This document shows, one piece after another, positions 1-64,000 of a DNA stretch of 64,000 nucleotides. Within the stretch, counting starts at the first letter, position 1; the number at the start of each line of letters is the position of its first letter. A model generated the notes under the pieces. The model was not told the origin of the DNA and did no database searches. It saw nothing but the letters and a program-made list of their open reading frames with translations. The DNA lies in contig OZ244048.1 of the NCBI GenBank assembly GCA_965215265.1, positions 3,648,001-3,712,000 of the forward strand, in the 5' to 3' direction. The translations under genes were made by a program, and so were the position numbers. The stretch comes from Candidatus Poribacteria bacterium (GTDB taxonomy: Bacteria; Poribacteria; WGA-4E; WGA-3G).

Positions 1-2042
1 TTACCATGAGTCCTTTTTCAGGGTCAAAAGAAAATATCTGTATTATCGAATCAAATTGGGGATTAGGCGAATCAGTTGTCTCCGGCGCAATGACTCCAGA
101 CAACTTTCATGTCTCGCGAGAAACGGGGGAAATTGTAAAAAAAAATGTTGCTCTGAAACAGGAGATGATAACGGCCTCTGGTGTCAGTGAGGTACCATCT
201 GCTCAACAGAATATTCCGAGTTTAACAGATGTACAGTTGAAACGTCTTGCACAACTCGGAATAGAGGTAGAGGCCTTCTACGAACAGCCAATGGATATTG
301 AATGGGCACTCACAGACGGAGAATTTGTTTTATTGCAAGCGCGTTCTATTACCGGGCAAGTTACGACACACGCTCCAAAAGCGGTTGAAGCGCTGCGACA
401 GGCAGAAATTCAGCGGTTAGAAAAATGCGTCAATGCCTCTAGAATTGTTTGGAGCCATCACAATCTCGCCGAGGTTTTGCCTGCGCCGTTCCCCATGACC
501 TGGGCAATTATTAAAGAATTTATGTCCGGCTCCGGCGGATTGGGCATGGCCTATCGCAGCTTAGGGTTCTATCCGAGCAAGCGCGTTGATAAAATGGGTA
601 TTCTCGATTTAGTCTGCGGGCGAATTTACGTTAATTTGAATCGTGAGGCAGAACTCTTCTTTGATGGCTTTCCGTTTGTACACGATTTTGAGGCACTCAA
701 ACAGCACCCGCAAAAGGCAATGTATGCTCAAGCTGCCCCTAACATCAGCGAAAGTTCCGCCTCATTTTGGTTCAAACTACCTCTACACATCGTCCGAATG
801 AGCAAGGCAGAATTGCGTTTAAGAAAACAGCGTGCCGATTTCGACAAGTTTTTGACGGCGGAGATATTCCCACAGTTTCAGGCTGCTGCTGAAGCCGAAC
901 GCCAATGCGTTTATACGGACTTGTCGAACGCTGAATTAGTTCAGAAGTTCCAGACGTGGCGTGACAAAACCTTGAATGAATTTGCCCCACAAGCATTGAT
1001 AGCAACCCTACTCGCCGGTTTTTCACTACAGCGGCTACAAGCCGCACTTCAAAAATGTACCGATGAAGCATCCGCAGCAGTTCTCTTACAAAAACTCATC
1101 GGGGGGCTGTCGGACAATCTGACTGTCAAAACGAACGAGAAATTGTGGCAGGTGGCAGCGGGTGAATTTACACTTGCCGATTTCTTAAACGAGGCAGGGC
1201 ATCGTGCGGTTGGAGAATTTGAATTGGCACAACCGCGTTGGCGCGAAGATAGCGCCTACCTGGAACAGGTTATTGCATCCTTCCGCACGTCTGGTGCTAC
1301 AGATACACCTCAACACTATACTTTGCAAAAACAACGAGAACAACGTGAAGAAGCAGAAGAAAGCCTCGCAGTACTGCTAACAAAGCACAATCGTGTAAAA
1401 AAACAGATCGAGCAAGAACTCGCTTTTACACGCCGCTATATGCCTTTCCGTGAGACAGCGAAATTTTACCTGATGCTCGGTTACGAACAGATTCGACGCA
1501 CCTTAGTTGAACTCGATAAACGCTATAGACTTGACAGTGGAATCTTCTATTTGATACCTGATGAACTACCACAACTTATTAATGGGGAGGATGTCTGTAA
1601 TATCATTGCAGAACGCAAATCCCAGCGGGAGCTGCTGCTGCAGATTGAGCTTCCGGATGTGCTTTTTAGTGATTCACTGGATAGTATCGGACTTCGGGTC
1701 TCAGAAAAATTGACAGCAAATTCCGAAACATATACCGGTACAGGCGTATCAGCAGGCGTAGCGATAGGCACCGCACGTGTACTTTTGAATCCTGCTGATG
1801 TGCTTCCGACAGACAGGGATTATATCTTGGTCTGTCCTTCTACAGATCCTGCGTGGACACCCCTATTTCTATATGCCGCGGGACTTGTGATGGAACGAGG
1901 TGGATTGCTCTCGCACGGGGCAGTGGTTGCAAGAGAGTACGGTGTTCCGGCTGTCGTCAACATTCCGGACGCGACGCGCAAAATCTCTGATGGACAAGAA
2001 CTACGTGTGGATGGAGACCAAGGTACCGTTTCGATTCTTTAG
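1..2042 (+). CDS. PEP-synthase/rifamycin-phosphotransferase-like protein (ATP-grasp, central domain, C-terminal phospho-His swivel domain); 5'-truncated by window edge
   Basis: Motifs IESNWGLGESVVSG, PMDIEWA, LLQARSIT (PPDK_N) and TDPAWTPLF...GGLLSHGAVVAREYGVPAVV (PEP-utiliser mobile domain); the frame lacks the N-terminal part of the ATP-grasp domain. Confidence 0.85.
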   Translation, partial: TMSPFSGSKENICIIESNWGLGESVVSGAMTPDNFHVSRETGEIVKKNVALKQEMITASGVSEVPSAQQNIPSLTDVQLKRLAQLGIEVEAFYEQPMDIEWALTDGEFVLLQARSITGQVTTHAPKAVEALRQAEIQRLEKCVNASRIVWSHHNLAEVLPAPFPMTWAIIKEFMSGSGGLGMAYRSLGFYPSKRVDKMGILDLVCGRIYVNLNREAELFFDGFPFVHDFEALKQHPQKAMYAQAAPNISESSASFWFKLPLHIVRMSKAELRLRKQRADFDKFLTAEIFPQFQAAAEAERQCVYTDLSNAELVQKFQTWRDKTLNEFAPQALIATLLAGFSLQRLQAALQKCTDEASAAVLLQKLIGGLSDNLTVKTNEKLWQVAAGEFTLADFLNEAGHRAVGEFELAQPRWREDSAYLEQVIASFRTSGATDTPQHYTLQKQREQREEAEESLAVLLTKHNRVKKQIEQELAFTRRYMPFRETAKFYLMLGYEQIRRTLVELDKRYRLDSGIFYLIPDELPQLINGEDVCNIIAERKSQRELLLQIELPDVLFSDSLDSIGLRVSEKLTANSETYTGTGVSAGVAIGTARVLLNPADVLPTDRDYILVCPSTDPAWTPLFLYAAGLVMERGGLLSHGAVVAREYGVPAVVNIPDATRKISDGQELRVDGDQGTVSIL

Positions 2043-2056
2043 GATTAGTAGGATCC

Positions 2057-3193
2057 ATGAAAATAAAGCACTGCGAATTCCAATATCCAATCACTCAACT
2101 TGCTCAGCGTCAGAACTATTCACTGAGACGACACAGCGGCCGAAAAAAGACACGAAACGCATTTCTGAGTTCTCTGATTATTCATGCAATCGTGCTCGGG
2201 TTGCTCAGCTTCAGCTACGTTAAATGGTATAAACCGATGCTGCCCTCAGAACCACTTGTGTCTGAAGCAATTACGGTAACGGAACTTCAACGTTTCCATA
2301 TAACAAGTTTCCGGAAACGTTCAATGCCTGCAGCACGGCGTTCACGTCCCACAGCACCTGCCGTCCGGGACACCGCGGCACCGATGCGTCCGATGGAAGC
2401 GGCACATTCGATAACAGCACGTACGGCAATGCCCAGTACACAGACAGCGGCACGTTTACCGATGACAGAGACATCCATTGATACGCTGAATGCAGAATTG
2501 AAACCACTTGCAACAGCCGATGTAAAGCCGGAGCAGCTGGTAAGTTCTAATTTGCTAAATGTTTTGAAGATGCAAGAACCGTCTAAAATGACACAGCAAA
2601 CGGGTACAGTGGAATCTAAACCGTTCCTTGGTCTCATTGATAGAGATGCACATATCGGTGAGGCATTGGAAGGCATAGCAGAAAGCATTGCGGATGGCAC
2701 TAGCGAGCCGGTTGCCGTTGACACTGTTTTTTTACTTGACATTAGTGGGAGTATGATAGATAATATCCGTGCAGTTGGTAGACAACTCACCCGCATGGTA
2801 GAGGTATTTGAGGAGAAAAACGTTGATTTTACTCTCGGTATTGTTATTTTTAGATACCTTGAGGGTGATACGATCATCCATCCACAGACAAAAGATGCTG
2901 AGAGATATAAACGACTACTGACCTCTCACGTGGTCGCAGCAGCCGGTGATGAAAGAGCACACAACGCTATCATGAAAACAATTCGCCGTGTCAATTTTAG
3001 AGAGGGAGCAAACCGCAGGTTCATCCTCGTTACTGATGAACCAAGTAAAGGTTCTTATTCATTATCAGAGGTGCTTGTTCAGTGTTTGAAACAGAAAATT
3101 GTGGTAGATGTTATCGGTATTAACGATACTTCTCACAAAGCACTCACCGTTAAAACCGGGGGACTCTGGTTCCCCATTCCGAAACAGGAGTAG
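2057..3193 (+). CDS. Membrane-anchored von Willebrand factor A domain protein
   Basis: N-terminal TM helix (AFLSSLIIHAIVLGLL), Pro/Ala/Thr-rich linker, MIDAS motif DISGS and ILVTDE. Confidence 0.85.
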   Translation: MKIKHCEFQYPITQLAQRQNYSLRRHSGRKKTRNAFLSSLIIHAIVLGLLSFSYVKWYKPMLPSEPLVSEAITVTELQRFHITSFRKRSMPAARRSRPTAPAVRDTAAPMRPMEAAHSITARTAMPSTQTAARLPMTETSIDTLNAELKPLATADVKPEQLVSSNLLNVLKMQEPSKMTQQTGTVESKPFLGLIDRDAHIGEALEGIAESIADGTSEPVAVDTVFLLDISGSMIDNIRAVGRQLTRMVEVFEEKNVDFTLGIVIFRYLEGDTIIHPQTKDAERYKRLLTSHVVAAAGDERAHNAIMKTIRRVNFREGANRRFILVTDEPSKGSYSLSEVLVQCLKQKIVVDVIGINDTSHKALTVKTGGLWFPIPKQE

Positions 3194-3196
3194 AGT

Positions 3197-3964
3197 TTGA
3201 TGAAATGGGCATTGAATACATATCAAACGTGTCAGGAGTGGGAGCTTGCACGGATACTTGAAACCGCTGAAGCTACGGGGTATCACGGTGTTGAACTCCT
3301 CATGGATTACCAACAAAAACATGGTTTTGAATGGAATACACCGAAAGAGGAGTGGGCAGGATTAAAAACACAAGTTGATTCAAGCCGGGTCGTTATCTCT
3401 TCACTGACGAGCTGCCAAAATTTCCATTCTGCTCAGGCTGCTGACCGGGAAGAGAGCATCCGGCGCATCATGCGTGTGATTGATATGGCAGAATTTATGG
3501 ACTGCAACCACGTCCGGGTCCTCGGAGATCGGTATACTGAGGATACTCGTGATGCTGTCATCCGGTACGTCACAGAAGGCTTGAAAGCCTCAGGAAACTA
3601 TGCTGGGGAAAAGGACATTACTGTCTCTATTGAGATGCACGGTTCTTTCACCGATCCGGATTCCGCGATGCAGGTGATTGAAAACGTGAATTTACCCAAC
3701 GTTGGCTTTGTCTTCAATTCGCAATTTGTTGGCTGTGATGAAGGCAGTATTGAACCACTCTTTTCCCGCGTAGCAACCTACATCACTGCTGTGCATACAC
3801 ACCGGGTAGAAGAACCGGAAACATTTGAATTGTATCGTCAAATGTTTGGATGGCTTAAACGCATCGGCTTCTCTGGCTACATTTCCAATGAGTGCGCGTA
3901 TACCGGCCCGGATGCGGAGAAGGTTCTCGCTCTCTACGTTGGACTTTTCAAAGCCTTTATCTGA
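3197..3964 (+). CDS. Sugar phosphate isomerase/epimerase (xylose-isomerase-like TIM barrel)
   Basis: GYHGVEL, SIEMHG, GFSGYISNE motifs; AGGAG RBS upstream. Confidence 0.8.
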   Translation: MMKWALNTYQTCQEWELARILETAEATGYHGVELLMDYQQKHGFEWNTPKEEWAGLKTQVDSSRVVISSLTSCQNFHSAQAADREESIRRIMRVIDMAEFMDCNHVRVLGDRYTEDTRDAVIRYVTEGLKASGNYAGEKDITVSIEMHGSFTDPDSAMQVIENVNLPNVGFVFNSQFVGCDEGSIEPLFSRVATYITAVHTHRVEEPETFELYRQMFGWLKRIGFSGYISNECAYTGPDAEKVLALYVGLFKAFI

Positions 3965-3968
3965 AAAC

Positions 3969-5342
3969 ATGAAGAGTTCACAATCTGCACATCTCTATAG
4001 GCGGGTAGCAATTCCACTTGCCTTCCTTAATGAAACATCTGGAAAGAGGTGGGGCGGCGATATCCGTATCGGGGACTTGACAGGTGATGGAAATGCCGAT
4101 CTTCTGGTTTACAAATCCATCGGGGGTATCCATCCATGCTTTCTTGGGGCGTTTACACTCGAAGGTGAGCCGATCTGGGCATTCGGTAATAAGCATCTTA
4201 CACTCCAAGACGCTGACGATGAAACATCTGTCCTAGAAACACTCTCGCCCGAACGTCCCGGTCCTGTTGCGATTTATGATATCGACGCGGACGGAAAAGC
4301 AGAGGTTATCTGTTTTTGGCTTAGTTCAAAGGCGAGACAAGCGAGCAAATGGAGTCTATCTGCAATTCAGTTGCTGATTTTAGACGGCGCGACCGGTGCG
4401 GTTAAACACAGTAGCACACCTGACGAACTTCGGCACTGTAACGCTTATGCAGAAGGTGAACTGCACATTCCAAACTATGTACATCAACGTTTGATGATTG
4501 CCAATCTTTGTGGCAATGCCCAAGCCCAAGATTTTGTCGTTAAGGTTGGGGTTGCTGTGCTCGCCTTTAACCACGAACTTGAGTTACTGTGGCAACATAC
4601 GGATCGGTGGTTCCGTTACCCGCGCCACTCAGCGTATATCCCCGCTGTTGGGGACATCAACGGCGACGGGCTTGATGAAGTCAACGGTGGCAATTTCGGG
4701 CTAGCTGCCGATGGAACGGTACTCTGGGATAAGTACCTTGGCGATAACATGGACTCAGTCCTAGTTGAAGAATGGGGCGAGAATAGCAGAGATGCCAAAG
4801 CAGCTATCCTCTCTGGAGGGGGCCAGGTCCTCCGTAGCGATGGTACGTCGGTTTTCTCGCTGGGGCTCGAAACAGTGCCGCATGGACAAGAAATTCGGTG
4901 CGGTAACCTCCTCACAGACTCATCAGGGCGCGAACTTGTTGTCCGTTATAACGGACACAAGCCAGAACTGATGGTGGTAGACAACAGCGGGCAGATTCGG
5001 AGCCGGTTTCGCGTTGAGGAAGCGCCAAACAATACAGGCTTAGAGATTATCCGTTGGAATGGATTAGGTAATGCTGAATTAATTTATAGTCCCGCGGCGC
5101 TCTATGATGCATACGGGAATAAAGTGGTGACGTTTCCGGAACTCCCGCCACCAACTGGTGGCAAAATGGGGTGGTACCACTGCTTTCCTGCTGATGTCTG
5201 TGGAGACGAACGGGAAGAGGTTATCTTATATGACCCTTACAGTGACACGGTCTATATCTATACGCCAAAACCTTTTAATCCCAACCAATTTAAGGGCTAT
5301 AAGCACACGGAACGGCAGTACAACGCCCGGTTAATGGACTAA
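3969..5342 (+). CDS. FG-GAP repeat beta-propeller protein, rhamnogalacturonan lyase family 11-like
   Basis: Repeated Ca-binding motifs GDLTGDG, YDIDADG, GDINGDG, ADVCGDEREE; ATG at 3969 preferred over the overlapping upstream start. Confidence 0.7.
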   Translation: MKSSQSAHLYRRVAIPLAFLNETSGKRWGGDIRIGDLTGDGNADLLVYKSIGGIHPCFLGAFTLEGEPIWAFGNKHLTLQDADDETSVLETLSPERPGPVAIYDIDADGKAEVICFWLSSKARQASKWSLSAIQLLILDGATGAVKHSSTPDELRHCNAYAEGELHIPNYVHQRLMIANLCGNAQAQDFVVKVGVAVLAFNHELELLWQHTDRWFRYPRHSAYIPAVGDINGDGLDEVNGGNFGLAADGTVLWDKYLGDNMDSVLVEEWGENSRDAKAAILSGGGQVLRSDGTSVFSLGLETVPHGQEIRCGNLLTDSSGRELVVRYNGHKPELMVVDNSGQIRSRFRVEEAPNNTGLEIIRWNGLGNAELIYSPAALYDAYGNKVVTFPELPPPTGGKMGWYHCFPADVCGDEREEVILYDPYSDTVYIYTPKPFNPNQFKGYKHTERQYNARLMD

Positions 5343-5350
5343 GAAACAAC

Positions 5351-6604
5351 ATGGTTAATAAATTTCTGCTTGTCTCTATTGATTGCTGGCGGTTTGACGC
5401 ACTCAGCTGCACCAATCCACGTTTCAATACCCCAAAATTTGACCTGCTCACTCAGGAATTCTCCCTCGCTGAGAGGTTTTTCGTCACTGCACCAGCAACC
5501 CGGCCCTCGCATACGTCATACTTTACAGGACTTTATCCGTTTGAACATGGGGTTTACGGGCAGACCTACCTCAAAATGTTTCAAGGTATACCCCATCTAT
5601 TTCAACTCTTTAAAGATGCAGGCTATCACATCACCGGCAGATCGGAGCGCCCGGAGGTATTTCGCTTTCTCGATTTTGAGCCGTTTATTACTGCACTAGA
5701 CCCGCGTGCCAAAGCACAACATCTCGGTGCACTTGAAGACCTTCTTGAGCACCTCGTGCAGCCCTCAGATACACCACAATTCTGTTTCCTTCATTTTTGG
5801 TATACGCACGGCGGATACGGCATGTCAGGTATACCGAATGCCCCAAATTTTAAATCACTCGTGGAGAGTAGGAGAACAGATGAGGCATTGCGTTTTTATT
5901 ACGCCGCTGTGACACATATACTTGAATTTAAACTGGTTGAAATTCTGAAACACCTTTCGCTTTCTGAATGGGCGATCTTTATCTTCGGCGACCACGGCGA
6001 AGGGATTTGTGAGGAAATTATCGCACATGGAGACACCCTCAATCAGAACGTGCTGCATGTACCGCTTTTAGTGCATATCCCCAACTATGAAGTGTTGGAA
6101 TTTCCTAACGCTCCACTATCTTCATTGGACCTGTTCCCGACACTCACGAACCTCGCCGGTATTGACGTAGATTATAAAGGATATGGACACAATCTACTAA
6201 ACCCATCGGAAATTGATAACCGAGCATTGGTTTTGTCAGAGTTGGATAGTCTGTACGGCATCGGTTTCCTCAGTCGGAGTAACTTAGAAATGCCACATAA
6301 CCGCGTGACCTCCCGTACATCGGTCGATAACATAGAAATCAATAGATACTCAGAAGGAGTCCGACTCTGGTCACTTACGGATGGCGATCATCTCTATCGG
6401 GAAGACGAACAAACCGGCGAATTTGTGTATAGAAAGGTAAAGAGCGGAGAAGATATCGTGTGCGGAGATCCGCAGCGATTTCGTGAGGCTTATGACGATA
6501 TTTTGATGAATTCCAACTATCAGCACCTTCAGGCTCAAGAAACGACCTCAGAAGAGACCCAAATATTGGAAGGAAGACTAAGGGATTTAGGGTACGTTGA
6601 GTAG
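5351..6604 (+). CDS. Sulfatase-like alkaline-phosphatase-superfamily hydrolase/transferase with Thr at the nucleophile position
   Basis: SIDCWRFD, ATRPSHTSYFTGLYP, GDHGE, LHVPLL and C-terminal RLRDLGY motifs. Confidence 0.8.
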   Translation: MVNKFLLVSIDCWRFDALSCTNPRFNTPKFDLLTQEFSLAERFFVTAPATRPSHTSYFTGLYPFEHGVYGQTYLKMFQGIPHLFQLFKDAGYHITGRSERPEVFRFLDFEPFITALDPRAKAQHLGALEDLLEHLVQPSDTPQFCFLHFWYTHGGYGMSGIPNAPNFKSLVESRRTDEALRFYYAAVTHILEFKLVEILKHLSLSEWAIFIFGDHGEGICEEIIAHGDTLNQNVLHVPLLVHIPNYEVLEFPNAPLSSLDLFPTLTNLAGIDVDYKGYGHNLLNPSEIDNRALVLSELDSLYGIGFLSRSNLEMPHNRVTSRTSVDNIEINRYSEGVRLWSLTDGDHLYREDEQTGEFVYRKVKSGEDIVCGDPQRFREAYDDILMNSNYQHLQAQETTSEETQILEGRLRDLGYVE

Positions 6605-6616
6605 ATTGTTCAATTT

Positions 6617-7108
6617 CTAAGACGGAGACAGTTCATGAATTGTCACATCCAGTGATTTCAATTCTACAACGGCTACCGTTGATTTACCAGTTGTCCACCC
6701 ACCTGTTTCCCCTGGATTAAGTAAAAGCGACTTTTCGTTGCAGATATCAATCTTATGGGTGTGGCCATAAACGACAATATCGTAAGTACCACCCCTTGCA
6801 ATCGGAATAGCGAGCTCCGGATAGTGCATAACAGCGATATTCCGCTCTCCAAGGGAAACGTTGGCTAAGTTGGGGTGTACCTCCCCGATGGTTTCAAACC
6901 GTTGTGCAATAATAACGCGTTCCCCGTCATTATTGCCGAACACTCCCACGACGCGGCAATTCAGATTAGCTAGAGGGGTAATGGCAAACGGGGCGATAAA
7001 ATCACCCGCGTGCACAACCAAATCAACGCCGATATCGTTGAAGAGGACAACAGCACGTTCGATTTGGGGAATGTTGTCGTGACTATCGGACATAACACCG
7101 AGTTTCAT
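6617..7108 (-). CDS. YfcE/MJ0936-family metallophosphoesterase
   Basis: SDSHDN, HAGD, GNND, YGHTH, LLNPGE motifs; start reassigned to MKLGVMSD. Confidence 0.9.
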   Translation of the reverse strand: MKLGVMSDSHDNIPQIERAVVLFNDIGVDLVVHAGDFIAPFAITPLANLNCRVVGVFGNNDGERVIIAQRFETIGEVHPNLANVSLGERNIAVMHYPELAIPIARGGTYDIVVYGHTHKIDICNEKSLLLNPGETGGWTTGKSTVAVVELKSLDVTIHELSPS

Positions 7109-7130
7109 GTGAGATTTTCCTTTTTTTGAT

Positions 7131-7991
7131 TTAGAGAGTTTTGCGGATTTGTTCAAATAACTCAGTATTGGGATGCCCTTGATAGAGGACAACACAGTAC
7201 CGTAACCTCAGGTTATCATCGTCGGCAAGTTTAATAGGTTTATAGTAGGCAGGAGAAGGATGGATAAGGGAGTAATGCTGCCGATTCCGCACCCACCACG
7301 TTGTCGGATAGCGCGGATTTTCCGGATTATCAATGATAGCAGCCCCATAAACCTTGCTATCAGCCGGGTGTTTCGCAGTGAAACTGCACCATTGGCTCTG
7401 TTTGCCAAAGATGTCCATAGGTTCTGTGCGGTTGTCTGCGTCCAACAGTTTGCCTGGTGTGAGAACATTATCAAAACGAATAGCTAAACCGCTGTAGAAC
7501 CTGCCATCTGCGCCGGGCTCGCCCCGTCGCAAATCTAAAACGACCTCCCGATCATTGGGTTGGAATGCCAATTCTACGAGAATATGCATAGAATCCTCAG
7601 TAGGCGTGCATACGGTGAGCTGCCGACGTTCTGTCATATACGTTATGCCTTGCCAATCGATCCAAGCATTTTCAGTGATTAAGCTTGCGTGTTCGGCATC
7701 TGCCTTCTGTTCAAAAATGTTTTGATGTACGATTTTTCCGAAACCCGTAGCATCCGCACCAGCAGCGGGTTGCTCCCAAAAATTGACACCGTTAACTTTT
7801 TTCCAAGCCACCCACATTCCTTGATGATGCACGTGGTCACCAGGTTCATTCATCGTCAGCGACGGTGCACCGGGCAATCTCAGTGGGTGACAATACGGAC
7901 GGTTACCCTCTTTAGGAAAGTGGTAACTCAAGACCTGCTGTCCGTTCCACGCGACTGTTAAACTGTATTGTGTTTGCGATAGTGAAAACAT
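7131..7991 (-). CDS. Uncharacterised DUF6807-type (so-called PmoA family) beta-sandwich protein
   Basis: RPYCHPL...PGDHVHHQGMW...VNGVNFWE and DNPENPRYPTTWWVR signatures. Confidence 0.7.
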   Translation of the reverse strand: MFSLSQTQYSLTVAWNGQQVLSYHFPKEGNRPYCHPLRLPGAPSLTMNEPGDHVHHQGMWVAWKKVNGVNFWEQPAAGADATGFGKIVHQNIFEQKADAEHASLITENAWIDWQGITYMTERRQLTVCTPTEDSMHILVELAFQPNDREVVLDLRRGEPGADGRFYSGLAIRFDNVLTPGKLLDADNRTEPMDIFGKQSQWCSFTAKHPADSKVYGAAIIDNPENPRYPTTWWVRNRQHYSLIHPSPAYYKPIKLADDDNLRLRYCVVLYQGHPNTELFEQIRKTL

Positions 7992-8003
7992 TGCTTTTCC
8001 GTT

Positions 8004-8864
8004 TTAGTTAAGGTATGGCTTAACGACCTCGCGTTCCAAAGCTAATCCTTCCCATTCGTCATCGCCCGGTCCATCATAGATAAGGGTGTGTGGTCCAGAA
8101 AAACCAGCTTTCCGGGTCAGTTCCAAGCATTGGACATAATCATCCTTTTCCATCTGGCGCGGTGCAGTGAAATGGGCTTTGGTATGACACGATTCTGCCA
8201 ACGAGGCAATAGCACCCAGGTCATCGTATTTCGTCTCACCACGCCAGTTACCGAAGTCCAAGCAAAGTCCGACCTTTCCATCTAATTCGCCTAAAATAGC
8301 ATTAACGTTGTCAGGCGTGGAAAAGATAGAAAACCAGTTTTCACTCATCAAACGGACACCGACGGTTTCTGCAAGCTTAGCGAGTTGGGCAAGCACATTG
8401 CGGCTTTGTGCAATCGTCGTTTCAGAGGGTGCAGCTTTACCACCGATGACGCGTGCACACTTCGCGTCGAGTTCACCGGCAATATCGAGCCAGGTTTCTA
8501 TCCACGCTATATCGCGTGCTGCTTCGGCTGGATGTGTAATGTCACCGTCGTCAATTAGCAATGAAAAAAGTTCAACATGAGCATCTGCTAAGGCTGCACG
8601 GAGTTCTGACAAGTATGCTCGCTCAACAGAGGGCAAATGGAAGTGGCAAATTTCTAAAGTGTGGATACCAAATTCGGCAACGTGGTTCGGTAATTCCAAC
8701 AAGGAAATGGGACCTTTATTGTGCGTTTCAATAGGAATGTGCATGCCGTTCGCTGGGCCGGTGAACCCGGGCCGTCCAAGTTGCCTGTGCAAACTCCATG
8801 TTGAAACCGAGAGGCGTGGGGAGGAATTCACCCCGCAGGGCGGGGAGAACTTCTTAATTGACAT
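8004..8864 (-). CDS. Sugar phosphate isomerase/epimerase (TIM barrel), N-terminus carries an in-frame palindromic repeat
   Basis: LSVSTWSLH, LEICHFH, LMSENW, LCLDFGNW, CHTK motifs; GGAG RBS 10 nt before ATG 8864. Confidence 0.85.
   Translation of the reverse strand: MSIKKFSPPCGVNSSPRLSVSTWSLHRQLGRPGFTGPANGMHIPIETHNKGPISLLELPNHVAEFGIHTLEICHFHLPSVERAYLSELRAALADAHVELFSLLIDDGDITHPAEAARDIAWIETWLDIAGELDAKCARVIGGKAAPSETTIAQSRNVLAQLAKLAETVGVRLMSENWFSIFSTPDNVNAILGELDGKVGLCLDFGNWRGETKYDDLGAIASLAESCHTKAHFTAPRQMEKDDYVQCLELTRKAGFSGPHTLIYDGPGDDEWEGLALEREVVKPYLN
8821..8860. repeat. 40-bp imperfect palindromic repeat, copy 1 (inside CDS)
   Basis: GAGGAATTCACCCCGCAGGGCGGGGAGAACTTCTTAATTG, identical to 14024-14063. 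Confidence 0.95.
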
Positions 8865-8867
8865 AAT

Positions 8868-9674
8868 TTAAATTCTCCAAAATTGCAGGAATATTCTAGA
8901 AAGTAGTAGGCACACTTCGGTGTGCTGTAACATAACTCCGTAAATAGATTTTAGTATCTCAAGAATATCCTTATGGTGTGAAGGGCTAAGCATCCCGAAA
9001 ACTTTCACCATCTCAATAACTATGCTGGAGTTACTCTGATCTACTACAAATTGTGCTGTTTCTTTTACTTGTGCGATACGACGGATTGGATTTTCACTTG
9101 TCTGAAGTTCTGTTATAGGAAAACATAAGTAAAGCATTGGTTGGACACCAATTGCTCTTTGCTTTTCTCTTATAGTAATCTCTGCACTAATTTCATATTT
9201 TCCAAATTTATATACGAGTTGTGGATAATTCAGGCTTATCCCAAAGAATGTCGTGTTATTGATCTGCTTCTCAATAGGATGCGTTCTAGTTATCTGGCAG
9301 TCCGGGTGATTAGACAGTAGATTTTCTTCCTTCAGTCCAGATAGAAACTCAAGAGTACTCCTTAATTCTGATAAAGTAATTACATCCCAAGAATAGAAGT
9401 GATACAGATATTCGGACAATTCGTACAAGACCTTTTTCTTTCCGTTGTATGCAATGAACGATACATGAGGCAGGGAGGAACTATCCCTTTTCTTGTATTC
9501 TAAATCGTAACCTATTTGCCATTCAACATAATTATTTGGGTTGAAAGGTTCCTTTCTTGTAGCATGCGGCTTGCCATACTCATAAAACATACTTCTTGAC
9601 TTAATTCTTATTTTACCAGTATGGTTTGTCAGAGGAAGATTTACAAGAATTTTCCTATTCTCTTTATCAAACAT
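8868..9674 (-). CDS. R.PabI-family restriction enzyme (HALFPIPE-fold restriction DNA glycosylase)
   Basis: LPLT..TGKIRIKSRS.FYEYG.P.ATR, YVEWQIGYD, KQRAIGVQPMLY and FGMLSPSHHKDIL match my recollection of the PabI family; AT-rich; ATG overlaps the methylase stop. Confidence 0.85.
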   Translation of the reverse strand: MFDKENRKILVNLPLTNHTGKIRIKSRSMFYEYGKPHATRKEPFNPNNYVEWQIGYDLEYKKRDSSSLPHVSFIAYNGKKKVLYELSEYLYHFYSWDVITLSELRSTLEFLSGLKEENLLSNHPDCQITRTHPIEKQINNTTFFGISLNYPQLVYKFGKYEISAEITIREKQRAIGVQPMLYLCFPITELQTSENPIRRIAQVKETAQFVVDQSNSSIVIEMVKVFGMLSPSHHKDILEILKSIYGVMLQHTEVCLLLSRIFLQFWRI

Positions 9675-10845
9675 GATGTTCACCTAACAACAATTTAAAA
9701 TACATATCTAATTCGGACTCTGCCTGTTGCTTTTCCATCGGGTTTATCTGAAAATGCTTTTTCAGGAAAGGATGGTGTCTAACAGTATCGCTGATGAAAC
9801 AGGGTTTATATTGCCTGAACAGATCATTATCTATAAGAACATCACAATTCCCGAAATAGAACGGAAGTCTATGCAGATTTCTTTTGAATACATCTACGTA
9901 GGCATAATAATCTAGTTTTCGCTTGTCAATTACAATCGTATTTTCACTATAACTTTCGACAAAGGTGCGATTTCTTTTTAATGCGTTGATATCTCGCATT
10001 GTCCAAAAAAAAAGCAAATCATCATTTTTGGAGCAATGGATGTCTCCCTCTACTGATGAAAACAAGGTATTACTATATGTCGGTCGATTCTTCTTGGGAT
10101 ATTTATCAATGTAACGAGTAATATAATCAAAATCACCAAGACAAAAATTACTTTCACATAATGTCCGAAAACGAAAAGAGCGAATAAAGTTGTAAGTCAT
10201 TCCTTGAGTTTTTCTCTGGTAAAGAGCAAGGACAATTGGAAAAGGCGTGAGTTTTGCTGAATCAGGAAATTCCCAGCTGCTGATTAATAGTCCGAAGATC
10301 AATCTGTAATTTGTGGTAAAATCCTTTAAGAGCCTGAAGTTGGTCGGTTTAATTAAATAAGACAATGGGTGCAAAACACAGATAAAATCTGCTTCGAGTT
10401 TATTATAGGAGCGGAGAAATGATATTCCTAAGTCCCGGCTCGCTAAGTCTTCATCTATGTCAAAATTGATACTTTTGATACTTTGACGAATAAAGGATGT
10501 CTTATCATTATAAGGTGGGTTCCCAACGACTATCAAATTGGACTGCTGAGGAATACCGAATTTTGCTCTTGATACGTTGCATAAAGCGTTCGCTTGAAAA
10601 AACAGAGCCTTATCATTGTTCTTTTTAGCTACATTGATTGCAGTCTCGTCTATATCACATCCAATTGTGATGGCCTGCCCACAATTTTTCAGGAAATCGC
10701 CGTATCCACACGTACTATCGATGATAGCCGTCTGTGAATGCACATAAGGCGCAATTATCTGCCAGGCTATATTCACAATTTCAGTAGGAGTGTAGTAACT
10801 ACCCAAATTTATTCTGCTCTTATACCCTAAGTGTGCTTGACTCAT
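9667..10845 (-). CDS. N6-adenine DNA methyltransferase (gamma class), cognate of the PabI-family enzyme
   Basis: NLGSYYTP, DSTCGYG (SAM binding), GNPPY (catalytic), RDLGISFLRSY, RDINALKRN. Confidence 0.9.
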   Translation of the reverse strand: MSQAHLGYKSRINLGSYYTPTEIVNIAWQIIAPYVHSQTAIIDSTCGYGDFLKNCGQAITIGCDIDETAINVAKKNNDKALFFQANALCNVSRAKFGIPQQSNLIVVGNPPYNDKTSFIRQSIKSINFDIDEDLASRDLGISFLRSYNKLEADFICVLHPLSYLIKPTNFRLLKDFTTNYRLIFGLLISSWEFPDSAKLTPFPIVLALYQRKTQGMTYNFIRSFRFRTLCESNFCLGDFDYITRYIDKYPKKNRPTYSNTLFSSVEGDIHCSKNDDLLFFWTMRDINALKRNRTFVESYSENTIVIDKRKLDYYAYVDVFKRNLHRLPFYFGNCDVLIDNDLFRQYKPCFISDTVRHHPFLKKHFQINPMEKQQAESELDMYFKLLLGEHHV

Positions 10846-10905
10846 TGTTTATTCAATTTTTATCACGAAGGACATCATCGAAGAATCTTCGGTTTACCAA
10901 TACAT

Positions 10906-11628
10906 TTATAGGTTTTGGTCAACCCATGCGACGACCTGTTGGGCCATAACATCAGCGAATTTACCAGAGAAAACGTGGTCAACTCCGGGAAGCTCAAGTA
11001 GTTCTGTTTTTTCATTTGCGTGGCTGAGAATGTCTCGGCTATCTTGAATCGGAACAACATCATCTTCTGTTCCATGAACTAATAGCCACGGGACATGTAT
11101 TTTCGATGCAGACGTTACAACAGAGTCAATTGCAAACAAATCAGTCATGTAGGCTTGAGAGAGCGGGCAGTCAGGTTCATCCCACATGAAGCCTTTGTCA
11201 GGTGTAACATCGCCGAATTCGCGTTGAGCGAACGCTTTTGTGTGTACCATGCCTGCGAGCGAGACGAGACATCGGATACGGTTATCGACAGCAGTCCGCA
11301 AGACACCGACAGCGCCGCCCATGCTATGTCCTACATAGCAGAGTTGATAGTCCGCAAGGGTATCAATGATACTGCCGAGGTCCGCTACCTCTTTAGTGAT
11401 AGTAGAATCGGTAAATTGGCCATCGGATCCGCCATTGCCGGAGAAGGAAAATCGGAGGGCATGAATTCCTGATGCGGCAAGTTTTTCTGCTAAAGCGATG
11501 AGAGCCGGTCTGTCTTTATTTCCTGTGACACCGTGGCCAATGATAACAATCGCTGGGCAATCTTGATTCCCTTGGTGGAAGGTATAATCGATTCCTTCAC
11601 CGTGTTCGTTTCTAATTTCGCCAAACAT
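10906..11628 (-). CDS. Alpha/beta hydrolase
   Basis: GHSMG nucleophile elbow, HGTEDDVV, DHVF catalytic triad. Confidence 0.9.
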   Translation of the reverse strand: MFGEIRNEHGEGIDYTFHQGNQDCPAIVIIGHGVTGNKDRPALIALAEKLAASGIHALRFSFSGNGGSDGQFTDSTITKEVADLGSIIDTLADYQLCYVGHSMGGAVGVLRTAVDNRIRCLVSLAGMVHTKAFAQREFGDVTPDKGFMWDEPDCPLSQAYMTDLFAIDSVVTSASKIHVPWLLVHGTEDDVVPIQDSRDILSHANEKTELLELPGVDHVFSGKFADVMAQQVVAWVDQNL

Positions 11629-11673
11629 AACTTGTGTATCCTGTATCGTAGAATATCCGCTTACTTGAATAAG

Positions 11674-11697
11674 GGCGGGGTTGTAAACCCCGCCTAC
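11674..11697. repeat. GTAG-type REP-like palindrome / terminator downstream of the molybdoenzyme large subunit
   Basis: Minus strand reads GTAGGCGGGGTTTACAACCCCGCC; stem GGCGGGGTT/AACCCCGCC. Confidence 0.6.
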
Positions 11698-11708
11698 AAA
11701 ACTGAGAA

Positions 11709-14006
11709 TTAACGTCCGTTGCTCTTCAAGGCATTAACCACCTTTTCTGGTTTAATCGGTAATTCGTTAATCCTGACACCGACGGCATCTCGAACAGCAT
11801 TTGCCATCGTTGCTAAGGTTGGCGTAATCGGTGGTTCACCAACACCTTTAGCACCATAAGGGCCATTGGGAGCTGGTACTTCAACGATGACAGATTCTAC
11901 AGTCGGCAGATCAGCAGAAGTTGGAACGCGATAATCGACAAAGCCAGGATTGACATTGCCGTTTTCGCTGTACTGCATCTCCTCCATCATTGCCCAAGCG
12001 TATCCTTGCACCGTGCCGCCTTCAATTTGCCCTTCAACCGCCATGGGGTTGATTGCAAACCCGACATCTTGAGAGGCAACGAGTTTTAACACTCTGGTCC
12101 TGCCTGTGTCGGGATCCACTTCAACTTTAGCAATTTGTGCTGCGAGAGCAGGGGTACTGGGTTGCCGGGCGAAGGAGCCTTTGCCGACAATCGGGCCACC
12201 TGTCGTGGAGAGACTATAAGCGGCCAATTCCGCTAACGAAATAGATTTAGGCGGATCCGCGCTCACAACGTGAACAGCCCCATTTCGAAGTTCAAGGTTA
12301 TCGACGTTGGCACTGAGGCGCTCCGACGCAAGTTCCAGAATACGCTGGTGTGTATCTTCAGCTGCTAATTTGGCGGTATTCCCCATCGTAAACGTTACCA
12401 CACTCCCGCCAGAACCTGTAGAATAGGGTGCAGAATCAGTGTCGCCGCGAGTGATAGTTACATTTTCGTAAGGGACGGTAAGAATTTCGGCAATAATCTG
12501 CGAAATCGCCGTGTCCGTTCCTGTAATATCCATAGAACCATGGAAAATCCGGACACTTCCATCTTCATGGACAGATACGTAGACACCTCCCGGGCCACAT
12601 CCGTTCGTCCAATCGCCGACAGCAACCCCCCAGCCTTGGTTTTCGCCGGCTTCACGGTTCCACCATCCTGCTGCATCAGCAACAGCTTCCAAAGTTTCTT
12701 TGTAGCCGACTTTGGGTTCACTACCGCCGGCTGGAATTTCGTCGCCTTCTTTGCGCATGTTCTTCAAGCGGAATTCAACCGCATCCATCCCGATACGTCG
12801 TGCGAGCTCGTCAAGTTGAGATTCGCCTGCAAAAATGGCTTGCGGTGCACCGGGCGCACGATAAGCAGCCGTTCCAGATTTGTTAGTGTGAACGCCGTAC
12901 GCGTCTACTTTGAGGTTCGGAATCTTATAGACACCTCGAACGCGAATCGTACTGCCAATAGAGGCCCCGGAGACAGAACCTGAATCCCAGAAAGCGAGTG
13001 CCTCCCGAGCAAGGATGCGGCCGTCACGGGTGGCACCAGTTTTAATTTTGATAACGCAGCCGGGGGCAGGTCTCCCATCGAGAAATTCCTCTTCGCGCGT
13101 CATCTGGACGCGTACAGGGCGGCTCGTTTTCTGCGAGAGCAGGACGGCTGGAACGTGGGTGATGATTACGCCGAAACGCCCACCGAAACCGCCCCCCATG
13201 GTAGTACCGATGACATTAACCTGCGTCAGTGGAATGCCCAACGTGCCTGCTATACCAGAACGAATTGCGAAGGGCCCCTGAGTCGATGCCCATACCGTGA
13301 TCTTTCCTGAAGAATCCGCACTAGCGACGGAGACATGCGGTTCCATATAGGTTTGGTGGACACGCGGAATGACGTATGTATCTTCAACCACTACGTCAGA
13401 CTCAGCAAAGCCTTTCTCAACATCGCCAACTTCGGAATGGCTCTCCGCAGAAATGTTATAATAAATTTCATCGGGGTAGGAATCTAATTCTGCCTCTAGT
13501 TCGAGAATTTTGTCCGCATGATCGGCTTCCTTATCCCGAGAGAGTTTCCGAATTTCGGCACTAACCTTGCGCCGATTTGGACCGTCTTTTGTGACATCAC
13601 CGTGTAAACGTGACGCAGACGGTTTAATCGCTTCCATAACATCTTGGACAACGGGCAAAACTTCATATTCAATCTTAATCAATTCTGCAGCTTCTTCAGC
13701 GATATCCGGATCGGTTGCGGCGACAGCAGCAAGCGGCTCGCCTAAGTAAAGCACTTTATCAGTAGCAAACACTCGGCGACCACTCGGTACATCCGCTTGG
13801 GTGATGATTGCTCTGACACCCGGCAGTTTTTCGGCTTCGCTCGTGTCAATATTCAGTATATTTGCATGCGCATGCTTGCTTCGCACCAGTTTGCCGTAGA
13901 GCATCCCGGGCGGGTGAACATCCGCGCCATATTGCGCAGCACCAGTCACCTTTTCAACAGCATCAACTCGCGCGACTTTTTGACCGACAACAGTATATTC
14001 TGACAT
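11709..14006 (-). CDS. Xanthine dehydrogenase/aldehyde oxidoreductase family molybdopterin-binding large subunit
   Basis: RVDAVEKVTG, GGGFGG, AYRAPG, GQIEGG, GAKGVGEP motifs. Confidence 0.95.
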   Translation of the reverse strand: MSEYTVVGQKVARVDAVEKVTGAAQYGADVHPPGMLYGKLVRSKHAHANILNIDTSEAEKLPGVRAIITQADVPSGRRVFATDKVLYLGEPLAAVAATDPDIAEEAAELIKIEYEVLPVVQDVMEAIKPSASRLHGDVTKDGPNRRKVSAEIRKLSRDKEADHADKILELEAELDSYPDEIYYNISAESHSEVGDVEKGFAESDVVVEDTYVIPRVHQTYMEPHVSVASADSSGKITVWASTQGPFAIRSGIAGTLGIPLTQVNVIGTTMGGGFGGRFGVIITHVPAVLLSQKTSRPVRVQMTREEEFLDGRPAPGCVIKIKTGATRDGRILAREALAFWDSGSVSGASIGSTIRVRGVYKIPNLKVDAYGVHTNKSGTAAYRAPGAPQAIFAGESQLDELARRIGMDAVEFRLKNMRKEGDEIPAGGSEPKVGYKETLEAVADAAGWWNREAGENQGWGVAVGDWTNGCGPGGVYVSVHEDGSVRIFHGSMDITGTDTAISQIIAEILTVPYENVTITRGDTDSAPYSTGSGGSVVTFTMGNTAKLAAEDTHQRILELASERLSANVDNLELRNGAVHVVSADPPKSISLAELAAYSLSTTGGPIVGKGSFARQPSTPALAAQIAKVEVDPDTGRTRVLKLVASQDVGFAINPMAVEGQIEGGTVQGYAWAMMEEMQYSENGNVNPGFVDYRVPTSADLPTVESVIVEVPAPNGPYGAKGVGEPPITPTLATMANAVRDAVGVRINELPIKPEKVVNALKSNGR

Positions 14007-14023
14007 ACGACGCTCCTATAGAT

Positions 14024-14063
14024 GAGGAATTCACCCCGCAGGGCGGGGAGAACTTCTTAATTG
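14024..14063. repeat. 40-bp imperfect palindromic repeat, copy 2 (intergenic)
   Basis: Identical to 8821-8860; lies just upstream of the RBS of the large-subunit gene. Confidence 0.95.
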
Positions 14064-14119
14064 CGATCTGCCAGATCGCTCCATCAATATGTTTCTGGGA
14101 GGTTTCCTCCCATAAAACC

Positions 14120-14350
14120 TTATGTAAGTTTAACGAGGTGGTGTAGTTTACCGCGGCCTATCGCGGTGTTGCATCTTTTACAGACATTCACAGTACTTTC
14201 ACTGACTTCTCGGCTATAAAGCACTTTGACACCGGTTCGTCCACAGACAGGGCAGGTGCCGCGGCCGTTGTTGTACTCGCCAGTATGGGTAACCCCTTTT
14301 GTATCAATATAGAGGTGCTTTATGCCTTTCCCACGATGTGTTTTCGCCAT
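14120..14350 (-). CDS. Small basic zinc-ribbon protein (76 aa, CPVC...CKRC)
   Basis: MAKTHRGKGIK...GRGTCPVCGRTGVKVLY...VCKRC; AAGAGG RBS before ATG 14350. Confidence 0.8.
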   Translation of the reverse strand: MAKTHRGKGIKHLYIDTKGVTHTGEYNNGRGTCPVCGRTGVKVLYSREVSESTVNVCKRCNTAIGRGKLHHLVKLT

Positions 14351-14550
14351 TTTTCCTCTTTTTGTATATCTCCGTACCATCAAAGGTTATGATTTTACAA
14401 CGCTGCTCTTGTGTAAATCTCGTCGGAGATTCCTTAGGCATAGCATAAAGCGGCTCTGGCGAGATTTGTAAAGGGTTTAAGATTGCAGCAGCCTTTATTG
14501 GGCTCCTGTAGACAAAAAACCTTCGATTTAAATAATAGATAAACGTAACC

Positions 14551-15030
14551 TTAGGCAGTTGTCTGAACCTCTTCGGCAGCTTGCATAACTGCTTCAAGAA
14601 TTTTGGTATAGCCGGTGCATCGACAGATGTTTCCACCGAGAGCGTGTCTAAACTCCTCTTCAGTCCGGTTAGGATTCTCATCTAAGAGTACCTTCGATGC
14701 CATGATGAAACCCGGTGTACAGAAACCGCATTGGTAGCCGCCAGTGTTAATAAATGCTTGTTGAACCGGATGAAGTTCGCCATCCGCTGCGAGTCCTTCA
14801 ACAGTAGTAATCTCTTTATTTGCAGTGGTAACGCCAAGCACCATGCAGGACGTGACAGCTTTCCCGTCCACAATAACGGTGCATGCACCGCAGTCTCCGG
14901 TGCTACATCCTTCTTTGGTACCGGTTAAACCGATCGTATCGCGCAGCACTGCAAGTAGTGTTTTACGTGGTTCAATAAGTAAATCGTACTCGTCCCCGTT
15001 GACGGTTAAAGTAATTGGAATTTTTGCCAT
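14551..15030 (-). CDS. (2Fe-2S)-binding small subunit of the xanthine dehydrogenase family enzyme
   Basis: GTKEGCSTGDCGACTV, QCGFCTPG, GNICRCTGY. Confidence 0.95.
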   Translation of the reverse strand: MAKIPITLTVNGDEYDLLIEPRKTLLAVLRDTIGLTGTKEGCSTGDCGACTVIVDGKAVTSCMVLGVTTANKEITTVEGLAADGELHPVQQAFINTGGYQCGFCTPGFIMASKVLLDENPNRTEEEFRHALGGNICRCTGYTKILEAVMQAAEEVQTTA

Positions 15031-15115
15031 TTTTTATCGGTCCTCAAATGTATTTCCCTTGGCATGAATGTCTACCTATCAACACCCAGCTCAGGCCAAA
15101 GGGGTAATCAAAGTG

Positions 15116-15976
15116 TTATTCGCCACTCAGGGCCCTTGCGACAGATTCTTGCACAGTGCGTTTGGTGAGAACATCAACCATCTCTCTACGATGTTCCGCA
15201 GAGCATCGCAAATCGGATATAGGACTACTTGCTGCTGCTGCTGCTGCTCCGGCTTGTTCCAGCAGTGCATCAGTGAGAGATTTGCCTTTTAGCAATTCTT
15301 CAGCCTCGGTTGCGCGAATTGGAGTCGGAGCGACAGCAGCGAGGCCAATCCGTGCATCTGTAATTGTATCGTTGTCCATATCGACTGCAGCAGCAACCCC
15401 GATGAACGCCAGATCCATCACTTCGCGAATTTTATGCTTGATATAATGTGAACCGGAAGCTGGCCCCGGCAATCGAAATTGTTTGATAATCTCACCCGAC
15501 TTTAACACAGTCTGCCCGGGACCGGTGAACAAGGCATGAATCGGCACGGTGCGTTCGGCATCTGCATTGGCGATGTCAACCTGTGCATCAAGGACGAGCA
15601 ATCCCGCGACAGTATCAGCAGCAGGTGAAGCGTGTGCAATATTCCCACCAATAGTGGCAAGGTTGCGGATTTGGATAGATCCTATTTCTGCGGCACCTTC
15701 TGCTAACGCGGTATAACGTCCCTGGATGACTGCGGAGAGCTCAACCTCACGCACTTTCGTCATCGCGCCGATGGTTACACCATTATTCGCATCAACTGTG
15801 ATACCTTCAAGGCCCGCTATTCTTTGTAAACTGATGACGGATTGTGGCGTTTCGGTTAGTGCCTTCATCCCGATAATCAGGTCTGTTCCACCGGCGAGGA
15901 GTTGTGCATGCTCTTGTGAGAACAAACGCGATGCTTCCGCAAGCGTGGTGGGTTCAAAAAAATCAAAACTTTTCAC
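15116..15976 (-). CDS. FAD-binding medium subunit of the xanthine dehydrogenase family enzyme
   Basis: LLAGGTDL, QIRNLATIGGN, ASPAAD, PISDLRCSAEHR; GTG start with GGAGG RBS. Confidence 0.95.
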   Translation of the reverse strand: MKSFDFFEPTTLAEASRLFSQEHAQLLAGGTDLIIGMKALTETPQSVISLQRIAGLEGITVDANNGVTIGAMTKVREVELSAVIQGRYTALAEGAAEIGSIQIRNLATIGGNIAHASPAADTVAGLLVLDAQVDIANADAERTVPIHALFTGPGQTVLKSGEIIKQFRLPGPASGSHYIKHKIREVMDLAFIGVAAAVDMDNDTITDARIGLAAVAPTPIRATEAEELLKGKSLTDALLEQAGAAAAAASSPISDLRCSAEHRREMVDVLTKRTVQESVARALSGE

Positions 15977-16027
15977 ATTTAAGCCTCCGTTTCATACGAT
16001 CCTAAGTGGTAACGGTAAATTTCTATT

Positions 16028-16349
16028 TTAGCCTTTAAAGGGGCCACCTTCGCCGTGTAGGACGGCAAACACCTTGGACTGCCTGTCTTAATCTGTCGGC
16101 ACATCGCCCGGGGTGAATTGTGATGCGTCACTTGCCATGTTCCGGCGATGTTACCCTGGTGAGGTGTACACCAAGTGCCCCAATCGCCCACTTTTGTCAG
16201 CATATCCCGTCCGTACCGAGGTAAAATGCCCAGGAGACTCGCGGGTCCACGCTTACTGGACCGCCAGGTTAACCCCGTTGTTCAGTTGGAACAATAACCG
16301 AGCGTGAGCATTATTATCGCTTCAATAAACAAAAGATTATAATTCTCAT
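16028..16349 (-). pseudogene. Possible decayed gene for a small secreted protein (alternatively a structured leader)
   Basis: GGAG + ATG giving MRIIIFCLL, then after a frameshift AHARLLFQL...VFAVLHGEGGPFKG with three in-frame TAA stops. Confidence 0.3.
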
Positions 16350-16506
16350 GAGAAGATTCTCCATTTAGCGTTGTAGTCCTAAAAAATCATAATCTATGGT
16401 AGTGCCGCGACATCTCAAAACCCCAATGGTGCCACAGGAAGGGAATTTTACTTTTCGACATAGTCTTCTCCTTCCCTTATATTCATAGGTTTTTCGTGAT
16501 GTTAAT

Positions 16507-16535
16507 ATTTTATAATGAATCTGAAAAATTGTCAA
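16507..16535 (-). promoter_or_regulatory. Sigma70-type promoter upstream of the molybdoenzyme operon
   Basis: TTGACA-17 bp-TAAAAT on minus strand. Confidence 0.65.
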
Positions 16536-16628
16536 GATAAAAAGATTTTTACGTGTCTTGATGGGTGGAACACGCACATAGATGTATCACTAAGATGGTG
16601 CAATACCTCGCTGATCCGCTTTATGACT

Positions 16629-17885
16629 TTAGGATAGGTTTTCAGGAATTGGCCATCCTGGTGTCGGTTCTGTCCGGAGTGCTTCAAGTTCATAAAGTTC
16701 TGCGACTGTGATTTCGCGGCGGAGTTTCGCGGATAAGAGTGCCCCACTCATAATCTCTGTCACTTTCAAGCCGACATCGCCGTTGCTCACAGGTTGCGCC
16801 TCGCTGTTACAAGCATCTAAGAAATCTCGAAATTTGTCCGGGAAAGACATATCTGGAAGTTCCAAGGGTGTTTCAATGAGATTGTCACGATAGCGTCTAC
16901 GATTACCTTGTTCATCGGTATCCCAGTTCCCTTTTTCAAGGAAGAGTCTATCGTTGCTGAACGCGCCTTTAGAACCGAAGATGAAGATGCCTTGCGGCTG
17001 CCCGCTCATATTGCTGGACCAGCCGTTTTCAAACGTAAACGACATGCCGTTCGTAAACCTGACAAATACAGAGGCGTGTTCCTCAACATCGTTAATCTCT
17101 TCACCAGTGTATTCAGGGTGCATGCCGCGGTAGGCAATCCCACTGATAGTAGCGGGCTGTGGACAACCAAGTAGGTAGATTGAACGGTTGATGAGGTAGA
17201 CACCCGTGTCATAGATGGTGCCGCCCCCACTGTAGACGGAATTGAGGAACCATCTGCCGAAGCCAAACATATCTACGTTAGGGCGGCCACGGGTACGATA
17301 ACTAGTGAGTCGTCCATAGTAGACATCTCCGAGCTTACCGGTGGTTATGTAGTCCCGAATGGCGTAACTTATGGAATCGAGGCATGTGCCGCCGCTCTGA
17401 TATGCGAGTTTGACACCAGCCTGCTTGCATGCGTCACGCATATTCCTCGCTTCTGTTGCCGTGCGCGCCATCGGTTTTTCGCAAAAGACGTGTTTTCCTG
17501 CACTCGCCGCTGCAACAGTCGCCGGTTCGTGAACAAAAGGGGGTGCAGCAATGCTGATGGCATCTAACTCACATCCCTTCAACATCTGATTGTAATCGTT
17601 AAAGATTTTAACACCGTTTTTGCTATATTCATTCAACAGCGCGCTATTGGCTTTCAACTGCTGACGTGCTTCTTGGGTATCTGCTTTTTCTGCTTCCTCT
17701 TTTGCAGATGCAGCACGTGTGGCCGCGCTGGAAAGCACCTCCGCTTGCCGGCGTTGTGCGTTCGCATCTACTGTATCGCAGACAGCAACGATTTCGGCGT
17801 GCTGAGGATGCGCAAGGTAGCCGTTGATGTGTGAACCGGATATCATGCCACATCCAATAAGACCTATTTTGATGCGTTTCGCCAT
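16629..17885 (-). CDS. Gfo/Idh/MocA family oxidoreductase with an N-domain helical insertion
   Basis: IGLIGCGMIS Rossmann motif, GKHVFCEKPM, GGGTIYDTGVY. Confidence 0.9.
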   Translation of the reverse strand: MAKRIKIGLIGCGMISGSHINGYLAHPQHAEIVAVCDTVDANAQRRQAEVLSSAATRAASAKEEAEKADTQEARQQLKANSALLNEYSKNGVKIFNDYNQMLKGCELDAISIAAPPFVHEPATVAAASAGKHVFCEKPMARTATEARNMRDACKQAGVKLAYQSGGTCLDSISYAIRDYITTGKLGDVYYGRLTSYRTRGRPNVDMFGFGRWFLNSVYSGGGTIYDTGVYLINRSIYLLGCPQPATISGIAYRGMHPEYTGEEINDVEEHASVFVRFTNGMSFTFENGWSSNMSGQPQGIFIFGSKGAFSNDRLFLEKGNWDTDEQGNRRRYRDNLIETPLELPDMSFPDKFRDFLDACNSEAQPVSNGDVGLKVTEIMSGALLSAKLRREITVAELYELEALRTEPTPGWPIPENLS

Positions 17886-17953
17886 TTTAATACTCCTTAA
17901 AGGCGTTGAAACGCGAGAGAGAACCCTCGCACTACAGTAATTTGTCCTCAGGT

Positions 17954-18619
17954 TTACAATCGTCCTGTTGGCGTATGCCCTGCCCCTACTTTGACATGCG
18001 TACCCTGTAATTGAATTTGCACATGTTCAATGCACTCTTGAAGGTTCTTAAGCGGAGATTTCGGATACGATTCTATGCTAAAGTTAAGATCGTTCTCCCC
18101 AAAGGTAACCATATCTACACCGGGTTTCGCGAATTTGCGAACATTAATGACAGCATCGACAGACTCAATCTGTAAGATGAGAAGGCCATTATTGTTCCAC
18201 CAATCAGCATATTCAAGCCGTTCTATGCCTGGTTTGAAACCGTAGCCTCGGCTGGGCCCCCAACTACGTTTACCTATTTGCGGATAATAGAAGGCATCAA
18301 CTGCTTCATAGACCGTTTCAACTTTCTCCACTTGTGGTACAACAATGGCGAGCGGTCCCAAATCAAGCATGTTGCCAATAAGATAGGTGTGTCGCGTGTG
18401 TTTAATCCGGAGTTGAACACCAACACCGAATTCGTTCGCCATTCCGCAGTATTCAACGAGTTTTTCTTCATCTGCAGCGGCATGCTGATGGTCGGTACCT
18501 ATTAAATCGTAGTCGTCTTGGCTGAGCACGGCTTCCATCTCATCGCGGGTGCAGCCGAAAGGAACACCGCTAGCAATTTTAATCGCTTCTTTATTACGGA
18601 CGCGTTGTTTCAAAGACAT
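17954..18619 (-). CDS. HpcH/HpaI aldolase family protein
   Basis: DHQH, LDLG..IVVPQVE, YYPQIGKRSWG, ILQIES, FGENDL motifs. Confidence 0.85.
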   Translation of the reverse strand: MSLKQRVRNKEAIKIASGVPFGCTRDEMEAVLSQDDYDLIGTDHQHAAADEEKLVEYCGMANEFGVGVQLRIKHTRHTYLIGNMLDLGPLAIVVPQVEKVETVYEAVDAFYYPQIGKRSWGPSRGYGFKPGIERLEYADWWNNNGLLILQIESVDAVINVRKFAKPGVDMVTFGENDLNFSIESYPKSPLKNLQECIEHVQIQLQGTHVKVGAGHTPTGRL

Positions 18620-18646
18620 TAGCCTAACCTCCTGATTGTTAAATCT

Positions 18647-18674
18647 ATTATAGACATTCTTTATTTTTTGTCAA
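18647..18674 (-). promoter_or_regulatory. Consensus sigma70 promoter for the aldolase/oxidoreductase genes
   Basis: TTGACA-16 bp-TATAAT on minus strand, about 28 bp before the start codon. Confidence 0.75.
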
Positions 18675-19064
18675 GAAATAAAAAAAGCAGAAGCAGCTGT
18701 ACAAGCCGTTATTGTCTCAATGTACTGTCAGCATAGTCTCAATCGCTAACGTCTCAAATTTCTATGAGTATAATTCATTTTCTGAAAGATAACAAGGTAG
18801 GAAAAACCTGCGTTTAGTGCAATGTAGTTTTCCAAATTTTTGACGTATTCCACAAGTTAAATAGCGATATATTTGAGAAAAATACTTGACAAATCGACGA
18901 TTTTGTGTAAAAATATATATAAGATAGTGACGAAAAGCATCTGTCACCTGTAACGTGCATGTTGTTAAGTCATGAGGCACGAAAATCTTTCATTGCAGAC
19001 GCGAGAAGCTTGGGAATTTACATGCCCTACTCGCCCTATTGCTTCTAAGAAAAAAGAGTTTAAT

Positions 19065-19718
19065 ATGAAAAACGATTCGCTTGCATCTTATGAACGAGAG
19101 ATTCCGCTTTTTCCCTTGCAGGTTGTTTTGTTCCCTGGTGGCATTTTACCGCTTCATATTTTTGAGCAGCGGTATCGCGAGATGATTAAATTCTGTTTGG
19201 AACATGAATCTGAGTTCGGTGTCATTTTAATAAAAGAGGGGGCGGAGGTCGACGAGCCGGTGACACCGTATAAAGTTGGCACAGCCGTTCGGATACGGGA
19301 TGTTGAACATTTACCCGATGGTCGTATGAACATCATGACATCAGGAGAATATCGGTTTGAGATTCTTGAGGCGCTAGAACATCAACCGTATTTAGTTGGT
19401 AGAGTGCAGTTATTAGATAGCTTAACTTCGGAAGTGGACCCGGCGCTAGCAGCAATTGCTGCAGAAATTGAAGATTTGTATGAAGCGTATGAGTTGTTAT
19501 CAAGCCGGTTAATTTTTGGATGGCACTCACCAGAGGAAAATCCGGTTCATCCACGGGAACTTGCCTATCAGATTGCGACACGGCTGCGCATCTCGCTTGA
19601 AGAAAAACAGGGACTCTTAGAAACGGTTCCGTTGACAGAGCTCCTGACGCGCGAAATCGAAATCCTGAAAAAGGAGAATCGCCGCATCTCGTTTCGCTTG
19701 ATGGCACGAAATAATTGA
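19065..19718 (+). CDS. Stand-alone Lon protease substrate-binding (LON N-terminal) domain protein
   Basis: IPLFPLQVVLFPGGILPLHIFEQRY, EKQGLLE; start reassigned to MKNDS. Confidence 0.9.
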   Translation: MKNDSLASYEREIPLFPLQVVLFPGGILPLHIFEQRYREMIKFCLEHESEFGVILIKEGAEVDEPVTPYKVGTAVRIRDVEHLPDGRMNIMTSGEYRFEILEALEHQPYLVGRVQLLDSLTSEVDPALAAIAAEIEDLYEAYELLSSRLIFGWHSPEENPVHPRELAYQIATRLRISLEEKQGLLETVPLTELLTREIEILKKENRRISFRLMARNN

Positions 19719-19784
19719 ATTGATGCCGCTTTTTGCAAACGCGTTTCCAAGCCATCTAAGAGACTTTTTGGCTAATATATTATT

Positions 19785-20429
19785 ATGTCACTAAAGGCTC
19801 CTATTCACCAGTTTACCGAAACCCGGGTCATCCGAATTGCACCCCGAGATTTCTTCTACATCAGTAATCTGCTATCAACGCTCAGGTTACTCATGGTGCC
19901 CTTTATCTTTTATTTTATTTACCAGGCACAGTGGAAGATCGCATCGGTTTGGGGCCTGGCCGCGATTATTACTGACCTGCTTGACGGGTTTTTCGCACGG
20001 CGGTTGAATCAACACACACAACTCGGATACATTTTGGATCCAGTTGCCGACAAAACCGCTATCGCTGCGGGCGTTTTTGCGTTAGTTTTATCAAAATCCA
20101 CATTTCCAGCGTGGGCACTTGTCGTTGTTGCTATACGCGATATCGCCATCGTGCTCGGCAATGTTATTCTGGCGTATAAGGCGAAAATGATTACTCGCTC
20201 TAATTTTTGGGGAAAATGCACGAGCTTGACTTTGTCAATCACGTTAATGCTCTATCTCCTCCGCCCAATAGTACTGCAGTTACCGGAGAATATTGAGTTT
20301 TATAGTCTCTGTGTCGCTTTGGTATTTGTTGTGATATCGACGGTGAGTTATGCACGCAACATGTTCCGTGAGTTAGAAACGCATCGTCGCATCCCTTCTG
20401 GAGATAAAACAGCATCACTAAAACAGTGA
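19785..20429 (+). CDS. CDP-alcohol phosphatidyltransferase (PgsA/Cls-like)
   Basis: NLLSTLR and TDLLDGFFARRLNQHTQLGYILDPVADK signature; several TM helices. Confidence 0.9.
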   Translation: MSLKAPIHQFTETRVIRIAPRDFFYISNLLSTLRLLMVPFIFYFIYQAQWKIASVWGLAAIITDLLDGFFARRLNQHTQLGYILDPVADKTAIAAGVFALVLSKSTFPAWALVVVAIRDIAIVLGNVILAYKAKMITRSNFWGKCTSLTLSITLMLYLLRPIVLQLPENIEFYSLCVALVFVVISTVSYARNMFRELETHRRIPSGDKTASLKQ

Positions 20430-20511
20430 GATGGGCACCGGCACTCGCTTGCATAGTCGCCTTATCGATGTCAGTGTAGATGGCTGGTAACAAAATTAGG
20501 AATATTCGAGA

Positions 20512-21006
20512 ATGCACCTTTATATGGAACCCGACGATGTCGCCAAAACTATTGGTGTTGAGGCACAAATCGTCAAAAGCACCTTAGAACGTAGAGATAC
20601 CGATATTGAACCGTATCTGCATGTCGTAAGTGGACAACCCGAAGATGGTAGTGACACCCTGAGTACACAGCTTCAAATACGGGTAGATGGGCTCGCGCCA
20701 CTGATAAAAAAACTTAGTTACAATATTCCGACAGATGAAATCATTGAGAATCTCATCTGTCAAATTGTACATCTTACGTATCTACAAGAAGCGAACGAAG
20801 AATTGGAAAACCAAAATCAAGAATTGATTCACGAAAACCAGCAGCTCAAGCAAACAGTCGCATCACTTGACAAAGAGAATCGCGATTTGCAGGAACAAGT
20901 CGACGAAAATCATGAGTTGCATATGCAAGTTGACAATTTAACAACCCAATTGCAAGAGAAAGCCACTAAAACTTGGGTAAATCGCTGGTTCTCAGGGAAG
21001 GAGTGA
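20512..21006 (+). CDS. Hypothetical protein with possible N-terminal HTH, coiled coil and amphipathic C-terminus
   Basis: YMEPDDVAKTIGV N-terminus, heptad-rich ENQNQELIHENQQLK region, terminal TWVNRWF. Confidence 0.7.
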   Translation: MHLYMEPDDVAKTIGVEAQIVKSTLERRDTDIEPYLHVVSGQPEDGSDTLSTQLQIRVDGLAPLIKKLSYNIPTDEIIENLICQIVHLTYLQEANEELENQNQELIHENQQLKQTVASLDKENRDLQEQVDENHELHMQVDNLTTQLQEKATKTWVNRWFSGKE

Positions 21007-21056
21007 ACAAACGTGGCAGAAGGGTGTGCCAACACACAAGTGCCCTAATTTGAAAA

Positions 21057-21659
21057 ATGGCTATAACAAAACGAAAAGGGGAAGAACTTCAACTGGTTGC
21101 AATTGAACTCTGCGTGCTCGGAATTCTCTTGCTTTATTTACCCGTAGCTGAGACCCTGCTTAAAGGGATTGCCCTTGTGCTGCTCAGCATCTCTGCTATC
21201 TTAGCCGGTGTGTCTTCCGAAAATAAAAGACTGATTGAAATGATTGCTATCCTCGGCTTACTAGTTGGGTTTTCGTTTCTCTATCTCCCCCCGTTAGCAT
21301 CTGTCCGGGGTTCTGCTTTTCATCTGCTGTTTGCGAGTGCGATTGCGTTTGGAATGACAACCTCCGCCAAGCGATTCGCAACGGTGGCATCTGCCGTGTG
21401 CGTGCTTCTCGGTATAGGGTTCCTCTATCAACCTTTCTTACCAAGACTCGGTGGCAGTTCTCTCCACCTGTTACTGCCAGGCATAACGGTTTTATCTACT
21501 GTTTCTACCCCGACGGTGTTCAGCGAACGCATTTCCATCGGTTTAATTGCGTTCGGTCTGATTTCACTTTGTCAGCCATGGCTCATACTATTTTATCATA
21601 CCGGGTTCCAGCTGCTGCTCGCTGGCTTGACCGGATTCATTGTCGTGGCACATCGCTAA
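21057..21659 (+). CDS. Hypothetical polytopic membrane protein
   Basis: About seven hydrophobic segments with repeated LYLP/LYQP/LCQP motifs. Confidence 0.75.
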   Translation: MAITKRKGEELQLVAIELCVLGILLLYLPVAETLLKGIALVLLSISAILAGVSSENKRLIEMIAILGLLVGFSFLYLPPLASVRGSAFHLLFASAIAFGMTTSAKRFATVASAVCVLLGIGFLYQPFLPRLGGSSLHLLLPGITVLSTVSTPTVFSERISIGLIAFGLISLCQPWLILFYHTGFQLLLAGLTGFIVVAHR

Positions 21660-21711
21660 TTGTTACCATCCCAAATTAACTTGATGGGTATCAGTTTGTA
21701 ACAGGAGTTTT

Positions 21712-22836
21712 ATGGCTTCCTCCAAAACTGTTCGCGTTGTAATAGTCGGTGCTGGTATCATCGGGGCATCAATAGCCTATCAGCTTTCACGAAGAACGGA
21801 CATTGCCTTAACCGTTCTTGAACGGAATGTGCCGTGTGCAGGAGCATCTGGACATTCTTTCGCATGGGCGAACGCCTTTGGAAAAGCCCCGGAGCATTAC
21901 CATTCTCTCAATCGCCGTTCTTTGGATATGTGGTATCGGTTCGCGTATCAACTCAATGAAGATATTGGATTGCATTATGGAGGGGAGATGCGGTGGGAAA
22001 ACCGGAAAGAGCCGGCAGAGCAATTACAAGAACGTATCCGACAACTTCAGAATTGGGGTTATCCCTGTCGACTCTTGACTCATGAGGAATTCGCAGAACT
22101 TGAGCCCGACCTCTGCACTGGCAATGTTTTAGCAGCCTCACTCTCCGAAGCGGATATCCACGTTGAAACCGACAAATGCATTGATATCTGCCTCCGGCGT
22201 GCTCGCACATCAGGCGCAGTTGTGCATCCGTATACCACCGTCACAGGGTTCGTCATCCATAGAGACCGAATCGCCGCTATCAAGGCAGGTGATGCTGAAT
22301 TCCCGTGTGATGTGGCTGTCTTAGCGAGCGGTGTCCAGACAACCGAACTGGCAGAACTCGCACGAGTGACTATCCCACAACAACAGAGTCCGGGTATCGT
22401 TATTAAGACAACGTCCTGTCCCAAGGTGCTACAAAACGTTGCTGTTATTCATGCCCCGCCAATAGATGCAAACCGTCAGCATCTTCATCTTCGGCAGCTC
22501 GCTGATGGGAGCCTCCGAATCGGTCAAGGCACACAAGAGGGCATAAACAGTGATGCTTCACAACAGCATGCCGATGAACTGCTCGCTCGCGCTAAAGCCT
22601 ACTTACCCGCCATAGTTGACGCACAGGCAATCCCTACCCCGGTCGGCTATCGCCCAATGCCACTTGATGGATTTCCGGTACTTGGATTTACATCAACCGT
22701 GCCGAATCTGTATATTGCCCTCATGCACAGCGGCGTAACGCTGGCACCTTTAGTCAGCGAAATGGCAGCTTTAGAAATTGTTGACGGTGCACGCGTGGAA
22801 CTGTTCGCCCCCTATCGAATAGAAAGATTTCTGTAG
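21712..22836 (+). CDS. FAD-dependent oxidoreductase (DAO/glycine oxidase family)
   Basis: VVIVGAGIIG, GASGHSFAW, GYRPMPLDG, HSGVTLAP; AGGAG RBS. Confidence 0.9.
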   Translation: MASSKTVRVVIVGAGIIGASIAYQLSRRTDIALTVLERNVPCAGASGHSFAWANAFGKAPEHYHSLNRRSLDMWYRFAYQLNEDIGLHYGGEMRWENRKEPAEQLQERIRQLQNWGYPCRLLTHEEFAELEPDLCTGNVLAASLSEADIHVETDKCIDICLRRARTSGAVVHPYTTVTGFVIHRDRIAAIKAGDAEFPCDVAVLASGVQTTELAELARVTIPQQQSPGIVIKTTSCPKVLQNVAVIHAPPIDANRQHLHLRQLADGSLRIGQGTQEGINSDASQQHADELLARAKAYLPAIVDAQAIPTPVGYRPMPLDGFPVLGFTSTVPNLYIALMHSGVTLAPLVSEMAALEIVDGARVELFAPYRIERFL

Positions 22837-22913
22837 GAACAATTTGCCTGACTTTTAAAGCAATTAATGCAAGATAGGCTCACTGACGACTGTAACTAAA
22901 CGTTTCGACACCG

Positions 22914-22942
22914 TTGACTCATTTTTTGCCATCGTGTATACT
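22914..22942 (+). promoter_or_regulatory. Sigma70-type promoter
   Basis: TTGACT-17 bp-TATACT, 33 bp before ATG 22976. Confidence 0.7.
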
Positions 22943-22975
22943 ATACATAAACCTAAACTGACTAAATAGAACCCT

Positions 22976-23974
22976 ATGAAAAATGAATTGAAACCCGCTA
23001 TCCGCTGGGGTGTAATCAGCACTGCGAATATTGCCACGAAGGTTGCTCGCGCAATTCACCTTGCTCGGAATGCTGACTTAATTGCGATTGCCAGTCGCAC
23101 CGCAGAACGCGCCACAACGTGGGCTGAGCAACATAACGTTCCAACCGCTTACGGCACCTACGATGCCCTCCTCGATGACGAGTCTATTGATGCCATCTAT
23201 ATCCCGCTGCCGCCATCACTCCACGCGGAATGGACAATCAAAGCCGCGGAGCACGGCAAGCATGTCCTCTGTGAGAAGCCGCTCTCTGCAAACGCCAGCG
23301 AGGCTGTTGCGATGGCAGATGCGTGCCGCCAAAATGGTGTGCAACTCATGGACGGTGTCATGTGGGTGCACCACGAACGCACCGCAGCGATGAAGCAGAA
23401 ACTCACTGATGGCAGCTTAGGACAACTCCGCCGGATCACAGCCGCTTTTACCTTCAATTGGGATACGATTCCGGCGGGCAACATCCGGGCAATGAAAGAA
23501 TTTGCAGGCGGATGTCTTGGCGATTTGGGGTACTACTGTGTACGCGCGATGCTCTGGGCGTTTGAGACGATGCCGACACAGGTTTTCGCCACGGCACGGT
23601 ATAAAGTCGGTGTCGAATTCAATCTTGCAGGCATCCTCTGGTTTGACCATGAACGTATCGCCACGTTTGATTGCGGGTTTGATACTGGGCTCCGTAAATG
23701 GTTTGAGGTTGCCGGTACGCGTGCTTCTCTCGTTTGTGATGATTTCACGGTGCCGACATCTGAAGAATCTGCCCGATTCTGGATCCACGGCACTGAGAAT
23801 AAGAGACACGAAACCGGCAGATACATTCAGGAAGTTACTATGATTGAGCGGTTCTCGCAAATCGTTCAAACTGGAAAACTTGATGAACACTGGCCGGATG
23901 TTGCTGTTAATACGATGCAGCTCTGCGATGCGCTGCTTGAATCCGCTCGGCGACGTGAAGTTGTCACCTTGTAA
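22976..23974 (+). CDS. Gfo/Idh/MocA family oxidoreductase (D-xylose/dihydrodiol dehydrogenase-like)
   Basis: RWGVISTANIA, DAIYIPLP, GKHVLCEKPL, GGCLGDLGYY. Confidence 0.92.
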   Translation: MKNELKPAIRWGVISTANIATKVARAIHLARNADLIAIASRTAERATTWAEQHNVPTAYGTYDALLDDESIDAIYIPLPPSLHAEWTIKAAEHGKHVLCEKPLSANASEAVAMADACRQNGVQLMDGVMWVHHERTAAMKQKLTDGSLGQLRRITAAFTFNWDTIPAGNIRAMKEFAGGCLGDLGYYCVRAMLWAFETMPTQVFATARYKVGVEFNLAGILWFDHERIATFDCGFDTGLRKWFEVAGTRASLVCDDFTVPTSEESARFWIHGTENKRHETGRYIQEVTMIERFSQIVQTGKLDEHWPDVAVNTMQLCDALLESARRREVVTL

Positions 23975-24023
23975 AGGGTAGTACCTGCTTCGTTAATTTT
24001 GTAAGCGCCCGAGGAGACACAGT

Positions 24024-25211
24024 ATGAAAATTACGAACATTGAGACTTTTATTGTCGATGCCGGTTGGAGGCCCTGGACGTTTGTCAAAGTCGAAACCGA
24101 TCAGGACGTTACCGGCTACGGTGAATGCAGCGATGGCAGAAATCCAAACGGTGTAACTGGCACTATCAAAGACCTCACCCCACTGCTAATTGGACGGGAT
24201 CCGCGCACTTATGAGATGCGATTTTGGGATATGATTCGCGGCTCCCGGCAAAGCCCTGGCGGCATCGCTGCGAAGGCTATCGCTGGTATCGAATGTGCCT
24301 TAGTGGATATCAAAGCAAAGGCTTTGGGGCTCTCTGTTGTTGAACTGTTTGGCGGTCCCACCCGTGATAACGTGCGTGTCTACTGGTCGCACTGCGGAAC
24401 CTCCCGAGCAAGTAATTTTGAACTACTTGGTGTTCCGCCCTTAAAAACGATGGATGATATTGCAGCATTAGGATGCGAGGTCGTTGAGAAAGGCTTCACT
24501 GCTCTTAAAACTAATATCGTTATCCCCGGTGAACCTGCCTCCGTCTATTTTACAGGTTTTGGCGGCGGTAACGGCACCACCGATGGCAACGTGACACCGC
24601 AGCTCGTGCGACATATTGTAACCTTGATTGGCACATTCCGGGATGCAGTTGGTCCAGATGTTGGTATCAACCTAGATCTCAACTTCAATTTCAAGCCTGA
24701 GGCGTGTATGCGTATTGCAAAGGCATTGGAGCCGTTTGACATGCTGTGGCTTGAAATTGATATGTATGACCATGAGGCTATCAGGCAAATCAAGGATTCC
24801 ACGACGACAAAGATATGCACCGGCGAAAACCTCTATTATATGCGTGAGTACCTCCCTTATTTTCAAGTGCGCGCCGCGGATGTCTTTATGATAGACGTAC
24901 CGTGGAATGGATTCTCTCCATCAAAAAAGATTGGGGATCTGGCAAACGTCTATCAACTTAACGTCGCGCCGCACAACTATTACAGTCATCTTGCCACCTA
25001 CATGAGTGCAAGTTTGTGTGCGGTGCTACCCAACGTGCGGATTATGGAGATTGACATCGACGATGTCCCGTGGAAAGATGATTTGACAACTCACACACCG
25101 GAAATCGTCGACGGATTTATGAAAATCCCGACCGGACCAGGTTGGGGTACCGAACTCAATGAGGAAGCTGTCAAAGCGCATCTGTGGGATAACCGTAAAG
25201 CGAATTGGTAA
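24024..25211 (+). CDS. Mandelate racemase/muconate lactonizing enzyme family protein (galactonate dehydratase-like)
   Basis: GFTALKTN (KxN), LDLNFN, WLEID, CTGEN, VAPHN, PTGPGWG. Confidence 0.9.
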   Translation: MKITNIETFIVDAGWRPWTFVKVETDQDVTGYGECSDGRNPNGVTGTIKDLTPLLIGRDPRTYEMRFWDMIRGSRQSPGGIAAKAIAGIECALVDIKAKALGLSVVELFGGPTRDNVRVYWSHCGTSRASNFELLGVPPLKTMDDIAALGCEVVEKGFTALKTNIVIPGEPASVYFTGFGGGNGTTDGNVTPQLVRHIVTLIGTFRDAVGPDVGINLDLNFNFKPEACMRIAKALEPFDMLWLEIDMYDHEAIRQIKDSTTTKICTGENLYYMREYLPYFQVRAADVFMIDVPWNGFSPSKKIGDLANVYQLNVAPHNYYSHLATYMSASLCAVLPNVRIMEIDIDDVPWKDDLTTHTPEIVDGFMKIPTGPGWGTELNEEAVKAHLWDNRKANW

Positions 25212-25265
25212 TAAGTTCTCGGAACCAATATTGGAACCGTAAGAAAGACGTTAGGATTAAGTTAA

Positions 25266-28200
25266 ATGCAAAATGGAATTGAAAAACAGTTGCAAGGGGC
25301 ACGTGAACGCCTCCTTGATTTGACGCTGCACAACCGCCTCCTGAATTTCCGACCGACACAGCGCAGAACTATCAAGGTGATTGACGAAATCCCAAATGAG
25401 GTCTTTGACATCCTGGTGCTGCATGAACGCGTGATGCAGTTTAAACCTTCTGAACAACCTGCGGAAGACACCGAGTCACTTTTTGCTGATGAGGATATTG
25501 CAGCGTTGCCGTGGTGGGATGCTACTGAGCCAGAGCAACATCACATCGACCGGCTTTTACAGACGGAGTTGACAAAAGAAGAACTTCAGAAGCGATTGTA
25601 TTACATCTATCAGCAAGCGCGCTCCGTTTTTGAAGAACAAGGCTATTCTGTTCTGTATCTCGCCCTTGGCTACCTTGAGTGGACTGAAGATGCCAACGCG
25701 GAACAAACCAATTCTGCCCCGTTAATTCTAATTCCGGTTGAGTTAGAACGTCAAAAAGTCCGTACTCGATTCAGCCTCCGTTGGAGCGGGGCAGAACTTT
25801 TTCCAAACCTTTCTCTTCAGGCAAAACTCTCAGAGCTCAGCGTCGAACTTCCGATATTGGAAACCCCTGAGGACAAAACTGAGCTCGATGCCTATTTTCA
25901 GAAGGTGGGTGAGGCAGTCTCCGAACACGAAAATTGGCGTGTCGTACCACACATCTACCTCGATTTTTTCAGTTTTACCAAATTTGTGATGTATAAAGAT
26001 TTGGAACCGGAGGCATGGACAGTTGACAGTCACCCGCTGCTCGGAACTATTTTAGGACAGACAGCAGGTAACTCCGGTGCAGGTGATGGTTTTAAACCAG
26101 AAGAGGTCGACCTGGGGTTACCGAGTCAGAACGTCTATCATGTTATGGATGCAGATTCATCACAGATTGCAGTTATTGAAGATATTAAAAGCGGCAAGAA
26201 CTTAGTAGTCGAGGGCCCGCCTGGGACCGGCAAATCCCAAACCATTACGAATATTATCGCTGAACTTCTCGCCGCCGGGAAAAACGTCCTTTTTGTCAGC
26301 GAAAAAATGGCTGCGCTTGAAGTCGTGAAAAGCCGGCTTGACAAGGTTGGCCTCGGTGATTTCTGCTTGGAACTGCATAGCCATAAATCTAATAAACGCG
26401 AGGTGCTGAATGAACTCCAACGAACACTTTCTGTACAGCCACTACAAGAAATGCCCCAGGAAGATGTCTTTGCTCAAATAGATAACAAAAAAGCAGAGTT
26501 AAACGCGTATGTTAGCGCTATCCAGGAACCGATCGGCGTAACACAGAAGTCACCGTTTACGTTGTTCGGTATTCGTGAAGCTGCTCACCGGCATTTTGAA
26601 AAAGCAGAGAAGCAGATGCTGCACATTACCTTTGAAACAGACCCAACGACGTGCACGCCTGCTGATTGGCAAACCGCAGTGCAACGTTTAGAAAACCTTG
26701 CTGTTATTCTACCTCGTGTTATGCCACTTGGTGAGCATCCGTGGCGAGGTTGTAAGCCTGGTACCATAACACCACTTGTTGAAAGAGAAATTAACACCCT
26801 TATTGAAGCATGCAAAACTGCTTTAAATACTTTGGAAGTAGAAATTGATTCATTGACTGAGCTGTGTGGGATTTGCAGCCCGGCTACATTGGAAGATTTA
26901 TCCAATGCCTTGCAAGCTGCAGATGTGATGGCACAGGCACGCCCTGTTGAACTGCAGGTTTTAACCAACGAGGCATGGAATACGTCTAATGACGATGCAC
27001 AGAGACTCATCCAGACAGTTGAAGCAGGAAAGAAGGCACTTAAGTCCGCACGGGAAAAGTTTACCGAGGCTGCATTAAAACAGGACATTGCGGCGTTGCT
27101 CGACGAGTATAAGCAGTTATCGGGGAAGTTTTTTCTGTTGAGGATGCTGAACAGCCGCTACCGTTCTATCAGTCGTGAATTTCGTAACTGCTACCTCAAA
27201 ACCGCAACATCTCGAAACCCCACACAGATTAGCGCTGACTTCTCGAAATTAGCCAACTGTATTGACTTACAACAGAAAATAAAAAGACAAGAACAGACGG
27301 GACGCTCACTCTTTGGCAGTGAGTGGCGCGGTGAGGAGAGTGACCTGGAGCGGTTAACAGAGTTTTCGGAATGGATTGTAAAGTTCCGGCAGCAGCTACT
27401 TTCGGGCGTTTTTACCGAACGTGCTGTGGAAATAGCTAGCACAGGTATTTCCGAAGAACAGGTGCAAGTGCACATCAAAGCACTGCAAACTGCCCTCAAC
27501 GATTTTGTAACACAACGCGATGCGCTCCTCAACCTTCTCGGTACTGATATTCACACGTTATTCGGCATAGAGGCTGAGAAACTAACTTTCACCGAGTTGC
27601 GGGCACGCCTGGAGGAGTGGCAGGAAAAACGTGACGCGCTCCACTATTGGGCGCAATTTGTGACGCGACGTGATGTGTGCCGAGATAGCACGGCATCGTC
27701 GCTGCTTGAACGTATTGCGGAGATCGCACCAGAAGACTTAGTGCAATGTTTTGAAGGCAATCTCGCGGATGCGCTCCTTCACAATGCGTTTCTTGAACGC
27801 TCAGCACTCGGTAATTTTGTCCAAGACTCGCATGAAAAGAAAATAGAAGATTTCTACAAACTGGACAGTGAATGCATTAAACTGAATCAGCAGCGGCTCG
27901 CCTATGAACTGTATCAGAGCCAGCCGCGCCTCATGAATGGCGCATCCCCGGACTCCGAAATCGGCATTCTACAAGGCCAATTCAATCGAAAGCGCGGGCA
28001 CCTACCGATTCGCAAACTGTTGTCAGTTGCCGGCAGCTTAATTCAGAAGATTAAACCGTGCTTTATGATGAGCCCTCTTTCCGTTGCGCAATTTTGTGAC
28101 CCGGCCATCGTAAATTTTGATGTTATTGTATTTGATGAGGCAAGCCAAATCCGTCCAGAGGATGCCCTCGGCACATTGCTGCGCGGGAAGCAAGCCGTCG

Positions 28201-29981
28201 TTATTGGGGATACGAAGCAGCTGCCACCTACCAGTTTCTTTGACCATATCGTTGAAGACACCGATGAAGATGAAGACGACATGACTACCGCAATTGTTGA
28301 CGTGGAAAGCATTTTGCACCAGTGCAAACTGAGTTTTCCTACCAAAGCGTTGAGATGGCACTACCGCAGCCGCCATGAATCCTTAATCGCGGTGTCTAAT
28401 CAGGAATTCTATGATAACAATCTGCAAATCTTCCCATCACCAATTGATAGCGCAGCGCATCTCGGTTTGAAGTTTATTCATCTCCCAGATGCTGTCTACG
28501 ATCGAGGACGAAGTTCTGTTAATCGGAAAGAGGCACAGGCGGTTGTCCAGGCTGCATTTGAGCATTATCGCGAGTATCCAGATAAAAGCCTCGGTATCGG
28601 TACTTTTAACATCAAACAACAACAGGCAATCCTGGACGAGGTCGAGCGCCAACTCCGTCAGAATCCGGAGATGGAGGAGTACTTTGCGAGCAGCCGCGAT
28701 GAGCATTTCTTTGTTAAAAACCTGGAAACAATTCAGGGCGATGAACGGGATGCAATTTTCCTCAGTATCGGGTACGGTTTTGATCAAGACCGCCGCCTTC
28801 ATAAGAATTTTGGTCCCCTTAACCACGAGGGTGGCCAACGGCGCTTGAACGTTCTGATTACCCGCGCGCGTGAACGATGCGTCGTCTTTTCCAATTTCCG
28901 CGCGAGTGACCTGCAATTGGATGCGAATGCTCCTTCTGGTACACAGGCACTGAAGGTGTTCCTGGATTATGCCGAAAATAGAAATCTACAATCGGTGTTA
29001 CCGACAGGGGCGGATACCGATTCACCCTTTGAAGATGCCGTTTACGAATTCCTTACGAGCCACGGTTACACTGTCAGCAAACAAGTGGGATGTGCAGGTT
29101 ATCGGATTGACCTCGCAGTCGTTGATGCAAAGGCACCGGGGCGTTATCTACTCGGAATTGAGTGCGACGGCGCGCAGTATCACAGTTCGCCTGTTGCACG
29201 GGATAGGGATCGATTACGGCAGCAGGTATTGGAGGGCTTAGGCTGGACGCTGCATCGCATCTGGTCTACAGATTGGTATCGCAACCGGGCAGATACAGGA
29301 AAGCGGCTGTTAAAGGCAGTTGAACGTGCGAAGTTGAGCGAGATGACTGTCCCCATAAAACCGGCAGTACAGCCGACGAAACAAGAGCCGGTTAATCCCG
29401 CTTCAGATGAACCCACCGAACCTCCTGTGTATGAAGCGTGCCCAAAAGTACCCGATTATGTCGAGTGTACGGATCTTGGAATTCCGATAGACGGCGAATT
29501 ACACAAGAAAGATCCTGTCGAACTTGCCATAGCAATTACAAGAGTGGTGCGGATTGAGAGCCCAGTCCACACTGATGAGGCTGTGTCTCGCATCCGTTCT
29601 TTATGGGGCTTGAAGAAAGCAGGAAAACGGATTAAAGATGCGATTGAGAGCGGTGTAGCCGACGCACAGCGAAGCGGAACAGTTCGCCGCGAAGGAGAGT
29701 TTCTCTGGTGGGCTGTTGAAGAGTTGGAGATTCCTATGCGTAGGCGCGCAAAACCTCGTATTGAGTGGCTGTGCGACGAAGAAATCACCGAGGCGATGAG
29801 AATGGTCCTCACGTCACAGGGTGCAATTTCCCCGGATGCACTCATAACCGAAGCGGCAAAATTGTTCGGTTATAAATCAACTGGAACGAAGATTCCTAAG
29901 CGAATGAAGCCGTTATTGGATAAACTTATCCGCGATGGGATATTCCGGAAAGCAGCAAATAATATGATTAATTTACGTTGA
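25266..29981 (+). CDS. DUF4011 - SF1 (Upf1/Dna2-like) helicase - Vsr-like endonuclease - DUF3320 protein, Hhe-like anti-phage protein
   Basis: RLLDLTLHNRLLN (DUF4011), GPPGTGKSQT, FDEASQ, GDTKQLPP, HYRS, ETIQGDERD, RRLNVLITRAR, SPFE...YRIDL...IECDG..YH...RDRDRLRQQVLEGLGW. Confidence 0.9.
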   Translation: MQNGIEKQLQGARERLLDLTLHNRLLNFRPTQRRTIKVIDEIPNEVFDILVLHERVMQFKPSEQPAEDTESLFADEDIAALPWWDATEPEQHHIDRLLQTELTKEELQKRLYYIYQQARSVFEEQGYSVLYLALGYLEWTEDANAEQTNSAPLILIPVELERQKVRTRFSLRWSGAELFPNLSLQAKLSELSVELPILETPEDKTELDAYFQKVGEAVSEHENWRVVPHIYLDFFSFTKFVMYKDLEPEAWTVDSHPLLGTILGQTAGNSGAGDGFKPEEVDLGLPSQNVYHVMDADSSQIAVIEDIKSGKNLVVEGPPGTGKSQTITNIIAELLAAGKNVLFVSEKMAALEVVKSRLDKVGLGDFCLELHSHKSNKREVLNELQRTLSVQPLQEMPQEDVFAQIDNKKAELNAYVSAIQEPIGVTQKSPFTLFGIREAAHRHFEKAEKQMLHITFETDPTTCTPADWQTAVQRLENLAVILPRVMPLGEHPWRGCKPGTITPLVEREINTLIEACKTALNTLEVEIDSLTELCGICSPATLEDLSNALQAADVMAQARPVELQVLTNEAWNTSNDDAQRLIQTVEAGKKALKSAREKFTEAALKQDIAALLDEYKQLSGKFFLLRMLNSRYRSISREFRNCYLKTATSRNPTQISADFSKLANCIDLQQKIKRQEQTGRSLFGSEWRGEESDLERLTEFSEWIVKFRQQLLSGVFTERAVEIASTGISEEQVQVHIKALQTALNDFVTQRDALLNLLGTDIHTLFGIEAEKLTFTELRARLEEWQEKRDALHYWAQFVTRRDVCRDSTASSLLERIAEIAPEDLVQCFEGNLADALLHNAFLERSALGNFVQDSHEKKIEDFYKLDSECIKLNQQRLAYELYQSQPRLMNGASPDSEIGILQGQFNRKRGHLPIRKLLSVAGSLIQKIKPCFMMSPLSVAQFCDPAIVNFDVIVFDEASQIRPEDALGTLLRGKQAVVIGDTKQLPPTSFFDHIVEDTDEDEDDMTTAIVDVESILHQCKLSFPTKALRWHYRSRHESLIAVSNQEFYDNNLQIFPSPIDSAAHLGLKFIHLPDAVYDRGRSSVNRKEAQAVVQAAFEHYREYPDKSLGIGTFNIKQQQAILDEVERQLRQNPEMEEYFASSRDEHFFVKNLETIQGDERDAIFLSIGYGFDQDRRLHKNFGPLNHEGGQRRLNVLITRARERCVVFSNFRASDLQLDANAPSGTQALKVFLDYAENRNLQSVLPTGADTDSPFEDAVYEFLTSHGYTVSKQVGCAGYRIDLAVVDAKAPGRYLLGIECDGAQYHSSPVARDRDRLRQQVLEGLGWTLHRIWSTDWYRNRADTGKRLLKAVERAKLSEMTVPIKPAVQPTKQEPVNPASDEPTEPPVYEACPKVPDYVECTDLGIPIDGELHKKDPVELAIAITRVVRIESPVHTDEAVSRIRSLWGLKKAGKRIKDAIESGVADAQRSGTVRREGEFLWWAVEELEIPMRRRAKPRIEWLCDEEITEAMRMVLTSQGAISPDALITEAAKLFGYKSTGTKIPKRMKPLLDKLIRDGIFRKAANNMINLR

Positions 29982-30003
29982 AGGTGCCCGGGGGCACCTT
30001 CAA
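29978..30003. terminator. Hairpin between convergent genes, probable bidirectional terminator
   Basis: TTGAAGGTGCCC-GG-GGGCACCTTCAA inverted repeat. Confidence 0.7.
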
Positions 30004-30007
30004 AGGT

Positions 30008-30856
30008 TTAGCGAGCGACTGCCTCAGCTCCGAGATGTTCTTGGATCCATGAGCGAAGGGGGACATCCTTTTCACCGGGTGAGGTATACCCCATGCCACC
30101 TGTGCTTTTACCCAGAATTTGCTGCCGAATCGGATCTGACCGTTCCATAAAGTGTTCCACCGTCATGTTATCGCGCGGTTGCAACCACCGGTAGCTATAT
30201 CCGTAAAATAGGACTTTGCGCGTGATGTCGGAGGTATTGCGTCCGGCTGCATGCCACAGCCGCCGGTCGAAGAAGACAGCGGTTCCCGGCTTCGCGAAGA
30301 CAGGAGTTGCATTCTCCGGATCTGCGGTGTTTTCCGTGGGCATTTCCAAGGTATTCCATTTCTGACTCCCCGGAATCACAGAGAAATTGCCACGTCCGGG
30401 CACAGACGTATCGGTGAGAAAATACGCAACCTTCAGTGAGACTCGGGGACGCGGAGTACCCTCTAATTCAATGTTCAACCGGCCGCTATCTTGGTGCCAG
30501 CCAAGCCGTTTCGATTTTTTACGTTCTTTACTGGGAAGCGGAGGTAGCACAATCAGATGTGAATGATAAAGTTTGATATTCCACCCCAAAATTCCCCAGA
30601 CTTTCGGAAAAGTGGTATGCCAATCCAGCAGCTCTATGAAGTTTTCATCCTTACCTACGAAGTCGAGGAGGTTGAACCGTGCGTCGGCCGGGAGTTTCTT
30701 TGTGCCTAAGTGTTCGGCACCAACCCGGTCAACGGCGGCTATTAATTTCTCAACCATGTCTTGTGGAATAGCATCCTCGACTGCAAAGAAACCGTTCTCT
30801 TCAAATTGCTGCTTTTCGGTATCTGTTAAACAGTGCTCTAAACATAGTGGGTTCAT
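30008..30856 (-). CDS. Phytanoyl-CoA dioxygenase (PhyH) family Fe(II)/2-oxoglutarate dioxygenase
   Basis: QFEENGF, WHQD, VIPGSQ, PGTAVFFDRRLWHAAG, RKVLFYGY. Confidence 0.92.
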   Translation of the reverse strand: MNPLCLEHCLTDTEKQQFEENGFFAVEDAIPQDMVEKLIAAVDRVGAEHLGTKKLPADARFNLLDFVGKDENFIELLDWHTTFPKVWGILGWNIKLYHSHLIVLPPLPSKERKKSKRLGWHQDSGRLNIELEGTPRPRVSLKVAYFLTDTSVPGRGNFSVIPGSQKWNTLEMPTENTADPENATPVFAKPGTAVFFDRRLWHAAGRNTSDITRKVLFYGYSYRWLQPRDNMTVEHFMERSDPIRQQILGKSTGGMGYTSPGEKDVPLRSWIQEHLGAEAVAR

Positions 30857-31022
30857 GATATGCTTCTCCAATAGGCGCGCTGTTCAAGCGCACACAAATT
30901 TCTCGTCGATTAAAGTGTTAGGGCCGGCGAATCAACGCTACGAATGCGAGTATAGCATTCAGTGGGCGTGAAAACTCTTGTCCCCATCTCGCCAGAGCCG
31001 TTTTAACCCTATCTTCATTAAT

Positions 31023-32102
31023 TTATCCGGAAATTGAATTTTCGTCAAGACTTGTTTTACGGTATTTCTCGAGTTCTTTCAGGCGTTTACCAGCACGCCA
31101 ACTCCGCCAAAAGTTTACAGATGCACTAAAAAGGAATCCAACACCGATGATGCTAACCCCTATGCCGCCAAACGCGAATTCTGGGAACGTTATAATTACA
31201 TAGATGCCACCCCCGATAAGCCCACCGGCAATAATACTATCTTTGAGGCTGCGACGTTGCGCTCGTTTGTGGATGAGGTTTAGGTTCCGGCGTTTCTGTT
31301 CTATGACGTACTTTGTGAGTGGCTCTATTGGAATATGGACTGCATATTTTTGTTCTGGTGGTAGCGGTTGCACACACCGGAACCCAATGTTATCTGCTTT
31401 ATAATATGGTGGGGCATGTAACCGGTTCGCACACCGAAAATAACGTTTGGCTGTGCCGTCGCGTGCTTCTAACCATGAGCCGCCGCGCAGCGTTTTATGT
31501 GCGTTACCGGCTCTGTTTCCGGATGTGATTTGATTGGCATTTACGTAGGGCTCATACCTATCTGCTGTCCACTCCCATACATTTCCGGCTGCTTCCTGTA
31601 CACCATAAGGACTCTCTGCTGCTGGCCGGCTTCCGACAGGCGTAAGATGGCTTGTCAAAATCTGTGCGAATTTCGTTCCACTCGGTAACATGAATGTATT
31701 ACCCCACGGATATAGGCGCCCATCTGCTCCCCGACAGGCTTTCTCCCATTCCGCTTCTGTCGGTAAACGTTTGTCTGCCCAGTGCGCATACGCGTTGCTA
31801 TCATACCAACTAACTTGGACAACCGGTAGGTTCGCTGCATCTGGTGCGTAACGATCGTTTTTCCAATGTGCTGGCGGGGTATGGTTCGTCTCTTGGACAA
31901 AAATGGCATATTCGGCATTTGTCACCGGATACCGTTCAATGCGATAAGCCTCCAAAAAGCGGACGTGCATCGGTGCTTCATCCTGTTTCGCATGTTCTGA
32001 GTTGGCCAAGGCGGTGCCGTAGAAAGACTCAATGTCCGTGCCCATGATAAATGCACCTGGTGGAATCAGGATAGTATTGGAGGATATTTGCTTTTGATTC
32101 AT
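31023..32102 (-). CDS. FGE-sulfatase (SUMF1-like) domain protein with two C-terminal TM helices
   Basis: PVTNAEY, PVVQVSW, RLPTEAEWEKACRG, GNVWEW, RGGSW, IGFRC; lacks the CxxxxC pair of true FGE. Confidence 0.88.
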   Translation of the reverse strand: MNQKQISSNTILIPPGAFIMGTDIESFYGTALANSEHAKQDEAPMHVRFLEAYRIERYPVTNAEYAIFVQETNHTPPAHWKNDRYAPDAANLPVVQVSWYDSNAYAHWADKRLPTEAEWEKACRGADGRLYPWGNTFMLPSGTKFAQILTSHLTPVGSRPAAESPYGVQEAAGNVWEWTADRYEPYVNANQITSGNRAGNAHKTLRGGSWLEARDGTAKRYFRCANRLHAPPYYKADNIGFRCVQPLPPEQKYAVHIPIEPLTKYVIEQKRRNLNLIHKRAQRRSLKDSIIAGGLIGGGIYVIITFPEFAFGGIGVSIIGVGFLFSASVNFWRSWRAGKRLKELEKYRKTSLDENSISG

Positions 32103-32184
32103 TTTTTGTTGATTAAAGCAGTGAGAACAGGTGGATGTAAAGCATCTGGTGCCCATCTCGTCCGCGACACTGTGACCGTCTCCT

Positions 32185-32961
32185 TTAGAAATTCCACGTG
32201 TCTGTAGCGTACTTAGTTCTCGCTAACGTCTCTGCTTGTTCATATTCAGCAGTCGATAATTTTGCTAAGCGAAACGTGAATATAGGCTGAAAAGTTTCAC
32301 AAATCGCTTGGATCAACGTGCTTCTGCTCATAGAATGTCCATCAGTATTGATGGCGGTTGACTTTTCGCATATCAGATGTTGAACGTCCGGATCTTTTGA
32401 GACATGTGCCAAGATAGTAGGCGGCGGCATTTCTAAGGAGATGTACCCTTGAAACAACATCCCGTTCCGATTGCGTCGCACAGAGACTCCGGAGACCTTT
32501 TTGTGATTGAGTATCACGTCGTGTCGCACAGGATTTGCTAAACAGATATTCCGGGTATCAGTATCCGGGCAGCCAACATGACGTTGCACGGGAATGCCAC
32601 ACTTCTCAAATGCCGCTACAAGACGTTCTGCAATATGAAGATATATCTCAGAAACATCCATATCACCAGGGCGGCGCGGGACAATCAGTGAGTAAGTTAA
32701 ATCCCAGCCATGCACAACAGTACCGCCGCCCGTCATGCGTCTCACCAATTCGATTCCCGCTATACGGCAAGAATCCACATCAACTTCCTCGCGAATCTTC
32801 TGAAAGTAGCCAAAGCTGAAAGCAGGAGGCATCCAGCCATAAAATCGCAGCATTGGACAAGGCTCTTCTTTTTGCGACAATAGCAGTACCTCATCAATTG
32901 CCATGTTCATTGCTGCGCTGTTTTTCGCTATATTTATCCCCCGTTTGATTGCGGGAATCAT
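32185..32961 (-). CDS. Lipoate-protein ligase A / LipM-type octanoyltransferase
   Basis: NMAIDE, LRFYGW, VRRMTGGGTVVH, KKVSG, KYATDTWN. Confidence 0.9.
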   Translation of the reverse strand: MIPAIKRGINIAKNSAAMNMAIDEVLLLSQKEEPCPMLRFYGWMPPAFSFGYFQKIREEVDVDSCRIAGIELVRRMTGGGTVVHGWDLTYSLIVPRRPGDMDVSEIYLHIAERLVAAFEKCGIPVQRHVGCPDTDTRNICLANPVRHDVILNHKKVSGVSVRRNRNGMLFQGYISLEMPPPTILAHVSKDPDVQHLICEKSTAINTDGHSMSRSTLIQAICETFQPIFTFRLAKLSTAEYEQAETLARTKYATDTWNF

Positions 32962-33590
32962 GATAACGCGACTCGGCAGACTGCCCCGGTATGTGCATCG
33001 CAGTACCAGAAGTAGCCATCCCAGTATGTCATACCGTGCGGTTCTGGGTGCGGTTCCGGAATCTCAATTCTGTTTAAATGGCTACCATCTTTTGGACTAA
33101 GATGGAAGATGGCACGATGATTTGTCTCAACACACCAGAGATCGTCGCCCACCCATGCGATGCCGTGCGGCCTGTCCCCAGGGGCAGGAAATGTATGAAT
33201 AACCGTGAAATCATCAGCAACATCCACTTGATAGATAGTCGCAGACGGCGGAACTGCCATCCAGAGTTTATCGTCGCGCCATTCTAACCCGTGTGCACCG
33301 GTTTGCCCCGCACCCGGTGTTTCGTAAGAGGCAATCGTCTGACCGCTTTCTGGGTCAGTAGACAGAATTTCGCAACTATAGGTTGAGGCTAACCAGAGCG
33401 TCGTGCCTGTATCTGTAATGCCGCTCCCTCTATCGGAACCGGTGGCGAGTGTTTTTTGGACCACACCGTCATAGGATACGAGATGTACTTCGTTGGTCTG
33501 TTGGTCGAGAATCCAGAGCCCCGCTTCAGTCGCTTGCATTCCGTTGGGTTGGGGACCTGGAGCATCAAAAATCTTTTCAATTGTTGACAT
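32958..33590 (-). CDS. Beta-propeller repeat protein (glutamine cyclotransferase/Vgb-like)
   Basis: Five repeats of P(N/H)G(M/I/L)xW....LW; start reassigned to MSTIEK. Confidence 0.75.
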   Translation of the reverse strand: MSTIEKIFDAPGPQPNGMQATEAGLWILDQQTNEVHLVSYDGVVQKTLATGSDRGSGITDTGTTLWLASTYSCEILSTDPESGQTIASYETPGAGQTGAHGLEWRDDKLWMAVPPSATIYQVDVADDFTVIHTFPAPGDRPHGIAWVGDDLWCVETNHRAIFHLSPKDGSHLNRIEIPEPHPEPHGMTYWDGYFWYCDAHTGAVCRVALS

Positions 33591-33663
33591 GAGAAACCTC
33601 CGTATCTGCACGTTAGCGTGTTACAAGTCGCAAACTTCAGAAACAGATCTGATTTGGGGTTTC

Positions 33664-33692
33664 ATTGTACGCTATCTTGTTCGAGGTGTCAA
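33664..33692 (-). promoter_or_regulatory. Sigma70-type promoter
   Basis: TTGACA-17 bp-TACAAT on minus strand. Confidence 0.7.
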
Positions 33693-33798
33693 GTTTTTTT
33701 ACTGTCTGAGTCAGGATTTACATGATTAGAGGGTTTGCAGGATTTCTTCACGCGATGCCCACTCAAGGCTGCGAGGCAGTCGTTAGTTTTTGGAGCAT

Positions 33799-34218
33799 CT
33801 ATGTGTCGCGCCCGCTGCATTTTACTAGAATTTGCATAAGGCTCATGATTTGCTCTGTACTGTCGTTATCAATTAAAGAAATGAGTCGGAATTTGCTTTT
33901 GTACTGAATTCGTCGATATATGGCATCTGCCAAGTGGGTTTGGGAATATGGCGTTTCGTGAAGACGTTTTCCAATCAATCGTTTGTAAGAAATCCTTGTA
34001 CGATTCATCAAGGGCAAGGTAAATAGCAGGAAGGTGAAATATATGAGCAGCTCGAAACAGACTTGTTGAATGTGAGACGTTTCATTTAGCGGTACAGGTG
34101 AGAAGATAGCGAGGATAATGCTACTTACAATAACCGCAAGGAGCGCACGCCACACGAATGTTCTCGCTCGAAGCTTTTCAAACGGAGTTATGTCGAGGGA
34201 CGTATTCATGAGCATCAT
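33799..34218 (-). pseudogene. Truncated membrane protein, possibly the N-terminus of a CAAX/CPBP protease
   Basis: PFEKLRARTFV followed by two TM helices, then degenerate sequence with no EExxxR motif. Confidence 0.45.
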
Positions 34219-34251
34219 TCTGCGTCGGAAGCAGGAGATTTCAGCGTGAAG

Positions 34252-34294
34252 CCTGATTGTTAGCCTAGCGCCTGCACTAGGTCTAACAATCAGG
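34252..34294. terminator. Long inverted repeat downstream of the S66 peptidase
   Basis: CCTGATTGTTAG-CCTAG ... CTAGG-T-CTAACAATCAGG, 17-bp stem with one bulge. Confidence 0.65.
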
Positions 34295-34334
34295 TAGTTC
34301 CGCCGGGCAAGACAGGACTAGTCGTTGATTTCAA

Positions 34335-35384
34335 CTAAGGTGTAACTGCCGATTCGGCAATGGTAATTTGCCGCACGAACGAGTCAATCCGAACGCGCAA
34401 GCCTAAGGGTATGACGAACATCGGATCGGTGTGGCCAAAATCCATATTTGTGACGATCGGCATGCTGTGTAACCGATATTCTTCCCTAACTGTATTGCAA
34501 AGCACGTCCTCATATTCGACAAAAACTTCCGGCTTAACCGGACCGCCCGGTCTTCCGAGCAAAATGCCGCTGAGTTTTTCAAGAACATTCATCGCGGCGA
34601 GACATCGGATGAACCGTGTCAACATGGAGGGAGGTGGTGCTTCCTCAGAGGTTTCAAGTGAAAGTACTGCTCCTTGAAGAGATTCAGTAGGAGGCCAATA
34701 CGAAGTTCCGCGGAGCCAGTCTAATACTTCAACACATCCTCCAAAAAGCTGCCCTTCAACGATGCCATCATTTTGATGAAATTTCCAACCTGTACAGGGT
34801 TTCATTTTTCGTTTAATTGACTGATTTGCCGGTTCTGCCCAATCCAGATGCTCTACCGTCCATCCGGTTCGGTTAGGTTCTATAATCCCAATCGGCTCAT
34901 CGGAAAACAAGGTCCGGCGGACCGAATCCACCATGTACGGAAACATTCCTGTATTTTCAGCAAAACCAGCCATAATTGAAGGGCCATAGAATGAAACGAG
35001 CCCTGCTTTAAAACAGGCGGCGTGCGATATAGTAGTATCCGAATATCCCATGAAGACCTTCGGATTATCTCTGAGGACATCTAAATTAAGATAGGGTAGG
35101 ATGCGGATGGAATCCTCTCCGCCAATAGTAGATATGATTCCGTTGATGGAATCATCAGCAAAGGCGGCCATCAAATCCTCAGCACGGGCTTTCGGGTTCT
35201 TGGAGAGCCAATCCGGATCTCGCAACGCATGCTTGGTTTCAATAACGGTTACGTCGAATCCTTCCTCAAGTTGTCTTTTCCCAGCTTCATAGCGACGTGG
35301 AAACTTTCCTGCACCGCCCCACGACAATGAAATTGCAGCGATGCGATCTCCAGGGTGCAACATTTTTGGTTTAATCATGTTCAT
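34335..35384 (-). CDS. S66 family peptidase (LD-carboxypeptidase / MccF-like)
   Basis: STIGGEDS, FMGYSDTT (catalytic Ser), LETSEE, DFGHTDP. Confidence 0.92.
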   Translation of the reverse strand: MNMIKPKMLHPGDRIAAISLSWGGAGKFPRRYEAGKRQLEEGFDVTVIETKHALRDPDWLSKNPKARAEDLMAAFADDSINGIISTIGGEDSIRILPYLNLDVLRDNPKVFMGYSDTTISHAACFKAGLVSFYGPSIMAGFAENTGMFPYMVDSVRRTLFSDEPIGIIEPNRTGWTVEHLDWAEPANQSIKRKMKPCTGWKFHQNDGIVEGQLFGGCVEVLDWLRGTSYWPPTESLQGAVLSLETSEEAPPPSMLTRFIRCLAAMNVLEKLSGILLGRPGGPVKPEVFVEYEDVLCNTVREEYRLHSMPIVTNMDFGHTDPMFVIPLGLRVRIDSFVRQITIAESAVTP

Positions 35385-35404
35385 TTGAATAGAAACCTAA
35401 AATT

Positions 35405-35428
35405 AGGCGGGACAAGACTGTCCCGCCT
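35405..35428. terminator. Hairpin downstream of the ABC substrate-binding gene
   Basis: AGGCGGGACA-AGAC-TGTCCCGCCT. Confidence 0.6.
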
Positions 35429-35438
35429 GAAAGAAGCG

Positions 35439-36640
35439 TTACGGTGACACCACCTGGTGCAATCGCATCTCACCGTTTGTGATAGTAGTGATGACACCGC
35501 TCTTAATCGGCTGACGTTTTTCGTTGTAATGCGACAGTTTTGCTGCCCCGTTGTAGTCCAGCGTCGCTGCGAGTTGGTTGCGAATTGCACTTGTCGTCAA
35601 ACTATCTGCACGCTGCATCGCCTGGACCAAAATCCTAACCGCATCGTAACCGAGCGAGGCAGGGCCATCAGGCGGTATTCCAAACATTTCTGTGTAAGCC
35701 ATCACAAAATGACTTGCCTCTTCATTCTGTGCTGCAAAATGATTAACAAAGAAACTTCCTTCAAGTGCAGCACCACCGGTCGGAATTAACTCAGGACTGT
35801 CCCAACCGTCACCACCGATAAAAGTTGCTGTAATACCAGCTTCTCTTGCCTGTTTAACCACTAACGGAACCTCTGGGACGAAGCCGGGCAGAAAGACGAC
35901 ATCTGGTGACATAGCAGCAATCTCGGTTAATTGTGCTGTGAAATTGACGCTGCCAGCGGTGTAAAATTGTTGCAGCACTTCAACGCCTGCAGCAGATTCA
36001 AGAAAGTTCCCAATGAAGAATTGGGATAATCCCACCGAATATGCATTGTCGTTTTGAGTCAGGATGTAAGCACTCGTTGCAGATAAGGATTCAACGGCAA
36101 ACCGAGCGATTAATTCGCCCTGGTAGTTATCAGTGAACGCACCCATAAATACAAAGTCACCTGCATCAGGGACAGTGGGATTAGTAGGATAAGTTGTCAC
36201 CATAGGTATCTTAGCAGCTTGGACAACGGGGCCGACCTCTAGAGCATGCGGTGACCAGTCAGGCCCGACGATGCCTAATACACCCTCGGCAATCAACTTT
36301 TGTGCTAATTCAACGCTGCGTTGTGTATCGTTTGTGTCGTCTTTCGGATGAGCACGATCGGCATCCCATCTACACCGCCGGTGTCGTTCAATTCACTCAC
36401 CGCTAATTGTGCCCCGTTTAACGTCGTCCCTGGGATAGGTGTTGAATAGAGGAATCCAATTTTGATCGCCTTGTTGCTCTCATGAATTGGCACACTTTCT
36501 GGGTCTGCAGGAAGAACAGTTTGTTGAAGGCGCTCACAACCAGAAAACATGATAGATATGAGCAAAATTGATGCTAAGAATCCATAAACTGTTATGGTAC
36601 TGATTACAGTTTGATGATGGTTTTTGTTTCGATTATTCAT
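35439..36640 (-). pseudogene. Branched-chain amino acid (LivJ-like) ABC substrate-binding lipoprotein, split by a 1-bp deletion near 36345 (or sequencing error)
   Basis: Lipobox FSGC and IKIG...NGAQLAV.ELN..GG in the first ORF; the alternative frame continues KDDTNDTQRSVELAQKLIAEG into the second ORF; adding 1 nt gives 400 aa. Confidence 0.85.
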
Positions 36641-36854
36641 AAAAAAATTCCTTTTGAAGTCTGTTTTTATATTCGATTTGTGAATTTCCATTGCTACATT
36701 TGCTTAGGTAATTCCCTCAATCGTCACCTTGTGAATCACATTTCCAAGGTGACCTTTAGGGTTCCACAGTTAGTTGAAGCACTGCGTACTCCATTTATCG
36801 TCATAAGCCCGATTATGATTTTTTGCTTTCATCATAATGTCCCCGAATATCAGT

Positions 36855-38498
36855 TTATGACGGTTCCGCACCAATTTTCTCTCTGGCTTCTAAGACCTTT
36901 GAAACGACGGCTTCAATATTGCCTTCATCGACAAAAGGCGACAAAATGTACGATTTTAACGCCACAATAGGTTCGTTATATTGGGTCTGTCGGTAGCATT
37001 CAGTTGTAGAAATGACAACACCGCGTCCTTCCATGGCTTCCGAGTGGACGTATTGAAAAATTTCGCGGTTGTAGGCGTTGTGAGCAAGTAGTGTGTCCCG
37101 ATAGGTTGCATCCTCAAATTCCTGTCGCTTGATTGCGAAGGTATCAATCCCTATGGGATAAGTGCGGAAAAGCGTTACGGTTCCGAAGTTATCGCGGTTG
37201 AGGACGCTTGTGCCTTCGTTTCCGTCAAGATGCTCGCGTAGGAGTTGTGTCATTTCAACGATGTGCCCGAGGACAACACGCAAACCGTGCAAACCGAACA
37301 GACGAAAATTAGCGAGTGCGGCCAGGGGGCCCGTCCCGGCTCTAGAAGTTTCAAGCGTGTACATGCCGGGGCGATGTTCACCGAAGTGATAAAGATACGG
37401 CATCTGATTAGGATGTCGTGTTACTAATTTTAGATCTTCGCTATTTTTTACCAGGACGAGACTGGAGATATAAGGGGTAAAACCTGTTTTGTGAAAGTCG
37501 ACACCGATGGAATCTGCTAGTGCTAAATGACGAATTCTGCGGCGTGCGCCTGCAAGTGCACGGAGGGTACGTGGACGAAAACCTAGCGGGTTGTCATCAA
37601 AATCGTAGTCATTGAACACCGACCAAGCCCACCCGATGACTGCATCAGCGTGTATGTGCGGCCGGTAATCCAGTTGGAATTCATCAACGAGTGTATCTCG
37701 TAATGCAACAATTGCTTGTAAATCGTCTAATCCGAATGCATCTGTGGTTCCCAATGTTGCAATAATCGCGGCAATCTTTTTTCCATCCATGAGTGCTGCG
37801 CGAACGGCTTCTTCAAGCAGCACCAAATCTATTTCGTTGTCTATGGTTGTCGGAATCGCCACTAAATTGTCTGTACCAATACCGAGCCAGCCTACAATGC
37901 TAGTAGCACAATAGTGTCCTGCATCTGATACGAATACGACGACATCTTCAGGGGTGCCTTTACGCATCGATTCAGGGCACGCCTTTTCCAACCCAATCTT
38001 CACACCGTAGAGTGTCGTGCCTGTGCCCCCAAAAGTAAACACCCCGGTCGCTTGTTCCGGCTCATATCCGATAAGTTGTGCAGTGATGCTAACCGCTTCA
38101 ACCTCTGCCAATGCGACGAGTCGACTGTATTCATCCCAGGCGATATTTGGGTTATGTAAAGAAGCGAGCAAGACCCCGATGAGACTGGGAATTGTGGGTG
38201 GGGCGATGACATTTTGTTGCGTGCAAGGATGCCCGAAAACAGTCATACCACGGAGATAATTCACGAGTTCAGCCGCGACATCCTCAACGGACGACATAGC
38301 ATCGGGTAATGTTGTGTGTCGTGCCTTCTCGAAATCGCCGTGTATAACACTACCGAGGATCGGCAGGTGTGTTTTCAGTGTGTCAACTCTATCCAAGGCA
38401 CGCATAATAGAATGCACGAAGTACGAGTCATGGATAGGATCCGATATAGGTTGCGGAAAAGCAAGCCGGATTTTTTCTAAACTGTCACGGTAAGTCAT
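36855..38498 (-). CDS. Group II PLP-dependent amino acid decarboxylase
   Basis: GVFTFGGT, GTTDAFGLD, HADA, DSIGVDFHK (PLP Lys), TLETSR. Confidence 0.92.
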   Translation of the reverse strand: MTYRDSLEKIRLAFPQPISDPIHDSYFVHSIMRALDRVDTLKTHLPILGSVIHGDFEKARHTTLPDAMSSVEDVAAELVNYLRGMTVFGHPCTQQNVIAPPTIPSLIGVLLASLHNPNIAWDEYSRLVALAEVEAVSITAQLIGYEPEQATGVFTFGGTGTTLYGVKIGLEKACPESMRKGTPEDVVVFVSDAGHYCATSIVGWLGIGTDNLVAIPTTIDNEIDLVLLEEAVRAALMDGKKIAAIIATLGTTDAFGLDDLQAIVALRDTLVDEFQLDYRPHIHADAVIGWAWSVFNDYDFDDNPLGFRPRTLRALAGARRRIRHLALADSIGVDFHKTGFTPYISSLVLVKNSEDLKLVTRHPNQMPYLYHFGEHRPGMYTLETSRAGTGPLAALANFRLFGLHGLRVVLGHIVEMTQLLREHLDGNEGTSVLNRDNFGTVTLFRTYPIGIDTFAIKRQEFEDATYRDTLLAHNAYNREIFQYVHSEAMEGRGVVISTTECYRQTQYNEPIVALKSYILSPFVDEGNIEAVVSKVLEAREKIGAEPS

Positions 38499-38606
38499 CT
38501 ATGGTTTTAACTCCAAAATTGATAGGATAATTTTACCTGAAAGGCTATCGCTGCAAGATGCACGGATGCAGACTTTGTCTATAAGAGACTCAGTCTTTCG
38601 GGTGGG

Positions 38607-38653
38607 GAAAAGGGTTGTCGGTTCGGATTCTATCCGAACCGACAACCCTTTTC
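38607..38653 (-). terminator. Perfect 22-bp-stem hairpin, terminator of the TonB receptor gene
   Basis: GAAAAGGGTTGTCGGTTCGGAT-TCT-ATCCGAACCGACAACCCTTTTC, 16 bp after the stop. Confidence 0.85.
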
Positions 38654-38669
38654 TATCGTTGCTACAGTG

Positions 38670-41300
38670 TTAGAAATTATAGTTGACTTTAGCGTACCAG
38701 AACGCACCACCAAAGCCATAAGGACTGTACTCGCCGAAGGGCCTACCAACTATTTCAGCCGGGAAACTTTTTTCCTCTGTCCCTTCGGGCGTAGACGAGG
38801 TGATATTGTCCGGCTCAACATTGAGAATATTTTGAACGCCAATTGTGATTCCAATGTTTTCGATAAATGATAAGTTCGTTTCAAGGTCGACTAAGAAGGC
38901 CTCCCCGTATGTTTGTTCCCCGACAGCGTTCTCATACCAAGGGCCATAATAATTGACGCGCCCCAGAATTCCGAAATTATCAATGATAGCTTGTGTTAAT
39001 GTCACATTCCCGCGGTGCTTCGGAAGCCCTTCTTCCAATAGCCGGACGCGAGTGTCGTCCAGGATGTCAGGGTTGCGTTTTGTAACCTCGGTAGCTGTGT
39101 AATTGTAAACAAAACTCAGAGTCCCTTTACCGAATGGAGCTGTGAGAACCACGTCGATACCTTGGGTGCTGGTTTCAAATTCATTGGTAAAAAATCGAAA
39201 TTCTTGCAGATTCGCTGCACTTGTGATGCCTTCAGCGACTAGCTGCTCGATTTGTGTCTCTGTAATATCCTGGCCACGGAGGAAGTCTTTTGAAGGGGCC
39301 AATCGATCCTCCACCTTGATATTGAAATAGTCAATGGTTAGACTGGCAATATCATGATCGATAACCGTGCCGACGGAAAAGTTCTGTGATTTTTCCGGTT
39401 CAAGTTGTTTGCCGCCGACTAGCTTCGCCGCATCATGAGTAGAAGGAATTGTTCCTTTATTGACTAGCGTATTGTTTTCGCCGAATTCAGTTGTGACGTT
39501 AAAGGCGTTTTGTTGCCCTGGAGTCGGTGCCCTGAACCCGGTGCTGTAACTGCCGCGGACCCTCAGGTTAAGGATGGACTCAACCGCGAGGAATTCTTCA
39601 AGCGTGTCTGTAATACCATAATTGGTTGCGACTTTGTAATTAAGGGTGCTCCCAAAATCATCAAAGTATTCGCCGCGCACAGCGGCACTCAGGATCCAAA
39701 AGTCAAGAGGTCTCAATTCCGTTTCCAAGTAGCCAGCAAAGTTGGAGCGGGTCCAACTGCCTTCGGCAATATCACTGAAACCGGGGAAACCGTTAGAACC
39801 TGAGCTAAATCCCTGGCTCGCCAACGGGCCAATTTTCCAAGATTCAAGCTGGCCCTGAACAATTTCAAAAGTTTCAGTACGATATTCCAACCCCGACGCG
39901 AGAAACACCATGTCGTGTAGGGGGTAAGTTGCGTCAAGGTTAACGTTGGTATCGGCTTGGATATAATCGCCAGGGTCGAATTCAGTAGGTGTTTCGGGCC
40001 CCAAGGAGGCATTAACGGTATTCATGATAAAGAAATCCGAGGCATGCCGCCCGTAAGAAGCACTTAGATTCCATCCCAGTTTATCCACAGCGATTCCTTT
40101 CAGGCCGACAAGAATAGAGGTATCCAGTGTGTTGGCACCGAAGCGGGGCGTGAACCCACCAGGAAAAAGTTCTTGGAAGGTGAAAAGATTGGGGTCATTG
40201 AAAACCTGTTGCAAGGCGACTGGATCCGGTACCCCGTTGGTTATCTTTACGATAGGGACCTCGCCTGTACCCGCTAAACGTCCGATGAGCAAGGTTTCCC
40301 CTTCATCGTTACTAAAGACCGCTGGGCGGGTATTAGGATTTCGAAAGTAGAATCCACCTTCTACTTCTTTCTGTGCGTAGTTCGCATGACCGTAGAACTT
40401 GATGTCATCAACAATGTTGGCACCGTAGTTCGCAAAAAGTTTGACATCGTTTCTAATAATGGGGTGGCCCCAAGGTTGTGCTGGATCTGCTACATCTTCA
40501 TTTCCGGCACTGATAAGTGCCTCTGCATCATCTCGCTGCACCGAACGGTCCGTTTCATTTGCGTTACCGTACTCTAAACTGAGGTTCGTCCAGAGATCTT
40601 CTCGTCCTAAGCCTATATTACCCGCGACAGAATATGTCAAGCCATCTCCCGCTTGGAAGATACCCGGTTTAATTTGCAAGGACCCGCCTTTGTAACTATC
40701 TTTCAATTGTAGATTCATCACGCCAGCAATAGCATCAGAACCGTATTGCGCGGATGCCCCGTCTCTAAGGACCTCCGTCTGTTTCAGCGCGATCGCTGGG
40801 ATAGGAGATAGGTCAGCCCCTTGGGAGCCATCAGATAGCCCATTTCCGAGCCAATAAATGACTGAGGCGCGATGGCGGCGTTTACCGTTAACGAGTAACA
40901 AGGTGTGATCGGGGGCCAATCCGCGTAGATTCGCTGGGCGCACGACGGTTGCTGCATCCGATATAGGTTGTGCATTCACATTATAAGATGGAACAACATT
41001 TCTTAAAAGATCCGGTAAATCGGTGCCACCTTGCTTGATAAATTCATCGCCGCCAAGCACATCAATCGGCACGGCAGAATTAAGCACTGAACGTGGGCGT
41101 GCACGGGAACCCACGGTCACAACACCTTCAAGCTCTACAACTTCTTCCACTGAAGTTTTCGCAGATTCAGATTCTGTTTCGCCGGTTCCTTCGTCGGCTC
41201 CATGTGCATCAGCCTCTGCTATTGCTGGAAGCAAAACAAAAACCCCTGCAATAAAACTAAGCATCAAAGCAATTAATTTTAAAGTCAATATTCGTTTCAT
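38670..41300 (-). CDS. TonB-dependent outer membrane receptor
   Basis: Signal peptide, TonB-box-like EGVVTVGSR, plug motifs LRGLAPDHTLLLVNGKR and EVLRDGASAQYGSDAIAGV, C-terminal YNF. Confidence 0.95.
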   Translation of the reverse strand: MKRILTLKLIALMLSFIAGVFVLLPAIAEADAHGADEGTGETESESAKTSVEEVVELEGVVTVGSRARPRSVLNSAVPIDVLGGDEFIKQGGTDLPDLLRNVVPSYNVNAQPISDAATVVRPANLRGLAPDHTLLLVNGKRRHRASVIYWLGNGLSDGSQGADLSPIPAIALKQTEVLRDGASAQYGSDAIAGVMNLQLKDSYKGGSLQIKPGIFQAGDGLTYSVAGNIGLGREDLWTNLSLEYGNANETDRSVQRDDAEALISAGNEDVADPAQPWGHPIIRNDVKLFANYGANIVDDIKFYGHANYAQKEVEGGFYFRNPNTRPAVFSNDEGETLLIGRLAGTGEVPIVKITNGVPDPVALQQVFNDPNLFTFQELFPGGFTPRFGANTLDTSILVGLKGIAVDKLGWNLSASYGRHASDFFIMNTVNASLGPETPTEFDPGDYIQADTNVNLDATYPLHDMVFLASGLEYRTETFEIVQGQLESWKIGPLASQGFSSGSNGFPGFSDIAEGSWTRSNFAGYLETELRPLDFWILSAAVRGEYFDDFGSTLNYKVATNYGITDTLEEFLAVESILNLRVRGSYSTGFRAPTPGQQNAFNVTTEFGENNTLVNKGTIPSTHDAAKLVGGKQLEPEKSQNFSVGTVIDHDIASLTIDYFNIKVEDRLAPSKDFLRGQDITETQIEQLVAEGITSAANLQEFRFFTNEFETSTQGIDVVLTAPFGKGTLSFVYNYTATEVTKRNPDILDDTRVRLLEEGLPKHRGNVTLTQAIIDNFGILGRVNYYGPWYENAVGEQTYGEAFLVDLETNLSFIENIGITIGVQNILNVEPDNITSSTPEGTEEKSFPAEIVGRPFGEYSPYGFGGAFWYAKVNYNF

Positions 41301-41653
41301 GATCAGACTCCTTAAAAAAGTTTATTATCACCGGCAGGAGAATTGACTCCGGCTGTGATTACATAGTATTTTCTATACCTTATATAATGATGAAATGGCA
41401 CTCGCTTCTAACGCAGCTGCACCGTATTCAATTAACGCTTCAATCCTTAAAAGGATAACAAATTTTAGGGAAATATTCAAAAAAAATCAGACTGTTTTTT
41501 TCACGAACAGAGACAGACGAGGGCTCCTTATGGAAAATCAATCCCGACTTCAGAAGGCCCTATCCTGAACTGTCTAAGATGTCAACACACGCCCTTCATT
41601 AAAACGCGTTCTTAACGGAGTATGAAAAAGCCCCACAGTGTATTCAATTTCTG

Positions 41654-41682
41654 TTGCCATTAAAAAAAAAGGGTGGTATAAT
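41654..41682 (+). promoter_or_regulatory. Sigma70-type promoter of argG with an A9 tract in the spacer
   Basis: TTGCCA-17 bp-TATAAT with extended TG. Confidence 0.7.
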
Positions 41683-41741
41683 TCCATAGGATGTAAAACA
41701 TTGTAGCGGTTAATTTGGTATCATATACTTTGGAGAATGCT

Positions 41742-43010
41742 GTGAACATTGATACATTAAAAGGGCAAACAGTCGGTGCTGCTGTTTCTGGCGGTTTAGA
41801 TAGCTGCACCATCACCAAATGGCTGGTTGATAACGGTGTTAAAGTGGTCTGCTTCACTGCAGACCTTGGACAGCCGGATGAACGGGATGTCTCGGAGATT
41901 CGGGAACGGATGTTGGCGTGTGGTGCTGAAGAAGCCATCATCGTAGATGCCAAAGCTGCACTTGCAGATGCAGGCGTTCGCCTGATTCAGTGCCAAGCCA
42001 TGTACGAGGGCGGCTATTGGAATACGACCGGCATCGCTAGACACGTGACGGTGAAGGCGCTCTTACCGGAGATGGAAAAACGCGGTATCGATATTCTGAC
42101 GCATGGCGCGACTGGGCGCGGAAATGACCAGGTGCGGTTCCAACTTGCAACGCATATGCTCAATCCGAATTTTTCCGTTTATGCACCCTGGCGGGATGCG
42201 GGTTTTCTGGGAGAATTCGGTGGTAGAAAAGAGATGATAGACTTCTGTGAGGCACGCGGTTTACCTATCACTGCCACGCATGAGAAGCCCTATTCAACAG
42301 ATGCGAACCTGCTGGGATTGACACATGAAGCTGGAAGATTAGAGTCATTGAAAACACCAGCAGGATTTATTACACCAGGGATGGGTGTTCATCCGAAAGA
42401 TGCACCTGATACGGTAGAGCATTTCACCGTTACTTTTGAACGTGGAGTGCCTATTGAAATTAACGGCAGTCCTGTCACACCGCTTCAGAGTTTATTGGCG
42501 GCGAACGAGATTGGCGGAAGAAACGGAGTCGGCATCGGCATTCACACCGTTGAGAACCGGTTTGTTGGGATTAAGAGCCGCGGCGTTTATGAATCCCCCG
42601 GAATGGAATTGCTCGGGACGTGTTATGAGTATCTCTTGCAACTGATTTTAGATAGACGGGCACGTCGACATTTCGATAGCGTCGCCTCTACTATTGCTGA
42701 ACAGATATATCAAGGCTATTGGTTTGATGCCGCGACGCAGGCACTACTCGTGTCAATTGAAGCATTCACACGTTTGGTAACGGGAAGTATCACGGTTGGC
42801 CTTTACAAAGGCAATGTTGCATTCCACGCCGCTGGAGGTGTCCCACATTCACTCTATTCTGAAGAAACGGCATCTATGGAGGCTATCGGGGACTTCGACC
42901 ACGCGGATTCCGAAGGGTTTTTAGGTGTGCTTGCGGTTGGGGCGAGGGCTTCGGCTGTTGCCGGACAAAGTCAAGTTGTATACGAAACCTCTGCAGCGCC
43001 GGATGAATAA
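41742..43010 (+). CDS. argG: Argininosuccinate synthase
   Basis: AVSGGLDS, HGATGRGNDQVRF, YSTDANLLG, VENRFVGIKSRGVYESPG; GTG start after GGAG. Confidence 0.95.
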   Translation: MNIDTLKGQTVGAAVSGGLDSCTITKWLVDNGVKVVCFTADLGQPDERDVSEIRERMLACGAEEAIIVDAKAALADAGVRLIQCQAMYEGGYWNTTGIARHVTVKALLPEMEKRGIDILTHGATGRGNDQVRFQLATHMLNPNFSVYAPWRDAGFLGEFGGRKEMIDFCEARGLPITATHEKPYSTDANLLGLTHEAGRLESLKTPAGFITPGMGVHPKDAPDTVEHFTVTFERGVPIEINGSPVTPLQSLLAANEIGGRNGVGIGIHTVENRFVGIKSRGVYESPGMELLGTCYEYLLQLILDRRARRHFDSVASTIAEQIYQGYWFDAATQALLVSIEAFTRLVTGSITVGLYKGNVAFHAAGGVPHSLYSEETASMEAIGDFDHADSEGFLGVLAVGARASAVAGQSQVVYETSAAPDE

Positions 43011-43154
43011 GCCTTGGCCTTTTGATGTTTTGTCTTATCTTAAATGCAGATTTTGTATCGGAATTTACCCACCTTGCCTGCGCAAGTAGGCAATTCCGCG
43101 GCACGAATAGCCCTTGCGTTTTACAAGCTGCTGAGCATAGCGAAAAATTTCAGT

Positions 43155-44147
43155 TTAAGGAACCTTAATTTTCGCGAAGACTTGCTCAATGATTTCTTCT
43201 ACCTCTAACCCTTCTGCCTCCGCTTCGTAACTAATAATAACCCGATGTCTGAGTACATCCATACCGACAGCGTGGATATCTTCCGGGGTGACATAGCCAC
43301 GTTCAGAGAGAAACGCCTTCGCACGCGCTGCAAGTGCGAGGAAAATAGTAGCACGAGGCGATGCCCCGTATTCAATCAGTGCGCTCAATGCATCTAACTG
43401 ATATGCCTCTGGCGCTCGCGTCGCACAAATCAGATCTACGATATAGTTTTCCAATTGTTCCGCCATATAGATGTTACGCACTATCTCACGGAAGCGGATA
43501 ATATCTTCTGGGGAAATCACCCGCTGAATCTCCGGAATCTCTTCGGTTGTCATCCTTCTGAGAATTTCCAACTCTTCTGAATGTGAGGGATAGTGAACCT
43601 TAACTTTTAGCATAAATCTATCCATCTGTGCTTCTGGGAGTGGATAGGTGCCTTCTTGTTCGATCGGATTTTGGGTTGCTAAAACAAGAAACGGGTCGTC
43701 GAGCGGATAGGTAGTACCGCCAATCGTTACCTGTCGTTCCTGCATCGCTTCAAGCAGCGCGCTTTGCACTTTGGCAGGTGCCCGGTTTATTTCATCGGCG
43801 AGGATGACGTTAGCGAAAATAGGTCCCTTTTTAGTGTAAAAATCGCCTTGCCGCTGGTCATAAATGAGGGTACCGATCAGGTCTGCTGGCAGTAAATCCG
43901 GTGTGAATTGAATCCGATTGAAATTGGCATCAATTGTACGTGCTAACGCACTGACTGCTGTCGTCTTTGCAAGTCCTGGCACCCCTTCAAGTAGGATGTG
44001 CCCGTTGCAAAGCAACCCAATAATCAAGCCTTCAAGCAGCGCCCGTTGCCCAACAATAACTTTTCCTGTCTCTGTTAAGATTTGCTGTATGAGTCCACTG
44101 TCCTCTGTGATTCGAGCGTTCATCGCATCTAAATCGTATTGTTGCAT
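43155..44147 (-). CDS. MoxR family AAA+ ATPase
   Basis: EGVPGLAKT, RIQFTPDLLPAD, DEINRAPAKVQSALLEAM, NPIEQEGTYPLPEAQ, GASPRA. Confidence 0.95.
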   Translation of the reverse strand: MQQYDLDAMNARITEDSGLIQQILTETGKVIVGQRALLEGLIIGLLCNGHILLEGVPGLAKTTAVSALARTIDANFNRIQFTPDLLPADLIGTLIYDQRQGDFYTKKGPIFANVILADEINRAPAKVQSALLEAMQERQVTIGGTTYPLDDPFLVLATQNPIEQEGTYPLPEAQMDRFMLKVKVHYPSHSEELEILRRMTTEEIPEIQRVISPEDIIRFREIVRNIYMAEQLENYIVDLICATRAPEAYQLDALSALIEYGASPRATIFLALAARAKAFLSERGYVTPEDIHAVGMDVLRHRVIISYEAEAEGLEVEEIIEQVFAKIKVP

Positions 44148-44159
44148 GTCTGGGTTCTT

Positions 44160-45512
44160 CTATGAAAAAAACGCCCGCGTTTCGCCTTCTTGAAATGACT
44201 GCTCAAGCCACGGATCTTCTGTTTTGACGCGAAAATGGATGAGTTTCTCGCGCATCGCCTTGACTTTTTCTTGTAGTTCCGGCGCGTTAATAAGGTTTCG
44301 CGATTCGGCCGGATCGTTTTGCATATCAAAAAGTGCCTCCCGATCCTGTTGAAGAAAATTCGCGCGCGGTCGTTGACCCAATTGCTGCACGTTGTCGTCT
44401 CTGACCGCTGTCCATGAAATGGAACGAAATAGGTCACTGGGCAGTGGTGTTTCTAGTTGATACGCCAGATTACGGACATATTTATACCGCCGTCCACGCA
44501 GCACTCGATACGGATAATAGTTTGTCACCTCATGGAAACAGTGGGAAAAGTAGGTTTCTTCCCACTCACCGGTCCCAGGGTGTGGACTGTCATCTTCAAG
44601 GATTGAGAGAAGGGAACGGCCGGGGAGTGCATGTAGACCATCAGGGTGTTCAACACCACACCAGTCGAGCATTGTCGGACAGAAATCGACCCAATTAACT
44701 AACGCTTGGTTCCTGAGTCCACGTTGCTGTTGAGAAGGACTCGCGATGATTAGGGGACAGTGATGCCCGCTGTCAAAACTTGAGGCTTTTGCACCCGGAA
44801 AAGGCATCGCGTGATCGGTTGTGACAAAGACAAGCGTTTCGTCAGCGCGACCGGAGGCATGTAGCGTGTCCAGAACCGAGCCGACAACCGCGTCCCAGCG
44901 TGAGATGCTTTCATAGTAGTCCGCTAGATCTTCGCGCACGGCAGGCACATCTGGTAGGAAGTTCGGGACAATCACCTCATCAGGGGCATAAGACATCGGC
45001 ACGATTCCAGGATGCTCCCGGTCGTTTCCGAAACCTTTACCGGCGCGATGCGGATAGGTGCTGCCGATATGCAGGTAGAAAGGCTTATCTGCGTTTTCGT
45101 TAAGGAATTGGTTAACCTTCGCTGCCATATCCACGGGGCTCCTGGGATTAACCTGCGGTTCAAAATCAAAAGGATACACACTGGCGGGCTCCACATGTTT
45201 CTTGCCGATACACGCTGTCGCGAACCCTCGCGATTTCAGAATCTTTGGAACGGATTGCATGTGTTCGTGCGTCCGGAATCCGTGGATACCGTGGCAGTGT
45301 CCGTATTGTCCATGCGTATGGCTATGTTGCCCGGTGAGGATGCAAGCCCGACTCACCGCGCACGACGGACTTGTGCAGAATGCATAATCAAAGACGACAC
45401 TGCGTCCGGCAAATGCATCGATGGATGGCGTTCGGATAACCTCATTTCCGTAGCACTTCGCGATACGGCTCCAGTCATCCGCGATAACAAACATAATGCT
45501 TTTATAACTCAT
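44160..45512 (-). CDS. Cys-type sulfatase (N-sulfoglucosamine sulfohydrolase-like)
   Basis: IADD, SPSCAVSRACILTG (FGly motif variant), GKKH, DHAMPFPGAK. Confidence 0.92.
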   Translation of the reverse strand: MSYKSIMFVIADDWSRIAKCYGNEVIRTPSIDAFAGRSVVFDYAFCTSPSCAVSRACILTGQHSHTHGQYGHCHGIHGFRTHEHMQSVPKILKSRGFATACIGKKHVEPASVYPFDFEPQVNPRSPVDMAAKVNQFLNENADKPFYLHIGSTYPHRAGKGFGNDREHPGIVPMSYAPDEVIVPNFLPDVPAVREDLADYYESISRWDAVVGSVLDTLHASGRADETLVFVTTDHAMPFPGAKASSFDSGHHCPLIIASPSQQQRGLRNQALVNWVDFCPTMLDWCGVEHPDGLHALPGRSLLSILEDDSPHPGTGEWEETYFSHCFHEVTNYYPYRVLRGRRYKYVRNLAYQLETPLPSDLFRSISWTAVRDDNVQQLGQRPRANFLQQDREALFDMQNDPAESRNLINAPELQEKVKAMREKLIHFRVKTEDPWLEQSFQEGETRAFFS

Positions 45513-46174
45513 AATTTTCCTTGGGCGTATTGCACTTTATTTAGGATAAAATTGACGACTTCATCAACTGTTTTATGCGTTGTATCCACTACAATTGCAT
45601 CTTTGGCAGCTCGCAGAGGGCTATGTTCCCGCGAAATATCCTTCTCGTCGCGTGTGCGAATTGCTGCCTCTACGTCTGTGAGTGTAGTTTGCACGTGCTG
45701 TTTGTGGAATTCTGCAAGTCTTCGTCTTGCCCGTTCGGTAACGGAGGCATCTAGGTAGAATTTGAAGTCGGCGTTTGGGAAAACGATTGTTGTCAAATCC
45801 CGCCCTTCGGCAACGATGCTCCCTTCAGTCCCGATGCGTTGTTGGTGTTTAACAATTTCACGCCGTATTTCAGCGACTTTTGCAACATCAGCAACGAGTT
45901 TGTTAACTTCGGGTGTCCGGATTTGGGTAGAGACATCTTCGCCATCCAATAAAACCACTTTTCCGTTATCAGTGAATTCGATATAACACCGCTTTACAGT
46001 GTCAGTAAGTTGTGGTGAACCTGCAGGGTATTGATGCCGGATAGCAAGCACAGTGACAGCTCGGTACATTGCACCGGAATCGAGATAAAGGAAACCGAGT
46101 TTTTCCGCAACGCGTCGAGCAACCGTGCTTTTGCCAGAGCCGGCGGGGCCATCCATCGCAATCGTCGTATGCAT
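45509..46174 (-). CDS. cmk: Cytidylate kinase
   Basis: IAMDGPAGSGKST, YLDSGAMYR, VAEGRD, RDEKDISREHSPL. Confidence 0.95.
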   Translation of the reverse strand: MHTTIAMDGPAGSGKSTVARRVAEKLGFLYLDSGAMYRAVTVLAIRHQYPAGSPQLTDTVKRCYIEFTDNGKVVLLDGEDVSTQIRTPEVNKLVADVAKVAEIRREIVKHQQRIGTEGSIVAEGRDLTTIVFPNADFKFYLDASVTERARRRLAEFHKQHVQTTLTDVEAAIRTRDEKDISREHSPLRAAKDAIVVDTTHKTVDEVVNFILNKVQYAQGKL

Positions 46175-46299
46175 TATGCTGTAGTCCTTTTCATTTCCGA
46201 AAGTGATAAATTGGGTGAATCGAGGTAGAATGCACGATGGCATCCTGCCTATATGGATGCTGCCGTGCTAATCTCGTCAGTAACATTCTTTCCTATACA

Positions 46300-47193
46300 T
46301 TATAAGGGATCCCTAGACTTTTTTGCCGCCATGAGTACGCGCTCAATCTCAGCAGTGTTTTTGGTTTGGAGCAAGTCTTTAAATTCCATTAAATTATCAA
46401 CGATGTTATCAATCAATAACGAGAGCACCTCTCTGTTTTGCGCGAAGATCTGCGTCCACATCTCTGGAGAGCCTGCGGCGATACGGGTCGTATCCCGAAA
46501 GCCGGTCGCAGTGAAATCTAATGCTTTTCCGGCATCAGTTTCCAGGCCGGCCACGCTATTTGTCAGCACGCTGGCGATGAGATGGGGCAGGTGGCTTGCA
46601 GCCCCAATTAGCAAATCGTGCACTTCAGGCGAAAGGATATGCGGCACTGCACCTGTGAACTGCCATAGATTTTCAAGGAGCCTCAGCGCATGCGGAGGTG
46701 TATCTTCTGTCGGTGTGAGGATACACTTAGCATTTTCAAAGAGGTTGGCACGTGCAGCATTCACACCTGTTTCGTGTGAACCTGCCATCGGATGCCCACC
46801 CACAAAGATTATAGGATGTCCTTTTTGACGGCACAAACGTGCTTCAACGGCTTTAACCATTTCTGCTTTCGTGCTACCCACGTCAGTAATGACAATAGAA
46901 CGTTGCCGTGTCGCAGCAGTAGATTCGGCGATCCGTTGTACGAGCACCGGCACCTGTTCAACAGGTGTGCCGATGACCACGAGTTCGGCATTTCCAAGCC
47001 CTTCTTCAAAATGCGTTGTTATTGAATCGACTGCTCCTCGCTCGAGTGCTCGTTTGAGCGTGGAAAGCCGCCTACCAAGCCCAACGCGCTTCCCAGGAAA
47101 GCCGTTTGCTTGCAATGCAAGCCCAAGCGAACCTCCGATTAAGCCTACGCCCCATATTGTTATTTGATGAATCTGCAGTAGATTTGTAAACAT
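46300..47193 (-). CDS. tyrA: Prephenate/arogenate dehydrogenase
   Basis: GVGLIGGS, TDVGSTK, GGHPMAGS, SHLPH, GFRDTTRIA. Confidence 0.93.
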   Translation of the reverse strand: MFTNLLQIHQITIWGVGLIGGSLGLALQANGFPGKRVGLGRRLSTLKRALERGAVDSITTHFEEGLGNAELVVIGTPVEQVPVLVQRIAESTAATRQRSIVITDVGSTKAEMVKAVEARLCRQKGHPIIFVGGHPMAGSHETGVNAARANLFENAKCILTPTEDTPPHALRLLENLWQFTGAVPHILSPEVHDLLIGAASHLPHLIASVLTNSVAGLETDAGKALDFTATGFRDTTRIAAGSPEMWTQIFAQNREVLSLLIDNIVDNLMEFKDLLQTKNTAEIERVLMAAKKSRDPL

Positions 47194-47254
47194 ATTGTCC
47201 GCAGGTCAAGTGGATAGCGTTTCTAAAGTTTACCAAGTGAGTGTATTTCAAAAT

Positions 47255-47283
47255 ATTTTAATGCAATTTATGCTTTTTGTCAA
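47255..47283 (-). promoter_or_regulatory. Sigma70-type promoter of tyrA
   Basis: TTGACA-17 bp-TAAAAT on minus strand. Confidence 0.7.
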
Positions 47284-47638
47284 GTGATAAACGTGAAATA
47301 ACGTTGGGCTATTTGGTTTTATAAGTGTGTTAAAATGTCTAAAGTTAAGTGGGTTTCTGAGGAAGGGGCTGTGTATGAGTTGGCTGCAATAGGGAATTGC
47401 ATTTACAAGGAATATCTGTTCGTCGAGTTCTGGGGATAAGAAATGTCTAGCGCGACGAACGGCACAGTGGAAAGATAAAAACGATAACAGATTTCCGGAA
47501 ACCTATCTAAAGTTGAATAAAGTCTTTTTAAAGATACCTTAAATTGTAATGCATGTTAAGTTGTTTTGCAAAGATGAGGTGGTTTGGTTTACAAACCGGA
47601 TACGAGATGGGTTTTGTAAAAAGCCAGCTGTCCTGCTA

Positions 47639-50245
47639 TTACATTTGGGCTGCATTTTCTAACGCATCCTCAAGCGACTGCCGAAATTCGTTTTCATCTG
47701 CGTTGTTGTAGAACGGTACGCCGATTAAGCGATAATTTCTATCCTCTGTCAGGATTCTATTACTAAATTTCGCTCTGATTTCTTCCAAGAAGTCGGCTTT
47801 CCATTTGTCATGTGATTGCAAAAATGCCCCTTTCGGTTCGATGAAAAGTTGATAACTCAGCAGTGTATCGCTTTTGTTAGCATCATTTCCGGATTTTAAA
47901 CCGTTTTTCTCACGTAAGAACAAGACAAAGTCGGGTTGGAAAGTTTGCCCATCTGGAAAATTATGGATAGCAAAATGCCCTTCGTTGCGGAGCAGATAAA
48001 TATCCTCGTATCTTTCCTCTAATTGTGGGATGAGTCGATCTAACATCCGCACGAACGCCTTTTCTACACTGCTGCCGTAGAGGGTATTGAAGGCAAACCA
48101 GTCTCTGACGGAGACGAAGTGCTTGAACTGTACGTCCTCGTCGGCATTCGGGTTGTTAGGGTTGAATTTCAGACGCTTATCCGTGAAAATTGCCCGGACA
48201 GGTTGCTCCCCAAACGCTGTTGTGCCCTCGTATTCTGTGATTTGCTTTTGGATTTCTGCCTCAATTTGCTGCATCAGCCCACAACATGCTGCGAATTGTT
48301 CGTGACGATTTGATTCCAATGCATCGATATCGCCTTCAAAGGTGATTTCTAGGCTCCCTAAGTAGTGCTCTGATGTCATGAATTCGCGCATGGATGTTAG
48401 TTGTGGAAAATAGCGTTTGAGCGAGGCGAACGTGAAAAACGGATTCCTAGCAATCGCGGATTGAACGACGTTGCGTTCAATATCAGTTACCTTCATATCC
48501 CGTCGGTTCTCATTGTACACCACCGGTGTCATCCCGTTTTCCAATATGGTGGTCGTCCCGCCGGATCCGGTCGCCACGTTATGAACGTAGTTTTGTTTCT
48601 GCACACCTAAGTCCTCAAAAGATTGGATATGCCGGTGATCCTTCGGGACGCGTTTGTTGAGCCAGACGACACCGTATTTGTAAAAGTCGGTCTGCTTAAA
48701 CTGCTTTTTTAATTTGAGTTTTCGGGTTACAGTCCTCTCGTCTAACATGCCTTGTTCGACTAAGGCAGTGCGGATTTCAGAGATATAGCGCGAGTCGTTG
48801 ATACTGTGGTAGTGTAGTTCTTCCAAGACACGTAGTTCATTATCAAGGTCCCCGTCGAATTTACGTCGGAACCGGTCGGGTTGTTCTGGTAGGATAAACG
48901 GAAAATAACGTGCCCCACGTCCGATGAGCTGCGCCTCGGATGTCGTCGTTGAACCGATTTTACCTCGTCCGGAATCCCGTGTCTCATAACAACGGACAAT
49001 GTCAAATAGGTTCAGAACGTCCCAGCCTTCGTTGAGCTTCTGCACCGCAAAGATCGCCCGGATCGGATTGCTCGGCTCTTCAAGCGTATTCACCTGGATC
49101 TGATAGTTCTTTTTCTCCTTCTCATCATTGACTGAAAGACAGTGTGCTTCTTGAAATTCTTGTTTCAGACGTTGTGCTAACTGTTCCTCGGTGATATTAT
49201 TTTCAGCGAAGAATCGGAGTGCTTGTTCAACAATAGGAATGTTTGATCCACGGATACCGCAGATCTCTTGTGCCGTGAGACCGTCAATCAATTGATGAAA
49301 AGTCGCTTTGTTCTCTTGCGACTGTGCAATTGTGCGCTGTGCCTTGAACAGAATCACCGGTTTGAAGTTAATCCCGTAAGCTGCCGCCACCTCCTGTTTA
49401 TATTGGCTGAGAATGAGAGCCTGCAAGATGCGTTGGTTCAATTCAAAATCGGATTGAACAATTACCACGTCTTTTGAGAACCGATCGTTTCGGAAATTCA
49501 CCAAATCGTAGCGGGTAATAACCTTATTCCGATATTTCTCCACCATTGCTGACGTTTCGTAATCGTGCGTGGCGGTGAATTCCAACAGCAAATTATCTCT
49601 ATTGGAATTAAAGATTCGCTCCACCGTGCTTTCCCAATTGTCAAATAGCTCCTGCTGTGTCTTGGTCTTAACGTTCATATGATGTGCTTCATCCGCCAAG
49701 AGTACGATCCGTTTCTCTGCGAAATCCTCGTAGGTCAGTTTATTCTCCTTCTCCGTTGTCATATCGCCGTGGAGCTGCTGGATGGTTGTGAAGCAGATAT
49801 TGATCTCGTTTTCATTGACACCTTCAAAATTATCTACCTGTGTCACGGCAACGCGTCGTCCCGCAAAATAGATATTTTCGCTGAAAAGATATTTAGAGGA
49901 GAGCGGGTTGAGGAAGTTGTCCTTCGTCTTCTCAATGATATTGGTGGAATTGACGAAAAATAGGAAATTACGGTACCCTTTTTCATAGAGATAGAGGATT
50001 AGCCCTGCCATGATGAGCGTCTTACCACTGCCGGTCGCCATGTTGAACAGCAGGTGCAGCGGGTTCTCCTTGCCTGGGAAATCGGTATTGAGGCAGTGAA
50101 TAAACCTTGCAAACGCTTCTTCCTGATAGGGACGGAGTTCAAACACCGGATTCAGATTTTGCATGATGCTCTCCGGCATTTCCGGTTTGAGACCTCCGTA
50201 GTTGAATGTAATATCAAGTTTTTCATGAAGGAATTGGTTAGGCAT
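47639..50245 (-). CDS. res: Type III restriction enzyme Res subunit (SF2 helicase plus PD-(D/E)xK nuclease)
   Basis: LRPYQ, MATGSGKT, DEAHH, EFTAT, LNEGWDVLNLFDI, QLIGRGAR, FQPDF...IEPKG; ATG overlaps the last mod stop (ATGCCTAA). Confidence 0.93.
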   Translation of the reverse strand: MPNQFLHEKLDITFNYGGLKPEMPESIMQNLNPVFELRPYQEEAFARFIHCLNTDFPGKENPLHLLFNMATGSGKTLIMAGLILYLYEKGYRNFLFFVNSTNIIEKTKDNFLNPLSSKYLFSENIYFAGRRVAVTQVDNFEGVNENEINICFTTIQQLHGDMTTEKENKLTYEDFAEKRIVLLADEAHHMNVKTKTQQELFDNWESTVERIFNSNRDNLLLEFTATHDYETSAMVEKYRNKVITRYDLVNFRNDRFSKDVVIVQSDFELNQRILQALILSQYKQEVAAAYGINFKPVILFKAQRTIAQSQENKATFHQLIDGLTAQEICGIRGSNIPIVEQALRFFAENNITEEQLAQRLKQEFQEAHCLSVNDEKEKKNYQIQVNTLEEPSNPIRAIFAVQKLNEGWDVLNLFDIVRCYETRDSGRGKIGSTTTSEAQLIGRGARYFPFILPEQPDRFRRKFDGDLDNELRVLEELHYHSINDSRYISEIRTALVEQGMLDERTVTRKLKLKKQFKQTDFYKYGVVWLNKRVPKDHRHIQSFEDLGVQKQNYVHNVATGSGGTTTILENGMTPVVYNENRRDMKVTDIERNVVQSAIARNPFFTFASLKRYFPQLTSMREFMTSEHYLGSLEITFEGDIDALESNRHEQFAACCGLMQQIEAEIQKQITEYEGTTAFGEQPVRAIFTDKRLKFNPNNPNADEDVQFKHFVSVRDWFAFNTLYGSSVEKAFVRMLDRLIPQLEERYEDIYLLRNEGHFAIHNFPDGQTFQPDFVLFLREKNGLKSGNDANKSDTLLSYQLFIEPKGAFLQSHDKWKADFLEEIRAKFSNRILTEDRNYRLIGVPFYNNADENEFRQSLEDALENAAQM

Positions 50246-52201
50246 CGTTATCTGCTCCATAAAATTCTCGGTTGAGTCCTTTATCTGTCTCACTAACCTC
50301 AAAATCCGCGTCGTCTATTTCGGAGAGGTTGAGATAGAGTTGATTCTTGTCCAGCAACGCCGCCAAGAGTTGCTGCTGCTTGTCCACATTATTGATGGCG
50401 ATGAAATCTCGCACTGCGGCTTCAGGCATTTGCGGATTGACATACCAATTCAAGAATGAGTTTTCGGCGATGTTTCGCCAGAGTTTGACAAGTTCTTCAG
50501 CGGATTGTGCCGCTTGAATCTGTTCCATAAACGCCTCGTTGTATGGCATTAACTCACACGAGAGGAAAGATGCTGGTGTTAACCCCTCCTGAGCCATCAC
50601 TTTCTCAATCCGCTCCTTGCAAACAGTGACATGTTCCTCTAATTGTTCAACAAGGATAAATTGCCGCTCTACCCCCCCCCTTCAGATTTGTTAAGTTCAA
50701 GCACGGCATGCCCTGTTGTGCCTGATCCGGCGAAAAAGTCTAAAACAATATCATTACTGCCGCGCTGGGTGATAATATCAATTGCATCTTTTACAGTGTG
50801 AATGGATTTAGGATAACTGAAGACTTTTTTGCCATCAAACATTCCTTTCAGTAGGATTGTCCCGTGTGCAGACGCATCATATTTTGAGTCAGTCCATATT
50901 GTTTTAGTTTTCCTGCCTTCTCGAATTCTATCCTTTATATACAGCGTCCATTTGCCCCTAGATTTCTTGCAGACTATTTCCCCTTTTGCCACAAGTTTCA
51001 GGAAAGAAGGCTTTGTTTGTCGCCATACTCGTTCTTTCCCAAGCGAATCTAATGGCAGAATTTTGACAAATCCTTCTTTTTCTTCCAACGAAAATTCATT
51101 TTCGCTTTCATTATAGTAAATCGGATAGAAAGAATTTGGTCTCTCTTCAGGAGTTGAATAGCCTCCACCTCTCCTAAAGGGCGAAAGGCGGTACCTGCTT
51201 ATCTCATCCTGATGGTTGAAATCAAGTTCTTGTTGTTCTGTCAATTTTATAAGGTTTGTTGATACGTTATCAATGGCCTTGGCGTAAAATAGTGCGTATT
51301 CGTGACAGGTTGCAAAGTGAGTGTTCGTTGTGCGACCACCTGGCTTACTTTGAATGACGATAGTCCCGATATGATTTTCTCTGCCAAAAGTGTCATCGCA
51401 GAGTAGTTTGAGATGTGCGTATTCATAATCATCTATGGTAGCGACTAGAACGCCTTTTTCTGATAGCAAGTCTTTTGAAATATCTAGCCGGTTCTTCATA
51501 AACGTCAACCAACTTGAATGATTGAAAGAATTGTTGTATCCAAAAATATTAGCATCCCCTTTCGTGTTATACGGTGGATCTATGTAAATCAACTTTATCT
51601 TCCCTCGGAACTGTTGTTTGAGGGAGTGAAGTGCAATCAGATTATTGCCCTTGATGATAAGGTTTTCTCGGATTATACCCTCTTCATCGCGTTTGATAGC
51701 GGACACCGGTTGTGTGCCGGCAGCCGTGTGGCGTTTCCAATTCGTTAGCACCTTCGCATCTAAGAGGCGGTTGATTTCATCGTCGGCAAGGATTTCATTG
51801 AAGAAAAGCTCCTGTCGTTTTTCCTCCTCGTGCGTCTGTCCCCCCTCCAAGACGCAATCCTTATAGGGCCATGCGAGTGCGACTTCGCCGCGTTCTCGTA
51901 GGAACTTGTCATCAACGGTTAATCCGATTCTGTTGCGGAATCTGGTGTAGGAGTCGCCAAAGAAGTTTTTGTCAGAGATGTAGGTAATGAAGGTGTTGTA
52001 ATTGAAAACATACCGCCCGTTGATGTCGTCAAAAAATTTTTCCGCTATCTCCTTATCTGTCATCAACAGAGCAATCAAGCCGTGGTCGAGTTGCCAGGCG
52101 CGGTTTCTGACGGCGGCGGGGATGAGTTCTTCGGCATCGTCAACAAAACGCCGGTCGGTTTTGAGGAGGTTAATCAGTTTTTGGTTGAAGTTTGATGGCA
52201 T
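50238..52201 (-). CDS. mod: Type III Mod methyltransferase copy C, frameshifted at G9 (654 aa if G10)
   Basis: IYIDPPY, DFFAGSGTT; GAA-G9-TAG stop; the shifted frame continues VERQFILVEQLEEH into ORF 50238-50600. Confidence 0.92.
50672..50680 (-). repeat. G9 homopolymer tract in mod C (candidate phase-variation switch, OFF)
   Basis: C9 on + strand; G10 or G7 restores the frame. Confidence 0.85.
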
Positions 52202-52221
52202 AGTCGTCTCTTTTTTGTCGG

Positions 52222-54159
52222 TTATGTATAAAATTTCTGGTTCAGTGCCTTATCTTCGTCGCTGACACCAAAATCCGCGTCGTCTATTTCGGAGAGGTTG
52301 ACATAGAGTTGATTCTTATCCAGCAATGCCGCCAAGAGTTGCTGCTGCTTGTCCACATCATTGATGGCGATAAAATCTCGCACTGCGGCTTCAGGCATTT
52401 GCGGATTGACATACCAATTCAAGAATGAGTTTTCGGCGATGTTTTGCCAGAGTGTGACAAGTTCTTCAGAGGATTGTGCACTTTGGATTTTGTTCATATA
52501 GGCTTGGTTGTATGGCATCAGTTCACAATAGATGAAGTTACCACCGCCTTGCCATTTGATGGATTTGGAGATACCCCCTTGTTCTCCGGCAATGACTTTT
52601 TTTAAGCGGGTGAGCGTCACCGTTTCGACATAATTCATTTGTTCAATACCGATGTACTGTCTACCCATTTTGTGTGCGACAGATGCAGTTGTGCCACTAC
52701 CTAAGTGAAAATCCAGCACGATGCTTCCTTCATCGGTACCGAGTTCAATAACACGTGCAATTAGATGTTCAGATTTCGGATAGTCAAATACTTTCTGGTC
52801 GAATAATGTTTTTATGTGCTCGGTTCCTCTTTCGTTTACGAATTCTTTTTCATCCCAAATACTTCGCTGTCGTTTTGAGTTACTCCTATATTTTTGGACG
52901 ATCATATACCCTTGATCTCTTTTCGCTTTCCCTTTTATCTCCGTGTTTAAGTTCTGGCGTGCTTTTTCCTGGCTCCATCTCCAAACCGTTTGGATGCCCT
53001 GCGATTTTAATGGCATCACTTCGATAAAACCTGGTTTTTCTTTCAAGGAAACTTCCAGCAAGCCATTGGCATCCATATTGGTTGGATTGATATAAAAAGG
53101 GTAACAGAGGTTTGGACGATTTTTAGCGTTAAATCGAACATTGCGATTTCTGAGCTCCATTAAGTTAAAACCGCCGAGTGTATCTTCATAGTCAAACGTT
53201 TTATCGTTTTCTTCTAATTGCTTCAGTTCGATTTGTTTGTTTTTTGAATAGATCAAAAGGTATTCGTGAGTCCTCGCAATACCACCGTAATCTCTACCAC
53301 TTCTATTTATTACAACGATAGAATTTGAGATAAAATTTCGGCTACCAAAAATCTCATCCATCAAAACTTTCAGATATGCTTGTTCGTTATCATCACACTG
53401 AACAAAAATTACTCCATCATTTCGCAATAATTTGATCGCTACTTCCAACCGATTTCTCATAAATGTGAGCCAACTGGAATGATTGAAACTATCATTATAA
53501 CCAAACGAATCATTTCCGGTGTTGTACGGCGGATCTATGTAAATTAATTTCACCTTGCCCCGGAATTGCTGTTTCAAACTATACAGTGCTAATAGGTTGT
53601 TGCCTTTGATGATAAGGTTTTCTCGGATTGTGCCCTCTTCATCGCGTTTGATGGCGGACACCGGTTGTGTGCCGGCAGCCGTGTGGCGTTTCCAATTCGT
53701 TAGCACCTTCGCATCTAAGAGGCGGTTGATTTCATCGTCGGCAAGAATTTCATTGAAGAAAAGTTCCTGTCGTTTTTCCTCCTCGTGCGTCTGTCCTCCC
53801 TCCAAGACGCAATCCTTATAGGGCCATGCGAGTGCGACTTCGCCACGCTCGCGCAGGAATTTGTCGTCAATAGTTAATCCGATTCTGTTTCGGAATCTTG
53901 TATAGGAGTCGCCAAAGAAGTTTTTGTCGGAGATATAGGTAATGAAGGTGTTGTAATTGAAAACATACCGCCCGTTGATGTCGTCAAAAAATTTTTCCGC
54001 TATCTCCTTATCTGTCATCAACAGAGCAATCAAGCCGTGGTCGAGTTGCCAGGCGTGATTTCTGACGGCGGCGGGGATGAGTTCCTCGGCATCGTCAACA
54101 AAACGCCGGTCGGTTTTGAGGAGGGCGATGAGTTTTTGGTTGAGGTTGGCTCTACGCAT
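52222..54159 (-). CDS. mod: Type III Mod methyltransferase copy B, intact (645 aa)
   Basis: IYIDPPY, DFHLGSGTT, RQYIGIEQ, WQGGGNFIYCEL; no G tract. Confidence 0.95.
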   Translation of the reverse strand: MRRANLNQKLIALLKTDRRFVDDAEELIPAAVRNHAWQLDHGLIALLMTDKEIAEKFFDDINGRYVFNYNTFITYISDKNFFGDSYTRFRNRIGLTIDDKFLRERGEVALAWPYKDCVLEGGQTHEEEKRQELFFNEILADDEINRLLDAKVLTNWKRHTAAGTQPVSAIKRDEEGTIRENLIIKGNNLLALYSLKQQFRGKVKLIYIDPPYNTGNDSFGYNDSFNHSSWLTFMRNRLEVAIKLLRNDGVIFVQCDDNEQAYLKVLMDEIFGSRNFISNSIVVINRSGRDYGGIARTHEYLLIYSKNKQIELKQLEENDKTFDYEDTLGGFNLMELRNRNVRFNAKNRPNLCYPFYINPTNMDANGLLEVSLKEKPGFIEVMPLKSQGIQTVWRWSQEKARQNLNTEIKGKAKRDQGYMIVQKYRSNSKRQRSIWDEKEFVNERGTEHIKTLFDQKVFDYPKSEHLIARVIELGTDEGSIVLDFHLGSGTTASVAHKMGRQYIGIEQMNYVETVTLTRLKKVIAGEQGGISKSIKWQGGGNFIYCELMPYNQAYMNKIQSAQSSEELVTLWQNIAENSFLNWYVNPQMPEAAVRDFIAINDVDKQQQLLAALLDKNQLYVNLSEIDDADFGVSDEDKALNQKFYT

Positions 54160-54179
54160 AGATTTTCCTTTTTTGTCGG

Positions 54180-56083
54180 TTATGTATAAAATTTCTGGTT
54201 CAGTGCCTTATCTTCGTCGCTAACACCAAAATCCGCGTCGTCTATTTCGGAGAGGTTGAGATAGAGTTGATTCTTGTCCAGCAACGCCGCCAAGAGTTGC
54301 TGCTGTTTGTCCACATCATTGATGGCGATAAAATCTCGCACCGCGGCTTCAGGGATTTGCGGATTAACATACCAGTTCAAGAATGAGTTTTCTGCGATGT
54401 TTCGCCAGAGTGTGACAAGTTCTTCAGAGGATTGTGCCGCTTGAATCTGTTCCATGAACACTTCGTTGTATGGCATTAACTCACACGACAGGAAAGATGC
54501 TGGTGTTAACCCCTCCTGAGCCATCACTTTCTCAATTCGCTCCTTGCAAATAACGACATGTTCCTCTAATTGCTCAACGAGGATAAATTGCCGCTCTACC
54601 CCCCCCCTTCATATTTGTTAAGTTCTAAGGCAGCATGCCCCGTCGTTCCTGAACCAGCGAAGAAGTCAAGGACAATATCACCCGCATCAGTTGTGAGTTT
54701 CATGATATCTAAAACAGTATATAGAGATTTGGGGTAACTAAACGTCTGCCGCCGATCTAACATTTTTTTTAGCAAACCTGTACCATGATGGTTTGCATCG
54801 TACCGGGCATCAATCCACATGGTTGTTGCTTTATTTTTCTTTCTAACTATTTTTCTATAAATTTTGTGTTCGTTTCCCACTTTTCTCACAATAATTTTTC
54901 CAGCATTTAGTTCCTCTAAAAAGGATTCCTTAACAAGTTTCCAAGTTCTCATCCCATTCTTACCCATAGGTAAAAGTTTGACGAAATCGCTGCCGTTATC
55001 ATCTATTGTAATTTCTTGGGTTATCGGATTGTAAAAAATAGGATAATAAAGGCTAGGGCGGGTCTCCGGGGTTGCATCTTCTCTTGACCGGATAAATGAA
55101 TCCTCTTCTTCCGCTTCATTTATTTCAAAACGGAAATCCTCTTTAACTTTCGTAATGTTTTTGGCATAAAATAACGCGTACTCATGAACGGTTGAGAAAA
55201 AACTGCTTTGCGTTCTACCACGCGGATGATGTCTGATACAAACCGTGCCTATTTTATTCTGTCCACCGAAAACTTCATCCAATAGCACTCCCAGGTAAAA
55301 TAATTCTGTATCATCGATAGCTACCGCTATGATTCCATTTTCGCTTAGTAATTCCTTCGCAACCGCTAATCTGTTTTTCATAAAGGTGAGCCAAGTGGAG
55401 TGATTAAAGGCGTTGTTGTAGGTAAAACTGGCCGCAGAACCGCCTGTATTATACGGTGGATCTATGTAAATCAATTTTATCTTTCCCTGAAACTGTGGCT
55501 TCAAACTATGCAGTACCAATAGGTTATTGCCTTTGATGATAAGGTTTTCCCGGATTGTGCCCTCTTCATCGCGTTTGATGGCGGACACAGGTCCCGTCCC
55601 AGCAGCCGTGTGGCGTTTCCAATTTGTTAGCACCTTCGCATCCAAAAGACGGTTGATTTCATCGTCGGCAAGGGTTTGATTGAAAAAGAGTTCTTTTCGC
55701 TTCTCTTCTTCGTGTGTCTGTCCACCCTCCAGTATACAGTCTTTATACGGCCAAACAAGGGAGACCTCGCCACGCTCGCGCAGGAATTTGTCATCAACGG
55801 TTAATCCGATTCTGTTCCGGAATCTGGTGTAGGAGTTGCCAAAGAAGTTTTTGTCAGAGATGTAGGTAATGAAGGTGTTGTAGTTGAAAACATACCGCCC
55901 GTTGATGTCGTCAAAAAATTTTTCCGCTATTTCCTTATCTGTCATCAACAGAGCAATCAAGCCGTGGTCGAGTTGCCAGGCGTGATTTCTGACGGCGGCA
56001 GGGATGAGTTCCTCGGCATCGTCAACAAAACGCCGGTCGGTTTTGAGGAGGTTAATCAGTTTTTGGTTGAAGTTTGATGGCAT
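54180..56083 (-). CDS. mod: Type III Mod methyltransferase copy A, frameshifted at G9 (634 aa if G10)
   Basis: IYIDPPY, DFFAGSGTT; GAA-G9-TAG stop; the shifted frame continues VERQFILVEQLEEH into ORF 54180-54527. Confidence 0.92.
54599..54607 (-). repeat. G9 homopolymer tract in mod A (candidate phase-variation switch, OFF)
   Basis: C9 on + strand, same context as 50672-50680. Confidence 0.85.
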
Positions 56084-56150
56084 AATCGTCTCTTTTTTTG
56101 TTGGGTAAACGGTTGGAGTTCACCTTGCACGATGTGTTTCTATACCATTA

Positions 56151-56179
56151 AGTATACTCTAAAACAGGATTGGTGTCAA
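56151..56179 (-). promoter_or_regulatory. Sigma70-type promoter of the mod-mod-mod-res operon
   Basis: TTGACA-17 bp-TATACT on minus strand, about 67 bp before mod A. Confidence 0.75.
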
Positions 56180-56215
56180 AAATATCAGATCAGAAATGCG
56201 TTTTACTGAAAAAAT

Positions 56216-56258
56216 TGCCTTATCTGCGTCACTGATACCAAAATCCGCATCGTCTATT
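56216..56258 (-). pseudogene. 43-bp remnant of a mod gene 3' end (IDDADFGISDADKA)
   Basis: 39/43 identical to the mod B 3' end (52246-52288) by manual alignment. Confidence 0.85.
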
Positions 56259-57363
56259 GCGCCTTCCACATTTGTGCACGCTCGAGGAATACGCCACGAT
56301 CTGCCAGCCACTCTTCATAACCGATATTTCTGTTATCGGTGAGGTAGTTAATTTTCTCATCAATGCAGGCGGCCAGCTCAGCATCTTCCAAGGCAAATGA
56401 AAAGCCGCCGTGTTCTACTTCTTCATCAAGAGCGGTGACAACGAATTTGCCACCTGAAGCATGCGCTAATTCAAGGTTACCGAGCCTGCTGCGTGCGATT
56501 GCATCGATGTCACCAGCCCTGAGTGCTTCTAGCCGTTCGGATGCACTAAGGTAGATGATTTGAGGCATGTTTTCTGTTGGTGGATAGAGGCGGGTCCGTG
56601 TTACAAGATTGGGTGAAACCGCACCAGCGGTGATTTTGTACGCTGGTGTTCCGTCAGCAACGAGAGTCGCTTGCGGTGTCTCAATTCGTGTGCCCGCGGC
56701 GAGAGTACCTTCTTCATTGGCGAGCCCTGTGAGTACAAGGAGCCGGGCTTCGCTCGTAGTGCCAGGCAGCGTGGCGATGCGCATGTCTTGAGTCAAATCT
56801 GCATGGGTAGCGATGCGTTTGGCATCTTCGGCAGCTACGAGGAGCGATTGCTGGAAAGTGATATGCCCAGAGGTAAAAATGATGCGTCGTGTGCCGGTTG
56901 CATCGCGCGTCCGGGAGTCAAGGATTGTAATGCCGCCACTAATCAGGTCGTATTCGGGTTCTGTTGACTTCAGCCAGATGTCGGGCCATTCGGGGATTGC
57001 ATGGCGTGAAAACGAAAGTCCGGTTCCTTCCATTGCTTCAAGCGCGGTTAGCAGGTCTGCCTCATACCCCTGATGTGTATTGAATCCATCTGAGTTCGGG
57101 TCTGGGTCTGCACTGTAGCTTATTGGTTCAAAAAAGGGGAAGAAGCCCACATTTAGCACGCGCATGCCATCTGTGCAAGCATGCCGGGTTGTTCCATTTT
57201 CAGGCGTAACCGTCTGTTGCATTTTCTCACAAGCTGCAAAGAGGAAGAGAGTGCTCAAAAGTGCATAGAACGCGATACCTTTCGAGGCTTGGCTTCCGGC
57301 AAGATGCAAAAGGCGAAGTGCCGTGCTTCTGTTTTGTGGTAGCATGCTGAAAAATTTATACAT
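56254..57363 (-). CDS. Amino-acid-type (family 3) ABC substrate-binding lipoprotein
   Basis: Lipobox LFAAC, LNVGF..FEPISY, GYEADL, GGITILDSR, ALRAGDIDA; true start may be slightly downstream. Confidence 0.8.
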   Translation of the reverse strand: MYKFFSMLPQNRSTALRLLHLAGSQASKGIAFYALLSTLFLFAACEKMQQTVTPENGTTRHACTDGMRVLNVGFFPFFEPISYSADPDPNSDGFNTHQGYEADLLTALEAMEGTGLSFSRHAIPEWPDIWLKSTEPEYDLISGGITILDSRTRDATGTRRIIFTSGHITFQQSLLVAAEDAKRIATHADLTQDMRIATLPGTTSEARLLVLTGLANEEGTLAAGTRIETPQATLVADGTPAYKITAGAVSPNLVTRTRLYPPTENMPQIIYLSASERLEALRAGDIDAIARSRLGNLELAHASGGKFVVTALDEEVEHGGFSFALEDAELAACIDEKINYLTDNRNIGYEEWLADRGVFLERAQMWKAQ

Positions 57364-57659
57364 TATGGTAATCCTCGGGTTTGATTTGGTTTGACAATTT
57401 TGTATTTTATCTCACCGGGTTTAATGTAGCCTAATCGTTTTCGAGCGAGACGTTGTTTCGTGAGCTCATCGGTTTTTAGCAATTCAATGTGGTGCTTAAG
57501 CAGGTCGCGTTCCGCTTCAAGTTTCTTGAGTTCAGCTAAATAGGATTGCTCAGCAAGCTGAGCTGTCTGCCAATCGCGGTAGCCGTTTAAGAATTGCTTG
57601 ATACTAGCGCCTAGTAAGGCAAGAGCAATAATAAAAAAAAGGAAACGGACAATGCGCAT
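57363..57659 (-). CDS. ftsB: Septum formation initiator FtsB/DivIC family protein
   Basis: N-terminal TM helix, coiled coil, LARKRLGYIKPGE; follows eno, a conserved gene order. Confidence 0.85.
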   Translation of the reverse strand: MRIVRFLFFIIALALLGASIKQFLNGYRDWQTAQLAEQSYLAELKKLEAERDLLKHHIELLKTDELTKQRLARKRLGYIKPGEIKYKIVKPNQTRGLP

Positions 57660-57732
57660 AAAGCGCTCCTTTCAAACGTGTTTATAGAGATAGCGATGGG
57701 CGGCTTTGCTGGATTACCGCCCGGATAGCCTG

Positions 57733-59064
<1,332 letters not shown>

Positions 59065-59258
59065 TTAGAGAAATCTACGGGTTGGTTATATAACTTTTAC
59101 GAAACACTTCGAGAAACGCAGACCATTCGAGAGGTTAGTCATTTCTAAAGAATGCCGTTCATCACACGTCCCATCAACATTTATTTGGTGAAGGTACCTC
59201 CGACGAGATAATTACAAGTCGGTTCATCTGAGATTCACCGTATCGCTTTAATCAAAAA

Positions 59259-59951
59259 CTATTCCTCAATAACCACCTCAGCGAGCATATAAGCGGAGAC
59301 TAAAAAGACAAGACTGTATCCAACTAATAAATTTAGCCAAAAACTGCCTACCAAACCTCCGGTTACCAATAGTGCGACGGTGCATTTCGCACCGCCCATA
59401 ATAATCGGAATAACAAGAGGTAGTAGTATAACAGAGAGGAGGCTTTCACCGCCACTAGTAGTCGTTGACATGGCCGAAAGCAGTACGCCGACTGCACAAA
59501 AACCGAGGGTGCCGATGCTCAGTACACCCAGCAACTTTATCAGCACATTCACCGTCACCACATCTAACAGGTCTAAAAATTGGAGGGCAATCGGTGTAAT
59601 GACAAGTTCTAATAGGAATAAAAAAATGAGGTTACTGATAACTTTAGAGAGGTAGAAATTACTCGCATCGACCCCGGTCAGCCGGATACCGTGCAAAGCC
59701 CCGTTCTTCCGCTCTATTGAAAAAGACCTATTTAAGCTAATAATTCCTGCAAAAACAAATGCTGCCCAGAGAACGCTGGCGGTTAACTTGCCGCGGTCTG
59801 TTTTTTCTGGGAAAATCGGGCCAAACGCAAAAGCAAAGATAAGAACAACCAGCAAACTAAAGATAAAGATAAGAGCCAAAGTCTCTTTTGAGCGGAATTG
59901 AAGTGCCAGATCTTTGCGAATCAGCCAATTAATTTGACGGAGTGCCTTCAT
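59259..59951 (-). CDS. ccmB: Heme exporter protein B
   Basis: KDL...RSKE, LNRSF..E, LLSVILLPLVIP; six TM helices; adjacent to ccmA. Confidence 0.9.
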   Translation of the reverse strand: MKALRQINWLIRKDLALQFRSKETLALIFIFSLLVVLIFAFAFGPIFPEKTDRGKLTASVLWAAFVFAGIISLNRSFSIERKNGALHGIRLTGVDASNFYLSKVISNLIFLFLLELVITPIALQFLDLLDVVTVNVLIKLLGVLSIGTLGFCAVGVLLSAMSTTTSGGESLLSVILLPLVIPIIMGGAKCTVALLVTGGLVGSFWLNLLVGYSLVFLVSAYMLAEVVIEE

Positions 59952-59988
59952 TTGAGATTCTTAATTCTAATTTTCCTCACTGACCCCG

Positions 59989-60687
59989 CTATATCACTCG
60001 CGATTCGTACTGCTGCACTAGATTGTCTACCTCAATTTGATTTTTGCTCGCGACATTTTCAAGTTCGCCATTTATCATAAAGAGGAAACGTGTGCCGGCA
60101 ACGTATCCCAGCTCCGTATTGTGCGTGGTGATGACGATGCCTCTACCATTCTGTCTTTCTTGTTCGATACGTTGGAGGACAAACTGCTTAGCGTTCGTAT
60201 CGAGTCCCGAAAAAGGTTCATCAAATAGAAGCACTGACGGTTTATGTAGCAAGGCTTTGGCTATCATAAAGCGCTGCGTCATGCCGCGCGAGAAAATCTG
60301 GATCGGTTCATGGATAAAGCGGCTCAGCCCGACTTCAGCAAGGAGCATTGTGCAGTGCTGCTCCAGCATTTCAACTCCGTACATGCGTCCGAAAAACTGC
60401 AGATTCTGATGCGGAGTGAATTCAGGGTATGCTAGGGAGTCGTGTATGACGACGCCCAAGTGTCTGCGAATAGAAATCGTATCTACTAAGGCATCAGTGC
60501 CTTCAATTTCCAGATGTCCGGATGTTGGCTGGAGGAGCGTGGCGAGGATTTTAATCAAGGTGGTTTTGCCGGCACCGTTGGGACCGAAAATCGTCACCAC
60601 TTCGCCAGCGTCAACCGCAATGTCTACGTCTTTGACAATCGTGCGGTGTCCGAAGGTTTTTGTAATGCCGGATGCACGGAGACGCAT
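59989..60687 (-). CDS. ccmA: Heme ABC exporter ATP-binding protein
   Basis: GPNGAGKTT, FSRGMTQR, LLFDEPFSGLD. Confidence 0.85.
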   Translation of the reverse strand: MRLRASGITKTFGHRTIVKDVDIAVDAGEVVTIFGPNGAGKTTLIKILATLLQPTSGHLEIEGTDALVDTISIRRHLGVVIHDSLAYPEFTPHQNLQFFGRMYGVEMLEQHCTMLLAEVGLSRFIHEPIQIFSRGMTQRFMIAKALLHKPSVLLFDEPFSGLDTNAKQFVLQRIEQERQNGRGIVITTHNTELGYVAGTRFLFMINGELENVASKNQIEVDNLVQQYESRVI

Positions 60688-60767
60688 GAAGAATTCGCGA
60701 CATCAAATGCGCGCCTATGTCAAGGTAGATAAGCACGTTATCTGACCTGATAGATAAAGGCAAGATT

Positions 60768-60843
60768 TTTGTATCAACCGGAAACAGACTCCCTCAGTCG
60801 ATGGGCCGCAGCGCTCAGCGGGGTTGTCTCCGGTGGATACAAA
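60768..60843. other. Long imperfect hairpin between korB and ccmA
   Basis: TTTGTATCAACCGGAAACAG ... TTGTCTCCGGTGGATACAAA arms. Confidence 0.7.
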
Positions 60844-60854
60844 CGGATGTTTTG

Positions 60855-61745
60855 CTACATCATTTCCCGAATAATCGCATCGCCTTGTTCTTTAGTGATA
60901 CCGAGGGGCTGATGTGCCATAGGACCATTTTGCAACACAGGTTCCATCTCATCCAAGGCATCGCGGCTGGTATCTTGATAAAACAGTCCAATAGGAATCT
61001 CATCACCCCATTTGACTGCCTGTTCGAGTGCGGCGGTTTTATCAGCCGGATCGTGATCTTCAAGTTCCTTCACACGAGGTTTGAAGAAATCAAAGGTATT
61101 GTCCTTATTGAAAGTGACGCACGGACTGAACACGTCAACAAGAGCGAACCCTTTGTGCGTCATGCCGTTATACATCAATTCTGCCAAATCTTTCGGCTTC
61201 CCGCTAAACCCTCTGGCGACGTATGTAGCCCCGGTAATAATCGCCATGGCGATAGGATTCAGGGGTGCCTCTATATTGCCGAAAGGTGTACTCTTGGTTT
61301 TCATTCCCATCATACTGGTTGGCGATGTCTGTCCGATGGTTAGCCCATAAATCTGATTGTTCATGACGATGTAGAGCAGATCTATATTTTTGCGCATTGT
61401 GTGCACAAAATGGTTCCCGCCGATGCCGTATCCATCACCGTCGCCGCCAGTGACAACGACGTTCATTTGATGATTGGCAAGTTTTGCGCCAGTTGCTACA
61501 GCGAGTGCTCTACCGTGTAGCGTATGCATGCCGTAAGTCCGAACGTAACCGGGGAGGTTAGAGGAGCATCCGATGCCGCTCACGGTTAAGTATTCGTGAT
61601 TGCCACGTCCGAGTTCTGCATAAGCGATTTGTAGGGCCCTGAGGACCCCGTAATCGCCGCACTGGGCGCACCAATCCGGCCGGGTATCACTCGCAAAGTC
61701 TTTCGCTGTGGGAGCACCGAGCACAGGTCTTTCTTTTTTCGCCAT
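60855..61745 (-). CDS. korB: 2-oxoacid:ferredoxin oxidoreductase beta subunit
   Basis: WCAQCGD, SGIGCS, HTLHGR, GGDGDG, NNQIYGLT, SPCVTF. Confidence 0.93.
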   Translation of the reverse strand: MAKKERPVLGAPTAKDFASDTRPDWCAQCGDYGVLRALQIAYAELGRGNHEYLTVSGIGCSSNLPGYVRTYGMHTLHGRALAVATGAKLANHQMNVVVTGGDGDGYGIGGNHFVHTMRKNIDLLYIVMNNQIYGLTIGQTSPTSMMGMKTKSTPFGNIEAPLNPIAMAIITGATYVARGFSGKPKDLAELMYNGMTHKGFALVDVFSPCVTFNKDNTFDFFKPRVKELEDHDPADKTAALEQAVKWGDEIPIGLFYQDTSRDALDEMEPVLQNGPMAHQPLGITKEQGDAIIREMM

Positions 61746-61763
61746 CTGATTCATCCTCCTTTA

Positions 61764-63545
61764 TTAGACAACAATTTCTTGGTAGGGGACGTAAAGGTCC
61801 GTCTTGCCACTTAAGATTTGTTTTGCCCCGTCAACGATATGATGCGGCATAAACGGTTCGCCATCGTATTTACGGATCTGTCCAGCGGCTTTAAAGCCAG
61901 TTTCGCCGCGCAAGAAACGCGCGAATTGACCGGTATAGTTACACTCGATAATGATGGCATGTGCTGCTTTGTCAAGTACTGCATTGACGATGTCTTCGTC
62001 GATTGGGTAGAGCCATTTGAAGTGGATATGGTTAGTCGGTGTGCCTTGTGCTGTTAGCAGTGCTGCGGCTTCGCTAATGACACTGTGCGTTGAGCCCCAC
62101 CCGATTAGTGTAATTTCTGCGTCTTCCGCTCCTTCCAAGGTCGGAGGAGGGAGAAGTTCGATGATACCATCCATTTTCCGCTGCCGTTTCTCCATGATGT
62201 CGCGTCTCTTGTGTGGATCGGTGAATTCATCACTAATCAATCCGCCGGCTTCATCGTGGTCATCGGTGGCAACGACGTGGACGTGGTCCGGCGTGCCCGG
62301 AATTGCACGCGGCGAGACACCGCTGTCAGTAATCAGAAACCGCAGATATTCGCCATCTGTTTGTCCAGGGTCTGTTATGAGTTCGCCACGATTGATTTCG
62401 GGTTGCCAATTAATCGAATTTGGATCAAATGTAGTAAAGCCCATCGAGAGTGTCAGATCAGAGAGAACCATGCCTGGGCACTGGAACTTATCGACTAAGT
62501 TAAAGAGTTCGGGGATAGTATCAAACCCATCCATGATGCCGGTCGGCGCGACGATAATCTTGGGAAAATCGCCTTGGCTGGCACCGAGGATTTGCCACAG
62601 ATCGCCTTGTTCAGTTTTAGTCGGTAAGCCGGTAGAGGGACCGCCGCGTTGGACATTAATGACGACCATCGGAATTTCCATCATCCCAGCACTGCCGATG
62701 GCTTCTGTCATGAGCGCGAACCCACCGCCAGAGGTTGCACACATCGCACGACACCCTGCATGGGCTGCACCGATAACCATGTTGACGACGCTGATCTCGT
62801 CTTCGCATTGCCGCACCATGATGCTTAAGTCACGTGCGTGATTTGCCATCCAGTGTAAAACACCCGTGGAAGGGCTCATCGGATAAGCACAGTAAAATTT
62901 CACCCCAGCTGCAGCACCGCCCATTGCCATTGCTGAATTACCGTCAACGAACGCCAGCGCAGGTTCCTGTTTTTCAAACTGCTGTTCAAACGTGGTGAAG
63001 TTTTCCGCTGCATAATTGTATCCTGCACGTGCAACACTAATATTGGCATCAACCATTGCTTGTCCCTTACGGAGGAACGTGCGGGTAATGATGTCCTCAA
63101 GTATCTGTAAATCCCCACCCACCATATTCAAGGCGACACCGAAGGTACAGATATTCAGCATCAGTTTTTTTCGATCGGTGTTGTTGGACAATTCTTTGTA
63201 AGAGATGGGACACAACTGGATGTCGTCTCTTTCCGGTTCTGCTTTAACGTCATCGCTGTTGTAAATAATTGCACCGCCGGGGGCGACATGGGGAAGGTGT
63301 TTCTCTAAACTGTTCCGGTCGAGTGCGATCATCAGATCGATCCTGTCACCATGGTTGGCAACCGGCTCGGAACTGATCCGGACGGTGAGGAAAGTATGCC
63401 CGCCGCGGATGAGAGATTGGTAGGCGCTATAAGTGAAGACATGAAGGCCGTGCCGAGCACAGATTTGACTCATACTTTTGCCAACAGTATCTATGCCTTG
63501 CCCGGGTGCCCCTCCTACAGCAATTACAAAATCGTACTTTGCCAT
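61764..63545 (-). CDS. korA: 2-oxoacid:ferredoxin oxidoreductase alpha (fused gamma-alpha) subunit
   Basis: GGAPGQG, IRGGH, YPMSP, QCEDEI, ATSGGG, QRGGPSTGLPT. Confidence 0.95.
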   Translation of the reverse strand: MAKYDFVIAVGGAPGQGIDTVGKSMSQICARHGLHVFTYSAYQSLIRGGHTFLTVRISSEPVANHGDRIDLMIALDRNSLEKHLPHVAPGGAIIYNSDDVKAEPERDDIQLCPISYKELSNNTDRKKLMLNICTFGVALNMVGGDLQILEDIITRTFLRKGQAMVDANISVARAGYNYAAENFTTFEQQFEKQEPALAFVDGNSAMAMGGAAAGVKFYCAYPMSPSTGVLHWMANHARDLSIMVRQCEDEISVVNMVIGAAHAGCRAMCATSGGGFALMTEAIGSAGMMEIPMVVINVQRGGPSTGLPTKTEQGDLWQILGASQGDFPKIIVAPTGIMDGFDTIPELFNLVDKFQCPGMVLSDLTLSMGFTTFDPNSINWQPEINRGELITDPGQTDGEYLRFLITDSGVSPRAIPGTPDHVHVVATDDHDEAGGLISDEFTDPHKRRDIMEKRQRKMDGIIELLPPPTLEGAEDAEITLIGWGSTHSVISEAAALLTAQGTPTNHIHFKWLYPIDEDIVNAVLDKAAHAIIIECNYTGQFARFLRGETGFKAAGQIRKYDGEPFMPHHIVDGAKQILSGKTDLYVPYQEIVV

Positions 63546-63722
63546 CTTGGCTCCTTTTGATTTTAAAGCGCGATGAGGAAATCGCGCTTACCATTCTTGA
63601 TATGCGTGGGTCCCAAACACGCATACATGCTTCTACCGGGAACAAATAAGCAAGTTACGTTTGTTTGTTAAATTCCCGATTTCTTCATAGGTGTACCACC
63701 TGCAATAATTCAACTTTTATTA

Positions 63723-63751
63723 ATTATACCACATTTGAAGCGCGTTTTCAA
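63723..63751 (-). promoter_or_regulatory. Sigma70-type promoter of korAB with overlapping palindrome
   Basis: TTGAAA-17 bp-TATAAT with extended TG; ATTTGAA-N7-TTCAAAT dyad at 63733-63753. Confidence 0.75.
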
Positions 63752-63848
63752 ATTTTTTTACCACTGTGCAGAAACCTACGGTTTTTGAAGAGAAGTCTGT
63801 TCAAAATTCTATAGTAACCCTCAGAACAAGTTTGCAGCATTTCCGGCA

Positions 63849-64000
63849 TTACGTCAGCAAGGTTTTGAGTGCATGCTGTGCCTCTGGGGTGCCAATCCTT
63901 TCTAAGGCGAAAACCACGTGATGCTGGACGCGCTCGGAGTCATCCTCAAATGCCTCTGCAATTGCAGGCACTGCAGCAGCGGCAGCTTCGCCAAGGTTCG
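63849..64000 (-). CDS. C-terminus of a HEAT/PBS-lyase repeat protein (truncated by window edge)
   Basis: Manual translation NLGEAAAAAVPAIAEAFEDDSERVQHHVVFALERIGTPEAQHALKTLLT-stop. Confidence 0.75.
   Translation of the reverse strand, partial: NLGEAAAAAVPAIAEAFEDDSERVQHHVVFALERIGTPEAQHALKTLLT

Follow-up and report, generated by a model that had tools for sequence, protein, structure and literature searches.

The window (the whole stretch of 64,000 nucleotides that was analysed) belongs to the genome of a sponge-associated bacterium, which is assembled as one 4.83-Mb contig. On its minus strand lie three Type III methyltransferase genes, modA, modB and modC, followed by the gene for one restriction subunit, res (Table 1). 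The order of the genes, the spacers of 20 nt between modA and modB and between modB and modC, and the overlap of modC with res, all described in an earlier note on this DNA, are borne out by the open reading frame (ORF) listing, the sequence and the translations. A ribosome-binding site is present in the spacer at each mod/mod junction. In its restored frame modC stops 8 nt inside res, the stop overlapping the res ATG (ATGCCTAA), and a mod is directly upstream of res, as is required of a Type III locus. A terminator scan of the minus strand found no terminator-like site between the mod and res genes. The single promoter that had been placed ahead of modA, modB, modC and res is the best sigma-70-like match on the minus strand within positions 47300-56500, with a consensus that may not be that of the host phylum, but the promoter scan overall was no better than shuffles (19 matches found versus 16.1 expected). 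The relic upstream of it is identical to the modA and modB 3' ends at 40-41 of 46 positions (local alignment score 62-67, shuffle maximum 26; blastn E 4e-12).

Table 1. Features of the mod-res locus, in positions of the window
Feature	Position	Strand	Remarks
mod 3' end relic	56216..56261	-	46 nt; upstream of the promoter match, abuts the stop of the upstream SBP-like gene
Candidate sigma-70-like promoter upstream of modA	56151..56179	-	TTGACA-17-TATACT, 11/12 consensus positions
modA, Type III methyltransferase gene	54180..56083	-	frameshifted at G9; pieces of 495 aa and, in the next frame, 139 aa
modA variable central segment	54667..55462	-	DPPY to FxGSG, holds the target-recognition domain (TRD); 39.1% GC
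G9 run in modA	54599..54607	-	C9 on the plus strand; 60 nt after the start of DFFAGSGTT
modB, Type III methyltransferase	52222..54159	-	intact, without G run; 645 aa
modB variable central segment	52713..53535	-	38.0% GC
modC, Type III methyltransferase gene	50238..52201	-	frameshifted at G9; 510 aa piece, then 144 aa
modC variable central segment	50740..51580	-	39.5% GC
G9 run in modC	50672..50680	-	C9 on the plus strand
res, Type III restriction subunit	47639..50245	-	868 aa from ATG; GSGKT, DEAH, C-terminal PD...EPK

All three Mods match the Pfam families N6_N4_Mtase and TypeIII_RM_meth, and Res matches ResIII (E 1.8e-34). PADLOC assigned Mod to MTase_III (E 5.5e-191) and Res, over its full length (residues 13-864), to REase_III (E 5.3e-142). 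DPPY is followed by D-F-x-x-GSGTT in each Mod, which is the beta-class order and that of a Type III Mod. In the translation of res we take the letters GSGKT and DEAH to be SF2 helicase motifs and PD...EPK to be the nuclease motif; together with the Pfam and PADLOC matches this gives the Type III composition of an SF2 helicase-like ATPase with a C-terminal PD-(D/E)xK nuclease. The gene is the sole full-length res homologue in the genome. Among PDB sequences the best match of ModB is 7dsu, the Mod of Mbo45V (E 2.7e-44); Res has no match at E 0.001. The AlphaFold model of ModB was poor (mean pLDDT 55), and the top structural matches of this low-confidence model in Foldseek were the Type III Mods 6k0w, 4zcf and 7dsu. 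The likeness of its C-terminal domain to that of EcoP15I therefore rests on a full-length Foldseek alignment of low TM-score (620 columns against 4zcf_A, TM 0.34).

Calculated for windows of 60 nt, nucleotide identity among the mods is 0.8-1.0 in the first ~600 nt, falls to 0.22-0.68 in the centre and returns to at least 0.92 in the last ~300 nt. Up to DPPY the three Mods are 91-95% identical in amino acid sequence and in the last 100 residues 78-91%; the near-identity previously attributed to both ends holds for the N-terminal part and was slightly generous for the C-terminus. The segment between DPPY and FxGSG is, as had been claimed, very different in each copy (35-47% mutual identity) and more AT-rich, with a G+C content of 38-39.5% versus 44-48% in the flanking parts. 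Across genera these central segments are better conserved than the scaffolds that carry them: the ModB centre is 83% identical to that of a Mod from another genus (L016) with N-termini 66% identical, and the ModA centre is 77% identical to that of the L033 Mod with N-termini only 39% identical. From its sequence the locus reads as a genuine restriction-modification (R-M) operon of Type III, in which three adjoining mods with a common scaffold, conserved in its 5' and 3' parts, and with three differing central, TRD-bearing segments stand alongside a single res. EcoP15I (Mod2Res1, PDB 4ZCF) is described, in the available text, as having an N-terminal domain that makes the Mod dimer and a C-terminal domain that, in one of the two Mods, binds Res (PMC4490356). 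By analogy, the conserved parts of the present Mods would be the dimer-making N-terminal and the Res-touching C-terminal domains. The gene order and the order of the beta-class motifs (DPPY, then TRD, then FxGxG) are the same in EcoP15I, which differs in having one mod and no repeat, and to which the sequence similarity of ModB is confined to the methyltransferase core.

A comparison of copy number in relatives, proposed in the earlier note, was carried out, and the array recurs. In the sister genome G001 the same chromosomal site, with the same neighbours (eno-ftsB at one end, tyrA-cmk-sulfatase at the opposite end), is occupied by four intact mods (572, 643, 655 and 654 aa), a remnant of res, res itself and a fifth mod. 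In genome G004 there are four mods, spaced from one another, upstream of res, and of the 61 genomes in this family 5 have adjoining matches to PF12564 (Type III mod). A second tandem pair of mods, on the same Mod scaffold and without res, is located elsewhere in the present genome. These longer arrays and the second pair argue against a joining of alleles from different strains by misassembly, as do the single contig and the separate spacer and ribosome-binding site at each junction. Contigs with 0-1 differences cover all three central segments and both flanks in sequencing runs X3 and X5, and their per-contig depths, which are not copy number, are alike in X3 (centres 272, 269 and 277; flanks 275 and 268) and also in X5. 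Misassembly is thus extremely improbable, though the long near-identical ends common to the copies are places where assemblers can err, and in X1 and X2 a related strain joins the N-terminal part to the centre differently (55471 to 51606). Contigs from the public runs are short, break off within the repeats and never connect one mod with the next, so that the evidence for the tandem order comes from the single-contig assembly and from the relatives.

Both modA and modC are broken at G9 just after motif I, with TAG directly following the run, and modB alone is intact as assembled. The G10 repair that had been called for gives a full-length frame in each with one extra G; G7 restores it as well. 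The run is not a feature of every copy, since modB has none at the site and, by motif scan, none of 6 or more G elsewhere after motif I. Both mods of the res-less pair are also G9-broken, and in all four genes the run reaches the length (9 or more) given for slipping mononucleotide tracts in the available text of PMC5909438. At the same site one mod of G004 has G9 and the fifth mod of the sister genome has G10 (needing G11); in the latter the four upstream mods are unbroken, and three of them, those that the motif scan matched, are run-free. Fourteen other mods of relatives, read at this site, have no run. Contigs with the run one base shorter (8) are present in each of four sequencing runs; the flanks of the run are common to the four mod copies, so these contigs are not assignable to modC. 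Two sequencing runs from another study yielded contigs with the run at 9, gapless (records 5 and 13), and at 8; one of the two also shows an Illumina-type adapter in a loose contig end. None of the four G-run mods has G10 or G7 in the assembly, and the contigs of the four runs, which drop rare variants, show neither length.

Apart from the run, both frames are open in modA, modC and the two orphan mods, with no second lesion, and the post-tract frames have a dN/dS of 0.10-0.18 in 6 of 6 pairs at a dS of 0.12-0.50. This purifying selection indicates that the run-bearing mods are probably switches and not dead genes. The last ~100 aa of the post-tract segment could have been kept clean by gene conversion from the intact modB rather than by selection on their own product, but the first ~45 post-tract residues differ from modB and their conservation cannot be explained in this way. 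Genome-wide, methylase or R-M genes hold 33 of the 36 G/C runs (length 8 or more) that break an ORF, and among run-bearing R-M genes 33 are OFF and only 2 in frame, so that OFF may be fixed or decoded another way. This ratio (33/35), the out-of-frame state of 4/4 run-bearing mods, the missing in-frame lengths in assembly and contigs, and the many M. agalactiae strains that carry such mods as pseudogenes, according to the available text of PMC9465063, would all suit dead duplicates fixed OFF. In that case modB and res would be an ordinary single-specificity Type III system, and modA, modC and the orphan pair at most a reservoir of TRD cassettes. We regard this as unlikely, because a dN/dS so low at dS up to 0.50 is unexpected for untranslated DNA, every break falls on the hypermutable run and is unaccompanied by other damage, and modB conversion does not reach the first post-tract residues.

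A homopolymer error of sequencing or assembly, in which G9 is an under-called G10 and three intact, co-expressed mods form a constitutive three-specificity system, is distinctly unlikely. A long ORF is opened by a change of length at 22 of 46 G/C 9-runs (+1), at 12 of 44 8-runs (+2 or -1) and at 0 of 4 G10 runs, as expected if 10-runs are read as 8 or 9; of the 16 runs read in genome G002, 8 give a longer ORF with +1 and 3 with -1. The need for G11 at the G10 run of the sister genome was likewise counted in favour of under-calling. Against this, breaks occur at 0/110 A/T 9-runs and 0/66 G/C 7-runs and the G8 run of rpoC is in frame, so the assembly handles runs of 7-9 well, and the contigs of the other study show 9 and 8, with the added base in no contig. 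The confinement of the breaks to R-M genes (33/36) is also unlike plain error, though long runs themselves may be confined there.

The OFF frames might also be read through with no change in the DNA, by RNA polymerase slippage or a -1 ribosomal shift, the run then being an attenuator with steady low production of full-length ModA and ModC and not a heritable switch. Slippage is weaker on G/C runs than on A/T runs, and in the G9 frame the TAG stands directly after the run; both count against read-through, which is very unlikely. It would fit the persistence of purifying selection even though nearly all run-bearing R-M genes lack one or two bases for the in-frame length. In E. coli, low and frame-dependent expression was obtained from a frameshifted construct of the M. 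bovis mod1 repeat, as reported in the available text of a preprint (bioRxiv 10.64898/2026.04.01.715767).

The genes, their shared and variable parts, the breaks, the recurrence in relatives and the purifying selection on the post-tract frames are best explained, with a probability of roughly 0.6, by tandemly multiplied mods on one scaffold that serve a single Res, each Mod with a different motif, modB being constant and modA and modC switched by their G runs. The mod gene would have been multiplied in tandem, the copies keeping the N-terminal dimerisation and methyltransferase part and the C-terminal domain that touches Res in EcoP15I, while each Mod gained its own target-recognition segment by cassette exchange. 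Without a repeat, modB would be constitutively readable. The slippage-prone run directly after motif I would set modA and modC OFF at G9 and ON at G10 or G7, and the truncated OFF product would be without motifs II and III and without the C-terminal domain that contacts Res. With such truncated products and modB always readable, Res would restrict with ModB specificity constantly, ModA and/or ModC specificity being added only in cells with an in-frame slip. The res-less pair, which shares this scaffold and is likewise broken at G9, may supply the same Res in trans. The earlier proposal of a multi-specificity locus stands as regards three mods, three differing centres and one res; since only modB is intact in the assembled sequence, Res does not currently receive three specificities from this locus.

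One mod per res is the canonical arrangement, but it is not the limit of what is known, and the novelty given to a multi-mod locus was overstated. The locus Mbo45ORF167P of Mycoplasma bovis PG45 (mod3-mod2-mod1-res; enzyme Mbo45V) has, in the available text of its sources, one res and three repeat-bearing mods, with conserved 5' and 3' parts, variable central TRDs, a last mod that overlaps res and a repeat that can break the frame, as G9 does here (PMC5909438; bioRxiv 10.64898/2026.05.01.722158). Its repeat is (AG)n in all three mods, whereas here a G run directly follows motif I in two of three; unlike the PG45 comparison locus, the present one is accompanied in its genome by a res-less mod pair on the same scaffold; and PG45 is a minimal-genome pathogen, whereas this sponge-associated bacterium has a 4.8-Mb genome. 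As far as that text goes, mod1 and res alone have been characterised in PG45; for the present locus we infer that the one Res could be loaded with each Mod. M. agalactiae 5632 has two tandem Type III mods, MAGa1570 and MAGa1580 (~65% identical), upstream of one res, and in this species frame-breaking repeat polymorphism correlates with loss of a methylated motif (available text of PMC9465063); it differs in having two copies, (GA)n repeats near the 5' end and one mod without an assigned motif. In known G-run-switched mods a G run in the ORF turns the methylase on and off, and many TRD alleles are found on a conserved backbone (available text of PMC5909438), but those mods are single and at separate loci. 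Several specificity modules can also serve one restriction enzyme in Type I hsdS repertoires such as the Mycoplasma pulmonis hsd loci (available text of PMC9465063), and in this the parallel drawn in the earlier note holds. There the variation arises by site-specific inversion, whereas here separate complete methylase genes are in direct orientation, with no inverted copy and no recombinase gene among the ORFs scanned beside the array.

On a wider reading, which is tentative and rather improbable, the locus would be a piece of a genome-wide, population-level immune lottery, in which five Mods on one scaffold compete for one Res, four of them behind independent G-run switches, and no fewer than 33 methylase or R-M genes of this symbiont genome fall short of their reading frame by one or two bases. 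Each bacterial lineage within the sponge would then have its own small subset of expressed specificities, or slippage would let it produce all of them at a low level. The dimerising N-termini of the Mods are 80-96% identical, so mixed Mod heterodimers are possible and would add further combinations. Read as switched, the locus would take the range of multi-mod, repeat-switched Type III loci beyond animal pathogens with minimal genomes, to a sponge symbiont that is uncultured and has a large genome. Such arrays also turn over quickly, as is shown by two congeneric species that differ in copy number and cassettes at this site. With one repeat-free mod and two that would be switchable, the operon offers a natural control for whether one Res serves several Mods, and a genome with 33 frame-broken, run-bearing R-M genes may suit the study of how the cost of defence is shared out within a population restricted to a host.

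The window covers bases 3648001-3712000 of its source contig, which is single, 4.83 Mb long and has a G+C content of 48%. Three Type III methyltransferase genes (modA, modB and modC) and one restriction subunit gene (res) form a four-gene row, whose coordinates and neighbors are listed in the table below. The mods are separated by spacers of 20 nt each (n=2), both with a purine-rich ribosome-binding stretch, and the modC frame, once restored, stops 8 nt within res. A GGAG site was read in the sequence 9 nt 5' of the res ATG. The promoter that the earlier note had placed upstream of the row, 56179-56151, scores highest among sigma-70-like matches on the minus strand (11/12), in a scan that was overall no better than shuffles. 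A search for RNA runs containing the stretch found none. No tRNA genes were found in 44000-60000.

Genes of the Type III locus and their neighbors (window coordinates)
Feature	Position	Strand	Remark
modA	56083-54180	minus	
modB	54159-52222	minus	
modC	52201-50238	minus	
res	50245-47639	minus	
solute-binding-like protein gene	56254-57363		neighbor on modA side of four-gene row
tyrA	46300-47193		neighbor on res side of four-gene row

All three Mods carry the Pfam N6_N4_Mtase and Type III N-terminal domains, and Res carries ResIII. PADLOC identified ModB as MTase_III (E 5.5e-191) and Res, over its full length, as REase_III (E 5.3e-142); GSGKT, DEAH and a C-terminal PD...EPK were read from the Res translation. 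Among PDB sequences, ModB matched the Mbo45V Mod of Mycoplasma bovis best (7dsu, E 2.7e-44); a Helicobacter Mod and the EcoP15I Mod came next. The same three entries were the best structural matches (4zcf_A over 620 columns) of a low-confidence AlphaFold2 model of ModB (12-row alignment, mean pLDDT 55, pTM 0.47), which served for the Foldseek search only and not for domain boundaries. Res had no match among PDB sequences at E 0.001, and ModB, Res and an upstream 369-aa ORF had no NCBIfam match above cut-offs. A search of genome contigs with Res yielded a single hit, distant and partial.

Nucleotide identity among modA, modB and modC is 0.8-1.0 in the first ~600 nt and at least 0.92 in the last ~300 nt, with 0.22-0.68 in the center, the segment between the DPPY and FxGSG motifs that holds the target-recognition domain (TRD). 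The proteins are 91-95% identical up to DPPY and 78-91% identical over the last 100 residues, and their DPPY-to-FxGSG segments are just 35-47% identical. The G+C content of the central segments is 38-39.5%, compared with 44-48% in the flanking parts. These identity, G+C and ORF data bear out what the earlier note had described: the gene row, the spacers, the shared ends and the divergent, more AT-rich centers. The conserved Mod parts (the scaffold) are far more alike within this genome (G000) than between genomes, and the ModB center is 83% identical to a Mod center from another genus (N-termini of the same pair, 66%), while the ModA center is 77% identical to that of a relative's Mod (N-termini, 39%). 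The pattern is that of TRD exchange on a homogenized backbone, as has been reported for modA alleles and for the mod copies of M. bovis (PMC5909438).

Two observations on strain variation come from X1 and X2, public sequencing runs of another study. In these, one contig runs from an N-terminal part resembling that of modC, via 16 other letters, into the modA center (window 55471 / 51606), a joint that suggests a related strain with a differently mosaic scaffold. Cover of the modB center (bins 52517-53419) is absent or nearly so in the same runs, where the modA and modC centers are covered. A related strain without that cassette may be the source, but no contig bridges the gap, and it was given no weight as evidence.

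Several things speak for a genuine tandem array, namely the single-contig genome, contigs of two further public runs (X3 and X5), the loci of relatives, and a relic of a mod 3' end. Contigs in X3 and X5 showed 0-1 differences over all three centers and both flanks; per-contig depths were alike across centers and flanks, such depth not being a measure of copy number. The contigs of all four runs end within the repeated stretches, with no contig spanning two mods. The relic, 46 nt long (56216-56261), lies upstream of the modA promoter region and abuts the stop codon of the solute-binding-like protein gene; it is a trace of earlier turnover, left by a former copy or a rearrangement. No mod relics were found 3' of res.

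Copy number in relatives, which the earlier note had proposed to compare, gave a concordant picture, with multi-mod res loci recurring and the flanking genes conserved in the sister genome (G001). Among 21 res-centered loci (G000 plus 20 from 19 related genomes), at least three mods lie 5' of res in 3, one mod in 14, and none within the stretch examined in 4. The sister genome (loci L014, G001:C1:465798-481395, and L034) has four intact mods of 572-655 aa, then res, then a fifth mod, with a remnant of the res C-terminus (~50 aa) between the third and fourth mods; its array is bounded, as in G000, by eno-ftsB and tyrA-cmk-sulfatase. At least one match to the Pfam Type III N-domain model was found in 43 of the 61 genomes of the family, and at least two within 5 kb in five (G000, G001, G004, G058 and G063). 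In G004, which belongs to another genus, four mods are spaced by small ORFs. One of these, between two mods, is HicA-toxin-like, and a 948-aa ORF with no Pfam match lies between the last mod and res and overlaps the res start (locus L023, G004:C1:3874064-3889658; ORFs cited, 3715-6561 and 12265-12630). The distance from mod to res is 2-6 kb in many relatives.

In modA and modC a run of nine G (54599-54607 and 50672-50680, respectively) stands 60 nt past the start of the DFFAGSGTT motif, with TAG directly after it, and one additional G (or two fewer) gives the full-length frame. At that position modB has a differing sequence and no run. The earlier note's proposal that three mods serve one res agrees with the gene layout, but modA and modC are broken at their G9 runs and only the modB frame is uninterrupted. 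A second tandem mod pair was found outside the window (G000:C1:3122133-3126095), with no adjacent res and with a 599-aa ORF after the pair; both of its genes are broken at a G9 run in the same position. The N-terminal parts of these orphan Mods are 80-96% identical to those of ModA, ModB and ModC, and their last 100 residues 82-94%. The centers of the five Mods are 35-59% identical in all ten pairs. Since the orphan pair has the same scaffold and the genome holds one full-length res of this family only, there are five Mods of a common scaffold for a single Res.

Helicobacter and Campylobacter are known to have Type III mods with mononucleotide G tracts. Nine G is the threshold for a phase-variable mod in a published survey, in which 662 of 3805 mods qualified (PMC5909438). 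Were the four broken mods fixed OFF or decayed, further damage might be expected, but a second lesion is absent from all four, and dN/dS in the post-run frame is 0.10-0.18 in 6/6 pairs (dS 0.12-0.50). Nor can conversion from the intact modB account for the conservation of the first ~45 post-run residues, since modB does not share them. Under-calling of the runs through sequencing or assembly error is a second rival. An error, or something systematic, could account for the need of +1 to open a long ORF in 22 of 46 G/C 9-runs and of +2 or -1 in 12 of 44 8-runs, with none of the four 10-runs needing such a change; for the fifth mod of the sister genome, whose G10 run at the corresponding site would have to be G11 or G8 to be in frame; and for the ON length being seen in 0/4 G-run mods. 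Against error, no ORF is broken by any of 110 A/T 9-runs or 66 G/C 7-runs, the G8 run of rpoC is in frame, X1 and X2 contigs (short-read adapter in a loose end) show the run at 9, ungapped, and at 8, and the extra base occurs in no contig of the four runs. In another genome (G002; 16 runs read of 20 regions) the outcome was mixed: +1 lengthens the ORF in 8, -1 in 3 and neither in 5, and the gains are mostly small. A third rival is that the OFF frames are read through by slippage. On this weighing against decay and against error, the G runs are probably both real and slippage switches that are OFF in most cells.

G000 holds 100 G/C runs of at least 8 (44 of 8, 46 of 9, 4 of 10 and 6 of 11) versus just 66 of 7. 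The genome has 42 loci similar to N6_N4 methylases, together 3.1% of its length; 33 of the 100 runs are no more than 1.2 kb from one of them, and 24 of these loci have such a run. An ORF is broken by at least 80 aa at 36 of the runs (for example, G000:C1:434253, 224762, 17857 and 69544). Assigned by similarity to 12 representatives, all Pfam-scanned (11 plus modA), the 36 divide into 33 in methylase or restriction-modification (R-M) fusion genes, one in comEC and two without an assignment. The run-bearing R-M types are N6_N4, Eco57I-like Type IIG, MmeI-like and the four Type III mods. The in-frame length is 10 (or 7) for almost all ORF-breaking runs, and of the R-M genes that have a run of at least 8, only two are in frame. 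With 33/36 ORF-breaking runs in R-M genes and two such genes in frame, the mod switches belong to a large set that is nearly all parked OFF. The competence channel gene comEC, the sole assigned case outside R-M genes, is broken by a C8 run at G000:C1:3229028 (726 aa, or 863 aa with +1 base).

The design of the locus is already published. M. bovis PG45 has three co-localized mods (M1-M3.Mbo45ORF167P), all with GA repeats, in which the 5' and 3' domains are conserved and the TRD between them varies, each suggested to methylate another sequence (Atack et al., PMC5909438); mod1 and res form a Mod2Res1 enzyme, which cuts at YAATC, and a similar cluster is cited for M. pulmonis (bioRxiv 10.64898/2026.05.01.722158). 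In M. agalactiae 5632, a tandem pair of mods stands with res, and repeat-length frameshifts track motif loss (PMC9465063). The G000 locus differs in phylum and lifestyle, in the position of the G run after motif I, in the mixture of one repeat-free copy with two switchable copies, in the additional res-less mod pair in trans and in the extent to which R-M genes across the genome bear runs. At search-result level, no description of such a locus was found in the literature on phase-variable or homopolymeric switches of sponge symbionts or on Poribacteria restriction-modification. The earlier note's interpretation, one Res with several specificities, was upheld in part: the layout of three mods and res stands, but it had been published in Mycoplasma, and modA and modC are OFF here.

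In EcoP15I, the Mod dimer is formed by a short N-terminal domain together with the MTase core, the TRD of one Mod reads the site while the other Mod methylates, and the C-terminal domain of the reading Mod is in extensive contact with Res (PMC4490356). The parts conserved among the G000 Mods are those dimer and Res-contact parts, whereas the variable part is the TRD-bearing center. A frameshift just past motif I would remove motifs II and III and the entire C-terminal domain, and the OFF product is accordingly expected to lack both methylation activity and Res binding. The always readable modB would provide a baseline specificity for the cell, and a second or third would come with slippage to G10 or G7 in modA, modC or the orphan pair. 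Mixed Mod dimers are conceivable, given N-termini that are 80-96% identical. With modC OFF, ribosomes would halt ~425 nt 5' of res, which would then rely on its own GGAG site; a lower Res level in that state is possible.

Other methylase families of G000 likewise form neighboring pairs in which every copy has a G/C run of 8-9 (G000:C1:224062-226524, 1195687-1198168, 3023062-3026204 and 1291140-1294168), and tandem, individually switchable methylases thus seem to be typical of this genome. The locus may, at a probability that we put at roughly one in four, serve as a population-level lottery of specificities that share one Res, as part of a larger set of parked R-M genes across the genome.

Follow-up and report, generated by a model that had tools for sequence, protein, structure and literature searches.

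A Type III restriction-modification operon, modC-modB-modA-res, lies on the chromosome of a member of the Poribacteria, a sponge symbiont, and two of its three methylase genes, modA and modC, are each cut short by a run of nine G residues. Are these runs switches of gene expression, errors of assembly, marks of gene decay or sites of recoding? We consider it probable, from comparisons among related sequences, that they are slippage-driven switches that turn Type III mods ON and OFF heritably and reversibly. The kind of switch is already known; its genomic context is new.

The operon and its two G runs

The features of the locus in the window (the whole 64-kb stretch of DNA that was analyzed) are as follows.

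47639..50260, minus strand: res, intact open reading frame (ORF), 873 aa from the ATG at 50260 or 887 aa from a TTG at 50302
50238..50672, minus strand: modA C-terminal part, 144 codons read in the G10/G7 frame, with a stop that overlaps the probable start of res
50669..52201, minus strand: N-terminal ORF of modA, 510 aa, stopping at a TAG immediately after G9
50672..50680, minus strand: G9 run of modA (C9 on the plus strand)
50690..50696, minus strand: ACTTAAC motif of modA, 9 nt upstream of G9
52222..54159, minus strand: modB, intact, 645 aa (PF01555, E = 7.8e-46; PF12564, E = 6.6e-18)
54180..54599, minus strand: C-terminal part of modC in the G10/G7 frame, 139 codons, from the motif II region through the C-terminal domain
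54596..56083, minus strand: N-terminal ORF of modC, 495 aa, stopping at a TAG immediately after G9
54599..54607, minus strand: G9 run of modC (C9 on the plus strand)
54617..54623, minus strand: ACTTAAC motif of modC, 9 nt upstream of G9, encoding part of E-L-N
56151..56179, minus strand: candidate operon promoter (TTGACA-17-TATACT), 11 of 12 sigma-70-like matches, lying ∼68 nt before modC begins
56216..56261, minus strand: isolated fourth copy (89%) of the last ∼15 mod codons, upstream of modC

ModA, ModB, and ModC all match PF12564 and PF01555 above the cut-off. The N-terminal ORF of modC (PF12564, E = 1.1e-17; PF01555, E = 1.6e-32) contains a TypeIII_RM_meth domain, motif IV (DPPY), a variable target-recognition region, and motif I (FFAGSGTT), and the order in these proteins is DPPYNT near residue 208, the recognition region, and FFAGSGTT near residue 489; we take the beta-class labels (motif IV = DPPY, motif I = FxGxG) to apply to these Mods. 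Their closest solved relatives, Mbo45V (1.8e-36), Mod 6k0w (2.6e-33), and the EcoP15I Mod (2e-32), are all Type III Mods, and ELNKEDGG-NR of Mbo45V aligns with ELNKYEGGVER of the proteins studied here. The res gene, directly downstream of modA and overlapping its ON-frame stop, encodes a ResIII helicase domain (PF04851, E = 1.9e-34); Res had no sequence match among solved structures at E ≤ 0.001. The candidate promoter is a consensus match in a region that holds 19 promoter-like sites against 16.1 in shuffles, which is no excess. The isolated mod end upstream of modC resembles a remnant left by duplication or deletion within the array.

An N-terminal part of ∼215 aa is almost invariant among the three Mods and a C-terminal part of ∼100 aa is common to them, while the central target-recognition region is divergent. 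Because the recognition regions differ, one Res is probably directed to three different DNA motifs. A second array elsewhere in the genome contains two further mod paralogues, both at G9 and with the same conserved N- and C-terminal parts, and res of this family is present in a single copy. The count of four methylome and restriction states proposed in an earlier note on this DNA is therefore too low, since these two additional G9 mods have the conserved termini and would draw on the single res.

The anatomy described in that note is otherwise correct. Both G9 tracts are real, they have the identical coding-strand context GAA-G9-TAG-AGC-GGC-AA, and they fall in homologous alignment columns, i.e., at the equivalent codon. 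One added G joins 510 and 144 codons into a ModA of 654 aa and 495 and 139 codons into a ModC of 634 aa, sizes that match those claimed; the frame is restored by G10 or G7 in both genes, and the restored extension begins VERQFILVEQ in each. The two C9 tracts are the only G/C runs of ≥8 nt in the window (four overlapping 8-mer matches, against a mean of 0.91 in shuffles, 3 of 100 of which reached four or more). Each is thus a mononucleotide run of at least 9 nt, the minimum given in the available text of PMC5909438, within an ORF whose frame it sets. An earlier in-frame GGGG is also present in modA before its G9 run. ModB, used for comparison in the earlier note, is indeed intact at 645 aa and lacks the tract or any other simple repeat; the segment between its motifs I and II is of another sequence type (GRQYIGIE). 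Homologues from the same bacterial family that lack the run (P0006-P0013) read ELNKQDGGxRQF, with the glycine codons GGC GGT, and it appears that the conserved D/E-G-G codons right after motif I were turned into the G run in modA and modC.

We propose that at G9 translation would end at the TAG directly after the run. This stop precedes motif II and the C-terminal domain, and therefore no active methylase would be expected from G9 alleles. Slipped-strand mispairing during replication would shift run length, and a change to G10 or G7 would turn the gene ON, in a manner predicted to be heritable and reversible. With modA and modC OFF, ModB and Res would be the remaining expressed system. The descriptions of ModB as constitutive and of the two switches as independent are plausible extensions of this anatomy.

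Run length, frame and selection among relatives

Run length differs among close relatives. In orthologue clusters compared across public assemblies at ≥90% identity, ModC has 495 aa here (EGGG, then the stop) and 502 aa, corresponding to the G8 frame, in two other sequences; ModA has 510 aa here versus 518 aa elsewhere (G8 frame; orthologue P0145). The mods of the second array occur across assemblies in G9, G8, and G12-like forms. Logan contigs of four public runs from two studies contain a C8 form of the modA tract (one C fewer at 50672), in one contig each, with no C10 form among those listed; such contigs break at the mod repeats and at the runs, which leaves stretches lacking cover without weight as evidence, and they merge k-mers of paralogues and strains, so that the C8 form need not reflect heterogeneity within a strain. 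A search of metagenome contigs for the exact pattern of both mod-run flanks returned no stretches, from a collection that may leave out the genome's own or very near records, and the strict motif pattern of this genome's mods returned none among genome contigs, where a looser pattern was used instead.

All four run-bearing mod paralogues of this genome are OFF, and none of 11 public sequences of this type, modA and modC included, is full length at G10 or G7, although the 11 are not independent because they are drawn from few assemblies. Both switches would thus stand at OFF lengths (G8, G9, and G12) here and in the nearest public relatives. Sister mods do include both states. The clusters P0005 and P0022 share 98% identity over 496 aa, and their sequences part exactly at GGG; of the 22 members that include motif I, 7 encode the full-length protein and the other 15 have one or the other OFF frame. 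The ELNKRE allele type of these clusters is present in all three frames, and at the homologous site in five other genomes of the family two of six run-bearing mod copies are in frame. Judged from these alleles, the three-frame spread of the sister mods is the pattern characteristic of slipped-strand phase variation.

The coding sequence after the repeat has been kept under selection. Among the four paralogues the part following the run has a dN/dS of 0.10 to 0.22, and in the 38 post-run codons not common to ModB pS is 0.09 to 0.43 versus a pN of 0 to 0.095. In all four copies the ON frame after the run is free of stops over 129 codons, while the other frames have 7 to 9 (7 to 8 in each for modC). 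These data speak against plain pseudogenes, the outcome named in the earlier note as refuting its proposal, for which relaxed downstream selection is predicted: the ON frame is open and under purifying selection, with pN/pS of ∼0.1 to 0.2. The proposal of phase variation in modA and modC is thus borne out as to varying length, downstream selection, and sisters in all frames, but not as to the ON state of these mods themselves (0 of 11).

A genome-wide set of runs and its flanking motif

The modA and modC switches would be two members of a set of ∼100 runs spread over the genome, mostly in restriction-modification genes. The 4.8-Mb genome contains 100 G/C runs of ≥8 nt, their length distribution non-monotonic with a peak near 9. 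At least 42 lie inside restriction-modification or methylase genes, in 16 gene families that include Type IIG enzymes, and the genes concerned are often tandem paralogues with different recognition regions. We know of no larger candidate set of switchable restriction-modification genes. Forty of the 42 runs are out of frame, an assignment that is less secure where the gene part upstream of the run is short; 39 of these 40 need G10 or G7, and the lengths seen are only G8, G9, and G11. Random switching alone does not predict this pattern; either a bias toward contraction or selection favoring OFF is needed as well.

DNA methylases that switch through repeats have been studied chiefly in host-adapted pathogens, and the earlier note's placing of such switches there does not hold for this sponge symbiont, which has ∼100 of these runs. 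In Campylobacter and Helicobacter, run instability is linked to missing mismatch repair. This genome has MutS (two matches) and MutL, and therefore the instability is not attributable to missing mismatch repair, a cause we ruled out. No strand bias relative to replication could be assigned, as neither an origin nor a terminus could be read from the cumulative GC skew (motif-bearing runs, 25 versus 25), and a candidate ORF to the left of the run in family fam7 was not confirmed and was dropped.

Half of the genome's G/C runs of ≥8 nt sit downstream of an oriented ACTTAAC, whose orientation is fixed to the G strand whichever strand codes (G or C, about half each). The 9-nt spacer between motif and run in modC fits the genome-wide consensus A-n-A-T-r-T-n-A-A. 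An extended form of the motif matched Poribacteria only, among the genomes of 185,579 species; this genome has 19 copies of it, 14 accompanied by a run, and the five run-less sites are one paralogous FGE-type gene family, approximately the one chance match expected. ACTTAAC-N6-16-G8 was found in none of six genomes of genus g3 versus five of five of g1, g2, and g4; one g3 genome nevertheless has 28 G9 runs. A reading of ACTTAAC as a protein motif (L-N...G-G-G) was rejected, because roughly one motif-bearing run in two is C-strand coding, in another frame, or outside ORFs. A general promoter function is unsupported: hexamer spacing is inconsistent, with 6 to 16 nt between motif and run, and a large number of the sites are deep in genes. 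Relatives have an imperfect 7-4-7 inverted repeat, ACTTAAC-N4-GTGAAGT, but a hairpin is not a general feature, with only ∼3 bp pairable in this genome's mods.

We tentatively suggest, as a possibility that we hold in some doubt, that the Poribacteria runs are portable composite switch modules served by a lineage-specific, DNA-level factor, i.e., a programmed hypermutation system. The putative module would consist of an oriented ACTTAAC, 3 to 4 nt, (G/A/C)TGAA abutting the run, and T-A after it; the proposed factor would read this element at the DNA level and install, stabilize, or drive change in run length, with modules inserted, in one orientation or the other, into dozens of restriction-modification genes. 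This suggestion fits the position of the module in place of the DGG codons in Type III mods and within an inserted linker in a Type IIG family, and it fits the in-frame length of G10 in 39 of the 40 OFF restriction-modification runs, as if they had been born at G10. If true, it would mean dedicated programmed hypermutation in a genome possessing MutS and MutL.

A trivial origin of the split genes would be an assembly or base-calling error, with a true length of G10 and both genes intact; the earlier note had raised homopolymer under-calling as a caveat. A general artifact of that kind is unlikely, as ORFs are split at 6 of 769 loci with A/T runs of 8 to 12 nt and at 21 of 46 with G/C9 (12 of 44 with G/C8, 0 of 66 with G/C7). 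G8 runs in the essential genes rpoC and trpA are in frame, G10 and G11 calls exist elsewhere in the genome, two of them in frame, and a family of LRR genes mixes in-frame C8 copies with out-of-frame C9 copies. Although G10 would be in frame for nearly all split restriction-modification genes, which are called at 8 or 9, and although all six G11 calls have G on the plus strand and none has C (6 versus 0), which could hint at strand-specific calling, the other assemblies and the listed contigs of four public runs show G8 or G9, not G10, and we regard such an error as very improbable. Decay is a quite unlikely explanation as well. It would hold that slippage silenced modA, modC, and most restriction-modification paralogues, that OFF was favored, and that the runs have since drifted neutrally with no return to ON. 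The uniformly OFF state of the four run-bearing mods, here and in all 11 sequences, agrees with this, as do the 40 of 42 OFF runs and the membership of many affected genes in multicopy families. Against it stand the stop-free 129 codons in four copies and a pN/pS of ∼0.1 to 0.2 at pS up to 0.43, a constraint that holds in the 38 codons that could not be copied from ModB; moreover, no second disabling mutation was seen in modA or modC, and 7 of the 22 sister-cluster sequences are ON.

It is also conceivable, but in our judgment unlikely, that the OFF lengths are the normal ones and that RNA-polymerase slippage or ribosomal frameshifting at GGG-GGG-TAG yields a low, constant amount of full-length ModA and ModC, with DNA run-length variation secondary. 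A stop codon immediately after the run, 40 of 42 restriction-modification runs out of frame while downstream frames stay open, and a conserved flanking motif that could serve as a slippage stimulator would all suit such recoding, for which there is a precedent: in the available part of a preprint (10.64898/2026.04.01.715767), mod constructs of Mycoplasma bovis that carry a frameshift are reported to retain low expression via frameshift suppression. Yet G8 and G9 alleles need different shifts, sister genes are truly in frame in DNA, and run length differs between close relatives, with 8, 9, 10, and 12 among orthologues and paralogues rather than the fixed-length conserved slippery run of programmed recoding. 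The orientation of ACTTAAC, which tracks the G strand and not the coding strand, is likewise a misfit with a signal at the level of RNA or the ribosome. Slippage-driven switching therefore is the reading of modA and modC that we favor.

Such a set of candidate switches suggests that restriction barriers and methylomes vary combinatorially within the population, as a strategy of defense in dense, phage-rich host tissue. The phylum-restricted motif beside the runs makes testable whether a dedicated cis element and factor are at work or slippage alone. Gene callers output fragments (495, 502, 510, 518 aa, etc.) from such genes, and the restriction-modification repertoires of these genomes are therefore misannotated. 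Our literature search found no paper connecting phase variation to Poribacteria.

Comparison with known systems

Campylobacter is without MutS/MutL mismatch repair, and we know of no conserved flanking motif at its poly-G runs; the genome studied here has both MutS and MutL and about 100 runs, of which no fewer than 42 fall within restriction-modification or methylase genes. It nonetheless resembles the poly-G phasome of Campylobacter jejuni, as far as the text available from two papers describes it (PMC4889913, PMC6321876), in having many runs of G8 to G11 with a peak near 9 and in having restriction-modification genes among the targets, including the Type IIG gene cj0031 in C. jejuni.

In a REBASE survey, 662 of 3,805 Type III mod genes (17.4%) had a simple repeat, environmental species included (Atack et al. 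2018, PMC5909438, from the part available). As in the phasevarion mods described there, a repeat within the mod ORF sets the frame and conserved N and C termini flank a variable recognition region. Unlike in those mods, the run here is late, on the conserved D-G-G after motif I, and OFF leaves a truncated protein of 495 to 510 aa; three tandem mods precede one res, in an uncultivated sponge symbiont. Several phase-variable mod paralogues with different recognition domains also occur in Mycoplasma species, according to the accessible text of the preprint cited above (10.64898/2026.04.01.715767, citing Atack 2018). There, as here, paralogues with distinct recognition domains and repeats of their own give combinatorial methylation states, but the repeats described are mostly (AG)n in minimal-genome pathogens, whereas G runs with a flanking motif are found here in a 4.8-Mb genome. 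The operon is also like the Type I multi-hsdS systems, in the portions of PMC7394358 and PMC6265443 available, in that alternative specificity modules at one locus serve one restriction machine; in those systems site-specific or homologous recombination shuffles half-domains, whereas at this locus frameshifts would toggle whole Mod genes.

A Mod-Res locus with two interrupted methylase genes

The tandem Type III methylase genes modC, modB and modA and the restriction subunit gene res all lie on the - strand, and apart from the C9 tracts in modA and modC the window has no G/C run of length 8 or above. The features of the locus, and of a second array of related mods elsewhere in the 4.83-Mb chromosome (G000), are as follows.

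56083..54596, - strand: modC, interrupted ORF, 495 aa
54617-54623: ACTTAAC motif at modC, fitting the motif-run consensus
54599-54607: modC run, C9 on the + strand (G9 on the coding - strand)
54159..52222, - strand: modB, intact, 645 aa, no run
52201..50669, - strand: modA, interrupted ORF, 510 aa
50690-50696: ACTTAAC motif at modA, fitting the motif-run consensus
50672-50680: modA run, C9 on the + strand (G9 on the coding - strand)
about 50260 to 47639, - strand: res, ResIII domain
G000:3122142-3126038 (about 4134-8039 of locus L049, G000:3118000-3128000): second array, two mods, both G9 and out of frame

On the coding strand, modA and modC each read GAA-G9-TAG, and both ORFs stop at that TAG; the interruption described in the earlier note was thus borne out by the window sequence. 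With one G more or two fewer, the frame stays open for a further 144 codons in modA and 139 in modC, beginning VERQFILVEQ and ending in sequence that resembles ModB. Translation confirmed the protein lengths given in that note: 654 aa for modA and 634 aa for modC in the restored (ON) frame, and 645 aa for ModB.

The intergenic gaps are 20 nt, and the modA ON-frame stop overlaps the probable res start. Because the top promoter-like site precedes modC and the - strand shows nothing terminator-like between the genes, modC-modB-modA-res is likely transcribed as one operon. The early stops in modC and modA might also reduce expression of downstream genes, among them res. The final ∼15 codons of a mod gene recur as a lone fourth copy (89%) upstream of modC at 56216-56261, beside a solute-binding-protein gene; this copy looks like a relic of array rearrangement.

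Each of the three Mod products carries a Type III N-terminal domain and an N6/N4 methylase domain, and their best relatives of solved structure are the Type III Mods Mbo45V, 6k0w, and EcoP15I. G000 encodes five mod paralogues of this family, three in the window and two in the second array, which has no res close by and is flanked by genes for a threonyl-tRNA synthetase and an oxidoreductase. The res of this family is single copy in G000, and the second-array Mods could restrict solely through the Res of the window locus. In an alignment of the five Mods, the first ∼215 residues are near-invariant, the central region is divergent, and the C termini converge again, which is the usual layout for mod alleles with different recognition domains. 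ModB is a mosaic (window 52222-54159, alignment columns about 500-570): its motif I-II segment is of the GRQYIGIE type, whereas that of the four paralogues is of the ELNK-DGG type, and both flanks are common to all.

Alignment with Mbo45V places the run on the conserved D-G-G following motif I. Most homologues from the same bacterial family, including protein clusters P0006-P0013, are run-less and read ELNKQDGGxRQF there, with codons GGC GGT; the run is therefore a local remodelling of conserved codons rather than an insertion. Since truncated ModA and ModC end before the ILVE-type motif II strand, they are expected, from the motif order of beta-class methylases, to be inactive.

Run-length variation, selection and the artefact question

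Length forms were compared inside protein clusters at ≥90% identity.

Length forms of the run-bearing Mods
ModC: here 495 aa (EGGG, stop); elsewhere two forms of 502 aa with EGGGRAAIYPR at the end (G8 frame)
ModA: here 510 aa; elsewhere one 518-aa form, the G8 frame
Second-array mods: here G9; elsewhere G9, G8, and YEGGGG (G12-like) forms

None of the 11 sequences of the four run-bearing Mods, which come from few assemblies, is full length. The sister clusters P0005 and P0022 share 98% identity across 496 aa and begin to diverge exactly at the GGG. Motif I is included in 22 of their members: 7 of these are full length, reading GGGKRQFILVEQ or similar with the run interrupted in some, and 15 are in one or other OFF frame; one allele type was found in all three frames. 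At the homologous site in other genomes of the family, two copies carry an in-frame G8, three an out-of-frame G9, and one an out-of-frame G10. Frame polymorphism of this kind is what slipped-strand phase variation leaves in a population, and it is seen precisely at the site of the modA and modC runs.

The post-run part appears constrained in the four run-bearing paralogues, with a dN/dS of 0.10-0.22. Its first 38 codons (pS 0.09-0.43, pN 0-0.095) could not be supplied by gene conversion from ModB, because ModB does not share them. The ON frame contains no stop in 129 codons, and each other frame contains 7-9.

On the question of artefact, G000 was scanned for split genes, recognised by a run with an open frame of 100 codons or more to each side, the two being in different frames. 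This signature occurs at 6 of 769 A/T runs of 8-12 (115 clearly in frame), at 0 of 66 G/C7 runs, at 12 of 44 G/C8 runs, and at 21 of 46 G/C9 runs. The G8 runs of rpoC and trpA are in frame, and ten places in the assembly are called G10 or G11. Assembled contigs from four public sequencing runs (two studies) each included one contig in which the modA run is shorter by one C, at depths of 216, 180, 19, and 4.6, beside neighbouring single-copy contigs at about 270, 570-690, 25, and 6-7, respectively; none with one C more was among the matches listed. These contigs merge paralogues and strains; they demonstrate the existence of both lengths, 8 and 9, without giving the ratio between them. We consider phase variation the probable best explanation for the interruption of modA and modC, whose ON forms have not yet been observed in the public sequences examined.

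Genome-wide G/C runs and the ACTTAAC partner motif

The chromosome holds 100 G/C runs of at least 8 bases (44 of length 8, 46 of 9, 4 of 10, and 6 of 11) and only 66 of length 7, a non-monotonic distribution; exact-G9 counts range from 0 to 44 across 30 relatives. The 100 runs form 48 sequence families, and run length differs between copies in 8 of 15 multicopy families. At least 42 runs, in 16 families, sit within methylase or restriction-modification genes, including N6_N4 methylases, Eco57I/MmeI-type Type IIG enzymes, Type III mods, and an HsdS; six more adjoin restriction-modification or defence-type genes. Out-of-frame runs make up 40 of the 42, and 39 of these would be in frame at length 10 (or 7); such frame calls are less certain where the pre-run part is short. 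Several loci are tandem paralogue pairs with a run in each copy. MutS and MutL are both present.

In a secreted leucine-rich-repeat family of 13 copies (L001 and 12 paralogous loci, e.g., G000:4595128), each copy has a run of C8 or C9 around codons 6-8 (MKRRMHPP...); the reading frame, signal peptide included, is intact in the C8 copies but not in the C9 copies. A comEC gene (Competence and Lactamase_B domains; L037, G000:3229028) is split at C8 and would be in frame at C9, its run adjoining a CTTAAT variant of the ACTTAAC motif. Separately, cumulative GC skew shows a nearly monotonic climb between 0.66 Mb and 4.71 Mb, which leaves no ordinary origin/terminus pair to be read from it.

Half of the runs (50 of 100), belonging to 21 of the 48 families, have CTTAAC on the G strand within 32 nt upstream. 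As controls, the downstream side of that strand gave 1 of 48 families, and the reverse complement gave 0 and 1 of 48. CTTAAC precedes 9 of 3152 G5, 1 of 500 G6, and 2 of 66 G7 runs. The motif-to-run distance is 6-16 nt, and 52 of 409 ACTTAAC sites have G7 or more behind them. The consensus is (a/t)ACTTAAC-A-n-A-T-r-T-n-A-A-G(n)-T-A; run-less mod homologues depart from it, with different codons for Leu/Asn. Because its orientation is fixed to the G strand whichever strand is coding, the motif looks like a DNA-level feature.

ACTTAAC-N6-16-G8 gave 66 overlapping matches in G000 and none for the reversed control; elsewhere it was found in 10 of 18 genomes from the same bacterial family, and none of 12 genomes representing three further families of the order has it. 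The relatives' form, ACTTAAC-NNN-YGTGAA-N0-6-G8, gave 25 matches among 185,579 species (one genome each), all 25 in Poribacteria MAGs. In a 7-copy Type IIG (Eco57I/TaqI_C) family (L004 / L105-L134), run and motif lie inside a ∼45-aa Q/N/S-rich insertion absent from run-less homologues, and in another genome that linker has a shorter insertion containing C9 and the motif. A motif-like sequence without a G run, probably a chance match, stands just upstream of the RVLRGGSW-type segment in five paralogous FGE-type genes (G000 212181, 1584712, 1664461, 3264282, and 4150370).

Comparison with known switchable mods

Among the matches listed, judged by title and abstract opening, nothing relevant linked Poribacteria to phase variation, homopolymers, poly-G or contingency loci: the single paper matching both subjects is a methods review, and the 10 listed of 23 homopolymer matches deal with other topics than phase variation. 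By title, no report of tandem mod arrays with a single res was among the matches listed. Repeat-controlled Type III mods are common, at 662 of 3805 in REBASE with environmental species included, according to one survey (PMC5909438), and the introduction to a preprint describes several switchable mod paralogues per genome in Mycoplasma (bioRxiv 10.64898/2026.04.01.715767); the modA/modC switch is therefore of a known kind. Unlike those systems, the Poribacteria run lies on the DGG after motif I, three tandem mods precede one res with two more in trans, the runs reach this scale in a nonpathogen, and they have a phylum-specific flanking motif. It is the genome-wide scale of the runs and their partner motif that are new and merit follow-up.
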